A stretch of DNA of 64,000 nucleotides from Rhynchobatus australiae (lineage: Eukaryota): NCBI GenBank assembly GCA_034780895.1, contig JAUZTB010000098.1, positions 76,848,993 to 76,912,992 of the forward strand. The letters run 5' to 3'. Every line of letters begins with the position of its first letter. The stretch's first letter is position 1. A program made the position numbers and the translations under genes. A model generated the notes under the pieces. That model had not been told where the DNA came from. It searched no databases and saw only the letters and a program-made list of their open reading frames with translations. Of this stretch, positions 1-64,000 are shown one piece after another.

Positions 1-337
1 TGTTTTATGGGGCTGGTTGAGGTTTGAAACTGTGGAGTAATTTGAAGACAGATGTTGAGACACAGCTTAAATGTAAACCATGAGGGCAGAAAGCATCAGA
101 GTCATCAACCAATGGCACGGTGTGAATACAGCATGGGTATTCAACTTTTGGATGAGCTCAAAGTAATGGACAATTTGATGGAGCGAGGCCAGTAGGAGTG
201 GTTTGGAATAAACAGGTCAAGGTTAAAATAAAAGACAAGAATGAGGATTGCGGCAGCAAATGAAGTGAGATTGGTCAGAGTTGGAGCAACATAATCAAGG
301 TGAAAATGAGTGATGGCAATGTGCGATTTGAAGCTTT

Positions 338-610
338 GGGCGGCACGGTAGCGTAAGGGCGGCACGGTAGCGTAGTGGTTAGCACGACGCTATTACAGCA
401 CCAGTGACCCGGGTTCGATTCCCGCCGCTGCCTGTAAGGAGTTTCTACGTTCTCCCGCGTCTGCCTGGGTTTCCTCCGGGTGCTCCGGTTTCCTCCCACA
501 TTTCAAAGACGGGCGGGTAGGTTAATTCGGGGTTTAAAAATGGGCGGTGTGGACTCGTTGGGCTGGAAGGGCCTGCTACCACGCTGTAAATAAAATTTAA
601 ATTTAAAATT
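338..610 (+). mobile_element. tRNA-derived V-SINE (HE1-like) with an 18-bp duplicated 5' head
   Basis: A-box-like tagcgtagtgg, B-box gggttcgattccc, V-core tgggtttcctccgggtgctccggtttcctcccaca; 338-355 repeats 357-374. Confidence 0.85.
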
Positions 611-611
611 T

Positions 612-887
612 ACTCTGTACTGTTATTGTTTTTACCTGTACTACATCAATACACTTTGTACTGACCCAATGTAACTGCACTGTGTAACGAATTGACCTGT
701 ACGATCGGTGTGCAAGACAAGTTTTTCACTGGACCTCGGGACAAGTGACAATAACAAACCAATACCAATACTAACTCAATGTAACCGCACTGTGCAGTGA
801 ATTGACCCGTACGATCGGTGTGCAAGACAAGTTTTCACTGGACCTCAGTACAAGTGACAATAACAAACCAATACCAATACCAATACC
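612..887 (+). mobile_element. Rex1/Babar-type LINE 3' tail with tandemly duplicated terminal ~115 bp ending (accaat)n
   Basis: Same tail as the Rex-like copy at 19670-20100; unit 660-770 is repeated at 771-887. Confidence 0.7.
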
Positions 888-1304
888 ATGACCCTCCTGA
901 TTACACAATCAGGTCACCCTTGGGCTCCTACGCTCCGGAGAAAATGGACCTCAGCCTAACTCCCAGTCTCTCCCAGACTCCTGCTGAGGTTCCCGGCGCA
1001 CGGGGGCCAGCAAGACGCGGCGGAGGGGTGGGGGGGGTGGGGGTGGGTGGGGATGGCGAGCACACCGGGTCACAGGAGAAACGCGCAGAGCTCAGGGGGC
1101 CGGGATGGGACAGCGTCACTCGCTGGTGCTGGGCTTCAGCAGCACTACCCGCTGCGGGACTCCGCACCCCACCCGGTGTAGATGCTGCGCCAGTGGGTTC
1201 GTCCGGCCGGGCGCTCATCAGGAGTCGCAGTGGGGTTTGCGGGTTTTGTGGGGAGCAGCAGATCACGGCGTGCCCAGGCAACGACTGGCCAGTCAGAGAC
1301 ACTG

Positions 1305-1600
1305 AAGGACCGCAGATGCTGGGATCTGGATGCAAATCACGGTGACGCCGGAGGAACTCAGCGGGCCGGGCAGCATCTGTGGAGAAAAGCAGGCGGGTCA
1401 ACGTATCTGCTCGGAGACCTTCCCTCCGGACTGAAGATTGGGGAAGGGGAAGCCCGATATATCGGAGGGAAAAGCAGAGCAGTGATAGGTCGAAAAAAGA
1501 AGGGAGGTGAAGTGGGCAGAAGGTGGCGATAGGCGATAGGTAGACACACCCAGTGATGGGCGGGTGCGGGAGGAGGAGGGGAGAGCAGATCCATCGGGGG
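1305..1600 (-). mobile_element. Penelope-like element terminal fragment, CpG-rich
   Basis: gcagatgctgg..ggaggaactcagcgggccgggcagcatctgtgga motif followed by purine-rich tract, like the reverse complement of 11270-11760. Confidence 0.6.
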
Positions 1601-1826
1601 TATTGGTATTGGTGTTGGCTTATTAGTCACTTGTACGGAGGTCCAGTGAAAGACTTGTCTTGCACACCGATCGCACGGGTGAATTCATAACGCAGTGCAG
1701 TTACACTGAGTCAGTACAGAGAGCATTGAGGTACTACAGGTAAAAACAGTAACAGTACAGAGTAAAGTGTCACAGCTACAGAGAAAGTGCAGTGCAGGTA
1801 GACAATAAGGTGCAAGGTCACAACAA
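1600..1826 (-). mobile_element. Rex1/Babar-type 3' tail, inverted relative to 612-887
   Basis: Reverse complement of the tail at 612-887. Confidence 0.7.
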
Positions 1827-2129
1827 NNNNNNNNNNNNNNNNNNNNNNNNNNNNNNNNNNNNNNNNNNNNNNNNNNNNNNNNNNNNNNNNNNNNNNNNNN
1901 NNNNNNNNNNNNNNNNNNNNNNNNNNTGTGTTGCTCCAGAGTCCAGCATCTGCAGAATCTCTTGTGTCTCAGTTGGTAAATTTGATCCAAAATTGGCTTG
2001 GCAGTAGCAGACAGAGAGTGTTGGTAGAGACCTGTTTTGAAATTCAATGCTTTATTCTGGCTGGTTTCTGTCTGTTAAACAAACCACAATCCACATTGAT
2101 ATGTTATCCCTAATTTTATGCAATCCAAT

Positions 2130-2580
2130 TTTGTTCGATATTATCTTGTTTCACATCTTACCGAAGGTCTTCTGAAAGTCCAATAATACCACATCGCACT
2201 GATCTTCTCTTAACTACTCTACTAGTTAAACCTCACAAGCTTGAACATATTTGTCAAAGATGGTATTCCTTTCATAAATCCATGTCGACTCTGCCCAATC
2301 CATTATTATTTTCCAAGTGCCTTGTCACCATTTCCTCCATCAAAGATACCAAAATTTTCCTTACCACTGATAGAGGGCTAAATGGTCTGTGGTTCCCTGT
2401 TTTCTCTCCTTCTTAAAGAGTGAGTTCACATTCGATACCTTCTAATCTGTGGCAATGGCCCCAGAGTCAATGGAATTTTGGAAGTTAACAACCAATGCAT
2501 CCATTATTTAGCTATCTCCTTCAAAACCCTCAGATGCAGGCCCTGGGGATTGATCTTTCCATCCCATTAATTTCACCCTT
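2130..2580 (-). mobile_element. Degenerate CR1 LINE RT fragment
   Basis: Minus strand reads agagtcgacatggatttatgaaagg (SQHGFMKG-like) and other CR1 RT-like segments. Confidence 0.55.
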
Positions 2581-2962
2581 CTAGTTTGTTAAAAAAGCTA
2601 ATTTATTTGAGTTCTTCAGACCTCGACATATGCAGTTCTCCTTTATCTTCAGGAGGTTTTTCATTTTTTATAATGTATTTCCTGACCAAAGGAGAATGCC
2701 ATCAGGTCTATACCAGCTCTCAGAGAAATCTGATTCATCCCATTCCCCCACATTTTCCTACAATCTATTCTTTCCAATATACTCATTAATACCCAAGGAG
2801 TAATTTACAATACCCAATTAATCTAACAGCCAGCACTTAGCAAGAGAGGAGACACAAGAGACTGTAGACGCCGGAATCTGGAGCAACACACAAAGCGCTG
2901 GAGGAACTCAGTGGGTCAGGCAGCATCCATGGAGGGAAATTTTTTTTAAAACAAAATAAACG

Positions 2963-3212
2963 TAGCAGCACGGTAGCGTAGTGGTCAGCGTGACGCTATT
3001 ACAGCACCAGTGACCCGGGTTCGATTCCCGCCGCTGCCTGTAAGGAGTTTGTACGTTCTCCCGTGTCTGCGTGGGTTTCTTCCGGGTGCTCCAGTTTCCT
3101 CCCACATTCCAAAGACGTACGGGTAGGTTAATTTGGGGTTTAGAATGGGCAGGGTGGACTCATTGGGCCGGAAGGGCCTGTTACCAGGCTGTAAATAAAT
3201 TTTTTTTAAAAA
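2963..3212 (+). mobile_element. V-SINE (HE1-like) next to a truncated Penelope-type terminal repeat (2850-2940)
   Basis: Near-identical to the SINE at 357-610. Confidence 0.85.
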
Positions 3213-3318
3213 AAAGCTAAAGTCAGTTATCATCATTCAATTTTTGTACTTGACAAGACCACCTGTTTGTCCTTCAATGAAACTATGAGTTGGATTTTTT
3301 GTTGACAACTATAATTAC

Positions 3319-3430
3319 CTCCAGTGTCTTTCATCCTACGTGGTGAATCTTTAAGCAAGGTACTATACCAGGAACAGTCCTGCGAATTCAATGAGCAATC
3401 AGAAACATCTTGATGACTTTCTGAACGACC
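3319..3430 (-). CDS. KIF13A: KIF13A exon (~36): GRSESHQDVSDCSLNSQDCSWYSTLLKDSPRRMKDTG
   Basis: 112 nt, phase 0/1; resembles recalled human GWPENQLDMSDYSSSYQDVACYGTLPRDSPRRNKE. Confidence 0.87.
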
Positions 3431-6400
3431 CTAGAATCATTAGGAGGAAATACAGTGTTTACAACATCAGTTCATTAATTACATTAAGTTTGTGTGTCAG
3501 AATAGCTAGCAAATTAATATCATGTACTGATCTTTGGAGGACAAGAAAAACAGGTCATTTTTTCAAATATACTAATCATATAAAGCACCATTTCAGGCCA
3601 TCACAAATAACATAAGTTAAAGCTTAGCCTGGGGTGAGAAAAGAAATTAATGCTCCTTTGGAATTATAGACCTCAATACACCACACCTTTGTCAAGATGG
3701 CAGGCAGTTTGTTGAGACTTTTTGAAGCACTTTTAACAATGAATACTATCTAGCTGGCAATCTGGCTCAGATTAGATAGTTTATGCATCATTGGGACAAA
3801 CTTCATATTTAATGATCTAAATTAACAATAATATTGGAAAAGAAAATAAGAAATTATAATCAAAATACAAATCCAGTTCATTTAGCCACTTGCCTGCACT
3901 GGAATGAATTACTGAAAGGTTATGGGCTGGGGGTGAAGATTTAGGGAATACTGTAGGAACGGCTTCATGTTAATTTTATTTTGAGCTACTTGTGAATTTA
4001 TTGCAGTGACAGCCACAAACACAACTATGAATAAAGCTCAGGAGGTTCTGAACAAATTGAATTACAAGATTCAAACATGACCAGCACCATCACATGTATG
4101 GATGTGCACATTGCATATGGCCCTTGGTGTTAATTCTGTATTATCAGCATGTGTGATCCACACAGCTCACAAAGAGGGGCTACCATAATAGCTTATAATA
4201 CTTCAATCATCACTGCATCTTAAAGGCTTTCAGTATTTTTATCTTCATTGCCCTTATCAAAGAGGCTATTCAGGATAATCAATGCATTATGTCAGCAAGT
4301 CCTTTCTAACATAAAATCCTCATCAAAATGAGTAGAAAAGGTTCATGGAGCAGCATATTCTATTGCTGGTACTAGTTATTACAGCCCTGGAATTTTCTCA
4401 GCTGATATATTAAGTGGCACCAGTATTGATTTTTGATTTGTCAGCCAGGCCAGCCCTGGATATACTGTCTCCTTATTCAATGGTTATACCCTACCAATGA
4501 TCTAAGGGAATAATCTCTGGTGAGGACTAGTATCTGTAAGGGGCATTGGTTGGGAAATTGCAGATCAGCAGTACCTGATATTCAATCCAGTGAGAATGGA
4601 AGAGAAAGTTAACATCCACTGTGCTTACAAGATATTTTAAAGGATGAATCTGTGGAGAAATCACCTCCATCTACCTGTGATATTGGCCACCTCAAGGCTT
4701 CTATTATTTGCGATTCTCCCCTCCCCCCCGCCAATTCTATATACACTTATTATTCTTCTTCTATGAAGTTTTAACAGCTTATTGGTTACACACCTTGCAT
4801 TCATCCTCTTCATATCCAGAGATATCTGTTCGACTATTGGATACCTGGAGAAACCAGAGATAAAACAGGTGAATCAGAGATTTTCAAATAACTGCTTTGA
4901 TTCCAGATTGTGAAGCTCAAACAGCATTCAAAGCATGGTTGTGAATTATAGACCTTATTTTTCATCACACTTTCAATGTGGTCACTCATTATGGCAAGCA
5001 GGTTAAAAATAAATTCTTTAATAAACTTAACAGGCATGGACGCAAGATGAATATAAGCACATTAGAAACAATGCAGTTTATGCAAGAAAGCCTTCAACTG
5101 AGCACAGAGGTTATCTTCCAGTAAGGAATTCAAAAAAGCTATGTACAATTTGCATTTTCTAATACTGTAATATATCACCTCACCATTTGTATCTTCAATC
5201 TTAGGTTGCACAAAATTCTAATTAAACACTCACAAATACCAGAACTGAAAGTTTATAATTTCTCAGGGAAATTAATACACTATGGGTGGAGTACTAGCTG
5301 TTTCCCTTCAGAGAAACAACCCTGAAGGGAAAGGGTTTGTGAAATCGAAAATGGAGACATGCACCTTATGCAATGGCAGTCAAAAGGGGAACTATCCTTC
5401 GGACCAGAATATCCATTTTCCATTATTGCTTTGCATCTACTTATACATTTCCTAAAATGATCACTTTTACATTGCCTTCATGTGTTAAATGATGCCATGC
5501 CAGTATTCAAAGCAGTGATTAAAATAGAAATATGTCCACTCCAAATGACATCAGTCATCAGGTCACTATGCAAGCCACATTAGTCTACAAAATTAGAAGG
5601 CATTAAACTCTATCCATCATAATTCAATCTTCTGCCTGCCTCCTGCCATCTCTTGGTTGCTGATCGCATCTACCTAGTGTGATATACATGCATACATGCT
5701 GATGTCCAGTACTGTATTTCATACCTTTCAAAATAACATCTCCAGACCAAGGTTTGCAGGAGGTCTGCAAAGCCAGTCTCCATTTACTTCCAATTGACCT
5801 CGATTTTCTTTTTCTTCACTGTTGTGAAAATTTTCAGCTGCAACTGGATCACTGAAGTCATTGTATGTGGAAAGGGGAAATTAGGCTGGAGATGAGTGGA
5901 TGCATTTTTCCTATCAAGTGATGGATAACTTCGAGACATTTTGTTGTTAAGTGAAGTAGTTACTAAAGGAACAGGGAGATTTCATTAGAAGCTCATTTGT
6001 AAGTGGACAGTCTCTCCTGAGAATGGTAAAATGTGTGGACATTACATTCATATTATCAGTCAGTCTCAAAAAAGACTTCAGCTTTTCTTCTTGGGAGGAG
6101 CTCTTGGATGCAAGGTTTACTTGGTTATTTTCAGTTCTATTCTTCTTAGCACATTTATGGTTAATCCCCATTGTTGCGTTATCAACAGGATATTGTGGGA
6201 ATGATGGATAATATTCTCACTTTGAAACTGTGATTACATATGCATTTATCTTCTTTAGAAGTCTGTCAGCTATAAAAATGGAGCATCATCAAGAGCTGAG
6301 AAATTTCTTATAGAGTTTACTCATTCAAAAAAAAACCAAAATTATATCAGCCACAGAAAACCTCCATAAAAGTATTCAGCGGGGAGCTACAGATTTTAAA

Positions 6401-9400
6401 ATATAATTTTGATTCACAGTGTAGTCTAAATCAATAAAAAAATTACAAAGTTCCATTCACTTTGCACTTCTACCATCTCACCAAACAGTCGCAACCTGCC
6501 AAGTTGAAAAGCATTAACTCGTGCAAAATGCACCTATTCACTTTTTTTTATATACATCTTCATGATCGTTCATTATCAAACCAGAATGGGTACTGAATAT
6601 TGAACAAAATTGAAATTCCAATGAGCTATTGTGATTGAATGGAAAACTCACATGGAATTCAGTTTTCTATTTTTCCTAATATGATCACAAGTCTCTTAAT
6701 TACAGCCATAATTTGATCTCAAGTTGTTTGCTTTAGCTGGGCTGCACACAGTGAATTTCTGTCTTGAGCAGATGCAAATCATTTTCCACAGCTGATAAAC
6801 AGCACAAGTTTCTATATAAGATCAAGTTTCTGAACAAATTTCTGAACGTCAGCCAACTGTTACTCAGCTTCCAGTTATACACAAGTCCTTTGTGCACATC
6901 ATAGTAATCATNNNNNNNNNNNNNNNNNNNNNNNNNNNNNNNNNNNNNNNNNNNNNNNNNNNNNNNNNNNNNNNNNNNNNNNNNNNNNNNNNNNNNNNNN
7001 NNNNNNNNNNNAATCATGCAAAACTTCTTTGCCATTGTAGAGCCTTAAGGGATGGGACTTCAGATCAATGACGGACAACACTAAGCTTATTGAACAATCT
7101 TTGCACCCACACAGTTCAGTTCTACAAGAGTGAAGCTATACAGAATTGCACTAGGTTGAAAAATATATCAGGCAACACCACCATTCTATCCTTAACCTAC
7201 TAAATTTCAGATGTCAATGAATTTAGCATTTGTTAATTCTGAACGATATATGACAGAACAATTGTAAATAGAAAGCCAATTGAATCATAAAAGTTATCCA
7301 CACTTGGCCAGTACTGAAGCTACAGTAGGATCTACAGATTAACTCCAGTTCTTGATTAAATTACTCATCATCTTGGGATTTCCATTTGTAGTTTGGCTGT
7401 TAATTCCTCTTTTTTTAAATGTTGATGTTTACTATTGATCTCCATTTGATTCTTTTTTATGACTCAATGTCATAAAATATTTAAAACTTTTTACTGGTAT
7501 TTTAAAGCATCAGTTTTCTTTAAGCAGGCATTTTTGTCATCAAACACTTTTAGTTCACCGAGATAAACCAAGGCAACAATGTAATAATGTGAAGCACAAA
7601 TTCATCAGGACAAAGCGATAAGAGACAACTTGTTATTCAGGGTAATAATGAATCCATTTGTTCAATAGCTTAAAGTAGGAACATGGAAGTTTCATTTTAA
7701 CTGTATTATTCAACATCCAGAGGTATTCCATGTTTGTACACTATCTCAGCAGCTTCAGTTTACAGCTGGGACTCACCAATATTGAAAGCAACAAAGCTGG
7801 TTAACATTTTGTATTTTCATATTTCCATAGGATACGGCTTCTTTTGAAAATATTGCAATTTATATTTTAATTTTATTCATGTGTTTTATTTGTCGAAATG
7901 CTTAAAGCTAGAAAACAATGCCGCTGGCTTGCTTGCTCTGTAAGGTTGTTTCTGTGACTTTGAACCTTTAACTTTATGGCCTTTCTGTCCACAGAGGTAA
8001 CATGTACAGGACCTTTCACAGTTCAATGACCTTGTATTTTTGCTATCCAAGTTTGCTTTGAGCTTTGTATCACATTTGTTAGACCTCATTGTATTATCTG
8101 GTGTTAGGTTGGCTCCTGGACTTGCCCTGCAGTGCAGCTTCTCCATTCTCTGAAGTCTCTCCATTTGATCCATTTGGTGCAGTGCAAGTTGCTTCACTAA
8201 TGTGGTAAGCTCGAGCAGTGCAGGGTCTTGCTCAAANNNNNNNNNNNNNNNNNNNNNNNNNNNNNNNNNNNNNNNNNNNNNNNNNNNNNNNNNNNNNNNN
8301 NNNNNNNNNNNNNNNNNNNNNNNNNNNNNNNNNNNNTGCTCAAATCTTGACTGAACTCCAGCAAATTCAGAAGCATCTCCTAAGCTTTTTTCACTAACCT
8401 GCTCAGGAGGAGCTGGGTCACACACTTTGGGTGGCTTTCCGGATTGTCTGGAGAACATCTTATTTTCACACGGTAGTTGTTTCTGTTTAGTTTGTTGATC
8501 CTTGAATATTACTGACTTTTTATTAACAGCTGGAGGCCTCTGATGAATATTTTTCTCAAGTGGAGTACTTATAGACTGTGGCTTAATTTTGAAATCGTTA
8601 TGTGCAGAGGAGCTCCGTTTACTAGCTTTAGCTTTAAAAGATCTTAATACTGCAGACATAGAATAGGAGGCTTTGAATTCATTTGACTGCTCAAAGTTTT
8701 GAAAGAAACCAATTGTGGAGTCCAGTGAGGGTTGAGAGTTTCCATATTCTGCTCTGAGTTTTTCAAAAGCAGCAGCAGGGCATTGGTCCTTCAATGGCAA
8801 CTCAAGGACAAGCATTTTTGCTCTTCCCTCAAGGTGGTGTACCACAGTTGCAAACTGAAGTGTAGCAGGCACCTCATGAACATCGAGCATCTGCTGCATA
8901 TCCCTTATCCAATCTTCTACATCAATCCTACTGCTTGGATTTCCACCAAACTTGGGTGCACTCACTAATTGGTTGGGTGCCATCAGGGAATGATGCAGAA
9001 CCAGTGGTAATGATTCGGACTGACATCTGGCAGGAAAGGAATGGGCAGGAGGAAAGGACTGACTATCCATTTCTGGCAGCTTCCAATGTACTTCAGCTAA
9101 GTGATTGCTTGCCTNNNNNNNNNNCTCCCTCGATTCAGCAAGTTTCTTTTTCTAAGGAACAGATATGAGCAACAGATTTCAACCAATTGACCATGGGCAT
9201 CCAACATTTCGTTTTGGCTTCCAAGCTATGTTAGCTAGTCTCTGCTGTATTAGGCAATTGTAAACATTTAACAAAACACTACACCTTTCTTCACTAAAAT
9301 CAATTAGTTTACCCCTACCCTCTGCCCCACATTGATCTAGAAAGGACACAAAAGCTCCATACCTGTTCATAACTTGTCCCTACACCAAAGTGTTACCTAC

Positions 9401-12400
9401 TTTTGGTTGAATAGATACAATATACATGTGAACAAAATGTGTATTTCTCAGTTTATGGATAAAAGTTAGTTGAAAAATAGTGTGCTCTTAATTTTACATT
9501 AGTGGTTAAGAGCAGTCACAATGTGGGTCATGATTTTATTACCACCTTGAATGCTTCTTGTGTTTAGAGAGGGCAGTGGATAACAAAATACATATAGACG
9601 TAATCACACACTTGAAGGTCTTAAACTTTTCATCACCAAGTATAATACAAAAAGGTATAAATAAAGAAATCTCAGCGTTTACACTATGCTAAAATGCCTC
9701 CCATCAGAAGTATGTGCAATCTTCAGCAGGACGGAATTAAAGCAATCAATTCTAAAGCTCTTAGCTTTAGTAGTTTTAATCATAATTGCACATGCAGTTA
9801 TGAAAATACATGTAATATCACACTGAGTATCAAAAACAAATGCAGATGCTGGGAATCTGAAATAAAAAGCTGAAAACACACAGCATCTGTGAATAGAGAA
9901 ACAATTGACTTTCTCCTTCCACAGATGCTACCGACTTGCTGAGTATTTCCAACTTCTTTTGTTTTCATTTATTGCATAGTTCATATGACTTTTGCTCCTA
10001 TTTTACAAATGTTTTCTATTTTACAAGTTTCACCCTTCTGATATACAATTGTTCCACTGAATAAGCCTCAATTTCTTTTCTTTTCCAGACTCGAGCAGAA
10101 AGGCAGACTAACTTATCCAGCCCATTTCTAATATATAAACATGAATTTGACATCAAATTGGCTGCCCAAAGTGAGGTATCCATTGCCTATGGGATTTAAA
10201 TTTATTTTTCTCAAGCTTCCACTGATTAAGATATAACCATTATGATCTATATTTCACTTTCCAGCATGGATATCCCCAACTTTATAAAAGCTTGATGGTT
10301 ACTTTTTACTACAGCTCAACAAACGGGATGAAACAATAGACAACTTGCAGTCTGACTTTAAGGTCTCCTTCCTCAAATCCTACAAAAAGGCTTACTTGAT
10401 CGCAAAGCCATTCTGGGCACTTAAAAATATATCACTTGAAAATATTCATGCAAAACAGCCACATTTACCAGCATGCAGCAGCTGGGTAATTTGCAAACAA
10501 ACCATGCCTTGCATGAAAATATCTATAAAAGGAGAAAATATACAATTTTGAAATGAGAAACAAACTCCATCTGTGCAAGGTAATTCTACTATCCCTTGCT
10601 TTCTTACTGCACTATCCCATCCCCTCTCATTCCACTTTATTTGAAGACAATACATGTTCCCAATCCCTACTATGAAATACCAGCTTGTCTACATGAAGAT
10701 ACTTGCTTCATTCTTACACCATTTGGATGATAAACACTAAAATATTTTACTTTAAATAAAACACTCGAGAAGATTTGTTGCAATGTGTACTTCGCTGTCA
10801 GTTGCAGTGTAAGTATGGAGCAAAGCATCTTGTGGGAACTTCCCGAAAATGGGCAGCCAGTCACTGTGTGTGGGTCAGTGTGTTCCTGACTTCGATTCCT
10901 TTGCACTGCAAGAACCAGCTTTAATGTCAGACGCTGGCAGATCTGACAGTGTCCAGGGATACAGGTCAGATGTGCAGAGCTGAAGGGACAGATGCACGAG
11001 TGGGATTGCTGATCTGGTTTGAAAATTTAAGTGGTTTGATCTTTCTTTGTTACTTTTCTTTAATGTTTTTAATTTCTTCCATCTAAATGTTAAAAAAATA
11101 TTTACTTAAAATACTTCTGATGTTTTACATTATTTAAATCTATTTCAACTAACTGATATATAAAGCACTCTAGATTACAGGTGAATACCCAATGACGTTA
11201 TTCAAGACAAAAATCAAATAAAACGCAGGCAAACTGTGAAGAACAATTTATGGAAAAGGCCCAAACTGCCAGATGCAGGTTGGTGGAGCACACTTTATAT
11301 TCCATCTTTGTAGTCTCTAACCTAATGGCATCAACATTGATTTCTCCAACTTCTGGTAACCACTTCCCTGTTTTCCTCTTTCCCCTGGCCTTTGTTTTCC
11401 CGAATTCCTGTGGACCCCTTCACCCTTTCTTTCCCCTCTCCCACCCTCACAATCTGCCTACCTCCTTTCCTTTATTTCACAGTCATCTGTCAGATTCCTT
11501 CTTCTTCAGCCCTTGGCCTCTTCCACCTATCACCTCCCAAGCTTCTCACATTATTCCCTTTTACCACCCCTTCCCCCTCTCACCTGGACTCACCTATCAC
11601 CCTTTTACTCTGGCTTCTGCCCTCTTCCTTTCCAGTCCCAATGAAGGGTCTCAGCCAAAACGTCAACTGTTCATTTCCCTCCATAGATGCCTCATGATCT
11701 GCTGAGTTTCTCCAGCATTTTGTGTGCATTGCTCCAGATTTCCAGCATCTGCAGTCTCTCATGTAATAGAAAAGGACATAGGGCAGCCAAGGGACAGAGC
11801 ATCAGGATTCACTGTCAGAGGCCTGGTGACTGTTTCCGACCAGTGAAGCTATGAAAATTGCTACTGCATAAATAACACAGGGGCTAGGGATCTGGGGGTG
11901 TAGGACAGAGTGAAAGGATTGCAACCCATCCTAGCATTTCCATATTCATTGCTGTGTTCACTTCTCTTCACTTTTGATCGTTGCTGACAAATAGGAACTC
12001 AGTATTATCAGAAGCCTTGCAAGCAAAATACTTCAGATGCTAGGAGTTTGAAATAAAAACAAAAATTGCTGAGCAGATTGGGCAGCATCTGTAGAGAGAA
12101 GACCAACTGGCGATTGAGGCTGATGATCTTTCATCAGCACTCGGTACCGGTTTCCTTTCTTAGTTCTGATAAAGGCAGTTGACTTGTTTCTCGACTCACT
12201 GACCACCCCCGTATTTTGCAGCATTTCTTGGTTTTATTTCATTAAAGCTACAGCCTTTCATGCCTGTGTTGCTACCAGCTCTTTATTCACAGCTACATTA
12301 GGACAAGTTCCTTTCTGGAACATATGATGCATCTTCAGGGTTCACAGCATGCATCTGTGGTCAAAAGTGTTACTTCCTTGCAGAAATGTGACCTTAATAA

Positions 12401-15400
12401 CCCCACACATCAAGTCTCCCATAGACAAGGCTATACTAGCCAGGTGACCAAACAGTTTTACAATGATCCACATCAATTATGTTGCCAAATTCACAGATCA
12501 CCCATGCACCATTCTATTATTCAAGATCTCACCAAAAAAACCTCTAAAATAGTCAGCTGTCATGTTGGCATAACTACCCCTTACACCAGAAAAAAACAAG
12601 CTAGTGATCCACATAGTGCTTTTTAAAGACTATCAAAATGAGCTATTGTGCCAAATCTGGTTACAACTTGCGTCAGATTTGAAGGCTTTCTGATCAATTA
12701 GGTTCTCATCAAGGCAACAGTTAACACGTATACACACAAAACAAAATATATACATTATCAAAGCACTCTGGACCACAGATGAATTTACTACTCAAGACAA
12801 AAATCATAAAATGCAGGCAAATTTTTAAAACAATTCTCTGGTGCAATTTATTACCAAAATAAACTTGGTACTATACCTTGTCCTTGGTTATCCTCTTGAA
12901 GACAAATACTTTTAACACCTTCCCTCCCTTGACCTCTTCCCTACAATACTCCACACTTTTAAGATGTTGCATATAACACTTAGATCAAGTAGATTGGACT
13001 GTGGCCAAACGAAGAAAATTCCAGATCCATATGATTCTTTTGTTATGGAGGCTTATGAAAAGTAACATCTTAAAGCTACTTTAACTACATTATAAATTAT
13101 TAGTGCCCAAGGTAATTACACTTTAAGCAGAAGGATTCTAACACAGTGCTTTACTAACTATACCAAAAGTCATCCCGGTGCCCATTCTTGAGCACATGGC
13201 ATTATATCTGTCTGCTGTTGACCCACATTACTTGTGGTGGTACATACATGTTGAACGTTGGGTGTGCTGACACTCCTCTTCATGTACTTCCCTTTTGATG
13301 AAAGTGCTTCTTTCACTGTAACTGCCTAATACAATGATTTAAAAAAAACAAGTTAACATGTGCATAATGAAGGAGCCACTCATGAATAGACTGTTTTAAA
13401 TGTAAACATTAATAAATGACAAAGCAGTTGCCTACAATAACTGAAACTCCTGGAAACAACACACAATATATCAGCTATGAGCCTACGATTTTTTTGTGGA
13501 CAATTCTTCTGATGGTCCAAATTTGGACAAATGCAGAATCTTGTTACATTCAAGAATGCTGTTAAAACATATGCTTGAACTGTGCAATACAGGGCTAGCC
13601 ACACACAATTCTGGGGTGCTAAATTATTGGGACTGTGACTGATTGAAGCCACTTTTCACAATTGAGAGAGACTTGTGTTTTCACTGCTTACCCCCCCATC
13701 CCCCATTCACAACTTCCCTCTGCATTCATTACCTTCAGTCACCAGATAACAAATCACTATTAATGCCTCAACAAAGTCACACCTCATATTTTGCAAGCTA
13801 ATATTGCAACAGGGACCACAGATTACACTCAAGAGCCACAATAACAAATCAGGACTGATGAAGGGCCTGAAACATCAACTGTTCATGTCCCTCCACAGAT
13901 GCTTCCTGACCTGCTGAGTTCCTCCAGCTTTTTGTGTTCTTTGCTTCAGATTTCCAGCATCTGCAGTCTCTCATACATAACAAACCATACCATCCTTTTT
14001 GATGATGACTCTATCATTTTTCATAGACATTTTACTAGATGAACTACTCAATAGACATTGTAACATTTTAGCTAATTTAATTATTATCCCTTTGTGACAG
14101 AATAGCTGAAATCTGAACAGTGTACACATTCTTATCACCACAAACATTTGGGGAGCGCCTGGGCAGTTTTCTTCAGACACTCAGAGCAGACACTTGTCAG
14201 CACTTTAAGTACAGACTCTGACCTGTCGGAGTCGTTCCAAGCTCAGGATGTTTTCTACCTCTAACACTCCTCTTGTATACTTCTCAATGTAGGTTTCGCC
14301 ATCACCAGAACCATTATTTTCACTCTTAGCTGCCATTAGTGCCAGAGTCTCTCGATCTTCCGTCTCTTCTGAGGCCTGCAGGGAATAAGGGCAATTCATC
14401 AGCCTTATGAAAAATACAAATAGCAGTTGAATTGTTTAACATTCACTATTGCATTTCCAGAAGTGAAAATATGAAGTTTAATTACTACTACGAATAGAAA
14501 AGTTGTAGGTTAAGTTTCAAGTATAACTGAATAAACAAGTAAAAATACAACTCTCCCTGAATGCATGATCAATCAAGCCCTGGCTGAATCGTGGTTTGAT
14601 CAACTCTCACATAGGAATTTGCTAATAACAGGAGAAATAACAGGAAGACCCNNNNNNNNNNNNNNNNNNNNNNNNNNNNNNNNNNNNNNNNNNNNNNNNN
14701 NNNNNNNNNNNNNNNNNNNNNNNNNNNNNNNNNNNNNNNNNNNNNNNNNNNNNNNNNNNNNNNNNNNNNNNNNNNNNNNNNNNNNNNNNNNNNNNNNNNN
14801 NNNNNNNNNNNNNNNNNNNNNNNNNNNNNNNNNNNNNNNNNNNNNTTTAAAAAATGCGTTTCTTCCAGATTCTCCTCTTCCACATTGATATTCTGCGTCA
14901 AGTGTTAGGAACCTTCAAGGACCTTATCTTAGCCCCCAGTGTTATGGGCAACATTGTCAGCAGCAGGTGATACTACAGGGAAAACTGATCCAGGTTCAGT
15001 CAGATGTTGACACTTAGACACCCTTCAACCAGAGCACAGTAGAAAATTTGGCCTTTTCTTCTTTTTCACTCAGGCTAAATGTAATATTGTTATTTTTGTG
15101 CTGACTGGGTGTCCTTGTACACCAGTCTCTGAAAGCCAGCGTTCAGGTGCAGCAGGCAGTTCGGAAGGCAAATGATATGGTGGTCCTTATTGCAGAAGGG
15201 TTTGGGTACAGGAGCAAGGATATCTTGCTGGAGCTCCTGGAGTGTTGTGTGCAGTTCTGGAAAAGACATTCTTGCCATGAAGGGAGTAAAGCAAAAGTAT
15301 ACCAGAGTGATTCTTGGCATGGCAGGAATGATGCACGAGGAAAGATTAGGTCCATTGGAACTTAATCCATTGGCATTTAAAAGAATAAAATGGGATTTCG

Positions 15401-18400
15401 TGAAAACCTCTAAAACCCTGACCGGACGTGACAGATTAGATTCGGGGAGAACGTTCCCAATGGTGGGGGAGTCTAGAACCAGAGTTTATCATGTCACAAT
15501 ACAGGGTCTGCCATTTTGAATGGAGATCAGAGATACTTCTTCACTCAGAGGATGAATTCTCTACCGTAGAGGACTGTAGAGACCAAGTCATCAAATGTAC
15601 NNNNNNNNNNNNNNNNNNNNNNNNNNNNNNNNNNNNNNNNNNNNNNNNNNNNNNNNNNNNNNNNNNNNNNNNNNNNNNNNNNNNNNNNNNNNNNNNNNNN
15701 AGAGACCAAGTCATCAAATGTACACAAGGAGGAGGTGGATATATTTCTGAATGCAAAGGTGTTCAGGGATATTGGGAGAAAGCAGGATCATGGTACTGAA
15801 GTGGCTGATCAGCTATGATCATTATGAATGATTGAGCAAATCAAAAGGGCTGAATGGCCAATTCATTCCTGCCCCAAATTTCTATGTCACAGGGACTTTC
15901 AGGTGCTGACCCATAGAACTTCAGTGTCGTACAGATCCTCCTGAAGAAGTCTGATGACAGTAAGTGTCTGAACAACTCAAAAAGAACCCACAGGCTTCCC
16001 ACTCATCTAATACTTCTCCCATTTAACAAAGAGATCTGTTCTCTCGCTAATGGTGTGAATTTATGGCCAACCTTGCTAAACAGCAGAAATTTTTTTTCCT
16101 TAAGGATTTACATGCCGTAGCTAACTATGGCTAAGTCGCCCGAAACTTCTTTCAAACGAAGCAGAGGATGAAGTGCACCCCTTTAATTTGGGATTCAAAA
16201 TTTCAGCAAGCAAAAGCTTAACATTTTAACCCATATGTCTTAATTTTCACAAACCCAGTACTTCTTCAACAGCTTATTAATTATGATTATCCTATTGAAA
16301 TAACCAGTTTTCTTCATTATCTGATTGTCAGACATTGATTTACCTTGGGTATGTTGGAAACTATTTCGTAGGTAACTCCACACGAATGAAGAATATATTT
16401 GTAGGACATTCTTCGCTTCAGACTCTGTGTAAAACTCTGTAAAAAGTCATTAGAAGAGTATTTTTGATTTAAGAATATAATTAAATTAATTCTTCCCTCT
16501 AAGAGCAATTTAACAGGCAGTATAAAAATAATACAATGGGATACTTTTATCAATTCTCTTCTCTTTAAATGTTGGCTTTCCTTAGTGGATCAGATGCATA
16601 CCCATGGCTTTCTTTTTGAAACTGTCCACCACCATTATGAACCCTAAACTTCAGTTAAAATTACCTTAGAAAAATTAAAAGACTGGATTTAAAAATGAAA
16701 AATGGGTCAGCCAAGACACCAGAGCAACAAGAAAAGCAGAGTAGGCTAAGTAGTCTGTGATTACTGATACCTTAAAGTCCCATCAACTACAGTCACAAAC
16801 CAGAAGTATGATGCAATATTCACCTGTACGTGTCACCCAGATACAGTGATTTTACTGTCCATGCCACTGGATATAATATCCACTGTCAGTTCACGTTGTG
16901 TACCAATTTTAACTAAACCTGCATTGCAGCATCTTAAAACTATTTCAACAGGACCTTTCTTCCCTGAAAATTCTAATTGAGAGGAAGACAAGAGGAACAT
17001 TATCAATGACAGCATCACCAATAAGTGATTTGGACTTCTACCCTTTCCCTCAGTGCCCCTTGAATTTCCTACCTAACATCTGTGCAACAAGAGAGCAGTG
17101 TGCAAGGAAAAGATCTGCCACTATCCTACCCTCACTGTGCAAAAGGATAGTAATAAATATGGACTAACCAGGAATGCACAAATCCCAAGTTCAAATATTT
17201 ACAAATATACACCTGAAGTTCAGTACAAAGTAGCTACGGCATAGGACTGGAAGCAAACTTGTGAAGAATGAACCAGGCTAGAATAAATCTATTTCTTTCC
17301 ACTCTGCTACCAAACATGCACTGGTTTTGGATTCTGAATGCACTAACAGCAGACCTGCAGCACTAGTTTCAAATCAAACCAGTTTTAGTATGGATGCAAT
17401 CTAAAATGTGGCAGCTATTTGTTCAAACAAGATGGACAGATGTTGATCCATGACTTTCCACAGCACATTATTGCTTGCTGCTATTTAACAAGGCAAATCA
17501 TCATAACTGTCCCTCATAAATATATAAGTCATTAATAAAGGAAAGCTTAATATTTCACATGGATGCTTTTTCCTCCCTGCAGGTCAAAGTGGTGGGGTAC
17601 GAGCTAGATTCCCTGCTAAAGTTCATTGGGAGGAAGGGGAATTATTGGAGGTGATGTTGCAGTTTTCCTTTGCTTCCCTGGAAAATATCAGATTTTTTTG
17701 TTCATTTACATCAATAATGTCATACCTGCTTATTGTAAACATTGACTGCTATACGTTTACGTAACACCAACTCCACAGCAGCTGGGTGGCTGAGCTGCAC
17801 TGTAACCTTTACAATCAAATAGATGCGTTCATTCTGGCTGGTAACTTTGTTCAAATATATTGAATCATGGACCGATGAGTCCCAGGAAGCAACAGCTGAG
17901 ACCTAGAGGCAAGAAGAGAAAATTTCCTGGCTTCTAACAGATTCTTAAGTTTCTACGTTAAAGCTACCAGTACTTTTGCAGTTAAATATCATCACACATT
18001 GGACATGCATTTTATTGCTATAATTAATGTGAAGTAAGGAAAAAAAGTTTTACTGTGCACTTGGATTTTTAACTCAGAAAATGAGCTCAGTAAAATGTAT
18101 TCATTGATTTTCCCTTTCCTCTTCCCCTTGGGAAGTTGTTGATGTGACATACATCAGCTGCCAATTATGTAAGCACTGAGATCCACTCTGTGAGCTCCAA
18201 TAAAAGTCCTGGAACACACTGACAAGGATGCCAAAAATAATTTGCATCAGCCAAGCACATAGCCACACTACACTGCTATTGATTTTTTTTAGTTCCATCA
18301 CTTTCTGATCAGCTTTCAGAGTTAAACTAGACGTTCAGCTTCAATAGTGCATGCTCACAGACCTTATCACTGATACCATCCTAGCACTTTATAGCATTTT

Positions 18401-21400
18401 GTGGAAATGAAGAAAAAATACTTCATAAACCATTAGACACTGAGTANNNNNNNNNNNNNNNNNNNNNNNNNNNNNNNNNNNNNNNNNNNNNNNNNNNNNN
18501 NNNNNNNNNNNNNNNNNNNNNNNNNNNNNNNNNNNNNNNNNNNNNNNNNNNNNNNNNNNNNNNNNNNNNNNNNNNNNNNNNNNTTTGCTACACAGTAGCA
18601 CAGTAAATATTTCAGACTCTTTTTGGTAATTGAACCAGCAGGTATTGAACAGCAGGATAATCTGATACTCAATACCAAAGGTTTCATTTCTGTTTTGCAT
18701 TCAGCAAATGGTTCTTAAATTATAAATGTCTGTCTCTACAGCTTGAAGGATGATTCTTCAGTCTGGCACTCCCACCAGGTAGTGACATTATTGTAGAAAA
18801 AGGTTTGGTACATGCAGCTTGAAAGTCTCTCATCTGTTCTATGTGCCCACTACTCAAATACTTAATTACTGATACCCCTCCCCTATACTCCAAGAAATTT
18901 CTTTCAAACCAGTTCCTTCTCTTTTGATAAAAATGGTATAGGTATCTACCAGGCAAGGGATGCTTGTGCTGTGAAATAGAGCATTTCCCCATCTTGGCAC
19001 TGTGCGGCAATTTCAAGCACATAATCTGCAGAGCAAATACCCGTCAAATGACCCACTGGTATGTGTGGCTTTTTAAATGAGTTCTCCTGTTTCTCTGTGG
19101 AATAAATGTCAGAGGGCAGCCAGCTCTAGCCTGCTGGACTCNNNNNNNNNNNNNNNNNNNNNNNNNNNNNNNNNNNNNNNNNNNNNNNTGAAGTAAGGTG
19201 CTCAAAACTAATATGCTCAGTGAAGATACTATTCAATTCATGCAATGGAACTACTTTTCCTCTCTTGAGGATATGCTTATCTATATTATAGATTGTAGTT
19301 AATAAGCAGTTTGAGGAGGCAGAGACAGGAATGAACTATGAAGTAAATCATTGTTGAAAATATCAGATTATGCAAGAGTAATCCCTTCTGAACATTGAGA
19401 TATTTACTGGAGATTAACTCTTGGTTAAGCAAGGCCTCAATTCTAAAAGATGAGTTTTCAAATCCCTTCAAGGCTTCATTTCAATCACCTTCTCTGATCA
19501 TACAACCAGATTCCTCCAGTTCTTGCATATTCCAAATTTTCAACACTCCATTTTTGGCAGCTGTGCCAATTTTTTTTCTGGTAGCACTTTTATCAAGTAC
19601 CTTTGAACATTTTAGTGTTAAACTGGTTTAGGAAGGAAGTTTCATTGGATGAATTACTAAAATAAACCTCCCCTCCATTGATTCTGTCCACACTTCCACT
19701 GCCTCGAGAAAACAGCCAGCATAATCAAGGACCTCTCCCACCCTGGTCATTTTCTCTTCTCCCCCTTTCCATCAGGCAGAAGAAACAATAGCTTGAGAAT
19801 ACATACCACAGACTCAAGGACAGCTTCTACCCTGCTGTTATAAAACTCTTAAACAGACCTCGTATGAAAAAGATGAACTCTTGATCTCTCATTCTACCCT
19901 GTCATGGGCCTTGCACTTTAGTTGTCTACCTGCACTGCACTTTCTCTGTAACTGTAACACGATATCCTGCATTGTTTTTTTTTCCCTTTTGTACTACTGA
20001 GCTGTTCTTATGTATAGAATGGTCTGTCTGGATGGCATTCAAGCAAAAGCTTCTCATTGTATCTCGTCACATGTGACAATAATAAACCAATTACCAATGA
20101 GTGAAGGTGGTACAATGGCTCAGCAGTTAAAACTGCTGCTTCACATCTCCAGCAATCTAGGTTTAACCCTAACCTCGGGAGCTTTCGTAGGTGGATTTTG
20201 GACATTTTCCCTGTGATTGCATGGTTTTCCGCAGGTGCTCCAGTTTCCTTCCACACCTAAAAGATGTGTGGGTTGACAGGTTAAGTGGTTGCTTTAAATT
20301 ATCTTGAACATAGATACGAATTATGGTTGGGTTAATTGGCACATGGGATGGAACACTACAAGGAAGTAGATGGCTAAATGAGATTACTAAAGAACTTTCT
20401 CTGAAGTGCCTCTCGTGCAAATAAATCCCTCAACAAAGATCCAAGCTATAAGCAATACTCCAAATGAGGAACAAATAAACAAACTGCTGGAGGAACTCAG
20501 TGGGTCAGGCAGCATCTGTGGAAGGAAATGGACAGTCAACATTTCAGATCAAGATGCTTCACGTGGACCCGAAATTTCGACTGTCCATTTCCCTCCACAG
20601 ATAATGCCTCATCTGCTGAGTTCCTACAGCAGTTTGTTTTTTGCTCCAGGTTCCAGCATCTGCAGTCTTTTGTGAATCCAGATGTGATCTTGCCAACAGT
20701 TGCAACACATAGCTTGAAGGTCTCAATGAAATCCTAAATCGGGAAGGAACATGAGAATGCAAGTAAATAAAGCAATGATTTTGCCATGCTGTGTAATTAT
20801 TGAATTATGAAACAGTAAAATACACAGCAGAGATGTGTGATGAGAAAGACAAAATGAACAGGAAGCAGAGTTGTCATGAGACAGATTTCCACAAAGCAAT
20901 GAATGTGATGCAGCAAAACTTGAAAGCTTTTGATTGAATAGAGAAACAAGCAGTTGAGAAGGCAAAGAGAGAAATTAACCTATGAAGTAAATGATTAGTG
21001 AAAATATCACATTATATAATGTCAATCCCTTCTGAAAATTGAGGTATTCACTGGAGATTAGCTCTTGGTTAAGCAAGGCCTTAGTTTATTTTAAGGGGCC
21101 TTGAAAACAGAAGAAGATGCTAAATCCAGGGCTGATGATACAGCAGTAGTTAAATGGAGAAGCAGAAAAAAAAACTAAAGGCTGAGAGGGGAGAGGAAAG
21201 AAATGGGTGGGAAATAGTAACATGATTCAATAGGTTCCAAAACAAGTTAGAGGAAGAACTGTTATGATTGGGCATGGAAAAAGATATTATGTAAGATGCA
21301 AGAGTGCCAGATGAATGACTTGGATCTGGCCAAGTCTGTTCCTGAACCAGCACCGTCACTTGCATCCCATCTCTCCCTGACTTTACCTGGTTCAGCTTTC

Positions 21401-24400
21401 AAAGGCCTAACTTACTGGCTAAAGAGCAACTTGGAATCCATTGCAGAGGCCCCNNNNNNNNNNNNNNNNNNNNNNNNNNNNNNNNNNNNNNNNNNNNNNN
21501 NNNNNNNNNNNNNNNNNNNNNNNNNNNNNNNNNNNNNNNNNNNNNNNNNNNNNNNNNNNNNNNNNNNNNNNNNNNNNNNNNNNNNNNNNNNNNNNNNNNN
21601 NNNNNNNNNNNNNNNNNNNNNNNNNNNNNNNNNNNNNNNNNNNNNNNNNNNNNNNNNNNNNNNNNNNNNNNNNNNNNNNNNNNNNNNNNNNNNNNNNNNN
21701 NNNNNNNNNNNNNNNNNNNNNNNNNNNNNNNNNNNNNNNNNNNNNNNNNNNNNNNNNNNNNNNNNNNNNNNNNNNNNNNNNNNNNNNNNNTTATTAGTAG
21801 GTTCTCCAGCACTAAGTGCTGGGAAGTTGCAGCAAGTTTTTGTTCCACTGCTGGACACCATGCACAGTCCAGCAACAGAGCTTAGTGACAGCTTCATCAC
21901 GCAAAATTTGTCTGCAATTTCAGGGCTTCTTCATATGGGGGTTAATGCCAGCAGTTTGGCATTGACCTGCAGGCATCTGACAGTAAGACTTAATTCACAA
22001 ACTGCTCTGCATTAGTTGGGGCTCAAGTATAGTAATAGAGTGAACAACTGCAGAAAGCAATAGAGCATTAATATCTGGATGGAAGTCAAAATTGGAAATG
22101 CTACTGAGTTCTGAGTTGCTGAATATCACAGCACATTTAAATATGCAACTTGTATTACAGTACCTTTTTTCATACAGGAAAAGAGAATAGACCACTTAAC
22201 TAGAGATTCTAGCCTAACATAGTCAGAGGATATGCTTCAGGCAGCCAGAACATGGTAGCACATAAAAATAGCAAAGTGTTGTTGGAACAGTTGGTGAGTT
22301 CACATCTGGAGTACTGCTTAAAGCTTGGGTCTTTTTTTATATATAAAAAAAGGAGATACTTTGGAGAAAGTTCACTGGGTTGATTCCTGGTGTGAAATGT
22401 TGAAGAGTTTGCGCAGGTTGGGTCTTCACTCATTGAAGGTTAGGAAAATTAGAGATGATCTTATTAGAAGTAAATGAAAAATAGCCACTGGTGTTATCAA
22501 TAGCCCAAATCTGTTCCTCACCACTTGGTGACTCCTATCCGATGCTATTCTCTTTCTCTGGAGTATTACATGGATGCAGTTAGAACTTCCTAAAAATAAT
22601 AATTCGTATAACATCACAAACTTTCTCCCACAGTACATGGAAAAAATCAAAGTTTGGGCAGCAACTAGGGCAGGTACCTTGGGGCTTAGAAGTGAAAAAG
22701 ACAGACTCCTTGAGCAAGAAAGAATATTGAGTTCCGATGTGAATTGTAGATGGGTGCAAACTAGTGTGGATTGAGAGGAGGGGGGGTAACATTAGGGTGT
22801 GAAGAATGTCAGACAGAACTGGGAAGGCAAAAGGAGCATCAGAGTAAATTGTGGAGATGGGGCAGAAAAATGCCAGCTGTAGGCTGATAGAGTAACATAA
22901 TGAAATGGGAGAGGGGAAAAAGGACTGGATACATGGAAAGAATGGAAATGAGCAAGAACCTGTAGTTGTGGAGCTGGGTGGAATTAGTATTTAAATTTAC
23001 TCAAAGCTGGAAGGCAAAGTAACTGCAATTCAGAAAGGGAGAGATTGAATCCAGGGCTTTAAAATAATTTAACCTTAATAAAAACACTTATACGCAGTGT
23101 ATGATGCTGCACAAATTTTGTCACAAGGCAGCCTATGGTGGGGTAAACCAAAAGGAACCTGCTTTTCTCTAACAAGTCCATCACCCTTCTGGCAGTACAT
23201 GCTAACCAAAGTGCTAAATGTTGTCAATGGTACAATGTGGTGGCAATTTTGCCTCAGCTGCACATGGTGTGAGAGGTACTACATGACAGAACAGGTTGCT
23301 CTGAAACCACACCACACTCACGGGTCTATACTGGAGCAAGACTGGATTTAGTAAAGTTCCTGAAAGGGGATTCAAATCTACACTGACTCAGAGACAAGAG
23401 TGTGACCACAGAGATATTCTCAACATCTTGTTCCGTCTCAATTAGGAAAAATTGTCCCTCCAGAAAGCGATTCCAGATGTCAACAGCTGCACCAATCCAT
23501 CTGATACTATGTTCAGGTAGAGACACAGGAGACTGCAGATGCTGGAATCTGCAGCAACAATCTGCTGGAAGAACTCAGTGGGTCGAGCAACATATGTGGG
23601 AGGAGAGTATTGTCAATGTTTCAGGTCAAAACCCTGCCTCAGTTTCCATGAGGAAACCCAGCAGAGTTCCTGCTGTGTACCCCCAGCACATTGCTCATTG
23701 CACTATATTCAGGTAGCTGCATGCTACATTGTCACATTCGCAAGAACTGCTTACTGAACACTGGCACTGAATTAAACCATTTCTTCAGTAATTTTACTTA
23801 CAACAAAAAGCTTTATGTTATGTTCATAAATGGTTAAACACTTAAGAAAATAGCTCTAACCATGTTACTAAATTACTGTAAATGAAAATCAATTAAAAAA
23901 ATACAGTTGCTGGAAATCTGAAATAAAAACAGAAAATGCTGCAAAAACTCAGGTCAAGAAGCACTTATGCAAATAGAAACAGCGAATGCTTCAGGTCAAA
24001 AACCCTTTATCAGAACTGAGAAAGCAGGAATGCTAGCTGGTCGAGGGAGNNNNNNNNNNNNNNNNNNNNNNNNNNNNNNNNNNNNNNNNNNNNNNNNNNN
24101 NNNNNNNNNNNNNNNNNNNNNNNNNNNNNNNNNNNNNNNNNNNNNNNNNGGTCGAGGGAGGAGAGAAGGCAGGGGAGGGCAATGGGTGGAACAGGAATTT
24201 CTGTGATGGGTGGAATAATATAGCCAGAGGGGCAGTTAAGCTTCTTTGTCTAATGTCCAGCTGACCAGAATGTACAAATGAAAGAAAAAGCAAGCAAAAA
24301 ATGGCCAGTCCTGATACAAACAGAAAGAAAGCGTGAATTATCTAAGGTTGGAGAATTCAATATCAGTCCTGCAGGCTGCAATGTGCCCAGACAAAAGATG

Positions 24401-27400
24401 AGATGTTGTTCCTCCAAAGCACGTTGGGCTCATTGTAGCAAATCAGGAGGCCAGAGACAAGAGAAGTAAGAATGGAGTGGGAAGGGGAATTGAAGTGGCA
24501 GGCAACAGGAAGCTCAGGGTCACTCCTGTGGACTGAGCCCAGGTGATCCACAAAACGATCACCCAATCTGCATTTGATTTCCCTAATATACAGGAAGCCG
24601 CGTTACTAAATTATAGAGCACTCAATATGGCTTATAAATAAGGAACTTGACTAATGGTACTGCTTTTATACTAATATGATTTACACATCCGGTGTAAGAT
24701 TCAAAGAAAATTGCATTGTTTTGATCTGCAGAAAATTTTCAGAGTGATTTCAATTAGCAAAAGAAGTCTGTTCTCAGTTTTGCAGGAAGGCTGCGGCACA
24801 GAAGGTGATTCTACCCTTTGACTACATACTGGTTATATGCAAGAACTATCCCACTCCACTGCTCACACCTGCATTTTATTTTCCTTTAGAATACTTATCC
24901 AGTTCCAGTACTAGGCAGATCAGGAAATAGAATACCACATGAAGCATTAAAATTATGGCTGAAACAGTTATAACACAGGTATAAATATATTTTAATAAAT
25001 ATAAAATATTTAACATAATAAATTATTATGAATTAAATATATAAATATGATATTAAATGGCTGAACAGTATTGGCTTTGAAACTTTTCACAAATTCTATG
25101 GATAAATCAATGATGCTCAAATATAGTTAATGAATTATATGCAAGTGTTAGAGATGGAAGATACAGGGGCAAATAAGCACTGGAATTCTAGATGAACCAG
25201 AAATGTAAATTTACAGGGTTCTGTACCTCATCTTCACTGTGCTTGATAATAGGCAAATAAAAGAATTGGCTGCCATGTTCCTTTGGTAAGATGGAATTCA
25301 CTCCTGGTGCATGGGGACCTGTCAGCTGTTCATTTGCACGGAGGTCATCAGCTTAAAAAAAATACAAATAGGAACGAATGAAAGACCAAAGAAACCTCCA
25401 AAGCAACCAGAACCTACTTTTGCCTGGCCATTGAGATTAACAACCAGCTTTTACAAAATAGTCCAATATTTTGTATCTCTACATGTCCAGCTGCCTGGAT
25501 CTCAACTCTGCCTCACTGAGCAATCACTCCTGGACTTGAAGTTCTTCAAGCCCTTAACAAGACAATGAGACTCTACATATTGCTCCATTTTTAGAATCCC
25601 TGATCTTAACTGCTCCAACCCTGGCGGTTGTGTTTTCAACTGTCCTAACTCTAAACTCTGGAATATCCTCTCCAAGCACTCCACCTTCTTTCAGTTGCTC
25701 CTTAACCAAGCTTTTGGTCAGGGTGTCCTGATATTTCCTTCTGTTGCATGCTATCANNNNNNNNNNNNNNNNNNNNNNNNNNNNNNNNNNNNNNNNNNNN
25801 NNNNNNNNNNNNNNNNNNNNNNNNNNNNNNNNNNNNNNNNNNNNNNNNNNNNNNNNNNNNNNNNNNNNNNNNNNNNNNNNNNNNNNNNNNNNNNNNNNNN
25901 NNNNNNNNNNNNNNNNNNNNNNNNNNNNNNNNNNNNNNNNNNNNNNNNNNNNNNNNNNNNNNNNNNNNNNNNNNNNNNNNNNCTTCAACACCTCATTTTC
26001 ACTAAATTTGTTGCCACAGTGAGAATGATACTGGTCTTCAACTTCCACCTGTATTATTCAAAGCAATCTAGAGTAGGTGGCAGGAAAAGATCTATTTCAC
26101 TATTCATGGAGAATTTGCCTGGGTTTGCTCAGCACTTTCCTCAGCTGGGTCTTGGAATAAAAATCATTATTGTCCCAGCAAGGGAGGCAGGCATTCATTG
26201 ATCCATCCATCCTGCTCCAGCTCTCTACAACAGCAATTCAGTCAGTCCAATTCCATGGTTCAATCCACATGAGCCTCTCGTGTGTCTCCCTAAAGTATCT
26301 TCCCAGCTCCCATTTTATAAGTCAAGATTTAAATAAAGCGCCACCAAGGCTCTCTGCTTCATATTCATGCTGTCAATGCCCCTTTTATTCAAATCAACTT
26401 CAGTTCCATGGTCAATTGTATTATGGGGCACTTCATCAAATGTCTTTTGAAAGATCATATACACAACATCAATCCTGATACCTCAGAAAAAATAATTACA
26501 TTTGACATGTGCAATTTATCTTTAACAAATCCATGCTGATTTTTCTTCAATTCAATGCAAAGCATACCTGTCCAAATAATTACTCATTTTGTTTCTGGCA
26601 ATTTCCTGAACATTGAGATCCAATTAAACCCTTAATTCCTTGGGTTTATCTTCACAACTTTTCTTTGAAGAAGGGCCCAATGTTTGAAATCATTTAGTCC
26701 TAAGGTGGGTTGGAAGATTCTCCACAATTTGGATCCTTAATTCCCTCAATGATAGCCTGACTCACATACCCAAGTACATCCAAATTTCTAGTAGCTCCCC
26801 TTCATCAAATTTTAGCCTATCCTGTTCTCAACTATATCCCTCTTTTACTGTGATTTTGGCAAGACTTCTTTGGGAAGACAAATACAAAGTACTCAGTTAC
26901 ACCTCCATGCAAGCATCTTTTTAGTTTATAATCATAGTACCTGTTTATTATTTATAGGCCTACAGAATCCTTTTTTGATTTTCTTTTATATTATCTGGCA
27001 GTCTATTTTCATATCATTCTACTCCACATTTTTATTTACTTAACTTCCCTTCTGATCTTTAATTTACATTTGGCTTGATTCCCCCTTTAGCAACCTGACA
27101 GCTATCACTGATCCTCTTTTTTGGCTTCATGTCACTCTACATTTTTTTTGCCATCCATCCAAGGTGTTGTAATTTTGGTTGCCTTACCATTTGCTCAGGT
27201 TGGAATGTACCATGATATACGCACATTCATTTTCTCTCCAAATGCTGCCAATTGTTCAATTACAGATTTACCTGTCAATCATGTATTCTAATTTAGCCTC
27301 TACAGGTCCATTTGCAACCAAATAAAACTGGTACTTCCCAAATGAGTTAAATCCATCTGGAATTGCTTTTTTTTAAACTATTGAAATTGCTTTTTTATAT

Positions 27401-30400
27401 TGAACCTTTAACAAAAATANNNNNNNNNNNNNNNNNNNNNNNNNNNNNNNNNNNNNNNNNNNNNNNNNNNNNNNNNNNNNNNNNNNNNNNNNNNNNNNNN
27501 NNNNNNNNNNNNNNNNNNNAAGAGCATCTGTGGGAGCTAAGAAATTGTTGATGTTTCAGGTCAAAACCCTGCATCAGGTCCAAAGAGTACTGGGATATGA
27601 ACTTCCATTCCTGGAGGCGATATCCTGAAAAATACACTTACTCAGAGTAAAAAGAAAAGTACAGGTCAAGATTTAACTTCTAGATATGCAGCGAAGGGGG
27701 ACGGTTTATTCTCCCCATAATGAATGGTCAATCATGATTAACTGTGTTCATATATTTGCTTGAGAAGCTGCAATATGCAATAAGCCACTTCCAAATGAAG
27801 TTATCTTAACATGATATGGTCTCAAACATCTCCATTATAATGGTCAGCTTGAATACCAACATTTAGAATACATAAACATTTTAAATTGTTCTGATCTTGA
27901 TAAGTTTTAGTGGTTTATCTCGAAATGAAATATTTAACATTTTGAAAACTTCTTGATCACTACTCTATTGTCTCAGGAATTTCCAAACCAGCCAGTATCC
28001 CAAAGCTTGTGTCACAACTTGCGTCAGAAAATTGTTCTTCAATTCACTGGTAAAAAAAAAATCAGGAAATGAGTGATGTTCTAATTAATCCATACCTGAA
28101 GTCCACTAGAAACATTCTCTTGTTTCACTTCCAGCAGATGGAGAACTCCAAACACATGTTCATTCTGACACTATTTGCAAGCAAGAGATCAGGAGACTGG
28201 GGTATATCATTAAGGGAATGTCAGAACATGCACTTGTACTTCCAATTAGTGCACCATTACGATAAATTCCAAGTCTTGCCAAGACCAATAGAAGAGACTC
28301 AGAATCAGCAAATTTCTCCAGAAATTATATTTAAAGTATGTGGTCAATTATACAGTGCTGGTGTTGCACACTGCACCTTCTGGAGATGTACTTGTTAAAT
28401 CAGCAGTGTTTAAGAACACTTGAGGAGCAGGTCATAATGAACTGTCATGTTGCTCACTTGGAACAAATACTATATGGAATNNNNNNNNNNNNNNNNNNNN
28501 NNNNNNNNNNNNNNNNNNNNNNNNNNNNNNNNNNNNNNNNNNNNNNNNNNNNNNNNNNNNNNNNNNNNNNNNNNNNNNNNNNNNNNNNNNNNNNNNNNNN
28601 NNNNNNNNNNACCTGTCATGTTCAGAATAATTTAAAATATTTATGTAATCTAGATTTTGGTATACAGAGACTGACAACTGTAATGAAATTTGAGACTACA
28701 ACATCATGTTAAGATAACTTCACTTGGATGCAGCTTATTGGAGGTTTTCAAGCAAATATCTGAACACAATTGATTATGATGGACCATTCATAAAAAGGTA
28801 TTCTCAATATAAAGACTTTCAAGTAGCTTCAAAACAAGTCAATGATTTGAAGCAGGAGTTATACTGACCAGTCTGCTGGGGCTCCTGGAATTCCACTGCC
28901 TGGGGCAGGAACAAGCACAGCATTCCTCTCCTCAGTGAGCCCCACCCACTGCTCCACCAGTCTCGCTTCTCTCTCTACATCATCTTCTGTTTTTTCTACA
29001 TGGAAGAGCACAAGTCAAAGTCAACAATGCTTTTTTTTCAAAAATGAAATAGTTCCACAGAATTCAGCATACCCAAACCTTTGAAATGCTAATGCTGTGG
29101 TAGGCAACAGCTGCTACATCTTTAACAAAATTGTTGTTGTGTACTAGAAATTGAGTTACTATCATCTAAAATGGACTTGCATAAAGCCAATTAAAATCAT
29201 TTAACGAGAGTATTGAATTGGCTGAGTTAGTTTTATAAAGATTAAAAAAGGTCTGATGCTGGATGGCCAATAATTAAAATAGTTGATGAATGGATATTGA
29301 GAAATAAAAATTCTAAGCAAAGTATTCAATCATCCAAGAATGAATCCTAAATTAAGGATGATATTAGGTTAAAAACAGGCTTATAAAGTTGCTGACTAGT
29401 AAATTNNNNNNNNNNNNNNNNNNNNNNNNNNNNNAATGAAAAATGAAAAAGGCAAAATAAAAATGAATATCCTAAACCGATTGTAAAAACTAAGAAATGG
29501 AAAAAGGCAGCAAGTAAACAAGGATCCGCGAAGATGCAGAAATAGGAAAATTATAATAGAAAATAGGAAAGTCATTTCAATTTTTTAAAAAATCCTGCCT
29601 CTACAGAAGCATACCAGAACTAATGGGGGAAACAATGTTCTGATCAACATGAAAGACTTAAAATAGTTAATAGTAATAAAATAGGGAAGTTAGTGGGACT
29701 AATAGCTGGTTTATCACATGGATGTGATATTTTATGTTCTTCAATCTTAGAAGGGATGGCTGCAGAAATAGTTGAGGCATTAATGGCAATCTTCTAAAAT
29801 TGCTCAATTCTTAAAGGATTGTAGCAGAATCGAAGGAACTAAATGCTATACCACTATTAAAGAAATGAACGACAAAAGGACTAGTTAGTTTGACACCAGT
29901 TGCCAGGAAAATGTCAAAATCCACTAAGGAAACCTCAATGAAGTATTTAGAAAATCAGAACCTGATTTTACAATGCAAGCATAGTTTTGTAAAAAAGTAT
30001 GTGATATTTGTTGCATTGACAAGTCTTTTGAAGAGATGCAAATAATTAACACCGAAAGAGAATCTCTTTAAGAAAAAAATAACAATAGCAATAATTGGAG
30101 CAATTTCAGACTGGCAAGGGACCTCAGCAATGTACAATGTATATTAATGAGTTAGGGATCAAATGCATTTTATCCATATGTGCTGGCCACATCAAGCTGG
30201 GTGGGAACATACAGCAAAGGTGGATGTAGAGCATCTGTCAAGACGTACTGACAGGAGTAATAAGCGGACAAGGTGACAGCAGATGAAAGTGCAGTTGAGA
30301 TGTACAAGGTTACTTTATTTTGGCAGTAAGAGCAGAAACATGAACTATCTTTTCTGAATAATAAGCAATGAATAAATGCTGGTATTTAGAGGTATATGTG

Positions 30401-33400
30401 TTTTCTTATACACTATGAAAATAACATGCAAATACAGGAGGCAAAGAAATATTACGTTGGTCTCAATTGCAAAGAGGTTTAAGTACAAGAGTTATAAGGT
30501 TGTTCTGCAATTGTACAGGAGATTGGTGAGCTCACAACTGTTACTCTGGTCACCTTAACAAAGAAAGAATATATGCCTTAAAAGGCAGGGAAGCACTGAA
30601 TCATTAGATTGATTCCCAATAGGTGGTTGTCATTTTGGCGTCTAGAAGAATGAGATTTCATTGAGGNNNNNNNNNNNNNNNNNNNNNNNNNNNNNNNNNN
30701 NNNNNNNNNGCCACTTTTGCTGGCTGAAGACCCTAAATCTAAGCAGATCATCTTTGGATAAGTGGATAGCTGTTTAGGACTGAAAAGATTCTATGCAGAG
30801 AATTCTCCAAAATTATTTACTGCAGAGGGCTTTGGATGTATCAGTGTTCAGGATATTCAGGTTGGCATGGACATTTCTTTTTGACTGGAAAGGAATTAAG
30901 ATTAGGAAGGCAAGTGAAGCTGAGGAGGCACATCAGCTATTAATCAGAGCAGGGACTGGTTTACTCTTGCTCCTTTATCCAATGTTTATCTGTTTGTACC
31001 ACATGTACCCACACATTATTGATTGAAGTCCACATACCTTGCTTGTTGATTATTTTCTGAATTTGTTCATCTAAATATTCTCGACGCTTCATCAATGCAT
31101 CAGACCATCTCTCTCGCACTTCATTCAAATCTTCCTCCTGAACAATTACAAGGATTAAGATACAAGCCGCTATGAGTGTTTACTTCTGAAGAGAACATTA
31201 TAAAATACATCAAGTGTGGTGCCACTGAACAGTTTTACAAGTTACAGGAAGCTTTGCTTTGCTCTCCCAGAATGCTGGATGAACTTTCCACCTAAAACAT
31301 TCCCAATTTACATCCATAGTGTCACTTTTCATTCATGCCTGTAATTTCATGATTATAATAGATTCAATAAAACAGATTCCCTCTTATCAATCACGAACCA
31401 CTACCTTATTCAGAGTTCTATACCCAAGTTCAGAAGGCATGAGTTCATGACAAAATTGGTGAATACCTGCTTGTTATGTGACTATGGAAGTAACTGCAAA
31501 ACCCAACTTTATCCACACATAGGCAGTCACATATGCACATCCCAGTCAAGGTCAGTTGATAAGCATCAACCCTGGGAATGATGACCAATTTTTGTTATCT
31601 CCCCAAATCAGTAGCCCCAAGACCAATTACAATCTTCTCTCTGAAATCTGCAAATCCACTGCAGTTGGGTACTGAAGCTAATTTCCAGGTCTGTATTCTT
31701 CAGTTCCAAATAGCATCATACATTTGACAACAAAGATATCAGTGGAACAATCTGCTATACATGATCAAATACAACTTTATGAAAGTAACTTGGAAAATAA
31801 ACACATTTGTAACAATTGTAAAACTGTACAATGGCACTCTACTGTTCAAGATATTTGCTGTTCAGCCTTTAGTTCACCAATGTATTTGGTAACATAAGTT
31901 CAACTGAGGTTTGATTTTGTAATGGTTAAGAAATGGATAAGGCTCTTCAGATGAAAGTTCATTTGCTTTCAAATACCCCATGCAGTGGTTTCATGCATTC
32001 ATGCTTTGGCATGGAACTTATAGTATCAGCAGTTTAATGCTCATTATCATTGCAAGTAGCATAGAGGAAGCCCTTCAAAATGTTAGTAAATGCAGGAATC
32101 GAAATACTCAATATCACCATTTGTAGTATCTTTATTTGCTGTTTTCGAGTGCAATTAGATCCATGCAATGTTCTCAAGGAAANNNNNNNNNNNNNNNNNN
32201 NNNNNNNNNNNNNNNNNNNNNNNNNNNNNNNNNNNNNNNNNNNNNNNNNNNNNNNNNNNNNNNNNNNNNNNNNNNNNNNNNNNNNNNNNNNNNNNNNNNN
32301 NNNNNNNNNNNNNNNNNNNNNNNNNNNNNNNNNNNNNNNNNNNNNNNNNNNNNNNNNNNNNNNNNNNNNNNNNNNNNNNNNNNNNNNNNNNNNNNNNNNN
32401 NNNNNNNNNNNNNNNNNNNNNNNNNNNNNNNNNNNNNNNNNNNNNNNNNNNNNNNNNNNNNNNNNNNNNNNNNNNNNNNNNNNNNNNNNNNNNNNNNNNN
32501 NNNNNNNNNNNNNNNNNNNNNNNNNNNNNNNNNNNNNNNNNNNNNNNNNNNNNNNNNNNNNNNNNNNNNNNNNNNNNNNNNNNNTGTTACCTCAAACAAA
32601 TAGAAAATGGAAGGTAGCTATTATTCCAGGCTAAACTTTATTCAAGCTGCAACCATTCCTGTACAACTTACTCTACCTTTCAGAACATTTCATTTTAATT
32701 TGGAAGAACATCAGAGATTTAATGGCTAAAATTATTAAGCCAAATTCACTTTTTGTTTGTAGTTTCTCAGTACTCAAGTACCGATCAAACTACTGGAATC
32801 ACATTCTTAGATTTAATAGATCTAAATCTAATAAATCTAATTCTTAGATTTACAGCTGAGAACTGTATTTACCAAGACTTATTTACAAGATGCTGGAGGA
32901 AAATAGCCTCATTTCCATAGAAGACACCCCTTCTTGTTTTCAATCTTCATTTCTCTTAATTTACAATTTTTATAATTTCCTTAAGTATATCTAACTTTAA
33001 CTTACTGTGTACAGACTTACTTCAATGTTATGTCCAAGGTGGCACATAAGGGATAAGGAATTACCATCAATGTATCATTAATTGAAACCTGTGTTCACAG
33101 TAAACTCTGAATTGAAGTTTGCTTGTTGATAAACTTTTGTTAGTGCTTCAGAACTAGGAAAAGTAAATGGGGAGGTCTTGGGGATAGTCCGCATTACAGT
33201 AGAGGAGATGCTGGGTGTCTTAAAAGGTTTTGAAGGCAATCAATTCTCCAGAGCCTGTCCATGTATATCCAGGAACAATGTGGGAGGATAGAAAAGAAAT
33301 TGCAGGAACCCTAGCTGAGATGTTTACATCATCTTTAGCCACAGATGAGGTGTCATTAGACTGGCGGGTAGCAAATGTTTGCCTTTATTTAAGAAGGATG

Positions 33401-36400
33401 GCAAAGGAAAACCTGGGAACTATAGGCCAGCAATTCTAACATCCGTGGTAGTTAAGTTACTGGAGAGGATTCAGAGGGATAAGATATACGTACATCTGGA
33501 AAGACAGGGGTAGTCAGCATGGCTTTGTGCATTGGAGATCATGTCTTATGAGTTTTTTGATGACGTGACCAAGTTGATGAGGGCAGGACGGTAGATGTAG
33601 TTTATATGGACTTCAGTAAGCCTTTGGATAAGGTCCCACATGGTAGACTGCTCTGGAACATGAGATTGCATGGAATCCAGGGAGAGCTGGCTAATTGGAT
33701 ACACAATTGGCTTGATGGTAGAAAGCAGAGGGTGATGCTGGAAGGTTGTTTCTCAGACTGGAGGCCCGTGACCAGTGGTGTGCCTCAGGTCCGTGCTGGG
33801 CACTTTGTTGTTTGTCATCTATATCAACAATTTGAATAAAAATGTTAGTNNNNNNNNNNNNNNNNNNNNNNNNNNNNNNNNNNNNNNNNNNNNNNNNNNN
33901 NNNNNNNNNNNNNNNNNNNNNNNNNNNNNNNNNNNNNNNNNNNNNNNNNTCAACAATTTGAATAAAAATGTTAGTAAGTTTGCAGATGACCCTAAGATAG
34001 GTGGACAATGAAGGAGGTTATCAAAAATTACAGGGGGATATTGATCAGCTAGGTGGGTTGAAGAATGGCAAATGGAGTTTAATTTGGATAAGTGTGAGGT
34101 TGCATTTTTGAAAGTCAAATCCAGGTAGGACTTTCATGGTGAATGGCAGGGCCCTGGGGAATGTTATAGAACAGGGGGACCTTGGAGTACTAGTACATGG
34201 TTCACTGAAAGTGGAGTCACAGGAAGACAGGGTGGAGAAGGTGGTTTTTGGCACACTGGCCTTCATAAATCAGGGCGTTGAGTATAAACTTTGGGAGGCC
34301 ATGGTGCAGTTGTACAGGATGCTGGTGAGGTTGTACTTAGAGTGTTGTGTTCAGTATTGGTCACACTGCCATTGAAAAGCTGCTATTAAGCTAGAAAGAG
34401 TGCAGAAAAAAATTTACAAGCACATTGCCAGGACTTGAGGGACAGAGGTATAGGGAAAGGTTGGACAGGCTAGGGCTTTATTCCTTAGAGTATAGCAGAT
34501 TGAGAGGTGATCTTATAGAGGTGTATAAAATCATGAGGGGGCATAGATGGGATGAATGTACTGTCTTTTCCCAGGGTTGGGGAATCAAGAACTAGAGGGC
34601 ATAGATTTAAGCTGAGGGGGAAAGATTTAATAGGAACCTGAGGGGCAACCTTTTTTTTTTTAAGAACATAAAGGGTGGTATCTATGTGAAGTGAGCTGCC
34701 AGAGGAAGTGGTTGAAGCAGGCATAACAACAACTTTTAAAAGATAGTTGGACAGGTACATGGTTTGGAAAGGTTTAGAAGGTTATGGGTCAAACGCTGGC
34801 AAATGGGACTAGCTTGGATGGAGCATCTTGGTCGGCATGAACCAGTTGGGCCAAAGGGCCTGTTTCCATGGTGTATAATTTTATGACTCTAGTTCTATTA
34901 GATATCGGCCCCAGTATCATTAGAAACTGGGCTGGTAATGTTAAAATATTTGCAAAATAATTTGGATAAAGACTTCCTCCTGAATCTCCAAATATGGGCA
35001 TTATCACTTCAAGACAATTTCATTTTATGTGAGAATTAATTTAAATAATTGGCTCCCTTCTGAATTTAACCACTACCACATACATTACACTTTACTTGTG
35101 TGACCAAGTATGACATTGCACAGTTGTGGCAATGATTATGCCTCCAATGGGATGAAATGTCTATTTGTGTATAGTATTGAGACTTTGTTCAAGGACTCGT
35201 AGCCATTGCTTGTCCATGCAGAATGAACCATCTCAACAAGATAACAGCAGAGGCATTTTAATTTGCTCCATGTTTGTAGTCCAGCAAGAGGGAAAATAAT
35301 CTGCCAGAGGTCCTTTTCAGATTATTATCCATTGTCCTTAGTGTCAGGTGCTCACTGTTTTATGGACTGGGGTAGTTTATATGTGGGAGTTGTTAACATT
35401 AGTAAGAATTGTTAACATCACCCCTTTTTGTTTTGTGGTGGTTGGTGCTCATTGGCCTAAATCAAATGATTACAACAAAGAACAACTTCACAACGACCAA
35501 ATTACTTTTAAGGGTCAGTTTCATTTAGGTCTAGAGAAAATTTCTTCCAAAATGTGATACCAGAGCCATGAAAAAAATAGGAATGTAGGATTTAATGTCT
35601 TTTTATATTATAAAACCGAGTATAGGCAGGCGAGGCATTAATGCATCACTGATCCCTGACAATCCTTATAGCTGCCATGGTCATTGCTATGATTGATCTG
35701 TAAAAATAAAATGACTGAAAGTTCTCAGCAATTGTTGGTCTGTAGCAACCATTGTTCTTTGGATTCCAGCAACTCTGATTTTCAACAGATAATGTNNNNN
35801 NNNNNNNNNNNNNNNNNNNNNNNNNNNNNNNNNNNNNNNNNNNNNNNNNNNNNNNNNNNNNNNNNNNNNNNNNNNNNNNNNNNNNNNNNNNNNNNNNNNN
35901 NNNNNNNNNNNNNNNNNNNNNNNNNNNNNNNNNNNNNNNNNNNNNNNNNNNNNNNNNNNNNNNNNNNNNNNNNNNNNNNNNNNNNNNNNNNNNNNNNNNN
36001 NNNNNNNNNNNNNNNNNNNNNNNNNNNNNNNNNNNNNNNNNNNNNNNNNNNNNNNNNNNNNNNNNNNNNNNNNNNNNNNNNNNNNNNNNNNNNNNNNNNN
36101 NNNNNTGTCCATTTCCTTAATTACTGAAGTATTATAAATGTTGAATTATAAGATGCTTTGCTTAATGATCTGATGGATAGATGACTTCTACCATGCCAAT
36201 TTCCAAAAGATGTCAAACAGGACAATGAAATGGGACTTCAATACCTGACTGGGTTGTAAAACAGTCTGGGAAGAAAACAACAAAATGTTGTCAAAACTTG
36301 AAGCAGCATTCTAAATTACTGAAGTGACAAGTTGGCGAACTGTCATAGACGGACTGGCTGCAAGAAAGCACAGCATAAATTTCTTGTATCTGTGATCACC

Positions 36401-39400
36401 ATGAAGGTGGAAAATGGAATTTTAACCTAATTACACAATTCTGCATGGACCCACACCAACTTTATTCCCGTGCATTTACTTCAGCTTTCTACAAATCAAT
36501 ATTGTTTGCCATGAGTCACCCTACGCAAGGATAACTTCTGTATTGCATGTATCAACCTTGCCACTTAAAGTTTCTGATTCTAGAAACAAATAATAATCTC
36601 ATTTTAAATAGCTTCAAACAATTGTCATAATGTTAATTCAAGCATGATTAGAAGAAACATTAATTTCCAGTGCTATGCAACATTTATTGTATCTTGGACA
36701 ATTACAGCTGGGTATTAAAGCATGAATGTTTAGAAAGTGCACACAATACATGTTAAAACCTAATTTTTTCCATCTCCATTGCCTAAATTGCAAGTCAGTT
36801 GCTGATGCTGCCCAATGTTGTGCTTCATGCCATATAGCTTATGGTAGCAACAATACCTGGTAACTATCCATATCCTCCTCCTCCTCTTTCTGGCAGGAGA
36901 AAATAAACTTAGTAAAGACACCTTCATGGAAACATTTCAAAACACCACTTTATCACTTAAGTTTTACATGATTTGAAATAAGTACAGCTTATTTTGGATT
37001 AATCAAAGTTATGCAAACATTGAAAGGAATAAACTCACAAAGGAAAATATTCACACTTGACACAGCAATTAATTGAATGGTAGTAACTTGAGACAAGATT
37101 TGGATGGGTTGTAAACAAATTAATGGAAACTCTTTTCAAAGGGTATTAATTCACATTACATTCTGTTATAATGCAAAGAGCATTAGTTATTCCTGAGCTG
37201 TAAAATAAAACTGTGAAAGTCAGTTTTATCGTCTAGTTTAAATAAAATAACCCTGGGAATCATGACCAGGGTTTCCTCTTTCCCATTACATGCACTAATA
37301 GTTCCCTTAAGAAAATTCCTGAAACTTAGAAAACAGTTTTCAGCTAAACTTTGACAACAAATGAATGCATCAAAACCAATGGAACACCGTGCAATTAACT
37401 AACTATGGGCAGCACGGAAGTGTAGCGGCTAGCATAACACTATTACAGCGCCATTGACCCCGGGTTCAATTCCCACCACTGTCTGTTAGAAGTTTGTACG
37501 TTCTCCCCGTGTCTGTGTGGGTTTCCTCCAGGTGCTCTGGTTTCTTCCCACATTCTAAAGACGTACGGGTTAGGAAGCTGTGGGCATGCTACGTTGGCAC
37601 CGGAAGCATGGAAGCCCCCAGAACACTCTATGCAAAAGATGTATTTCACTGTGTGTTTCTGTGTACATGTGACTAATAAAGAAATCTTATTTTTCTGACT
37701 TCAAAAGGATTTAGAAAAAAAATAGGGACCCGGGAGGCGGAAGGGCGGGTTGGGGAAAAGGACAGGGCAAACAATCGGACCAAAAAAATCCGTGGGAAAG
37801 CTCTTCCTTTCAAAAAAAAACACGCCCGTGTAAAATTCAGGGAGATAAATTAAAAAGTCTGTTCAGTAAAGGGAATATGTACGAGAAAACAAATTGAACC
37901 TTTCTTCCAATGTTCAGCATTGCGGTAGTTATCCATCTCATTGTAAAAACAGATTTCTCAATATTTAAGCAATTACAGGCTGCTCCTGTTCATAACCCGA
38001 TGAATACAATGGTATACGTTGAATAAATTACAAGGTTCTCCGAGATTATTTTCATTCAGTTTTGCAGGCGTGGACATATTTCTTTATTAAAACGGTGTAC
38101 GTTTTTGTGCAGACCGGTTATATTCTTTGATTACAGGCAGCATTCGGTTCGATAATCTAGCGGCATTCAGAGAATGCAAAAGAGAGGATCAAGGTATTTC
38201 ATATTTGCTGGTGCGCTGCAGAGCAGGCAATGCTGAGTTCATTAAGGCACTGTTTATTTGGAACCATTANNNNNNNNNNNNNNNNNNNNNNNNNNNNNNN
38301 NNNNNNNNNNNNNNNNNNNNNNNNNNNNNNNNNNNNNNNNNNNNNNNNNNNNNNNNNNNNNNNNNNNNNAACAATCAACTCTTCATTTAAAAAAAATCAT
38401 TTGGTGGAAATCTGAAAGCAAACCATTAACAAATGACATTCAAGTATCCAATCTAATTGACTCACTAAAACAATAGATCCTGAATCACATTTAACCTCAT
38501 ACCAAGAGGGAGAAAAACCATTAGGAGCAGATAGGGAGAGTGAATCATCTTCTCTCACTATCTCAGTGATTTTGCGTGGAGTTGAAGTTTCAGCATTGTT
38601 TTATTTTGGGTCAGCTAGCACTTCTGCAGATTTCATTAAAATTGGACTAGTTCCAGAGACTGAGGTGCATTATTTGAGGATGCTTTAGAGATTTGGCAAT
38701 TGAAGTACCTTCCAGGAAACAGGGATATTGCACCACCACTTTCACATATTTTACAAAGCAGTTTCAGCATCGATTAGCATAGACATGGCACTACAAGTCA
38801 TGCCAATAAACACAAACTCCACGAAAGGAATCCTTGTGGATGTTGTTGCACATCAAGAATCACTTTTTTTTGAAAAATGACTTTTAATCTCCTCTGCAAG
38901 CAGTATAGCACATGAACTTATTTTTGTTTCACTCCCCCCACCCCAAAGCATTAATCATATTTCTTTTGCTATTCAGGTTTTACCACCAGATATTTCAATC
39001 TGCCAACAAAAATTATCAAAATTCTAAAGTTGCTTCAGGTTCATAACATGGTCTCAGTAAGCCAGCTGTGTAAGATCCCTTAACTTTAAGCAAGTCTCTT
39101 ACCTGATAACTATCCAAGGGTCTCTGCAGTTTAGTGGATCTGGCAGAAATGCATCCTATGGAAACAGATAATATAGCCTCCACCATAAGTGGCAACGTCC
39201 CCGAGTGCTGGACAGGTTTAACGATGACCTCAATTCTACGAGATTGGCCCTGATCAAAAATGCATAGACAAAAGTGGAATTCAGTTTAACTGAATACAAC
39301 ATGTAGTGAAGGTACAAAATGAATTCTGACTACCATTAGCAAAGCTCCACAGAACTCTAAACAAAGGCATGAAAATAGTTCTCAAATAATTGAGATTCGA

Positions 39401-42400
39401 ATAATAACTCACATTTATATACTGTCTTTAACATGGTAATACATTGCAGGATTACTACAAGATGCAATAAACAAAAACGGCACCAATTATTTAAAACAAA
39501 ATCTAAACACATCCATAGATCATTATTATACTTGGGAAATAGAGGATAATTTGCTCAAATTTCTGTCAATGTTTTAAACCATTTGCATTTAACCTTTCCA
39601 CTTACAATGTAATCTTATACTAAGTACATTAATCCTTTCCTCAATCAGCAATATTTTATAAAGTCTAAGTACCTGTCTAATCTGGAAGACACCCCCAGTG
39701 TTGACATCCTTGGCCTGAGTCAGCTCCACTGCCGTGTATTCTCCCATTTCATTCAGTTCCTGCACTGAGATCCACATCTCAATTCTACGTGTGACTTCAC
39801 TCCACCTATTTCAACAGAAAGCCAACCACATGATAAGAGTTCCAAGCATTGCTACTTGACCAACAGAATCTGATAAAACATAGCCCTTGCACATAACCTA
39901 TATCAACATCTCTGGCTTAGTTAACAGTGGGATGCCATATTCCCTCATGCATCTTTACCCAAAGCTGTGAACATCAGCAAAATATTAAAAATGAGATGCA
40001 CTGACAGTCTACCTTTTTCAACCAAACTGTTAATATCTCTAAATTAGTGAAACTCAACCGGATTGCTTCTGATAGAGAAAAATAATGGCAGTACTGGAAA
40101 GGTCTTGAATTTATGTTTCAAACTAGTTTAGTATGCTTTTGTTGTAACATAGATAGGTGGATGATGACAAACAATGAAAGAAACCACAGGCAAACTACGC
40201 AAGGAATTCATTAATTGGATGATAGGTTAGTGCAGTGAGGAGACATAATATGCTAAAATTGCATTGTTTCCCCCATTTACTGCACTGAAAACTCATCATT
40301 TACTTAGTACAGAGAAAACAAGTATTTCAGGTGTTAAGTGAATCAACCAGCACCAACAATACAGTTTGAAACTGCATTTTGTATATATACAAAATTGGAA
40401 GACAACATCACATTCTATAATAAAACATAAATGAATGATTGAACAACTTAAGGTTTCAGAATAAAGAAATTAAAACCAAGACCATTATCTAGGGCGTCAT
40501 GCACAGGAAGCTGCTCTGTACCTGTCACGTAGCGTGCGCGTTTTTGCTTGCAGTGCATCAACTTCCCACGTAGTCCTGCCATTACCTGCACACCGATGGC
40601 CCCAGACTTCAATAGCTAGCGCTCCTTCAGAGATAAACTCCAGAAATTCCTCCGTAACATGCACCACAAAATCCTGGAATGGTGCATGTAAACACAGCAC
40701 TTACTTCATGATTAAGAACGAGGCAATGAAATAGACTACAGTTTTCAATCCTGCCTTCAAGGTTATTCTTTTAATAATCAATGTGACAAAACAGTGATTA
40801 CAATGCCTTTTGGCTTCGTCCACTGCAGAACAAAATATGTATCCGACGTGCAGTTCTGGTCACCACACTATAGGATGTGGTTGCGCTGGAGAGTAGAGGA
40901 GGTTCAATGGGGAGAGATTGGATAGGCTGGGTTTGTTTTCCCCGGAGCAAAGGAGATTGAGGGATGACCTGACAGAAGTATATAAGATTACGAGAGACAT
41001 AGATAAGATAGAAAGTCAAAATCTATTTTCACATGATAGGGGAGGGCATAGATTTGAGGTAAGAGGAGTTTTGAAGGGGACCTGTGGGGTATGTTCTTTT
41101 TATATACAGAGAGTGGTTGATACCTTTGACACTGCCAGACAACGTGATGGAATCAGATACAATTAGCACATACAAACATCCACTTAAATGGGCAAGGCAT
41201 AGAAGAATACAGACATAATGCAGGCAAATGGGATTTGTGCAGATGGGCAAAAGGTTGGAATGGCTGTGGTGGGCCAAGGGCCTGTTTCTGTGCTGTACAA
41301 ATCTATGACCCTATGATGTCCTGCTCACCTTACTGTGGTCAAATTTTACTGTGTACTGAATGGCCTTGTTTTTGATTGAAGGCATATCTGGATTGACCAT
41401 TGGGGGTGCAACTGTTTGTTCAGAGTGCTCCCAGAAGACATATTGGCAGAATACAAAGTTTGACAGATTGATGGGCAGTCCTGTTGCTTCTTTTATCTTT
41501 ACCTGTTGAGATAATGTTGAAATTTGAGAACTTCTCACCAACCCAAACTTTATTAAAATGCAATTACTGGTGGCACTGCATACAAAGTTTTTATTTCCAA
41601 ATTTGGAATTTCACTTCCCAGTTGCTGTGAATTTTTCATGGACTGTTTAGAACTCTGGTACCAAGCTTCGTGTTGGGCCTCAGAGGTAGCAGAAACATGA
41701 TCGTGCACTTTCAGCACTAATTTTATTTCAGAAGTGAATCATAAATTTTAATCCTGGCATCCTGGCTGCAACTTGGTTTTCAGCACTGCCTTCTCGTCCT
41801 CCAAATCATTGGTCTACAGTTCTGTCAATTATATATAACTGTTCAGAAAGCTGGAACATGCATTGGCCCTGTGATGTTATTGCCAGTATGTTATGGAGCA
41901 GGCTTGAAAACAAAGCAGCTGACATTAGAGAGTCATTAGTGCAGCTGCTTAACAAATCTAGTGCAAGGCTGTTTTGTAAAATGGATGGTACAACTATATA
42001 CTCTGTACTGCAGTTTTATTCTAAAATATCACTGACATCAATACACTCACAGCAGAAACCAAAGCCTAATTCTCACAAGTTAATTTTGTAAACTGTGACC
42101 ATGTCCAATACCAGGGCACCTCTATTACTTCTACCTCAACTTATCCTTCCATATTTCCGATCTTTTATCAAAACAATTTTCTGTCACCTTTGGAATATTA
42201 CCCACCTCTATAATGAAGCCAATAGCAGGGCTTTGATTACCGTGAGGCTCAACCTGTCCACTGTGCCTCAACTTCCTCATTTTTTTCTCTTACAGAATTC
42301 CAGATTTGTTCCTTCACCCACAGATCTGATCCTTAAAACAGTTAGTTAGCGGGCAGTGGGAAAATTATCTCTCTTGTCTTCATTGATCTCGTTACTGGAG

Positions 42401-45400
42401 ATTGGGTTAGGGCAGCCAAGTTCCATGATTTGAACAAGCATTAAAACCCCCTCTGGTGCAACAAACAGTCTGCTGGAGGAACTCAAAGTAGAGCAGCATC
42501 TGTGGGAGGAAAGGAATTGTCAATGCTTTGGGTCCTGATGCAGGGTTGCGTCCTGAAATGTTGACAATTCCTTCCCCCCTACAGATGCTGCTCTTCCCCA
42601 CGTTGAGTTCCTCCAGTAGATTGTTCGTTGCTCCAAATTCCAGCATCTGCAGTCTTGAGTCACCATTAAAATCCCCTCTATTTCATTCTCCTTCACAATG
42701 ATTATTTTCTAATTCTCCGCATGTCATAGATTTGGCAAAGGAGAATTGGACACTCATTCAAGCTGGAAATTTAAGACTGTTAATATGTACACTGCTCATC
42801 TTTTGCAGCTGGGGAATGGCCAGCCTAATCTCTCATCTCACATTCAGTTCAGGTCATTCTAATTTTAACCAAACCTAACCACGTACTAGCAGTGGTCGTA
42901 GAGAAGGGGTGGTGGATTTAAAGGCCAAGCATCATATCAGTCCGAAATTTAGAAAGCAGAAACCTCTGCCATCAAAAAAATCATCAGATTTAGGAAAATT
43001 ATAAACAACTGGGTGTTCCTTTCAACTAAATTTTCAAAATGTATGAAAATGAGTCTGAATGTTTTTTTCCCTCTCCTCCCCCCTCCAACTTTGTTTGATG
43101 TTTTAAAAAAGTCATCTAATGTATGTAGCAAGACTAACTTTCTTCACTGGTCAAACAGTATTCCAGGGATTTGCAATGATAATGAGGTTTATTCTCACTT
43201 ACCCTGCAGGTCAATTTCTTTGCCATGTGCACAATCTCACCATTATTGTCCATTACTTCACAGCTTCCGCTCTCACTTGAGTTCTCTGATGAATCATCTC
43301 CGCCATCCTGACGTTCTGGAATCGCACCATTAACTCGCATTACTTCAACGTGGAGCCGGCCAGCGACCTTGATTCAATGGGGAAAACTTTACCACGTTAC
43401 ACATTTCCCTCAAACTTTCNNNNNNNNNNTGAGCAAATCACAGTGATACTTCCTGAGTTTTATAATTTGCAATCAAACTGGTTCAGAAACTAAACAGCAA
43501 CATCCAGTTACGTTTATCTTTTAGCTAAAGTACAGAAAGGTGCAACTTTAATAAATTGATGCAGGGTTAAGAAATGCTAAGGTTTATACCAATTTATGGC
43601 AACACTCACCTCCCCCTGCTGGCTGATGATGGGAACAGCATACTCAAGTTTTGCATCATGGTAAAGACATTCCAAGAAGACATTGGCTACACCAATCAGG
43701 TTATGGTTTTCTTGGGCCTCGTAGAAAGGGTCTCCGTGTTTACTGAGAATTTTATTGTACTGAAGTAGGATTTAAGAAAAAAAACACAGAATAGGTTATA
43801 GTAAGAAAGTAAGTTCCCTCCATTTTGGAGAGGAACGAGTGAAACTGGAACTTTAGACAATAGATTTGAATGAAAATTAATAGCAGCAGTTTTCATTCTG
43901 TACTTTTTTTCCTGGAAGTAAATCCCAATCCATCCCCTCACCCTTAATGAATTTATCCAGTGAATAACCCGGCTACTTTGAATGCGAAGTGTACTGTTTT
44001 AGTGCTTGGGCTGTGCTTGTTCACTGTGCTCGAACAGATTCTAGAGTTGGCCTCAATAACTTAAATAAAGGGCCTTTCAGGATATTCCAAAGGGCTCAAC
44101 AACCAGTAAATACTCCAGAGGTGTAACATGTGGGGGAAAAAACCATAAGCCAAATTTACAACCAGTCAGCACACAAAAATAGAATGAACTTGCCATGTTC
44201 CTCAAAAAAAAAGGCCATGGCATTCTTTAGATCTATCTGAGAGGGTAACAGCGTCTTGATTAAATCTGCAACCAGAAAAACGGTGCTTGTGGCAGTGCAG
44301 CATGTTCTCAGCCCTGCCTGGGATGTTAGCCTCGATAATCTGTTTACCTTCCTGGGACAAGCTAAAACCCACAAGAATCTGACCAGAAAATTCCTGATTG
44401 ATGGTGATGGCCAGTCAAAGTCTTCATATTTGAACACCAAACGAATTAGAATCAGTTGCGGATAAGCCTGCAGTTGTTAACAGAAGTCACCCAGCATGGA
44501 AATTAATCAGCAAGCAAAGCAGCACAGTCCCTTATTCAAGCAGCTTGGCTAAGAGTGGAAATTCATCAGTGCATGGAATTTGTAAACACAAATTCATTCT
44601 CCAGCATGGTATACTGTAGCATGTTTGTGCACCATTATGCCCAACATAACCACTCTTATATGCAACTCTAATTGGTAAATGTCAACATACTATATTAAGC
44701 AATGATGCACGTTACAAAGTCTCCCTCTCAAAAAGTTCTGTTCTTATGTACTCCTTGCACTCACATATTCAACCATGTCTTTCTCCTTCCAATCTTGATA
44801 GAGATCTCTCATATCAATCAGTTTGTTCTCTAGCTTCTCAATCGCCCACACTTGGGTACCTTTTCCCTTGCGTCGAACTTGAATGGCGGATTCGCTTACA
44901 ATTGCTCCTCTCTATTTTGATGAACAACAACGTTAAAGCATGTAACAAACTGAATATCAATGCAAGTTGTCATGAAGAACTGATGCACCGCTTTGCTCAT
45001 CTACATTAAAACCAAAGATAAAATATGATATACATCGAACGCAGCTTCTGAAACAAAAGTAGTACTTTTGGAAAGAGCAGATTCATCAGCATCAAGAGAA
45101 TTCAGACTAGCTGGAAAATCCAAATTTAAATTATGAACTAGAGCCAAAGCAGAAACAACTAAAGGAGGGAACACTGAGTGGAAAGGTGGCAGAGCAGCAG
45201 AGTTGGCCGAGCTGCTGCTCACAACTCCAGTGACAGATGTTGCAAAAGGGACTGGGACAGAGGTAAAAGAGGTGGGGGAGTGGCATTGCTAATCAGGGAT
45301 AGTATCACAGTTGCAGAAAGGGAAGNNNNNNNNNNNNNNNNNNNNNNNNNNNNNNNNNNNNNNNNNNNNNNNNNNNNNNNNNNNNNNNNNNNNNNNNNNN

Positions 45401-48400
45401 NNNNNNNNNNNNNNNNNNNNNNNNNNNNNNNNNNNNNNNNNNNNNNNNNNNNNNNNNNNNNNNNNNNNNNNNNNNNNNNNNNNNNNNNNNNNNNNNNNNN
45501 NNNNNNNNNNNNNNNNNNNNNNNNNNNNNNNNNNNNNNNNNNNNNNNNNNNNNNNNNNNNNNNNNNNNNNNNNNNNNNNNNNNNNNNNNNNNNNNNNNNN
45601 NNNNNNNNNNNNNNNNNNNNNNNNNNNNNNNNNNNNNNNNNNNNNNNNNNNNNNNNNNNNNNNNNNNNNNNNNNNNNNNNNNNNNNNNNNNNNNNNNNNN
45701 NNNNNNNNNNNNNNNNNNNNNNNNNNNNNNNNNNNNNNNNNNNNNNNNNNNNNNNNNNNNNNNNNNNNNNNNNNNNNNNNNNNNNNNNNNNNNNNNNNNN
45801 NNNNNNNNNNNNNNNNNNNNNNNNNNNNNNNNNNNNNNNNNNNNNNNNNNNNNNNNNNNNNNNNNNNNNNNNNNNNNNNNNNNNNNNNNNNNNNNNNNNN
45901 NNNNNNNNNNNNNNNNNNNNNNNNNNNNNNNNNNNNNNNNNNNNNNNNNNNNNNNNNNNNNNNNNNNNNNNNNNNNNNNNNNNNNNNNNNNNNNNNNNNN
46001 NNNNNNNNNNNNNNNNNNNNNNNNNNNNNNNNNNNNNNNNNNNNNNNNNNNNNNNNNNNNNNNNNNNNNNNNNNNNNNNNNNNNNNNNNNNNNNNNNNNN
46101 NNNNNNNNNNNNNNNNNNNNNNNNNNNNNNNNNNNNNNNNNNNNNNNNNNNNNNNNNNNNNNNNNNNNNNNNNNNNNNNNNNNNNNNNNNNNNNNNNNNN
46201 NNNNNNNNNNNNNNNNNNNNNNNNNNNNNNNNNNNNNNNNNNNNNNNNNNNNNNNNNNNNNNNNNAGGGAAGACGTCCTGGAGGGATCATCTACTGAGTC
46301 AGTGTGGGTGGAGGTCAGAAGCAGGAAGAGAGCAATCACTCTATTGGGAGTATTCTATAGGCCCCCCAGTAGCAACAGAGACACCAAGGAACAGATCAGG
46401 AGGCAGATTTTGGAAAGGTGCAAAAATAACAAGATTGTTGTCATGGGCGATTTCAACATCCCTAATATTGATTGGCACCTCCTTAGTGCAAAAGGTTTGG
46501 ATGGGGTAGAATTTGATAGGTGTGTCTAGGAAGGATTCCTGACATAATATGTAGACAGGCCCACTACAGGACAGGCCATTCTGGATCTGGTACCACGCAA
46601 TGAACCTAGTCAGGTGTCAGATCTCTCAATGGGTGAGCATTTCGGAGACAGTGATCACAACTCTCTGACCTTTTTTGAGGGGCAGGTCATGCCTCACAAG
46701 CCTGATTGAATTCTTTGAAGATATGACAAAACGCATTGATGAGTGTAGAGCAGTTGATGTGGTGTATATGGACTTTAGTAAGGAGTTTGATAAGGTTCCC
46801 CATGATAGGCTCATTTACAAGGTCAGGAGGCATGGGAACCAGGAAACTTGGCTGTGTGGATTTGGAATTAACTTGCCCAGGGAAGACAAAGGGTGCTGGT
46901 AGATGGAGCGTATTCTGCCTGGAGGTCAGTGACCAGTGGTGTTCCGCAGGGACCTGTTTGGGACTCCTGCTCTTTGTGATTTTCATAAATGACTTCGATG
47001 AGGATGTGGAAGGGTGGGGTAAGCAAATTTGCAGATGACACGAAGGGTAGTGGTTTTATGGGTAGTGTAGAAGGTTGTCGAGGGTTACAGTGGGACATTG
47101 ATGGGATGCAAAGCTGGGCTGAGGAGTGGCAGATGGAGTTCAACGCAGAAAAGTGTGAAGTGATTCACTTTGGAAGGTTGAATTTGAAGGCAGAATACAG
47201 GGTTAATGACATGATTCTTAGCAGTGTGGAGGAACAGAAGGAGCTTGGGGTCCAAGTCCACAGATCCCTCAAAGTTGCCACGCAAGTTGATAGAGTTGTT
47301 AAGAAGGCACATGGCGTGTTGGCCTTCATTAGTCGGGGTAGAGTTCAAGAGCCAGGAGGTAACGTTGCAGCTCCATAAAACCCTGGTTCAACCACACTTA
47401 GAATATTGTTTTCAGTTCTGATTGCCTCACCGTAGGAAGCTTTAGATAGCGTGCAAAGGAGATTTACCAGGATGCTACCTGGATTGGAGAGCATGACTGA
47501 TGAGGATAGGTTTAGCGAATTAGGGCTTTTCTCTTTGGAGTGAAGGGGGATGAGGTGTGACCTGATAGAAGTGTACAAGATGATAAGAGGCATAGACTGA
47601 GTGCACAGCCAGAGACTTTTTCCCAAGGTAGAAATGGCGAACATGAGGGGGCATAATTTTAAGGTGATTGTAGGAAAGTATAGGGGGTATATCAGAGGCA
47701 AGTTTTTTTTTTATATACGTCGAATGTGCTGCCAGGGGTGCTGGTAGAGGCAGATACATTAGTGACATTTAAGAGACTCTCAGATAGTCACATGGATGAT
47801 AGAAAAATGGAGGGGTAGGTGGGAGGGAATGGTTAGATTGACCTTAGAGTAGGTTAAAGGGTTGGCACAACATTGTGGGCTGAAGGGCCTGTACTGTGCT
47901 GTAATGTTCTCTGTTCTATTAGTGTAAATGGTTTGCATGGACTCAGTGGACCAAAAGGCCAGTTTCTGTAATGTAAGATTATGACTGAACACTGAAGGGT
48001 GTAAGTTACAGATAACTGAAGCGGCCTCTCTTGAAGTAACCATCTGTATATTTAGATCAAGCATTCCCTTGAGAAAAACAGCAACATAATACCTTCTGTG
48101 AATAAAATACAGGGAACACCCATGTTACAGCTGTTCGGGTTATGGAAATTTGCCCTTACAGGATTCACAAATCACTACCCAAAAAAGTTTGAGATATGGA
48201 ATAAAATTCGCTCTCAGGGCATTTATGTGGGGGGGAAAAGAAAGTAAATAAAAACAAAATGTATTTCTTTTTTCAATTTGCTTTCTTGGCAAATGTGCAG
48301 ATGACATGGCTTTGCATTAGGGAAAATCACGACACGAGCTGTTTTCTAGGAATGCAACTCTCTGTAATATGGGGGTTGCCTATAATGAACTGTCCGGGGT

Positions 48401-51400
48401 GTATACATTATGAAAGGATGTCACAAGCAAAATATAATGTATTTTGTTTTGTACTGAGCATTCACATGCATTGAATTACTTCTGAAACACAGCTACTTGC
48501 TAGCCGCAGGAAATTGGGACTTGCTGAGTGGGCACTGTGGTTGGCATGGACTAGTTGGGCTGAAGGGCCTGTATTCGGGCTGTATTGCTCTATGACTCAC
48601 AACATGGGGAATTGTACTAGCCAATAGCAGCATATTATAAATCCATGATCATCAATAATTTAAATTTGCAGCCTAGCTGCTGTGAATTCAGTTGATCAAT
48701 GGCTTGGCGATCAGGATTTTGGGAAAGTGAAGGGCTGTTGGGGAACTGACTGATTTGCAAATTAATTCACCCAACAACCACAATTATCCTTTAAATTTGA
48801 GCATTTCCATTCATGTAAAAACCACAAAGGTAGAAATGAAGATATCAATCTTTAACGTTCAAAGAAATTGAACACAAAAATATGATTTTATTCAAGGCTT
48901 TGGTTAAGCCACAAAATTATGGTTTTGATAGCACTTCTAAAAACAACTGTGATAGGAAGAATATTAAAGTTATATATGAATACAGAAATATATATAGACA
49001 CACACACAGAAAGGGCATGCAAAAATATAAGCCATTTCTTTCTAAATGAAATTTAACAATGAAGGCATGCAAAGGCTGAGACAAAAATAGTAAAAAGATT
49101 ATTCTGTTAAACCACCAATCAAACAAACTAACAGAAGTTGAAGAATACCATAACACAATAGCAAAGAGATTCCTGCTTTCCACCTTCTACCTGCTTCCCA
49201 CTTCTTCGTGACCCAATGAAATATTATTGGAACATTGCATAGATTATCCCAAGTGTACTTAGAATACATCAATCAAAAAATGATCCAAGTTCAACTGGCT
49301 AAGTGAGAGTATTATGTACTGCATTCCTAAGCTTCCACGTGAAGAATCGACATTGAGTCTAGAAACTTTACAAACACAATATGTTATAACCAGATTTGCT
49401 CTAATTTAAAGTGCAGGATCCATTAAAAGACCCAAGATTTTTATGAAACGCAGGAGAATGCTACTGTTTCTATAATTTGTGACCAATGAGCAAAATTACA
49501 AGAGCATCCTCTGATGAACTTTCCACAAAATGCAGAACACAAGCTGTTATAATAAATGTTATTTCTAGTGCTTTTGTTTTTATTTTTCCTTGGTTAAAGT
49601 GTGATCATGGCAAAACTCCCATAATCGTCCATCCTCAGTTCCCACAAGAGACAATTGTAGTGAATATGCTCAAACTTTATTGCAGCACTTGTTTTATAAC
49701 TGAGTGGCAAATGAGGCCACTTGCGGGGCAGAACGAGTTGAGGACCAAAGCCACATGCATGGCACATCAGTTGGAATGTTGATTCTCTGATGACATGGGT
49801 GAACTAGATGGGATTTTGCAACAATCCCAAACAAAACCTGACCCTCCAACAGATATTGATTATTGACTTTCAAAAGAGATGACCTTAACAAACCAGTAGC
49901 CCATTATAATTGATGAAGAAAAATAAATGTTGGCTGTCTTAAAATAATCAGTTTTCAAGCAATATCATAGAATTTGCCTACCTTCCTGTTTGCACTGAGA
50001 TTTGCTGCTGGGATTTGCAATGTGACTTGGTAATCTGTCTGCTTATTCATCTCTTCTGCCAGGAAGTTTGCTTCTCTCACCAGAGCGTTGGCTCTCACTA
50101 TCTGCTCTCTCAACTTCGCCAGACTGTGACGGAACAGTTGATCCCTACAACAGGAAAAAATGAATCAACATTCCTCTCTTTTCCCACCAAGTTTAGTGAC
50201 TCTAGCAAATGAAAAATACTTTCAGCTCGTGACTTTATTTTGCGATGGATCACTTTATGCAATTTATTTTAAGTTGTTCATTTTTCAGGATCTGGGTAGT
50301 CCTGGCAAGGCCAGTGTTTATTAACTACTCCTGATAGTCCTCAAGGAGAAGGTGATGAACACTGCCTTAAGCCCCTGCATACCTTATAGGGAAGGTACTC
50401 CTATAGTGTCATCGTGTAAAGGGTTCAAGGATTTAGACCCATCAACAAAAGGACCAGCAACTTACTTGCAAGTCAGAATCTGTGACTTGGAGGGGAAACC
50501 AAATGGTGATAGTGCCCATACAGTATGTCTGAAGCCCTTGTCGTTCAGACTGGTACAAGTTGTGGGTCCAAGAGATGCTGTCTAAGGTGCCTAGATGAGT
50601 AACGGTCATGCATTTTGGGGATTTCTTGAGTGTTATTGGAGCTGGATTTGTCCAGCAAGTGGAGAATGTTTCATCACTCTCCTGTCTTGTCGAAGGAAGA
50701 AAGACTGGGGTGTCAGAAGTTGAAATTTTAAATAAATTAATAAACATTTGCAAAACTCAGTAAGCTGGACAGCAGCTGTGGAGAGGGGGAGAAAAGTCTT
50801 AACATTTCAGGTCTTTCTTCAGATCAAGAGAAACTTAACTTCATTTCCCTCTCCACATATGCTGCCTGACCAGCTGGTATTTCCAGCAATTTGTTTTTAT
50901 GAATAGCACTGCAAAGCCTTTCTTGCATGGAAATCATACAACTGCCAGGAGAGAAAACATAAAATGGAATGGGCAGGCAAAGAAAAATAATTAAATGTTT
51001 AAATATCAAAATTAACCAGGTCTGCACTGTTCCAGAAATTGAGGAGGACAGGTGTCATGGCTTCAAATATTCCATGGCTTTAAATATATGTTGATGATAG
51101 ACTCAAATAACAGCAAATTAAGGTGAAATAAAATGTTTCACAGCAGGTACCTTCACAGCATTACTTAGTACTTTTGAAACTGAAAATGCAAGAAATTCCA
51201 TTTGTTACCACGAAGGCCCTGACATTGACCCAGGTGGGTTTAACAAGTAAGTGTGGGGGGAGGGGGNNNNNNNNNNNNNNNNNNNNNNNNNNNNNNNNNN
51301 NNNNNNNNNNNNNNNNNNNNNNNNNNNNNNNNNNNNNNNNNNNNNNNNNNNNNNNNNNNNNNNNNNGGGGGGGGGTGGGCGGGAGAGGGCAGAGAGTGAT

Positions 51401-54400
51401 GGATATTGAAGTAATCTACTGTACATAGTTCAGCAAGACAAATTGCCATATTTTGTTTGAACACCCATACCTCTCCTCAGACCAAAGCTTCACTTTTTGC
51501 TGTGCAGTTTGAGGGGTGTATGATAATCTCTCGATGCTGTGGCGGTGCAGCCTGTCTGGTGACAACTGTTGACGAAGGAGTTCCAGCTCACGCTCGTACA
51601 TTAACCGCTGCTCCTCAAGTGCATTTTGTTTCTCTTCTAGGTACTGCTTTTCAAGAATCTGCACAACATTCTGCACAGGATCTGCAAAAGCATAACAGGA
51701 GGCAGTTAATGACAGTTTACAACAAATCAAGTTGCTTTTGGGTCATGCATTTCAATGCACAGATACATGAGCATTCAATGTAACATGTTTTAAAATATAT
51801 AGGACCCAGGCCTATTGACTAGTTTGCAATATCACAGCAACTCTTCTTGAAATTCAAGAAATATGAACATTTATTTAAACGTGTATAATTAAGATTGCTA
51901 CATCCATGTCTCAGTAATCATGCTCTGGTCTCTCGAGTCAAGAGGTCATCAGTTCAAGTTCCATTCCAGAGTTCAGCAGAAAGTCCAGGCTGACATTCCA
52001 GTGATACAGAAAGGGGAATTCTGTGCTAGAGATGTCATCCTGCTCAACAGACATTAAATCAAGGCAAAGTACAAATCACACCCAAGCAGTTCACTGACCC
52101 CAAATGTATTTCTTGGGTCCGCCTTGTCGAAAAAAGTTGTCCAAGTTCCAAACATAGTAAGTACACACAAGAACCAGACCCCACCAAGTGGTGGGTGGCA
52201 GATCACGTGATGGTGCAGCTGCTCAAATTAGCGGATTCAATCACTTATGATTGAATTGATGAAAATCACTAGGACATGATGTTTGGAAGGAATTATTATC
52301 AACATTGAAATCAACTCATTTTGTCAATAGGGTCTTAGCATGAGGACCACCCACCAACAAAGAGTGCTGCAGACCTGAAAAGGACCAAGGGGAATAGGAA
52401 GATGTGATCCTTCTAATTTAACAATTCTGGTGTCTGAGAATTTAGCCACAAAATCTGCCACTCACCGTTAGAGCTGAGAGCTTTCATCATGACTTCCATC
52501 TGTGCAAACTCGTAATTATAGTCTGGTTCTGATGAAGCTTCACTTGCTGTCTCCACATCCTGTTCTGTAGCACCTTCTCGATATGTCTCAATCTCATATT
52601 CTTTTAACTTGTCTCTCCTCTTCCTCATAGGTAGGTTAATTCTATTTATGTAAAAAAATGATTTCATTCCTACAGCATGTTTATATAGTGACACTTCCAC
52701 TATTTGGCCAACAAGCAGAACCCAGCTTTACTTTTGCTTGAACATCCTGAACTTGAGTCCCATTAAGTTGCACTCAATGGTAATTGGTTCATTATTGTCA
52801 TATGTTCCAAGATTTCCATGCCATTCATACAGATAATTTCAAAACACAAGTGCATCGAGGTAGTACAAAGGGAAAAGCAATAATAGAATGCAAAATATAG
52901 TGTTGTACTTAGTTACAGAGANNNNNNNNNNNNNNNNNNNNNNNNNNNNNNNNNNNNNNNNNNNNNNNNNNNNNNNNNNNNNNNNNNNNNNNNNNNNNNN
53001 NNNNNNNNNNNNNNNNNNNNNTGACCAGCACCTTGATCTGTGGAGTACGGTATTTCACTCCCATGCATGCTGTAAGTGGATATGGAAGTGACAATAAATT
53101 GACTCTGATTCATTGACCTGTGCCTCACAGAGAAATACAGCACAGAAACAGGTCCTTCAAGCCAACCTACCCATGCCGATATCTTCAAGCATTGTCTGTT
53201 CCGACCTGTCTGGGAATGAAGGGATATAAACCATGTACAGGCAGATGTGATTGCTGAGGGCCTAAGGTCCTGTTCCTATGCTGTACTATTCTATAGCGTA
53301 AAATATGAGTTTATTTGTGCAAAGAAATATTTAATGTGATGGTGGACGTTGATCTGTGACACTCCTTTAATTGCCGTTCAGAGACGAAATGGAGAAATTG
53401 TTTTTCCCTTCCTAAGCTGTATTGTGGGGACACAGGAAACCACATAAAATATGCCCAGTGATGTACCTGGAGAATCCAACTAATGGACCCTGGAGCCATG
53501 TGCCATTGGGGAAATGTCTGGCTTGATGAAGTCCCCTCATAGATGTAGCCCTCACTCTAGCCCTTGACTGGAATTGGTTTACTATTGCTATGTAATTTGG
53601 TAAATTGGTTTATTATTGTCACATGTATGGAGGTACAGTGAAAATCTTTGTTTTGCCTGCTGTCCATACAGATCATTTCATCCCATCAGTGCATTGAGGT
53701 AGTACAAGGGAAAACAATCACAGAATGCAGAATAAAGTGTTACAGAGAAAGTGCAGTGCAGGTAGACAATAAGGTGCAAGGGCCATGACGAGGTAGATTG
53801 TGAGGTCAAGAGTTCATGTGTGTCATACAAGAGGTCTGTTCAACAGTATTTTATCAGTGGGCTAGAAGCTATCCTTGAGCCTGGTAGGCTCTTCCACTCT
53901 CAGGTCATTAGGAGGAGAGTTATGTCTCTTTAGACCATCTTGACAATGTTCATTAACCATTTATGCACTGACTATAAATATCTCCACTCAGACAATAGAT
54001 AACAATTTTATTCAAATCATAGAGTTAAATTATGATCAGTTCTATAAAGTGACCTCTTGCCCAATATGAAAGGTGTTGAAAATGTCTGACTTTATTTCAC
54101 ACTGGACCTATACAACTCAGATACAAGTCAAATCCTCAGTGCCAGGTGGTCTCAACCCTCCTACGGTTGGTGGAGAAGGTGTCATCCTGCACTGAGGTAG
54201 CAAGAGGTACCAAAGTGTTTGGTGCCTCAATGATATACGAGTTACTGCAATTGGAGGTCTGGTTGCTGATGCTGACACTGACACCTGGGGAACAGTTTGC
54301 TGTTCAAGGAGCAGAACAATGACAGTGGACGCTCTGCCCTATCACCAGGGAGCAGACTGTTGCCTATAACTACCCTCAACAATAATGATTGGTTAGGCAC

Positions 54401-57400
54401 AGAGAGAATTTGTATGAACTGACAAATAACTTTATTGGTTCAGTTAGCAGCAAGCACGCAATCCATACAAGACTAAATATCTGTGCACACATCCACTAGG
54501 TTTTCCTGACTCTCCCTGAACAGTCAAAGAATAGAAAAGGTAATACCCAGGAATAGGAGTTTATGCTGGCCAGACGTTCCTCTTGATCCCAACGTAATCT
54601 CCATGTTTCCAACATGGGGTCATCCACTTGTGGTGGTTGGTCTCCAGAGTTTTTGCTGCTTCTGCTCCTGAAATCTTCTATTCTTATCCTCTTTCTTGTC
54701 AGATCAAACTGTCGTGTTTTGATTTTGTTGCTCAGACTTATCTGGCTAGCCTGTGTCAGCTTCTCATTGGATCTGGCCCAAGGCTACAAGCAATATTACT
54801 TTATTGCTCTTCCACCAGACTTGTGGCTCATGTAACTTTCTTTGTTCTCCCTGAATCAGACCAGTTTAGCCAGGTGAGCCAAACTAGGTTCAGGTTATTT
54901 CAGGTCACAGGCTGTTCTTTCCATAAGTCTGCCATTTCCACCCAACCAAATGAACAGCTTCTTATTTGGAAATTATCTCTGGTTTAGCAGATTATTAGCA
55001 GGGACCTCACTGTGTCCACTTTCAATTGCTCTGATTAAGCCATCCCTGAGCAAGAACCAGCTCACAAAATAATTCACAAAATGGTTGTTGCAAGAACAAT
55101 CTCACAAGATGGCAGCCGCCATTCCTTCAACCACATAGCAAGAACAAAGACATTTGGTTTATCTGCTTCCACTGTCTTTGGCTCATCCAGTTAGCTGTTT
55201 TGCAGATTTTAATTTTTGTCTGACCAATAAGACTTCGCTCAGCAGGAGTTGATCATTTGAGTTGGAAGGAGTCTGGAAACCACAAATGGCATCTGTGCGA
55301 TTTGGGTAACACCAGAGAATGCCAATGGCAACAATAACTTAGAAAGTGTTGTGCTGCATTAGCCTTTATACTAACACCACTGGTTCCCTGGCCATACCCT
55401 CAAATGTGCCCCACAACCAACTGCCTCAGACAGGTCTTGAACACGAAATGGTACAGTCACCCACTGGCCCTCTTGCTGCACAGCGGCTTGTACTTATTTT
55501 TCACAACCTTCATCAATCTTTGCAACTTAAAAGGGAGGAGACTTCTACCAGCCTGGTCAGAGATCTGCAAAGCAAAATCTCTTCAAATCGTGCCAGCATG
55601 ACCACTTCAATGAAATGTGCAGATGGGGAGATGAGGCAGAATTTGAAAAGGTGGCACACTGTGTGGTGCAATACGCTTTAACTATATAACCTTTCATTTA
55701 CCCTGTGTTCCTAAAACAAACATACTGTTCCGTTTGAGAGGAGACACAAAAGACTACAGATGCTGAAATCTGGAGCAACAAACAATCTGTGGGAGGAAAG
55801 GATTTGTTGGTGTTTCGGGTCAAAACCCTGTATCAGGACTCATTAGGAATCAACAATCTCATTCAAACCACAGAGATATCGATTGTGTGAGTGGAGTTAT
55901 TAATAACTCTCCTCCTAATGATCTGAGAGTGAAGAGCCTACCAGGCTCAAGGACAGCTTCTATCCTGCTGTTATAACTGTCCTGATGCAGGGTTTCAACC
56001 TGAAAGATCTGCAATTCTGTTCCTCCCACAGATGCTGCTCGATCTGCTAAGTTCCTCCAGCAGATTGTTTGATACTGTTCTGTTAACTGTGTACAAATTC
56101 TTTTTCAACAACTATTGCAAAGGTGAAGTGGGTTTTCAGGTAAAGTGATCAGGGTCAGGAAGCTCCACAAGTTCCTCCCATATCTGGAGAAACCTTTCTT
56201 GCCTTTTAATTATTTTAGAGACAGAATCTTTTGTATCTTTCAGAGTAAGCACAATTTCCATTTTGTTTCTGAAATATTCCACTAAAAGTATTGTAGAATG
56301 CAAGTCCATGACACTGTCACAAACCATTGCTACTGGACTTATAAAATGAATAAATATCTTCAAAAAAATCCATCACTTCAACAGAAAAATGGCGAAGGGA
56401 GCAGACAGCAGAAACAGGCAAGGAAAGGCTGATACAAAAGTAGAGGGACAATGGAAATGAGATAGGCACGAAGAAGCAAGATAGACAAATAAGATGAGGG
56501 AAAAGGTAACAGAATGGAAATTATAACAAGAAGCAATAATGCATATTTTCTCAAAATGTTTGTGAGGAGCAGTGGATCAAATGAACTTTTCATAAACACA
56601 TTATCTCAATTAGAATGCGACATACATACCTAAAGAAGTGGTTATTTCCCCATAGGATCCTATCCCCATGCCAGAGAGAGTTTGGAGCTTGTAACACAGC
56701 ACCATTCAAGCAAGTTCTGAAAAAATAATGTTAAATTATCAGAAACTCAGGATTCAATCTCAGTATCTTAATCTAGACCTGCTAAGTAGAATGATGTAAA
56801 TAAACCATTCAGGTCACTGTTGTGATATTTCATCTGTAAATTCAAAGTCAGGCACTGCTTTGGGATTTGCACAATGCTGAGGATACTTGAAGCAAAATAA
56901 AAAGGCAATCAGTACTAAGCGTTTTAGAACACATTCTAGACACATAGAAATGTGTTTGGTCAAGACACACCACATTTCAGAGAACCATTACACTCCAGTT
57001 TGACATTAAAAAGTGCTTATGAGCAATTCATACAAGGAACCTCCCTCCTGTTGATGTCCCTGCCTTGATAGGTCTCTCCTACAATCCTGAAAGGAACCTA
57101 TTTGTCACATTACTTATCTACATTTTAAGCATCTTCTTTGGGCATATTTCTTTCACCACTTCACAATTATCATCACAAAAAATGCAAAATGTAACAGAAT
57201 GAACTTTGTTTTCAACTGCCACTAATTCAATAGCACAGGCACTATACACAGAAGTTATATAAAATTTACTCTTCCTTTACCTCCAATGTATTTAACCAGA
57301 AAAGTGTTTCACAACAGCATTTTTGTTAATAAAATGCATGATATTGATTATTTGTATAAGAATTACCTTCTTAGAGGGAGAAAAATACAAAGATAGATTA

Positions 57401-60400
57401 CACCCGATACTAAACTTCCAAACATTTCTTATGATCCAAATGTTATCAATGTGGTACGAGTAGAAATGCAAGTCATGGAATAAAACTTGAACATTTTATG
57501 GAGTGGCACCACGTAATAATATCAGGCATACCCAAGTATGCTATGCACATATGACTATGTAATACAAAGTAATTATCACATATCAACCTCAAACCTGAAG
57601 TGGATGCAGATACAACAGCAACATTTAAGAGGCATTTAGACAGGCACATGAGCAGACCAGGGATAGAGGATATAGACCATGTGCAGGCAGATAGGAATAG
57701 TTTAATTTGGCATAACGGTTGGCACTGACACTGTGGGCTGAAAGGCCTGTTCCTGTGCTGTACTGTTCTATGTTCCAAAATCGTACAAATACCAATAGAG
57801 CAGTATTAGCTTTGCACTCCTCTCTGTTCATAAAAATGCATACTTTATTCATAATTTATTACAAAAAACCATCAGTGCTAAAAATTTAAGCTAAAAGTAA
57901 TCAATTTAATGAGGACCTCCAAATTTTCTAAACTATAGTGCCTATCAGTGAAAAGCTAGCTCAGTGTTAAAACTGGATTTTGAAATTTTGACCAATGAAT
58001 GGGAATAAAAATGACAACTATTTTCAGGGAATCCATTTTTATTAGACTGTGAAGAAAGCAAACAGATGAAGGAAATATAGTACAATGCCAGGATAGATAC
58101 TATGACAAGTAAATCAGAACTTTTAGTCAAAGATCAGATGTACAAACTAAATTTACAAGAAAATTGCATTTAAGAATCCAAACCTTAACAGATAAACAAT
58201 GTTGGCAATCATATGGAACAGAGGAGGCTGGAAAATCAACCAAGCCAATCAGCATCTGAAAAAAGAAAGGTTACTGATTGTGTGATCCTCTGAATAGCCT
58301 GCAACATAAAGTATAATGCACTCTTCAATTTGGTGCCAGTGACACATTGTTCATTTTGAACAATCTCCTTTTTTTTTACATGTCACAATATCTCCCTTTC
58401 TCATATTCCATGTGGTTTCACTGCACTGGGATTTAATGGTAACTGCACTGCTGAAACGGCAAACTCAGTTACTGTTCAGGAGGCATTTTCAATATTGACT
58501 GATTACCTGGCATTTTCATTTGGGCTGAGAATGACATCCCCATCTGCAGTGAAGTCAATGACACAGTGCTCAGGCTGAATACCAATTCCACAAAGCTGAA
58601 TGTCCTGAGATTCATCTGCACCAACTCTGGTGTGATTCTGATGGGAAAATCAGAAGCATAAAAAGGGTTAGCACTTGGCTAGAAACATTCACACCACGTA
58701 CAGCACAGTATACCACTTCAGCCAGCTGACATGAATCAGTGTTTCCATGCACACTGGCTTGGCAAACATTTAATCATAAAAACTTTACCTAATTGAATAT
58801 TGAGTCAAAGAATAACTTAAAGCCGAAGTAACAGTAATAACAAATGTAGCAAAAGGAAAAGAGTTACTGAACTAAATTGGTATATTTAAACAGACTACTT
58901 TTTGCACTGGTTGAGTACTTTCAAGCTGGCATAATTTCTCCAAGTTTCAGAAACCAGGATACGGTGATTTTGCAACATAAACACTGGAAAAAATTCTGAC
59001 CCATGCTTCCTGCAGAAGGAAGGTGATGACTGGCAGGGAAAACTATCCTGCATTAACTGCTCTAACCTGGAAGTTGAGAAAAGTCATTAAAATCAATTGT
59101 AATCACCCCACAAATACACAACCAACTAAGTCAACCATGCAACAATGTGGGAGGCTACAACTCAAATCTCATTTAAGCGTGTGGGAGAGGTAATTGCACA
59201 CAAACACAATGACTGTTTAGTTTTTTTCCTAGTTTTTATATTCCTTACACTTGACATAGAATTGTGGGTGGAGTGGGGAGAGTTACAAGTTTAGGTTTGC
59301 ACTACAACTTTTTTTACAGTATATCTAGGGAACATTATGTGCTTTGTGACCGTCTACACACACCCAATTGAAAACAAATTCATCAAGCCAGAAACCAAAT
59401 ATGCAATTCTCATACAAAATTACATTTATCTTAATGGATACTGAAGTTAAAGACCCATAGTAGGACTTCTGTATCAACTCATCATTCACTTGAAGTTAGT
59501 GTACACAGATATACTGAATCAGTGGTGGATGATAAAGAAGGGATGATAAATGACAATTATCAATAGAGGAAAGGGTCACTCTATGACGAGCAGTCCTAAC
59601 AGTTTCACTTAATTTGGAAGATGATGCCACTAACTTTATCCCAAGATATTTGGTTTTCAATACTGTGGAAGACAAGGAAAACCTGACAGAGTATTTACAG
59701 GTCCTCCCCAGATTACAACAGGGAAACGTACGCAACCTGAAGAGTTGACAAGTCGGAAATGTGGTCACCTGACAATATATTTAAATAAAAACATAGGCCA
59801 ACCAAGGGCGAAGTGTAGTTAAACCAAGGCGTTTAACTCAACCATTCAGATTTCTCTGCAAGATGAAATGATATTGCCGTGAACTGAGTTCCCACCCAGC
59901 TGAAGATGCCTGCAGCCTCGTAGCAGCCAGCAAATCCATCCCACCAGTTTCTCAAACCTTGATATGAATGGGCTGCACAAATGTAGAGGGGTGGGTTAGT
60001 AAGTCTGCAGATGATACCAAGATTGGTGGTGTTCTGGAGAGCATAGAAGATTGCCAAAGGATACAGCAGGATATAGATCAGTTGCAGATATGGGCACAGA
60101 AATGGCAGATGGAGTTTAATCCGACCAAATGTGAGGTCTTGCACTTTGGGAGCTCAAATGTAAAGGGACATTACACTGTCAGTGGCAGGACCTTTAACTG
60201 TGTTGATGTACAGAGGGATCTTCAGGTCCAAGTCCATAGCTGTCTAAAAGTGGCCACACCGGTTGATAGGGTGGTAAAGAAGACGCATGGCATGCTTGCT
60301 TTTATTAGTCGAGGCACTGAGTTGAAGAATCAGGAAGTTATGTTGCAGCTTTATAAAATTCCATTTGTTCCTGGAGTATTGCATTCATAGGATGCATAGG

Positions 60401-63400
60401 TAGACCCATTATAGGATGTGGAGACTTTGGAGAGGCTGCAGAAGAGGTTTACCTGGATGCTGCCTGGACTAGAGGGCATGTGGTATACGGAGAGGTTGGA
60501 CAAACTTGGGTTGTTTTCTCTGAGGCAGTGGAGACTGAGGGGGAGACCTGGTAGAAGTTTATAAGATTATGGGAGGTATAGACAGACAGCCAGTATCTTT
60601 TTCCCAGGGTTGAAATGTCTAATACCAGAGGGCATGCAAGGGGGCAAGTTCAAAGGAGATGTGGGGCAAGTTTTTTTTAAGACACAGAGAGTGGCAAGTG
60701 CCTGGAATGCACTGCCGGGGGTGGTGATGGGGGCAAATACGATAGAGACATTTAAGTGGCTCTTAGGTAGGCACATGAATGTGCAGGGAATGGAGGCAGA
60801 AGGAATTAGTTTAGTTAGTCATTTAATTTAAGAGTTTAATTAGTTTGGACAAATATCATGGGCCAATGGGCCTATTCCTGTGCTGTACTGGTCTATGTTC
60901 TATAAGTTGAGCATTTGAACAGAAGGAGGACCTATGAACCATTTAGGAAGGTGGATCAACAATAGAAACATTACTGTGCAACTGCCTAAGTGTTAAGAGT
61001 GGTAATTGCATTGTAAGAGGTGCAAGGTCAGCTGAAGTTAATGTGGGTGCCTTACATATGGAGACATTAGAAATTATATCAGGAAATAAGACAACGGCAG
61101 AAGGAAGATAACAGTGCTCTGGTTGTATAGTAATCCACATAGCTGAATGCCCTGAGATTTATCTGCAGCAACTCTGGTGTAATTCTGATGTTCATGAAAA
61201 CACAGTGAACCTCCCAGAAATAGTGGAGGACAACAGGCCTGGAGTAAATGAGCTCACAGGAATCACAATTAGTGAAAAGAAACACTGGTATTCAGGCAGA
61301 TAATGGGATTGAAAAGTGATCAATTCCAAGGACCTGATGACCTCCATTATAGGATTTTGAAGGAGGCAGCAGAGAGATACTGGATTAGCTAAGATCATTT
61401 TCTTTATTTTGATTATATATTTTTATTGTTAATTATCAGCAGTTTAAGAACATTTGTTTTTAATGTTTAAATGAAAAAAAGAACTTGAAGATGTTTTTTG
61501 TTGTTGAAATGGCTCGGAGCCTCACAGCTGCAAAGGGTTTGTGATAGGAGAGCCAAGCATGGAGCTGGCCAATTGTGCACCATGGAGTCCACGATGGAGA
61601 AAGCAGACAGCACCAAATGTGGCGTGGGCTTCCACTTAACTGGGACTTGTTTTGAAACATCCACTTATGCTATACTCCTACAGCTGAAACACTTGTTACA
61701 CATAAATCACTGTTAACAGCTTGTGCTTCACACGAATGCTCACCTTCAAGTAATAAACAAGAAGCTCATTGAGTGCAGGGTCAGCATTCAGGTTGACCAG
61801 AAAGCATTTATCATCACCAACTTTAATGCCAGAAGACTCCAGAGAAATACCCATGCTCTCAAGCTGTTTCTGTCTTTCCTGTATCAAAAGTACAAAACAG
61901 ATCAACTCATTTTAGTTTGGGAAGAGATACAATCAGGCTAGTATTTCAAAGTTAACCTCTGTACTTGAGTCCAGAGATTCTTTAAAAATGAGAATAGATT
62001 TGGTTACAGAAAAGAACAATAGACAAATTGGATGAATCTAGCCTGGTCCATATTTACTAAAGACACAAACATCAAGCTCTTTTAGATCCTTTGGCAGTAA
62101 TAATTTCAAGCGACCTCAGCATAAAGACTTGTATTAAATCTCTCTTGTAAATGTGATCACAGATTCTAATTAACACAGCTATATACACAACAAAAGATGC
62201 CTCTCTCTGGAAAATACAAAGCACAGGCTGCATAGAAAACACTTGCCAAAGTCAATTTTACTTTCTGGAGGAGATTGTAAAATTGGTTCATTTTTCTTTC
62301 AAAGTAAATGCTCATTATGTTTAGCCAGAGCAGTTAGTCAAGAAGTCTAACCACATTCAGGTGTTGTCAAACGTAAATTCCTGGGTAACTAGTTAAATTA
62401 ATCAATCAATCTCAGATTGCTATTCAATTTCTATCAAGCTAAAGTCTGCTTTCAAAACAGCACACATAAATTTTGACATCTCAAAATGAAATCTGAAGTC
62501 AGGTTTCATTGAATATTTAACTACAGAACCCCAATCTCAAAAACTCTTAAAATACTAAGCAAGATAAAAAAAAGTGCTGAGACCCCAACTCTGTGACTTG
62601 CAGCAGAAAGAAAATATTAGAAAGCTAATCTTTTCAATTTTTACTATTACTACACAAAGCTTTCATCATCAGAAAATGTTGCATTGGGAATGGTACTTCA
62701 CAGGTCTGTGATCAGATAAAATCAATGGCAAATCTCCTTCAGACTATTTATTGATGAAATCAACTTCTACATAGCAGAGATAAGATTTCAAACATTGTTT
62801 TTGATTTCTGGAACAGAATTCTGAAGTACCCAGAAATGTTATGTGTTACCACATTCTTCAAAAAAAATCAAGTCTGCCCATAACAATCAGATTGAGATGT
62901 CAGCACAAATAGGTGTATGTGAAGTTACTGATTTCTTGAAGCAAATTCCTGCTCCATTTCCCCAGTGTTACTGTTATGGAATCTTAAAAATGTGAGTCAT
63001 TAATCTAATAAAAAAAGATATTAGAAAACTCAGGCATGGTAGAATTAGTAAAAGTTGAATTTGAATCATAAAACTCGAATCAAAACCAGATGAAGTCCTA
63101 TAATATTGACCAGCCTCTTGTCATATTTATGCACTTTTTCAGAGTAAAACCATGGAGGAGTGGCAGTGGGATACTCATCACCTACACTACAATCACATCA
63201 AAAAAAAACTGGAAAAATTTAATGTCATTCCATCAAAAGAAAATAAGTACAAATAATCACCACAAATAATAGCTACATTGGCAATGGGCACAAGTGACTC
63301 ATTTGAACTTAAAGTTGTTACCTAATATAAAATATATTTAATCCATCATATCATTTTCCTCCACAAACAAACCTGAGCAATTTCTTCTGTTTTCCTCAGT

Positions 63401-63483
63401 TTCTCCTCCCAAGTGACAGTCAAGTCTTTTATGAGTTTTTCAGATTCTTCCAATTTCTCCTTAAGCTCTGGCGCTTTCATTGA
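3319..63483 (-). CDS. KIF13A: Kinesin-3 family motor KIF13A, internal part of the gene (25 coding exons: neck coil/CC1, FHA domain, stalk, start of tail); gene extends beyond both window edges
   Basis: Exon translations match recalled vertebrate KIF13A in order and include KIF13A-type segments (SEASSEPDYNYEFAQMEV, DDSSENSSESGS, PKEHGSQFFYLPIIKH). GT-AG sites and phases chain correctly across all exons except 27572-27624. Confidence 0.97.
4794..4844 (-). CDS. KIF13A: KIF13A exon (~35): VSNSRTDISGYEEDECK
   Basis: 51 nt, tttctccag|...aag|gtg; resembles recalled human VSSSRPDLSGFDEDDK. Confidence 0.9.
7872..7890 (-). terminator. Two AATAAA polyadenylation signals at and just after the stop of the Gag-like ORF
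   Basis: Plus-strand tttatt at 7885-7890 (overlapping the stop) and 7872-7877; the region is AT-rich, so chance is possible. Confidence 0.45.
7886..9070 (-). CDS. Intronless Ty3/gypsy Gag-derived protein (capsid N-domain, coiled coil, degenerate zinc knuckle); candidate domesticated gene nested in a KIF13A intron
   Basis: PKFGG..RIDVEDWIRDMQQML..FATVVHHLEGRAKMLVL..AFEKLRAEYG..FFQ...E....Y capsid signature; ELTTLVKQLALHQMDQMERLQRME heptad segment; CYLCGQKGHKVKGS knuckle; ORF uninterrupted; no pol downstream. Confidence 0.85.
   Translation of the reverse strand: MDSQSFPPAHSFPARCQSESLPLVLHHSLMAPNQLVSAPKFGGNPSSRIDVEDWIRDMQQMLDVHEVPATLQFATVVHHLEGRAKMLVLELPLKDQCPAAAFEKLRAEYGNSQPSLDSTIGFFQNFEQSNEFKASYSMSAVLRSFKAKASKRSSSAHNDFKIKPQSISTPLEKNIHQRPPAVNKKSVIFKDQQTKQKQLPCENKMFSRQSGKPPKVCDPAPPEQVSEKSLGDASEFAGVQSRFEXXXXXXXXXXXXXXXXXXXXXXXXXXXXXXXXXXFEQDPALLELTTLVKQLALHQMDQMERLQRMEKLHCRASPGANLTPDNTMRSNKCDTKLKANLDSKNTRSLNCERSCTCYLCGQKGHKVKGSKSQKQPYRASKPAALFSSFKHFDK
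11270..11762 (+). mobile_element. Penelope-like element 3' end (GIY-YIG C-terminus plus terminal repeat)
   Basis: One frame reads LIFHLCSL*PNGINIDFSNFW*, then a pyrimidine tract and cagtcccaatgaagggtctcagccaaaacgtc. Confidence 0.75.
13248..13325 (-). CDS. KIF13A: KIF13A exon (~34): AVTVKEALSSKGKYMKRSVSTPNVQH
   Basis: 78 nt, phase 0/0, GTATGT donor. Confidence 0.94.
14223..14375 (-). CDS. KIF13A: KIF13A exon (~33): ASEETEDRETLALMAAKSENNGSGDGETYIEKYTRGVLEVENILSLERLRQ
   Basis: 153 nt, phase 0/0. Confidence 0.96.
15095..15888 (+). mobile_element. CR1 LINE 3' fragment (degenerate)
   Basis: QVQQAVRKAN..LECCVQFW..EERL..L RT C-terminal motifs and CR1 3' tail. Confidence 0.8.
16344..16436 (-). CDS. 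KIF13A: KIF13A exon (~32): SFTQSLKRRMSYKYILHSCGVTYEIVSNIPK
   Basis: 93 nt, phase 0/0. Confidence 0.96.
17726..17902 (-). CDS. KIF13A: KIF13A exon (~31): VSAVASWDSSVHDSIYLNKVTSQNERIYLIVKVTVQLSHPAAVELVLRKRIAVNVYNKQ
   Basis: 177 nt, phase 0/0. Confidence 0.96.
19670..20100 (+). mobile_element. Rex1/Babar LINE 3' end
   Basis: SIIKDLSHPGHFLFSPFPSGRR...RLKDSFYPAVIKLLN motif, then tail ending aaaccaattaccaat. Confidence 0.8.
20105..20315 (+). mobile_element. Old V-SINE copy
   Basis: tRNA-like head plus ggttttccgcaggtgctccagtttccttccaca core. Confidence 0.7.
20470..20675. repeat. Palindromic Penelope-terminal-repeat hairpin; further copies at ~9835-9965, 12030-12240, 42455-42655, 50750-50900, 55740-56070; single arms at ~1927-1970, 13850-13970, 23520-23640, 27520-27581
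   Basis: aacaaactgctggaggaactcag...ctgagttcctacagcagtttgtt inverted arms. Confidence 0.75.
23905..24605 (-). mobile_element. Penelope-like element fragment with GIY-YIG endonuclease remnant
   Basis: GFLYIREIKCRLGDRFVDHLGSVH..LPVACHFNSPSHS motif at ~24340-24600, terminal repeat at 23905-24020. Confidence 0.8.
25227..25351 (-). CDS. KIF13A: KIF13A exon (~30): (A)DDLRANEQLTGPHAPGVNSILPKEHGSQFFYLPIIKHSEDE
   Basis: 125 nt, phase 1/0. Confidence 0.96.
25480..25755 (+). mobile_element. L2-like LINE 3' fragment (a related fragment lies at ~19420-19640)
   Basis: ggcggttgtgttttcaactgtcctaactctaaactctggaat..ctccttaa..cttttggtca, typical of L2 3' ends. Confidence 0.5.
26380..27360 (-). mobile_element. 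Highly degenerate CR1 fragment
   Basis: Minus strand contains tcagcatggatttgttaaag (QHGFVK) and atcttt caaaagacatttgat (FQKxFD-like). Confidence 0.5.
27572..27624 (-). CDS. KIF13A: KIF13A exon (~29): ISPPGMEVHIPVLF..., 3' end corrupted (expected LDLN plus phase-1 GT donor is absent)
   Basis: Good acceptor at 27626-27625; homology clear down to 27582, then the sequence merges into a Penelope-type repeat beside a gap. Confidence 0.85.
27720..28791. mobile_element. Element with ~185-bp terminal inverted repeats (non-autonomous or decayed DNA transposon)
   Basis: 27720-27905 (atgaatggtc..gaagttatcttaacatgat..ttttaaattgttctga) is the reverse complement of 28612-28791. Confidence 0.75.
28869..28995 (-). 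CDS. KIF13A: KIF13A exon (~28): EKTEDDVEREARLVEQWVGLTEERNAVLVPAPGSGIPGAPAD(W)
   Basis: 127 nt, phase 1/2. Confidence 0.96.
29690..30960 (+). mobile_element. Old, heavily decayed CR1 LINE
   Basis: Scattered RT motifs (agttagtttgacaccagttg; tacaagagttataaggttgttctgcaattgtacagg). Confidence 0.6.
31038..31137 (-). CDS. KIF13A: KIF13A exon (~27): EEDLNEVRERWSDALMKRREYLDEQIQKIINKQ
   Basis: 100 nt, phase 0/1. Confidence 0.96.
33165..34895 (+). mobile_element. CR1 LINE, 5'-truncated, RT pseudogene
   Basis: YMDFSKPLDKVPHGRLL, PVTSGVPQ, SKFADD, WQMEFN motifs with frameshifts; CR1 tail ttatgactcta. Confidence 0.92.
36857..36889 (-). CDS. KIF13A: KIF13A 33-nt cassette microexon (~26): KEEEEDMDSYQ
   Basis: ttttctcctgccag|...ttaccag|gtattg, phase 0/0; resembles recalled human RDDEDGDDMDSYQ. 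Confidence 0.9.
37406..37690 (+). mobile_element. V-SINE variant with LINE-derived tail
   Basis: tRNA head, B-box gggttcaattccc, V-core, tail gtacatgtgactaataaag. Confidence 0.8.
39103..39249 (-). CDS. KIF13A: KIF13A exon (~25): GQSRRIEVIVKPVQHSGTLPLMVEAILSVSIGCISARSTKLQRPLDSYQ
   Basis: 147 nt, phase 0/0. Confidence 0.96.
39673..39805 (-). CDS. KIF13A: KIF13A exon (~24): WSEVTRRIEMWISVQELNEMGEYTAVELTQAKDVNTGGVFQIRQ
   Basis: 133 nt, phase 2/0. Confidence 0.96.
40522..40673 (-). CDS. KIF13A: KIF13A exon (~23): DFVVHVTEEFLEFISEGALAIEVWGHRCAGNG...KTRTLRD(R)
   Basis: 152 nt, phase 0/2. Confidence 0.96.
40835..41316 (+). mobile_element. CR1 3' fragment ending ~11 nt from the donor of KIF13A exon ~22
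   Basis: DRLGLFSPEQRRLRDDLTEVYKI motif and CR1 tail. Confidence 0.85.
41329..41502 (-). CDS. KIF13A: KIF13A exon (~22): VKIKEATGLPINLSNFVFCQYVFWEH...QYTVKFDHSK
   Basis: 174 nt, phase 0/0. Confidence 0.96.
43203..43367 (-). CDS. KIF13A: KIF13A exon (~21): VAGRLHVEVMRVNGAIPERQDGGDDSSENSSESGSCEVMDNNGEIVHMAKKLTCR
   Basis: 165 nt, phase 0/0. Confidence 0.96.
43610..43759 (-). CDS. KIF13A: KIF13A exon (~20): YNKILSKHGDPFYEAQENHNLIGVANVFLECLYHDAKLEYAVPIISQQGE
   Basis: 150 nt, phase 0/0. Confidence 0.95.
44765..44911 (-). CDS. KIF13A: KIF13A exon (~19): RGAIVSESAIQVRRKGKGTQVWAIEKLENKLIDMRDLYQDWKEKDMVEY
   Basis: 147 nt, phase 0/0, GTGAGT donor. Confidence 0.94.
45232..47920 (+). mobile_element. 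CR1 LINE with APE endonuclease and RT remnants, internally deleted in this assembly
   Basis: KRGGGVALLIRD, LLGVFYRPP, VVMGDFN, GDSDHN (EN); YMDFSKEFDKVPH, SKFADDTK, WQMEFN (RT). Confidence 0.93.
48110..48382. mobile_element. Tc1/mariner (Tigger/pogo-like) MITE
   Basis: ta-cagggaacacccatgttac ... gtaatatgggggttgccta-ta imperfect TIRs with TA flanks. Confidence 0.55.
49982..50144 (-). CDS. KIF13A: KIF13A exon (~18): DQLFRHSLAKLREQIVRANALVREANFLAEEMNKQTDYQVTLQIPAANLSANRK
   Basis: 163 nt, phase 2/0. Confidence 0.96.
50285..50725 (-). mobile_element. Degenerate LINE 3' fragment (CR1/L2 group)
   Basis: ctggcaaggccagtgtttatt..gagaaggtg pattern recalled as the reverse of a common chondrichthyan LINE tail. 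Confidence 0.45.
51471..51681 (-). CDS. KIF13A: KIF13A exon (~17): DPVQNVVQILEKQYLEEKQNALEEQRLMYERELE...QQKVKLWSEE(R)
   Basis: 211 nt, phase 1/2. Confidence 0.96.
52466..52641 (-). CDS. KIF13A: KIF13A exon (~16): INLPMRKRRDKL...SEASSEPDYNYEFAQMEVMMKALSSN
   Basis: 176 nt, phase 2/1. Confidence 0.96.
53595..53887 (-). mobile_element. Rex1/Babar 3' end (another tail at ~52780-52921)
   Basis: Reverse complement of 19810-20100 type sequence. Confidence 0.75.
56630..56716 (-). CDS. KIF13A: KIF13A exon (~15): TCLNGAVLQAPNSLWHGDRILWGNNHFF(R), FHA domain
   Basis: 87 nt, phase 2/2, conserved HGDRILWGNNHFFR motif. Confidence 0.96.
57590..57775 (+). mobile_element. CR1 3' tail (similar short tails at ~48525-48600 and 53130-53295)
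   Basis: acatttaagaggcatttagacagg..tgggctgaaaggcctgttcctgtgctgtactgttctatgttc. Confidence 0.75.
58507..58637 (-). CDS. KIF13A: KIF13A exon (~14): NHTRVGADESQDIQLCGIGIQPEHCVIDFTADGDVILSPNENA(R), FHA domain
   Basis: 131 nt, phase 0/2, canonical splice sites. Confidence 0.96.
59978..60903 (+). mobile_element. CR1 LINE 3' part, RT C-terminus
   Basis: GWVSKSADDTKIGG, WQMEFNPTKCEVLHFG motifs, CR1 tail. Confidence 0.92.
61744..61878 (-). CDS. KIF13A: KIF13A exon (~13): ERQKQLESMGISLESSGIKVGDDKCFLVNLNADPALNELLVYYLK
   Basis: 135 nt, canonical splice sites, start of FHA region. Confidence 0.97.
63373..63483 (-). CDS. KIF13A: KIF13A exon (~12): SMKAPELKEKLEESEKLIKDLTVTWEEKLRKTEEIAQ
   Basis: 111 nt, AG at 63485-63484, GT at 63372-63371, phase 0/0. 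Confidence 0.96.
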
Positions 63484-64000
63484 CTAAATGACAGACACAA
63501 ACAGATTAAGTCATTCTTAATATGCATTAACAACAATTCATACAGAGAAATGAATTTCATAATCTTCACGCTGCAGCTGAAACTTCATCAGGGTAGAGGC
63601 AATAAAGTGAATCTTCAGCTGACTCTAGGTTTAAACACCTCATGTATGTTCACTGAAAGGCACAGTTAGTTGAAGATGTACTTTGTCTTCTTCTGCACAC
63701 AAACATTCTTCATAGTCTGATTGAATTCATGATCAATAAACTGACTCTGCTTTAGATTAGCTCAATTAGTAGAAATCAGAAATTGAACTTGGGACTTGTC
63801 CAAACCAATATAATTCAGGTACTTGGTTCCAAAACTGGATGACCCAGATATCAATCCTCTTTCGATATGAGAAGGATATTGTTTTGTAACTTTTTGTCCT
63901 TCAAAGTTCTGGTGGTAGTGGCCAACATTAGTTATTACCTCCTGATAACATCATTCTGACATTCACATGAGACAGGTTCTATGCTTAACTATCCTCTTTG

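Follow-up and report, generated by a model that had tools for sequence, protein, structure and literature searches.

A Probable Alternative Terminal Exon of the Kinesin KIF13A Derived from a Ty3/gypsy Gag in Cartilaginous Fishes

Introduction

The known cooptions of Gag in vertebrates have produced stand-alone genes or the SCAN domain. In the case of SCAN, a piece of a gypsy Gag (Gmr1-like) is fused to host zinc-finger proteins, as described in the accessible parts of PMC3424704 and PMC8321522. PNMA proteins are encoded by mammalian stand-alone genes that trace to an event at ~159 Ma, and the Arc and SCAN events are placed at ~352 Ma; all seven animal Gag events in this systematic survey lie outside the cartilaginous fishes (PMC8321522, accessible part). 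A further route is found with Lyosin, in which an L1 ORF1p exon is joined to MYL4, and with three other ORF1p fusion isoforms. Here a gene of the cytoskeletal motor system has acquired a retrotransposon structural ORF as an alternative coding exon; the fusions are ancient, the canonical isoform is retained, and some domains are selectively kept with loss of the C-terminal domain (PMC12129022, accessible part). As stated in that same part, the queries of the Lyosin screen were LINE ORF1p only, and a term search of the text and 10 supplementary files of PMC12129022 gave no occurrence of KIF13A.

The locus described here resembles each of these systems. It lies in Rhynchobatus australiae, within a stretch of 64,000 nucleotides (the window). 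It shares the exon route with Lyosin, and its gypsy Gag origin and zinc knuckle with PNMA (PF14893; PNMA2 capsid 8rb3/8uyo), which also provides the best structural match to its capsid N-lobe. The same lobe fold is found in Arc and dArc (7r24, Z 8.8; 6s7x, Z 8.4; 4x3h, Z 6.2). A sequence-only reading had proposed a solo, intronless domesticated Gag gene nested in a KIF13A intron. The ORF is, with high probability, a Gag-derived alternative terminal exon of KIF13A itself. It does seem to be undescribed, as that reading supposed: no report of a KIF13A Gag exon was found in the literature within search reach, which excluded most subscription papers and bioRxiv supplements, and term searches of PMC8321522 (text and one supplement), PMC11011659 and PMC3670739 returned neither KIF13A nor a shark Gag event.

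A probable alternative end for KIF13A

The ORF is real and runs from 9070 to 7886 on the minus strand, which is the KIF13A strand; across the same interval the opposite (plus) strand has many stops. Its placement within the KIF13A intron at 4845-13247 also stands, with a donor GT at 13247 and a canonical acceptor AG ending at 4845. It had been called the only long stop-free non-KIF13A ORF in the window. The length holds, at 383 non-N codons against 232 for the runner-up among 6618 stop-free frames, but the ORF belongs to KIF13A. The start assigned at 9070 does not hold either, given that the frame is open from 9151, 27 codons above that ATG, directly after a pyrimidine-rich stretch ending in TTAG that marks a splice acceptor at 9152/9151. 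The TAG of this acceptor doubles as the stop delimiting the open frame. The features are, in window positions:

13248..13352, minus strand: last KIF13A exon common to both isoforms, ending KRSVSTPNVQH in phase 0, from tblastn of P0003 residues 1296-1330; 13352 is the tblastn limit and the upper edge is approximate
9152..9190, minus strand: alternative splice acceptor, pyrimidine-rich stretch and AG; orthologue residue 1331 aligns to 9151
7886..9151, minus strand: coding part of the Gag-derived terminal exon, 421 codons including N runs, ~381 true residues, stop at 7888-7886
9068..9070, minus strand: ATG of the sequence-only reading; Met at this position in only one of four shark and chimaera orthologues
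9115..9124, no strand: 10-N run, most likely a near-zero-length assembly gap; no insert in four orthologues
8237..8336, no strand: 100-N run, most likely a near-zero-length assembly gap; no insert in five orthologues
7872..7890, minus strand: pair of AATAAA hexamers that may serve as polyadenylation signals for the Gag isoform
4794..4844, minus strand: canonical KIF13A exon that follows (VSNSRTD), where the CAP-Gly tail replaced by the Gag exon begins

The assignment as an alternative exon rests on an acceptor in phase with the exon at 13248 (donor GT at 13247-13246), on the same junction in database models, and on the presence of the ATG in one of four orthologues. This ATG distribution, conservation that continues upstream to the acceptor, and models from four species that splice to KIF13A argue against the solo nested gene. 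The fusion orthologue P0003 maps onto 13352-13248 and then 9151-7898. Downstream of the Gag exon the canonical CAP-Gly tail is intact in the Rhynchobatus genome, and an in-frame acceptor and an intact canonical isoform are thus both present, as in Lyosin-like fusion isoforms. The result is a tail swap, in which a CAP-Gly tail of ~630 residues gives way to a Ty3/gypsy Gag of ~380 residues. A third, short isoform ends 154 residues past the same junction, likewise without CAP-Gly.

Relatives lack a matching insert at both N runs, from which the true exon length is taken as ~381 residues; the exon-encoded tail in relatives has 378-384. Read contigs agree with near-zero gaps, with 130 letters in run X13 across 8235-8478 (the 100-N run) and 977 letters in run X2 across the 989 places of 8880-9868 (the 10-N run). 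At the other end of the exon the stop overlaps one AATAAA (7890-7885) and a second lies downstream (7877-7872), as had been noted. Compared with run X13, no substitution is listed at 7870-7891 and 18 are listed at 7789-7869 (indels are not displayed). No pol accompanies the ORF, with no remnant in the window or 50 kb beyond, and no LTR pair flanks it, the intron having no LTR-sized direct repeat (longest families 35-36 nt); both points had been read correctly from the DNA.

Run X13, from a relative and probably RNA, has a 1386-base contig that covers 7759-8234 and 8479-9151, and the same run X13 contig also carries the canonical spliced joint 4840/13244 (CT..AC). The joint from 13248 to 9151 is not among the 15 joint rows listed of 211. 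Cover in run X13 is scant just above 9151. The exon has little cover in run X6 and none in run X22, where pieces at 12809-13273 include intron, so that X22 may hold DNA. These cover patterns are left out of the argument, and contig depth ratios are not read as expression levels.

Distribution, selection and age

The junction, STPNVHH followed by KKKLAE or RKKLAE, is found in five database proteins from three sharks and one chimaera: Pristiophorus X1 and X2, Mustelus X4, Chiloscyllium plagiosum X6, and Callorhinchus A0A4W3IBK6. These fusion proteins are gene models and not peptides, and the junction is the same in NCBI and UniRef models. The cartilaginous-fish range proposed earlier, and the same-intron orthologue named there as a check, are seen as this shared KIF13A junction in the protein models of the four species. 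Fusion forms turned up solely in the search of longer proteins (3 of 414). The near-length protein search matched P0002 alone (1 of 1636 candidates), a 308-residue orthologue from a 1,504-base contig. When 207 proteins of more than 900 residues, drawn from the 120 best among 881 hits and from the cluster members listed, were compared with the exon profile, matches were confined to the five chondrichthyan fusion forms. The teleost, bichir, gar and coelacanth KIF13A proteins in this set gave none, a sample that does not establish absence in bony vertebrates. Among listed isoforms, at most 15 members being listed per cluster, the Gag exon is in none of nine ray and skate species and is absent in 9 of 12 shark species. 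The exon is single copy, as proposed: four own-genome searches, which give lower bounds, yielded only the KIF13A locus, and a control with an RT query scored 119 matches.

A quick tree included 41 of 62 free Gags (those of at least 280 residues, over the last 340 residues) and no PNMA protein. A single branch with SH-aLRT support of 100 separates the six domesticated copies from the rest; the chimaera is outermost among them, following the host phylogeny. The frame is intact in all six. About 371 residue changes separate the Rhynchobatus and chimaera copies, and none of the ~21 stops expected without selection is found. Purifying selection is also seen against run X13, with pN/pS of 0.29 over 62 codons only (10 synonymous and 12 non-synonymous changes, p=0.005). 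Among host copies conservation is 83% in the post-capsid helix, 65% in the N-lobe, 59% in the first 60 residues from the acceptor and 42% in linkers. The exon is 43% identical to that of the chimaera, compared with 64% for the canonical tail (Mobula to chimaera) and 92% for the core. Exon capture appears to predate the chimaera-elasmobranch split, ~420 My ago.

Gag origin and domains

The Ty3/gypsy Gag origin first suggested by capsid motifs (PKFGG, VEDWIRDM, HLEGRA and FEKLRAEYG are read in the ORF) is reinforced by the N-lobe fold and by homology to the Gag of a pol-bearing element. This nearest element, L012, has 34% identity over 203 residues (E 4e-35), and a 1,437-residue pol with the order protease-RT-RNase H-integrase comes after its Gag in the -1 frame. 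L012, too, yielded no LTR pair, and its contig may be incomplete. The exon is collinear with a whole Gag from N-lobe to knuckle, up to the stop. Many gypsy RT copies reside in the Rhynchobatus genome, and searches giving lower bounds found no close Gag relative there. ESM Atlas offers, as a lead only, Gag-like clusters at 0.88-0.92.

Assignment to the PNMA family was considered and rejected, as Pfam PNMA reaches 12.2 bits against a gathering cut-off of 25; free Gags of the same group likewise fall below it. With the exon searched as two halves, Pfam gave PNMA at E 0.13 and zf-CCHC at E 0.03, both sub-threshold. Descent from the mammalian PNMA cooption was also set aside, the exon being a part of chondrichthyan KIF13A and not a stand-alone gene. 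The view that this domestication is independent of the mammalian PNMA, RTL and Arc events stands.

8735..8968, minus strand: capsid N-lobe (CA-NTD), residues 35-112 counted from the ATG, conserved and predicted to fold
8471..8734, minus strand: decayed capsid C-lobe (CA-CTD-derived), residues 113-200
8135..8236, minus strand: amphipathic helix after the capsid, the most conserved stretch of the exon, with predicted coiled-coil self-association
7961..8002, minus strand: zinc-knuckle remnant, CX2CX4HX4S

The N-lobe is predicted to fold with pLDDT of 91-98 over residues 41-110 and retains 22 of 33 columns that are invariant in free Gags. Its model aligns to PNMA2 8rb3 over 75 residues (Z 9.3, rmsd 2.3), and the top 22 rows of the structure comparison are all capsid lobes, PNMA2, Arc and Copia capsids being the best. 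Foldseek gave no match at E of 0.001 or below, and its first ten rows are nonetheless capsid lobes; a profile search of PDB sequences at the same threshold matched knuckles and no capsid (PNMA2 E 0.67). Decay of the C-lobe is common to the six domesticated copies, with 5 of 29 free-invariant columns retained and pLDDT of 46-74, where a free Gag modelled from the same 43 sequences reaches 93-98. The fourth Cys of the knuckle is Ser in Rhynchobatus and P0002, and the CCHC is full in the three sharks and the chimaera; Pfam zf-CCHC is below its cut-off in the Rhynchobatus exon and above it in P0003.

Helix identity is 83% among the six domesticated copies, 32% among six free Gags and 38% between the two groups. 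A three-copy model of the helix scored 0.63 (pLDDT 79), with 0.02 for the best of three controls, and the runs agree in at least 90% of contacts. In calibration with two copies, and not three as used for the helix, 21 of 30 solved pairs and none of 23 single chains attained the complex-model mark (17 of 29 and 0 of 30 in eukaryotes). Just one of seven eukaryotic pairs without an older solved relative passed, so a coiled coil may pass by likeness.

Proposed function and its alternatives

We propose that a Ty3/gypsy LTR element entered this KIF13A intron, in sense orientation, in an ancestor of all living cartilaginous fishes. Its pol and LTRs would have been lost after insertion, and the gag frame would have been captured as an alternative last exon through the in-phase acceptor at 9151. 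Splicing from 13248 to 4844 would give the canonical motor, with its ~630-residue tail ending in CAP-Gly. Splicing from 13248 to 9151 would give a motor of ~1,765 residues, with motor domain, neck, FHA, stalk and RSVSTP site unchanged and a Gag tail ordered as capsid N-lobe, decayed C-lobe, conserved helix and zinc knuckle.

This tail would act as an oligomerising cargo adaptor and not as a capsid. KIF13A monomers are inactive and require dimerisation, so the helix, by bundling several motors, could activate or cluster them with less dependence on Rab22A. Going by fold likeness alone, the N-lobe may bind partner peptides as the Arc N-lobe does; the Arc N-lobe with a stargazin peptide (4x3h) is a model for a capsid N-lobe reused for peptide binding in trafficking. 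In sharks and chimaeras the knuckle may also contribute RNA binding. Overall, this would amount to a minor isoform with different cargo and no CAP-Gly control of microtubule landing. Fusion-exon anatomy and adaptor tail together have a probability of about 0.55; once the anatomy is granted, the odds lean toward the adaptor mechanism.

It is unlikely that the exon is kept mainly for regulatory tail removal, giving a CAP-Gly-less KIF13A with its own 3' UTR in which Gag is a tolerated cap without specific cargo. Faster evolution of the exon than of the canonical tail would suit this role, as would the decay of the C-lobe (and of the knuckle in Rhynchobatus) and the short isoform, which drops CAP-Gly too. 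Yet that isoform already gives a tail-less form, plain truncation requires no 380-codon frame over ~420 My, and conservation peaks at the helix and N-lobe relative to the linkers. The chances are poor for a nested gene that stands by itself, with a promoter of its own and a start at the ATG at 9070, whether as the sole product or together with the fusion. Rhynchobatus does have in-frame ATGs at 9070 and 8983, and P0002 is called as a separate protein, but the contig behind P0002 is too short for upstream exons to appear, no Met upstream of the N-lobe is common to the five full-length copies, and conservation of the 60 residues from the acceptor is contrary to such a start. Least probable is a neutral relic joined to KIF13A by gene-prediction software alone, even with no listed ray annotation carrying the exon and no 13248-to-9151 joint in the rows listed; six intact frames, the ~21 missing stops on the chimaera path alone, the junction common to NCBI and UniRef models, and the pN/pS value all count against it.

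Dominant-negative decoys usually take the form of a half-capsid, and a restriction factor would accord with this. N-lobe, helix and knuckle would co-assemble with an active gypsy or viral Gag and, lacking a C-lobe, poison the lattice, with the motor dragging particles from the nucleus, like Ty1 p22/Drt2 or Fv1. The titles of PDB entries 7nlg and 9rxy name Ty1 CA-CTD restriction factors, gypsy RT copies abound in the genome, and viruses exploit KIF13A transport (PMC9081326, accessible part). This role is nevertheless quite improbable, as the lower-bound searches found no close Gag relative as a target, and a helix so alike among hosts and so unlike free Gags points to a host partner or to self-binding more than to an arms race. 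An Arc- or PNMA-like capsid, with Gag tails forming particles that carry RNA, whether the motors stay on as a coat or are first cleaved off, has similarly low odds to the stand-alone gene. It would draw on the collinear whole Gag, the best fold matches, 53-56% identity among hosts in the C-lobe-derived region, and a whole CCHC in four of six copies. Against it, the C-lobe is not predicted to fold whereas a free Gag on the same sequences folds both lobes, few free-invariant columns are kept there compared with the N-lobe, no protease lies downstream, and a 1,384-residue N-terminal partner would probably crowd the shell. With the C-lobe decayed, the models make capsid assembly by the tail unlikely, and the earlier idea of an RNA-carrying capsid loses ground further with the missing fourth Cys in Rhynchobatus.

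A bolder form of the adaptor reading is doubtful. It would make this the oldest vertebrate Gag domestication (at least ~420 My) and the first motor with a built-in capsid-protein cargo tail, which clusters and activates the kinesin and directly loads RNA granules or Gag-containing particles through N-lobe and knuckle. If true, a transport route derived from virus-like particle assembly would be confined to cartilaginous fishes.

Comparison with known systems

Both isoforms come from one gene, making the effect of the tail swap on kinesin-3 activation and cargo choice directly testable. The Gag parts kept by selection once capsid building was dropped are the N-lobe and the post-capsid helix. 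Pfam reports no capsid family on the fusion isoforms, so further Gag fusion exons may sit unnoticed in annotations.

Free Ty3/gypsy Gags of fishes and other animals (P0004-P0065; L012) have both lobes and a CCHC, come with pol and exist in many copies, whereas the KIF13A exon is alone, single copy and spliced to a host gene. Arc and dArc have separate origins, are stand-alone, two-lobed and capsid-forming, and show 9-16% identity in structural alignments. PNMA2 capsids are two-lobed as well, while the KIF13A tail retains one lobe. SCAN derives from the capsid C-lobe and serves in oligomerisation rather than capsid building. It is N-terminal and spread to many genes; the KIF13A exon keeps the N-lobe and downstream helix, is C-terminal and belongs to one gene. 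The source of SCAN is also Gmr1-like, in contrast to the pol order of the element nearest to the KIF13A exon. Lyosin took its exon from a LINE ORF1p, whereas the donor here is the Gag of an LTR element; the recipient is a kinesin heavy chain, and the exon is terminal and replaces the CAP-Gly tail, at ~420 versus 280 My (PMC12129022, accessible part). The KIF13A case would add to the known Gag cooptions an older event, a new route in the form of an alternative terminal exon, and a new host in a kinesin-3 motor.

Gag exon and its probable junction to KIF13A

The open reading frame proposed by the sequence-only reading is real, lies on the same strand as the surrounding KIF13A (whose exons map across the window by tblastn) and is the longest stop-free frame there (383 non-N codons vs 232 for the next, 6618 frames compared). 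Its intron position and two AATAAA signals, one overlapping the stop and one downstream, were also described correctly.

4845–13247, minus strand: KIF13A intron
9070–7886, minus strand: originally proposed frame
9151–7886, minus strand: Gag-derived exon
13248 to 9151, minus strand: predicted joint of the Gag isoform
13248 to 4844, minus strand: joint of the canonical isoform

The claim of a solo nested gene is not supported. The open frame starts at 9151, 27 codons above the proposed ATG, directly preceded by a pyrimidine-rich stretch ending in TTAG, an apparent acceptor. The upstream KIF13A exon ends in phase 0 at 13248 (STPNVQH, then GT), and joining the two gives the in-frame continuation KKKLAE. 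A search among longer proteins gave three matches among 414 candidates, every one named KIF13A.

KIF13A proteins matching the exon
Pristiophorus japonicus, isoform X2: 65% to the exon
Mustelus asterias, X4: 57% to the exon
Callorhinchus milii, A0A4W3IBK6: 45% to the exon

Two more, Pristiophorus X1 and Chiloscyllium plagiosum X6, came from looking up protein clusters. All five fusion proteins read STPNVHH and then KKKLAE or RKKLAE, with 378–384 residues to the end, and tblastn places the Callorhinchus protein on 13352–13248 and then 9151–7898. The proposed Met occurs in one of four species, the alignment holds no Met above the capsid region common to all copies, and conservation among host copies is 59% over the first 60 residues of the exon. 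The in-phase junction, orthologue models, unshared Met and conserved upstream residues make an alternative terminal exon of KIF13A the best reading of this frame. Two N runs fall within it; orthologues have no insert at these sites and relatives' contigs cross both with fewer letters, so the true exon length is probably ~381 residues.

As far as gene models, signals in the sequence and conservation can show it, the tail is swapped through alternative splicing. The canonical route is intact in this genome, with a 630-residue tail encoded, CAP-Gly included, from 4844 onward, and Pfam finds no CAP-Gly in the Gag isoforms. The next canonical exon starts VSNSRT; the batoid proteins listed share this start and the sharks shown do not, which makes a ray or skate the probable host.

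The sequence RSVSTP (13260–13277), which fits a 14-3-3 motif, lies four residues before the junction and is kept by both isoforms. By position it probably matches Ser1371, the site of MARK2 and 14-3-3 action in the accessible text of PMC11098127; judged in this way, Ser1371 precedes the junction. A third C-terminal form of KIF13A in chondrichthyans (P0204, P0208 and others, ~1,548 residues) ends 154 residues past the same junction, without CAP-Gly.

Expression

The run search returned no run with matching sequence recorded as RNA. Run X13, from another species and guessed to be RNA, has the canonical joint in spliced form (CT..AC, with 8,403 skipped) as well as a contig of 1,386 bases that covers 7759–8234 and 8479–9151 and carries three further letters beyond 9151. 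Contigs are blind to RNA ends and levels, so this cover is a hint of exon expression. The joint from 13248 to 9151 is absent among the 15 of 211 joints listed. The fusion proteins are gene models; among the isoforms listed, the exon is present in three of 12 shark species and absent from nine batoid species. A minor or tissue-limited Gag isoform would fit. Three short X13 contigs lie downstream of the exon, at 5658–6878, and the exon contig extends past both AATAAA; in the X13 species the 3′ UTR of the Gag isoform may extend further, or else these are repeats or unspliced RNA.

Gag origin, domestication and age

An exhaustive search found 64 relatives, which below two orthologues are proteins at about 25–50% identity. 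Contig L012 carries a Gag closely related to these proteins and, after it in the −1 frame, a 1,437-residue ORF whose protease, RT, RNase H and integrase stand in Ty3/gypsy order. The exon matches this Gag over 203 residues (34%, E 4e-35) and is collinear with free Gags, those outside KIF13A, from N-lobe through knuckle to stop. Homology to the Gag of a pol-bearing element, collinearity and a capsid-lobe fold bear out the proposed Ty3/gypsy origin. Membership in PNMA or Arc was rejected: the suggested Pfam check gave PNMA 12.2 against a cut-off of 25, the exon has one lobe only, and the origin is separate. Relatives of the donor Gag family also have gene annotations, all uncharacterised, in the coelacanth Latimeria (P0020, P0308), the medaka Oryzias (P0004) and the crinoid Anneissia (P0038).

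Domestication, as first proposed, is supported by a single locus, the lack of pol and LTRs, one supported tree branch and an intact frame. No pol remnant occurs within the window and 50 kb beyond, and no LTR-sized repeat within the intron. The same genome was searched with two exon parts as protein, one DNA query and one free Gag; this locus was the sole match to every query, counts that are lower bounds. An RT query gave 119 matches as a positive control, so the search does detect multi-copy elements. A quick tree of 47 rows sets the six domesticated copies together on one side of a branch (support 100), with the chimaera outermost, Mustelus beside Chiloscyllium, and the window copy beside P0002, a 308-residue orthologue. 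The accessible text of PMC6238376 puts the chimaera–elasmobranch split at ~420 My ago.

Window and chimaera copies share 43% identity (162/373), or ~371 changes after correction; at 0.056 stops per non-synonymous change, ~21 stops are expected without selection and none is present. Against X13, pN/pS is 0.29 (p=0.005; 10 synonymous, 12 non-synonymous; the 62 codons covered by the differences listed, 40 of 521 rows). Both results point to purifying selection. The exon evolves faster between ray and chimaera than the canonical tail (64%) and core (92%), which counts against this.

Retained and decayed parts

Exon and free Gag folds were predicted from the same 43 sequences. Exon residues 41–110 from the ATG have pLDDT 91–98 and residues 111–200 have 46–74; the second lobe of the free Gag has 93–98, and in that Gag both lobes align to PNMA2 and Arc. 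Structural matches of the folded exon lobe include the N-lobe of PNMA2 (Z 9.3, rmsd 2.3, 75 aligned), Arc (Z 8.8), Copia (8.4) and dArc1 (8.4); capsid lobes fill every one of the first 22 rows. These Z scores are modest for a helical domain, so the weight rests on the uniform match list and sequence homology. Six free Gags share 33 invariant columns in the N-lobe and 29 in the C-lobe, of which 22 and 5, respectively, are kept.

The best-kept part is the post-capsid helix (83% identity in six host copies vs 32% in six free Gags). Its three-copy model gives a heptad-contact bundle (0.63 vs 0.02 for the best control, pLDDT 79, at least 90% contact agreement between runs). In calibration, the mark was reached by 21/30 solved pairs and 0/23 single chains; among eukaryotes the counts were 17/29 and 0/30, and 1/7 without an older solved relative. 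The helix may self-associate as a bundle; three was the only copy number modelled, so the oligomer may be of another size, and a coiled coil could reach the mark by likeness.

In the chimaera and the three sharks the zinc knuckle is CCHC; the window copy and P0002 lack its fourth Cys. Two positions ahead of the knuckle's first Cys (8006–8008, minus strand), 6/6 domesticated copies and 0/6 free Gags have a Cys or His; speculatively, this residue might be a substitute zinc ligand for the missing Cys in this lineage.

Possible function

According to the accessible text of PMC9081326, KIF13A monomers are inactive, dimerisation is promoted by Rab22A and the tail contacts cargo adaptors; that of PMC10404244 has the KIF13B CAP-Gly controlling landing and processivity on tyrosinated microtubules. 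We favour, at a probability of roughly 0.55, a Gag tail whose helix would bundle motors, whose N-lobe would bind partners, by analogy with the Arc N-lobe and stargazin (title of PDB 4x3h), and whose knuckle may bind RNA where whole. The exon might instead act by mere removal of the CAP-Gly tail, a doubtful alternative given the well-kept helix. A capsid decoy is unlikely, and a true capsid is less likely still given the decayed C-lobe. A stand-alone gene, with its Met unshared, is as improbable as the true capsid. An artefact, conceivable for gene models, is the most improbable of all beside five concordant fusion proteins.

Other features of the window

A second copy of the FHA-region exon, diverged and frame-shifted, lies at 61054–61181 in the intron above the true exon (58494–58640; tblastn). 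Very high-copy short repeats, probably SINEs, occupy ~9830–9970 and 11100–12100 in the intron above the acceptor, at depths of thousands to hundreds of thousands. Broken frames at 15090–15519, 45178–47710 and 59968–60390 may derive from LINEs, by likeness to endonuclease and reverse transcriptase pieces. A CAP-Gly domain ends the canonical KIF13A of cartilaginous fishes and also most of the teleost and coelacanth forms listed (P0164, P0088; L005, the stretch just beyond window position 1). CAP-Gly distinguishes KIF13B from human KIF13A in the accessible part of a review (PMC9081326). From its presence in fish and lack in human KIF13A, it looks ancestral and lost on the human line.

Comparison with known systems

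In its accessible text, a systematic survey (PMC8321522) counts seven events in animals, the oldest in vertebrates at ~352 Ma; none of the seven falls in cartilaginous fishes, although Callorhinchus and Rhincodon were among the genomes surveyed. Sharks appear only for the integrase-derived GIN2 in the accessible text of PMC3424704, and the term KIF13A is absent from PMC11011659, PMC3670739 and PMC12129022. The literature searched, with subscription papers and bioRxiv supplements outside reach, holds no description of a Gag–KIF13A isoform, which thus appears undescribed, as first supposed. In databases the isoform is called simply KIF13A, with its Gag part unrecognised. SCAN is a Gag piece reused for oligomerising, and the Gag tail is perhaps alike in use. 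In origin it resembles Lyosin, in which a retrotransposon structural ORF was exonised into a host isoform (PMC12129022, accessible text). Its unusual host and great age set the Gag exon apart among Gag co-options.
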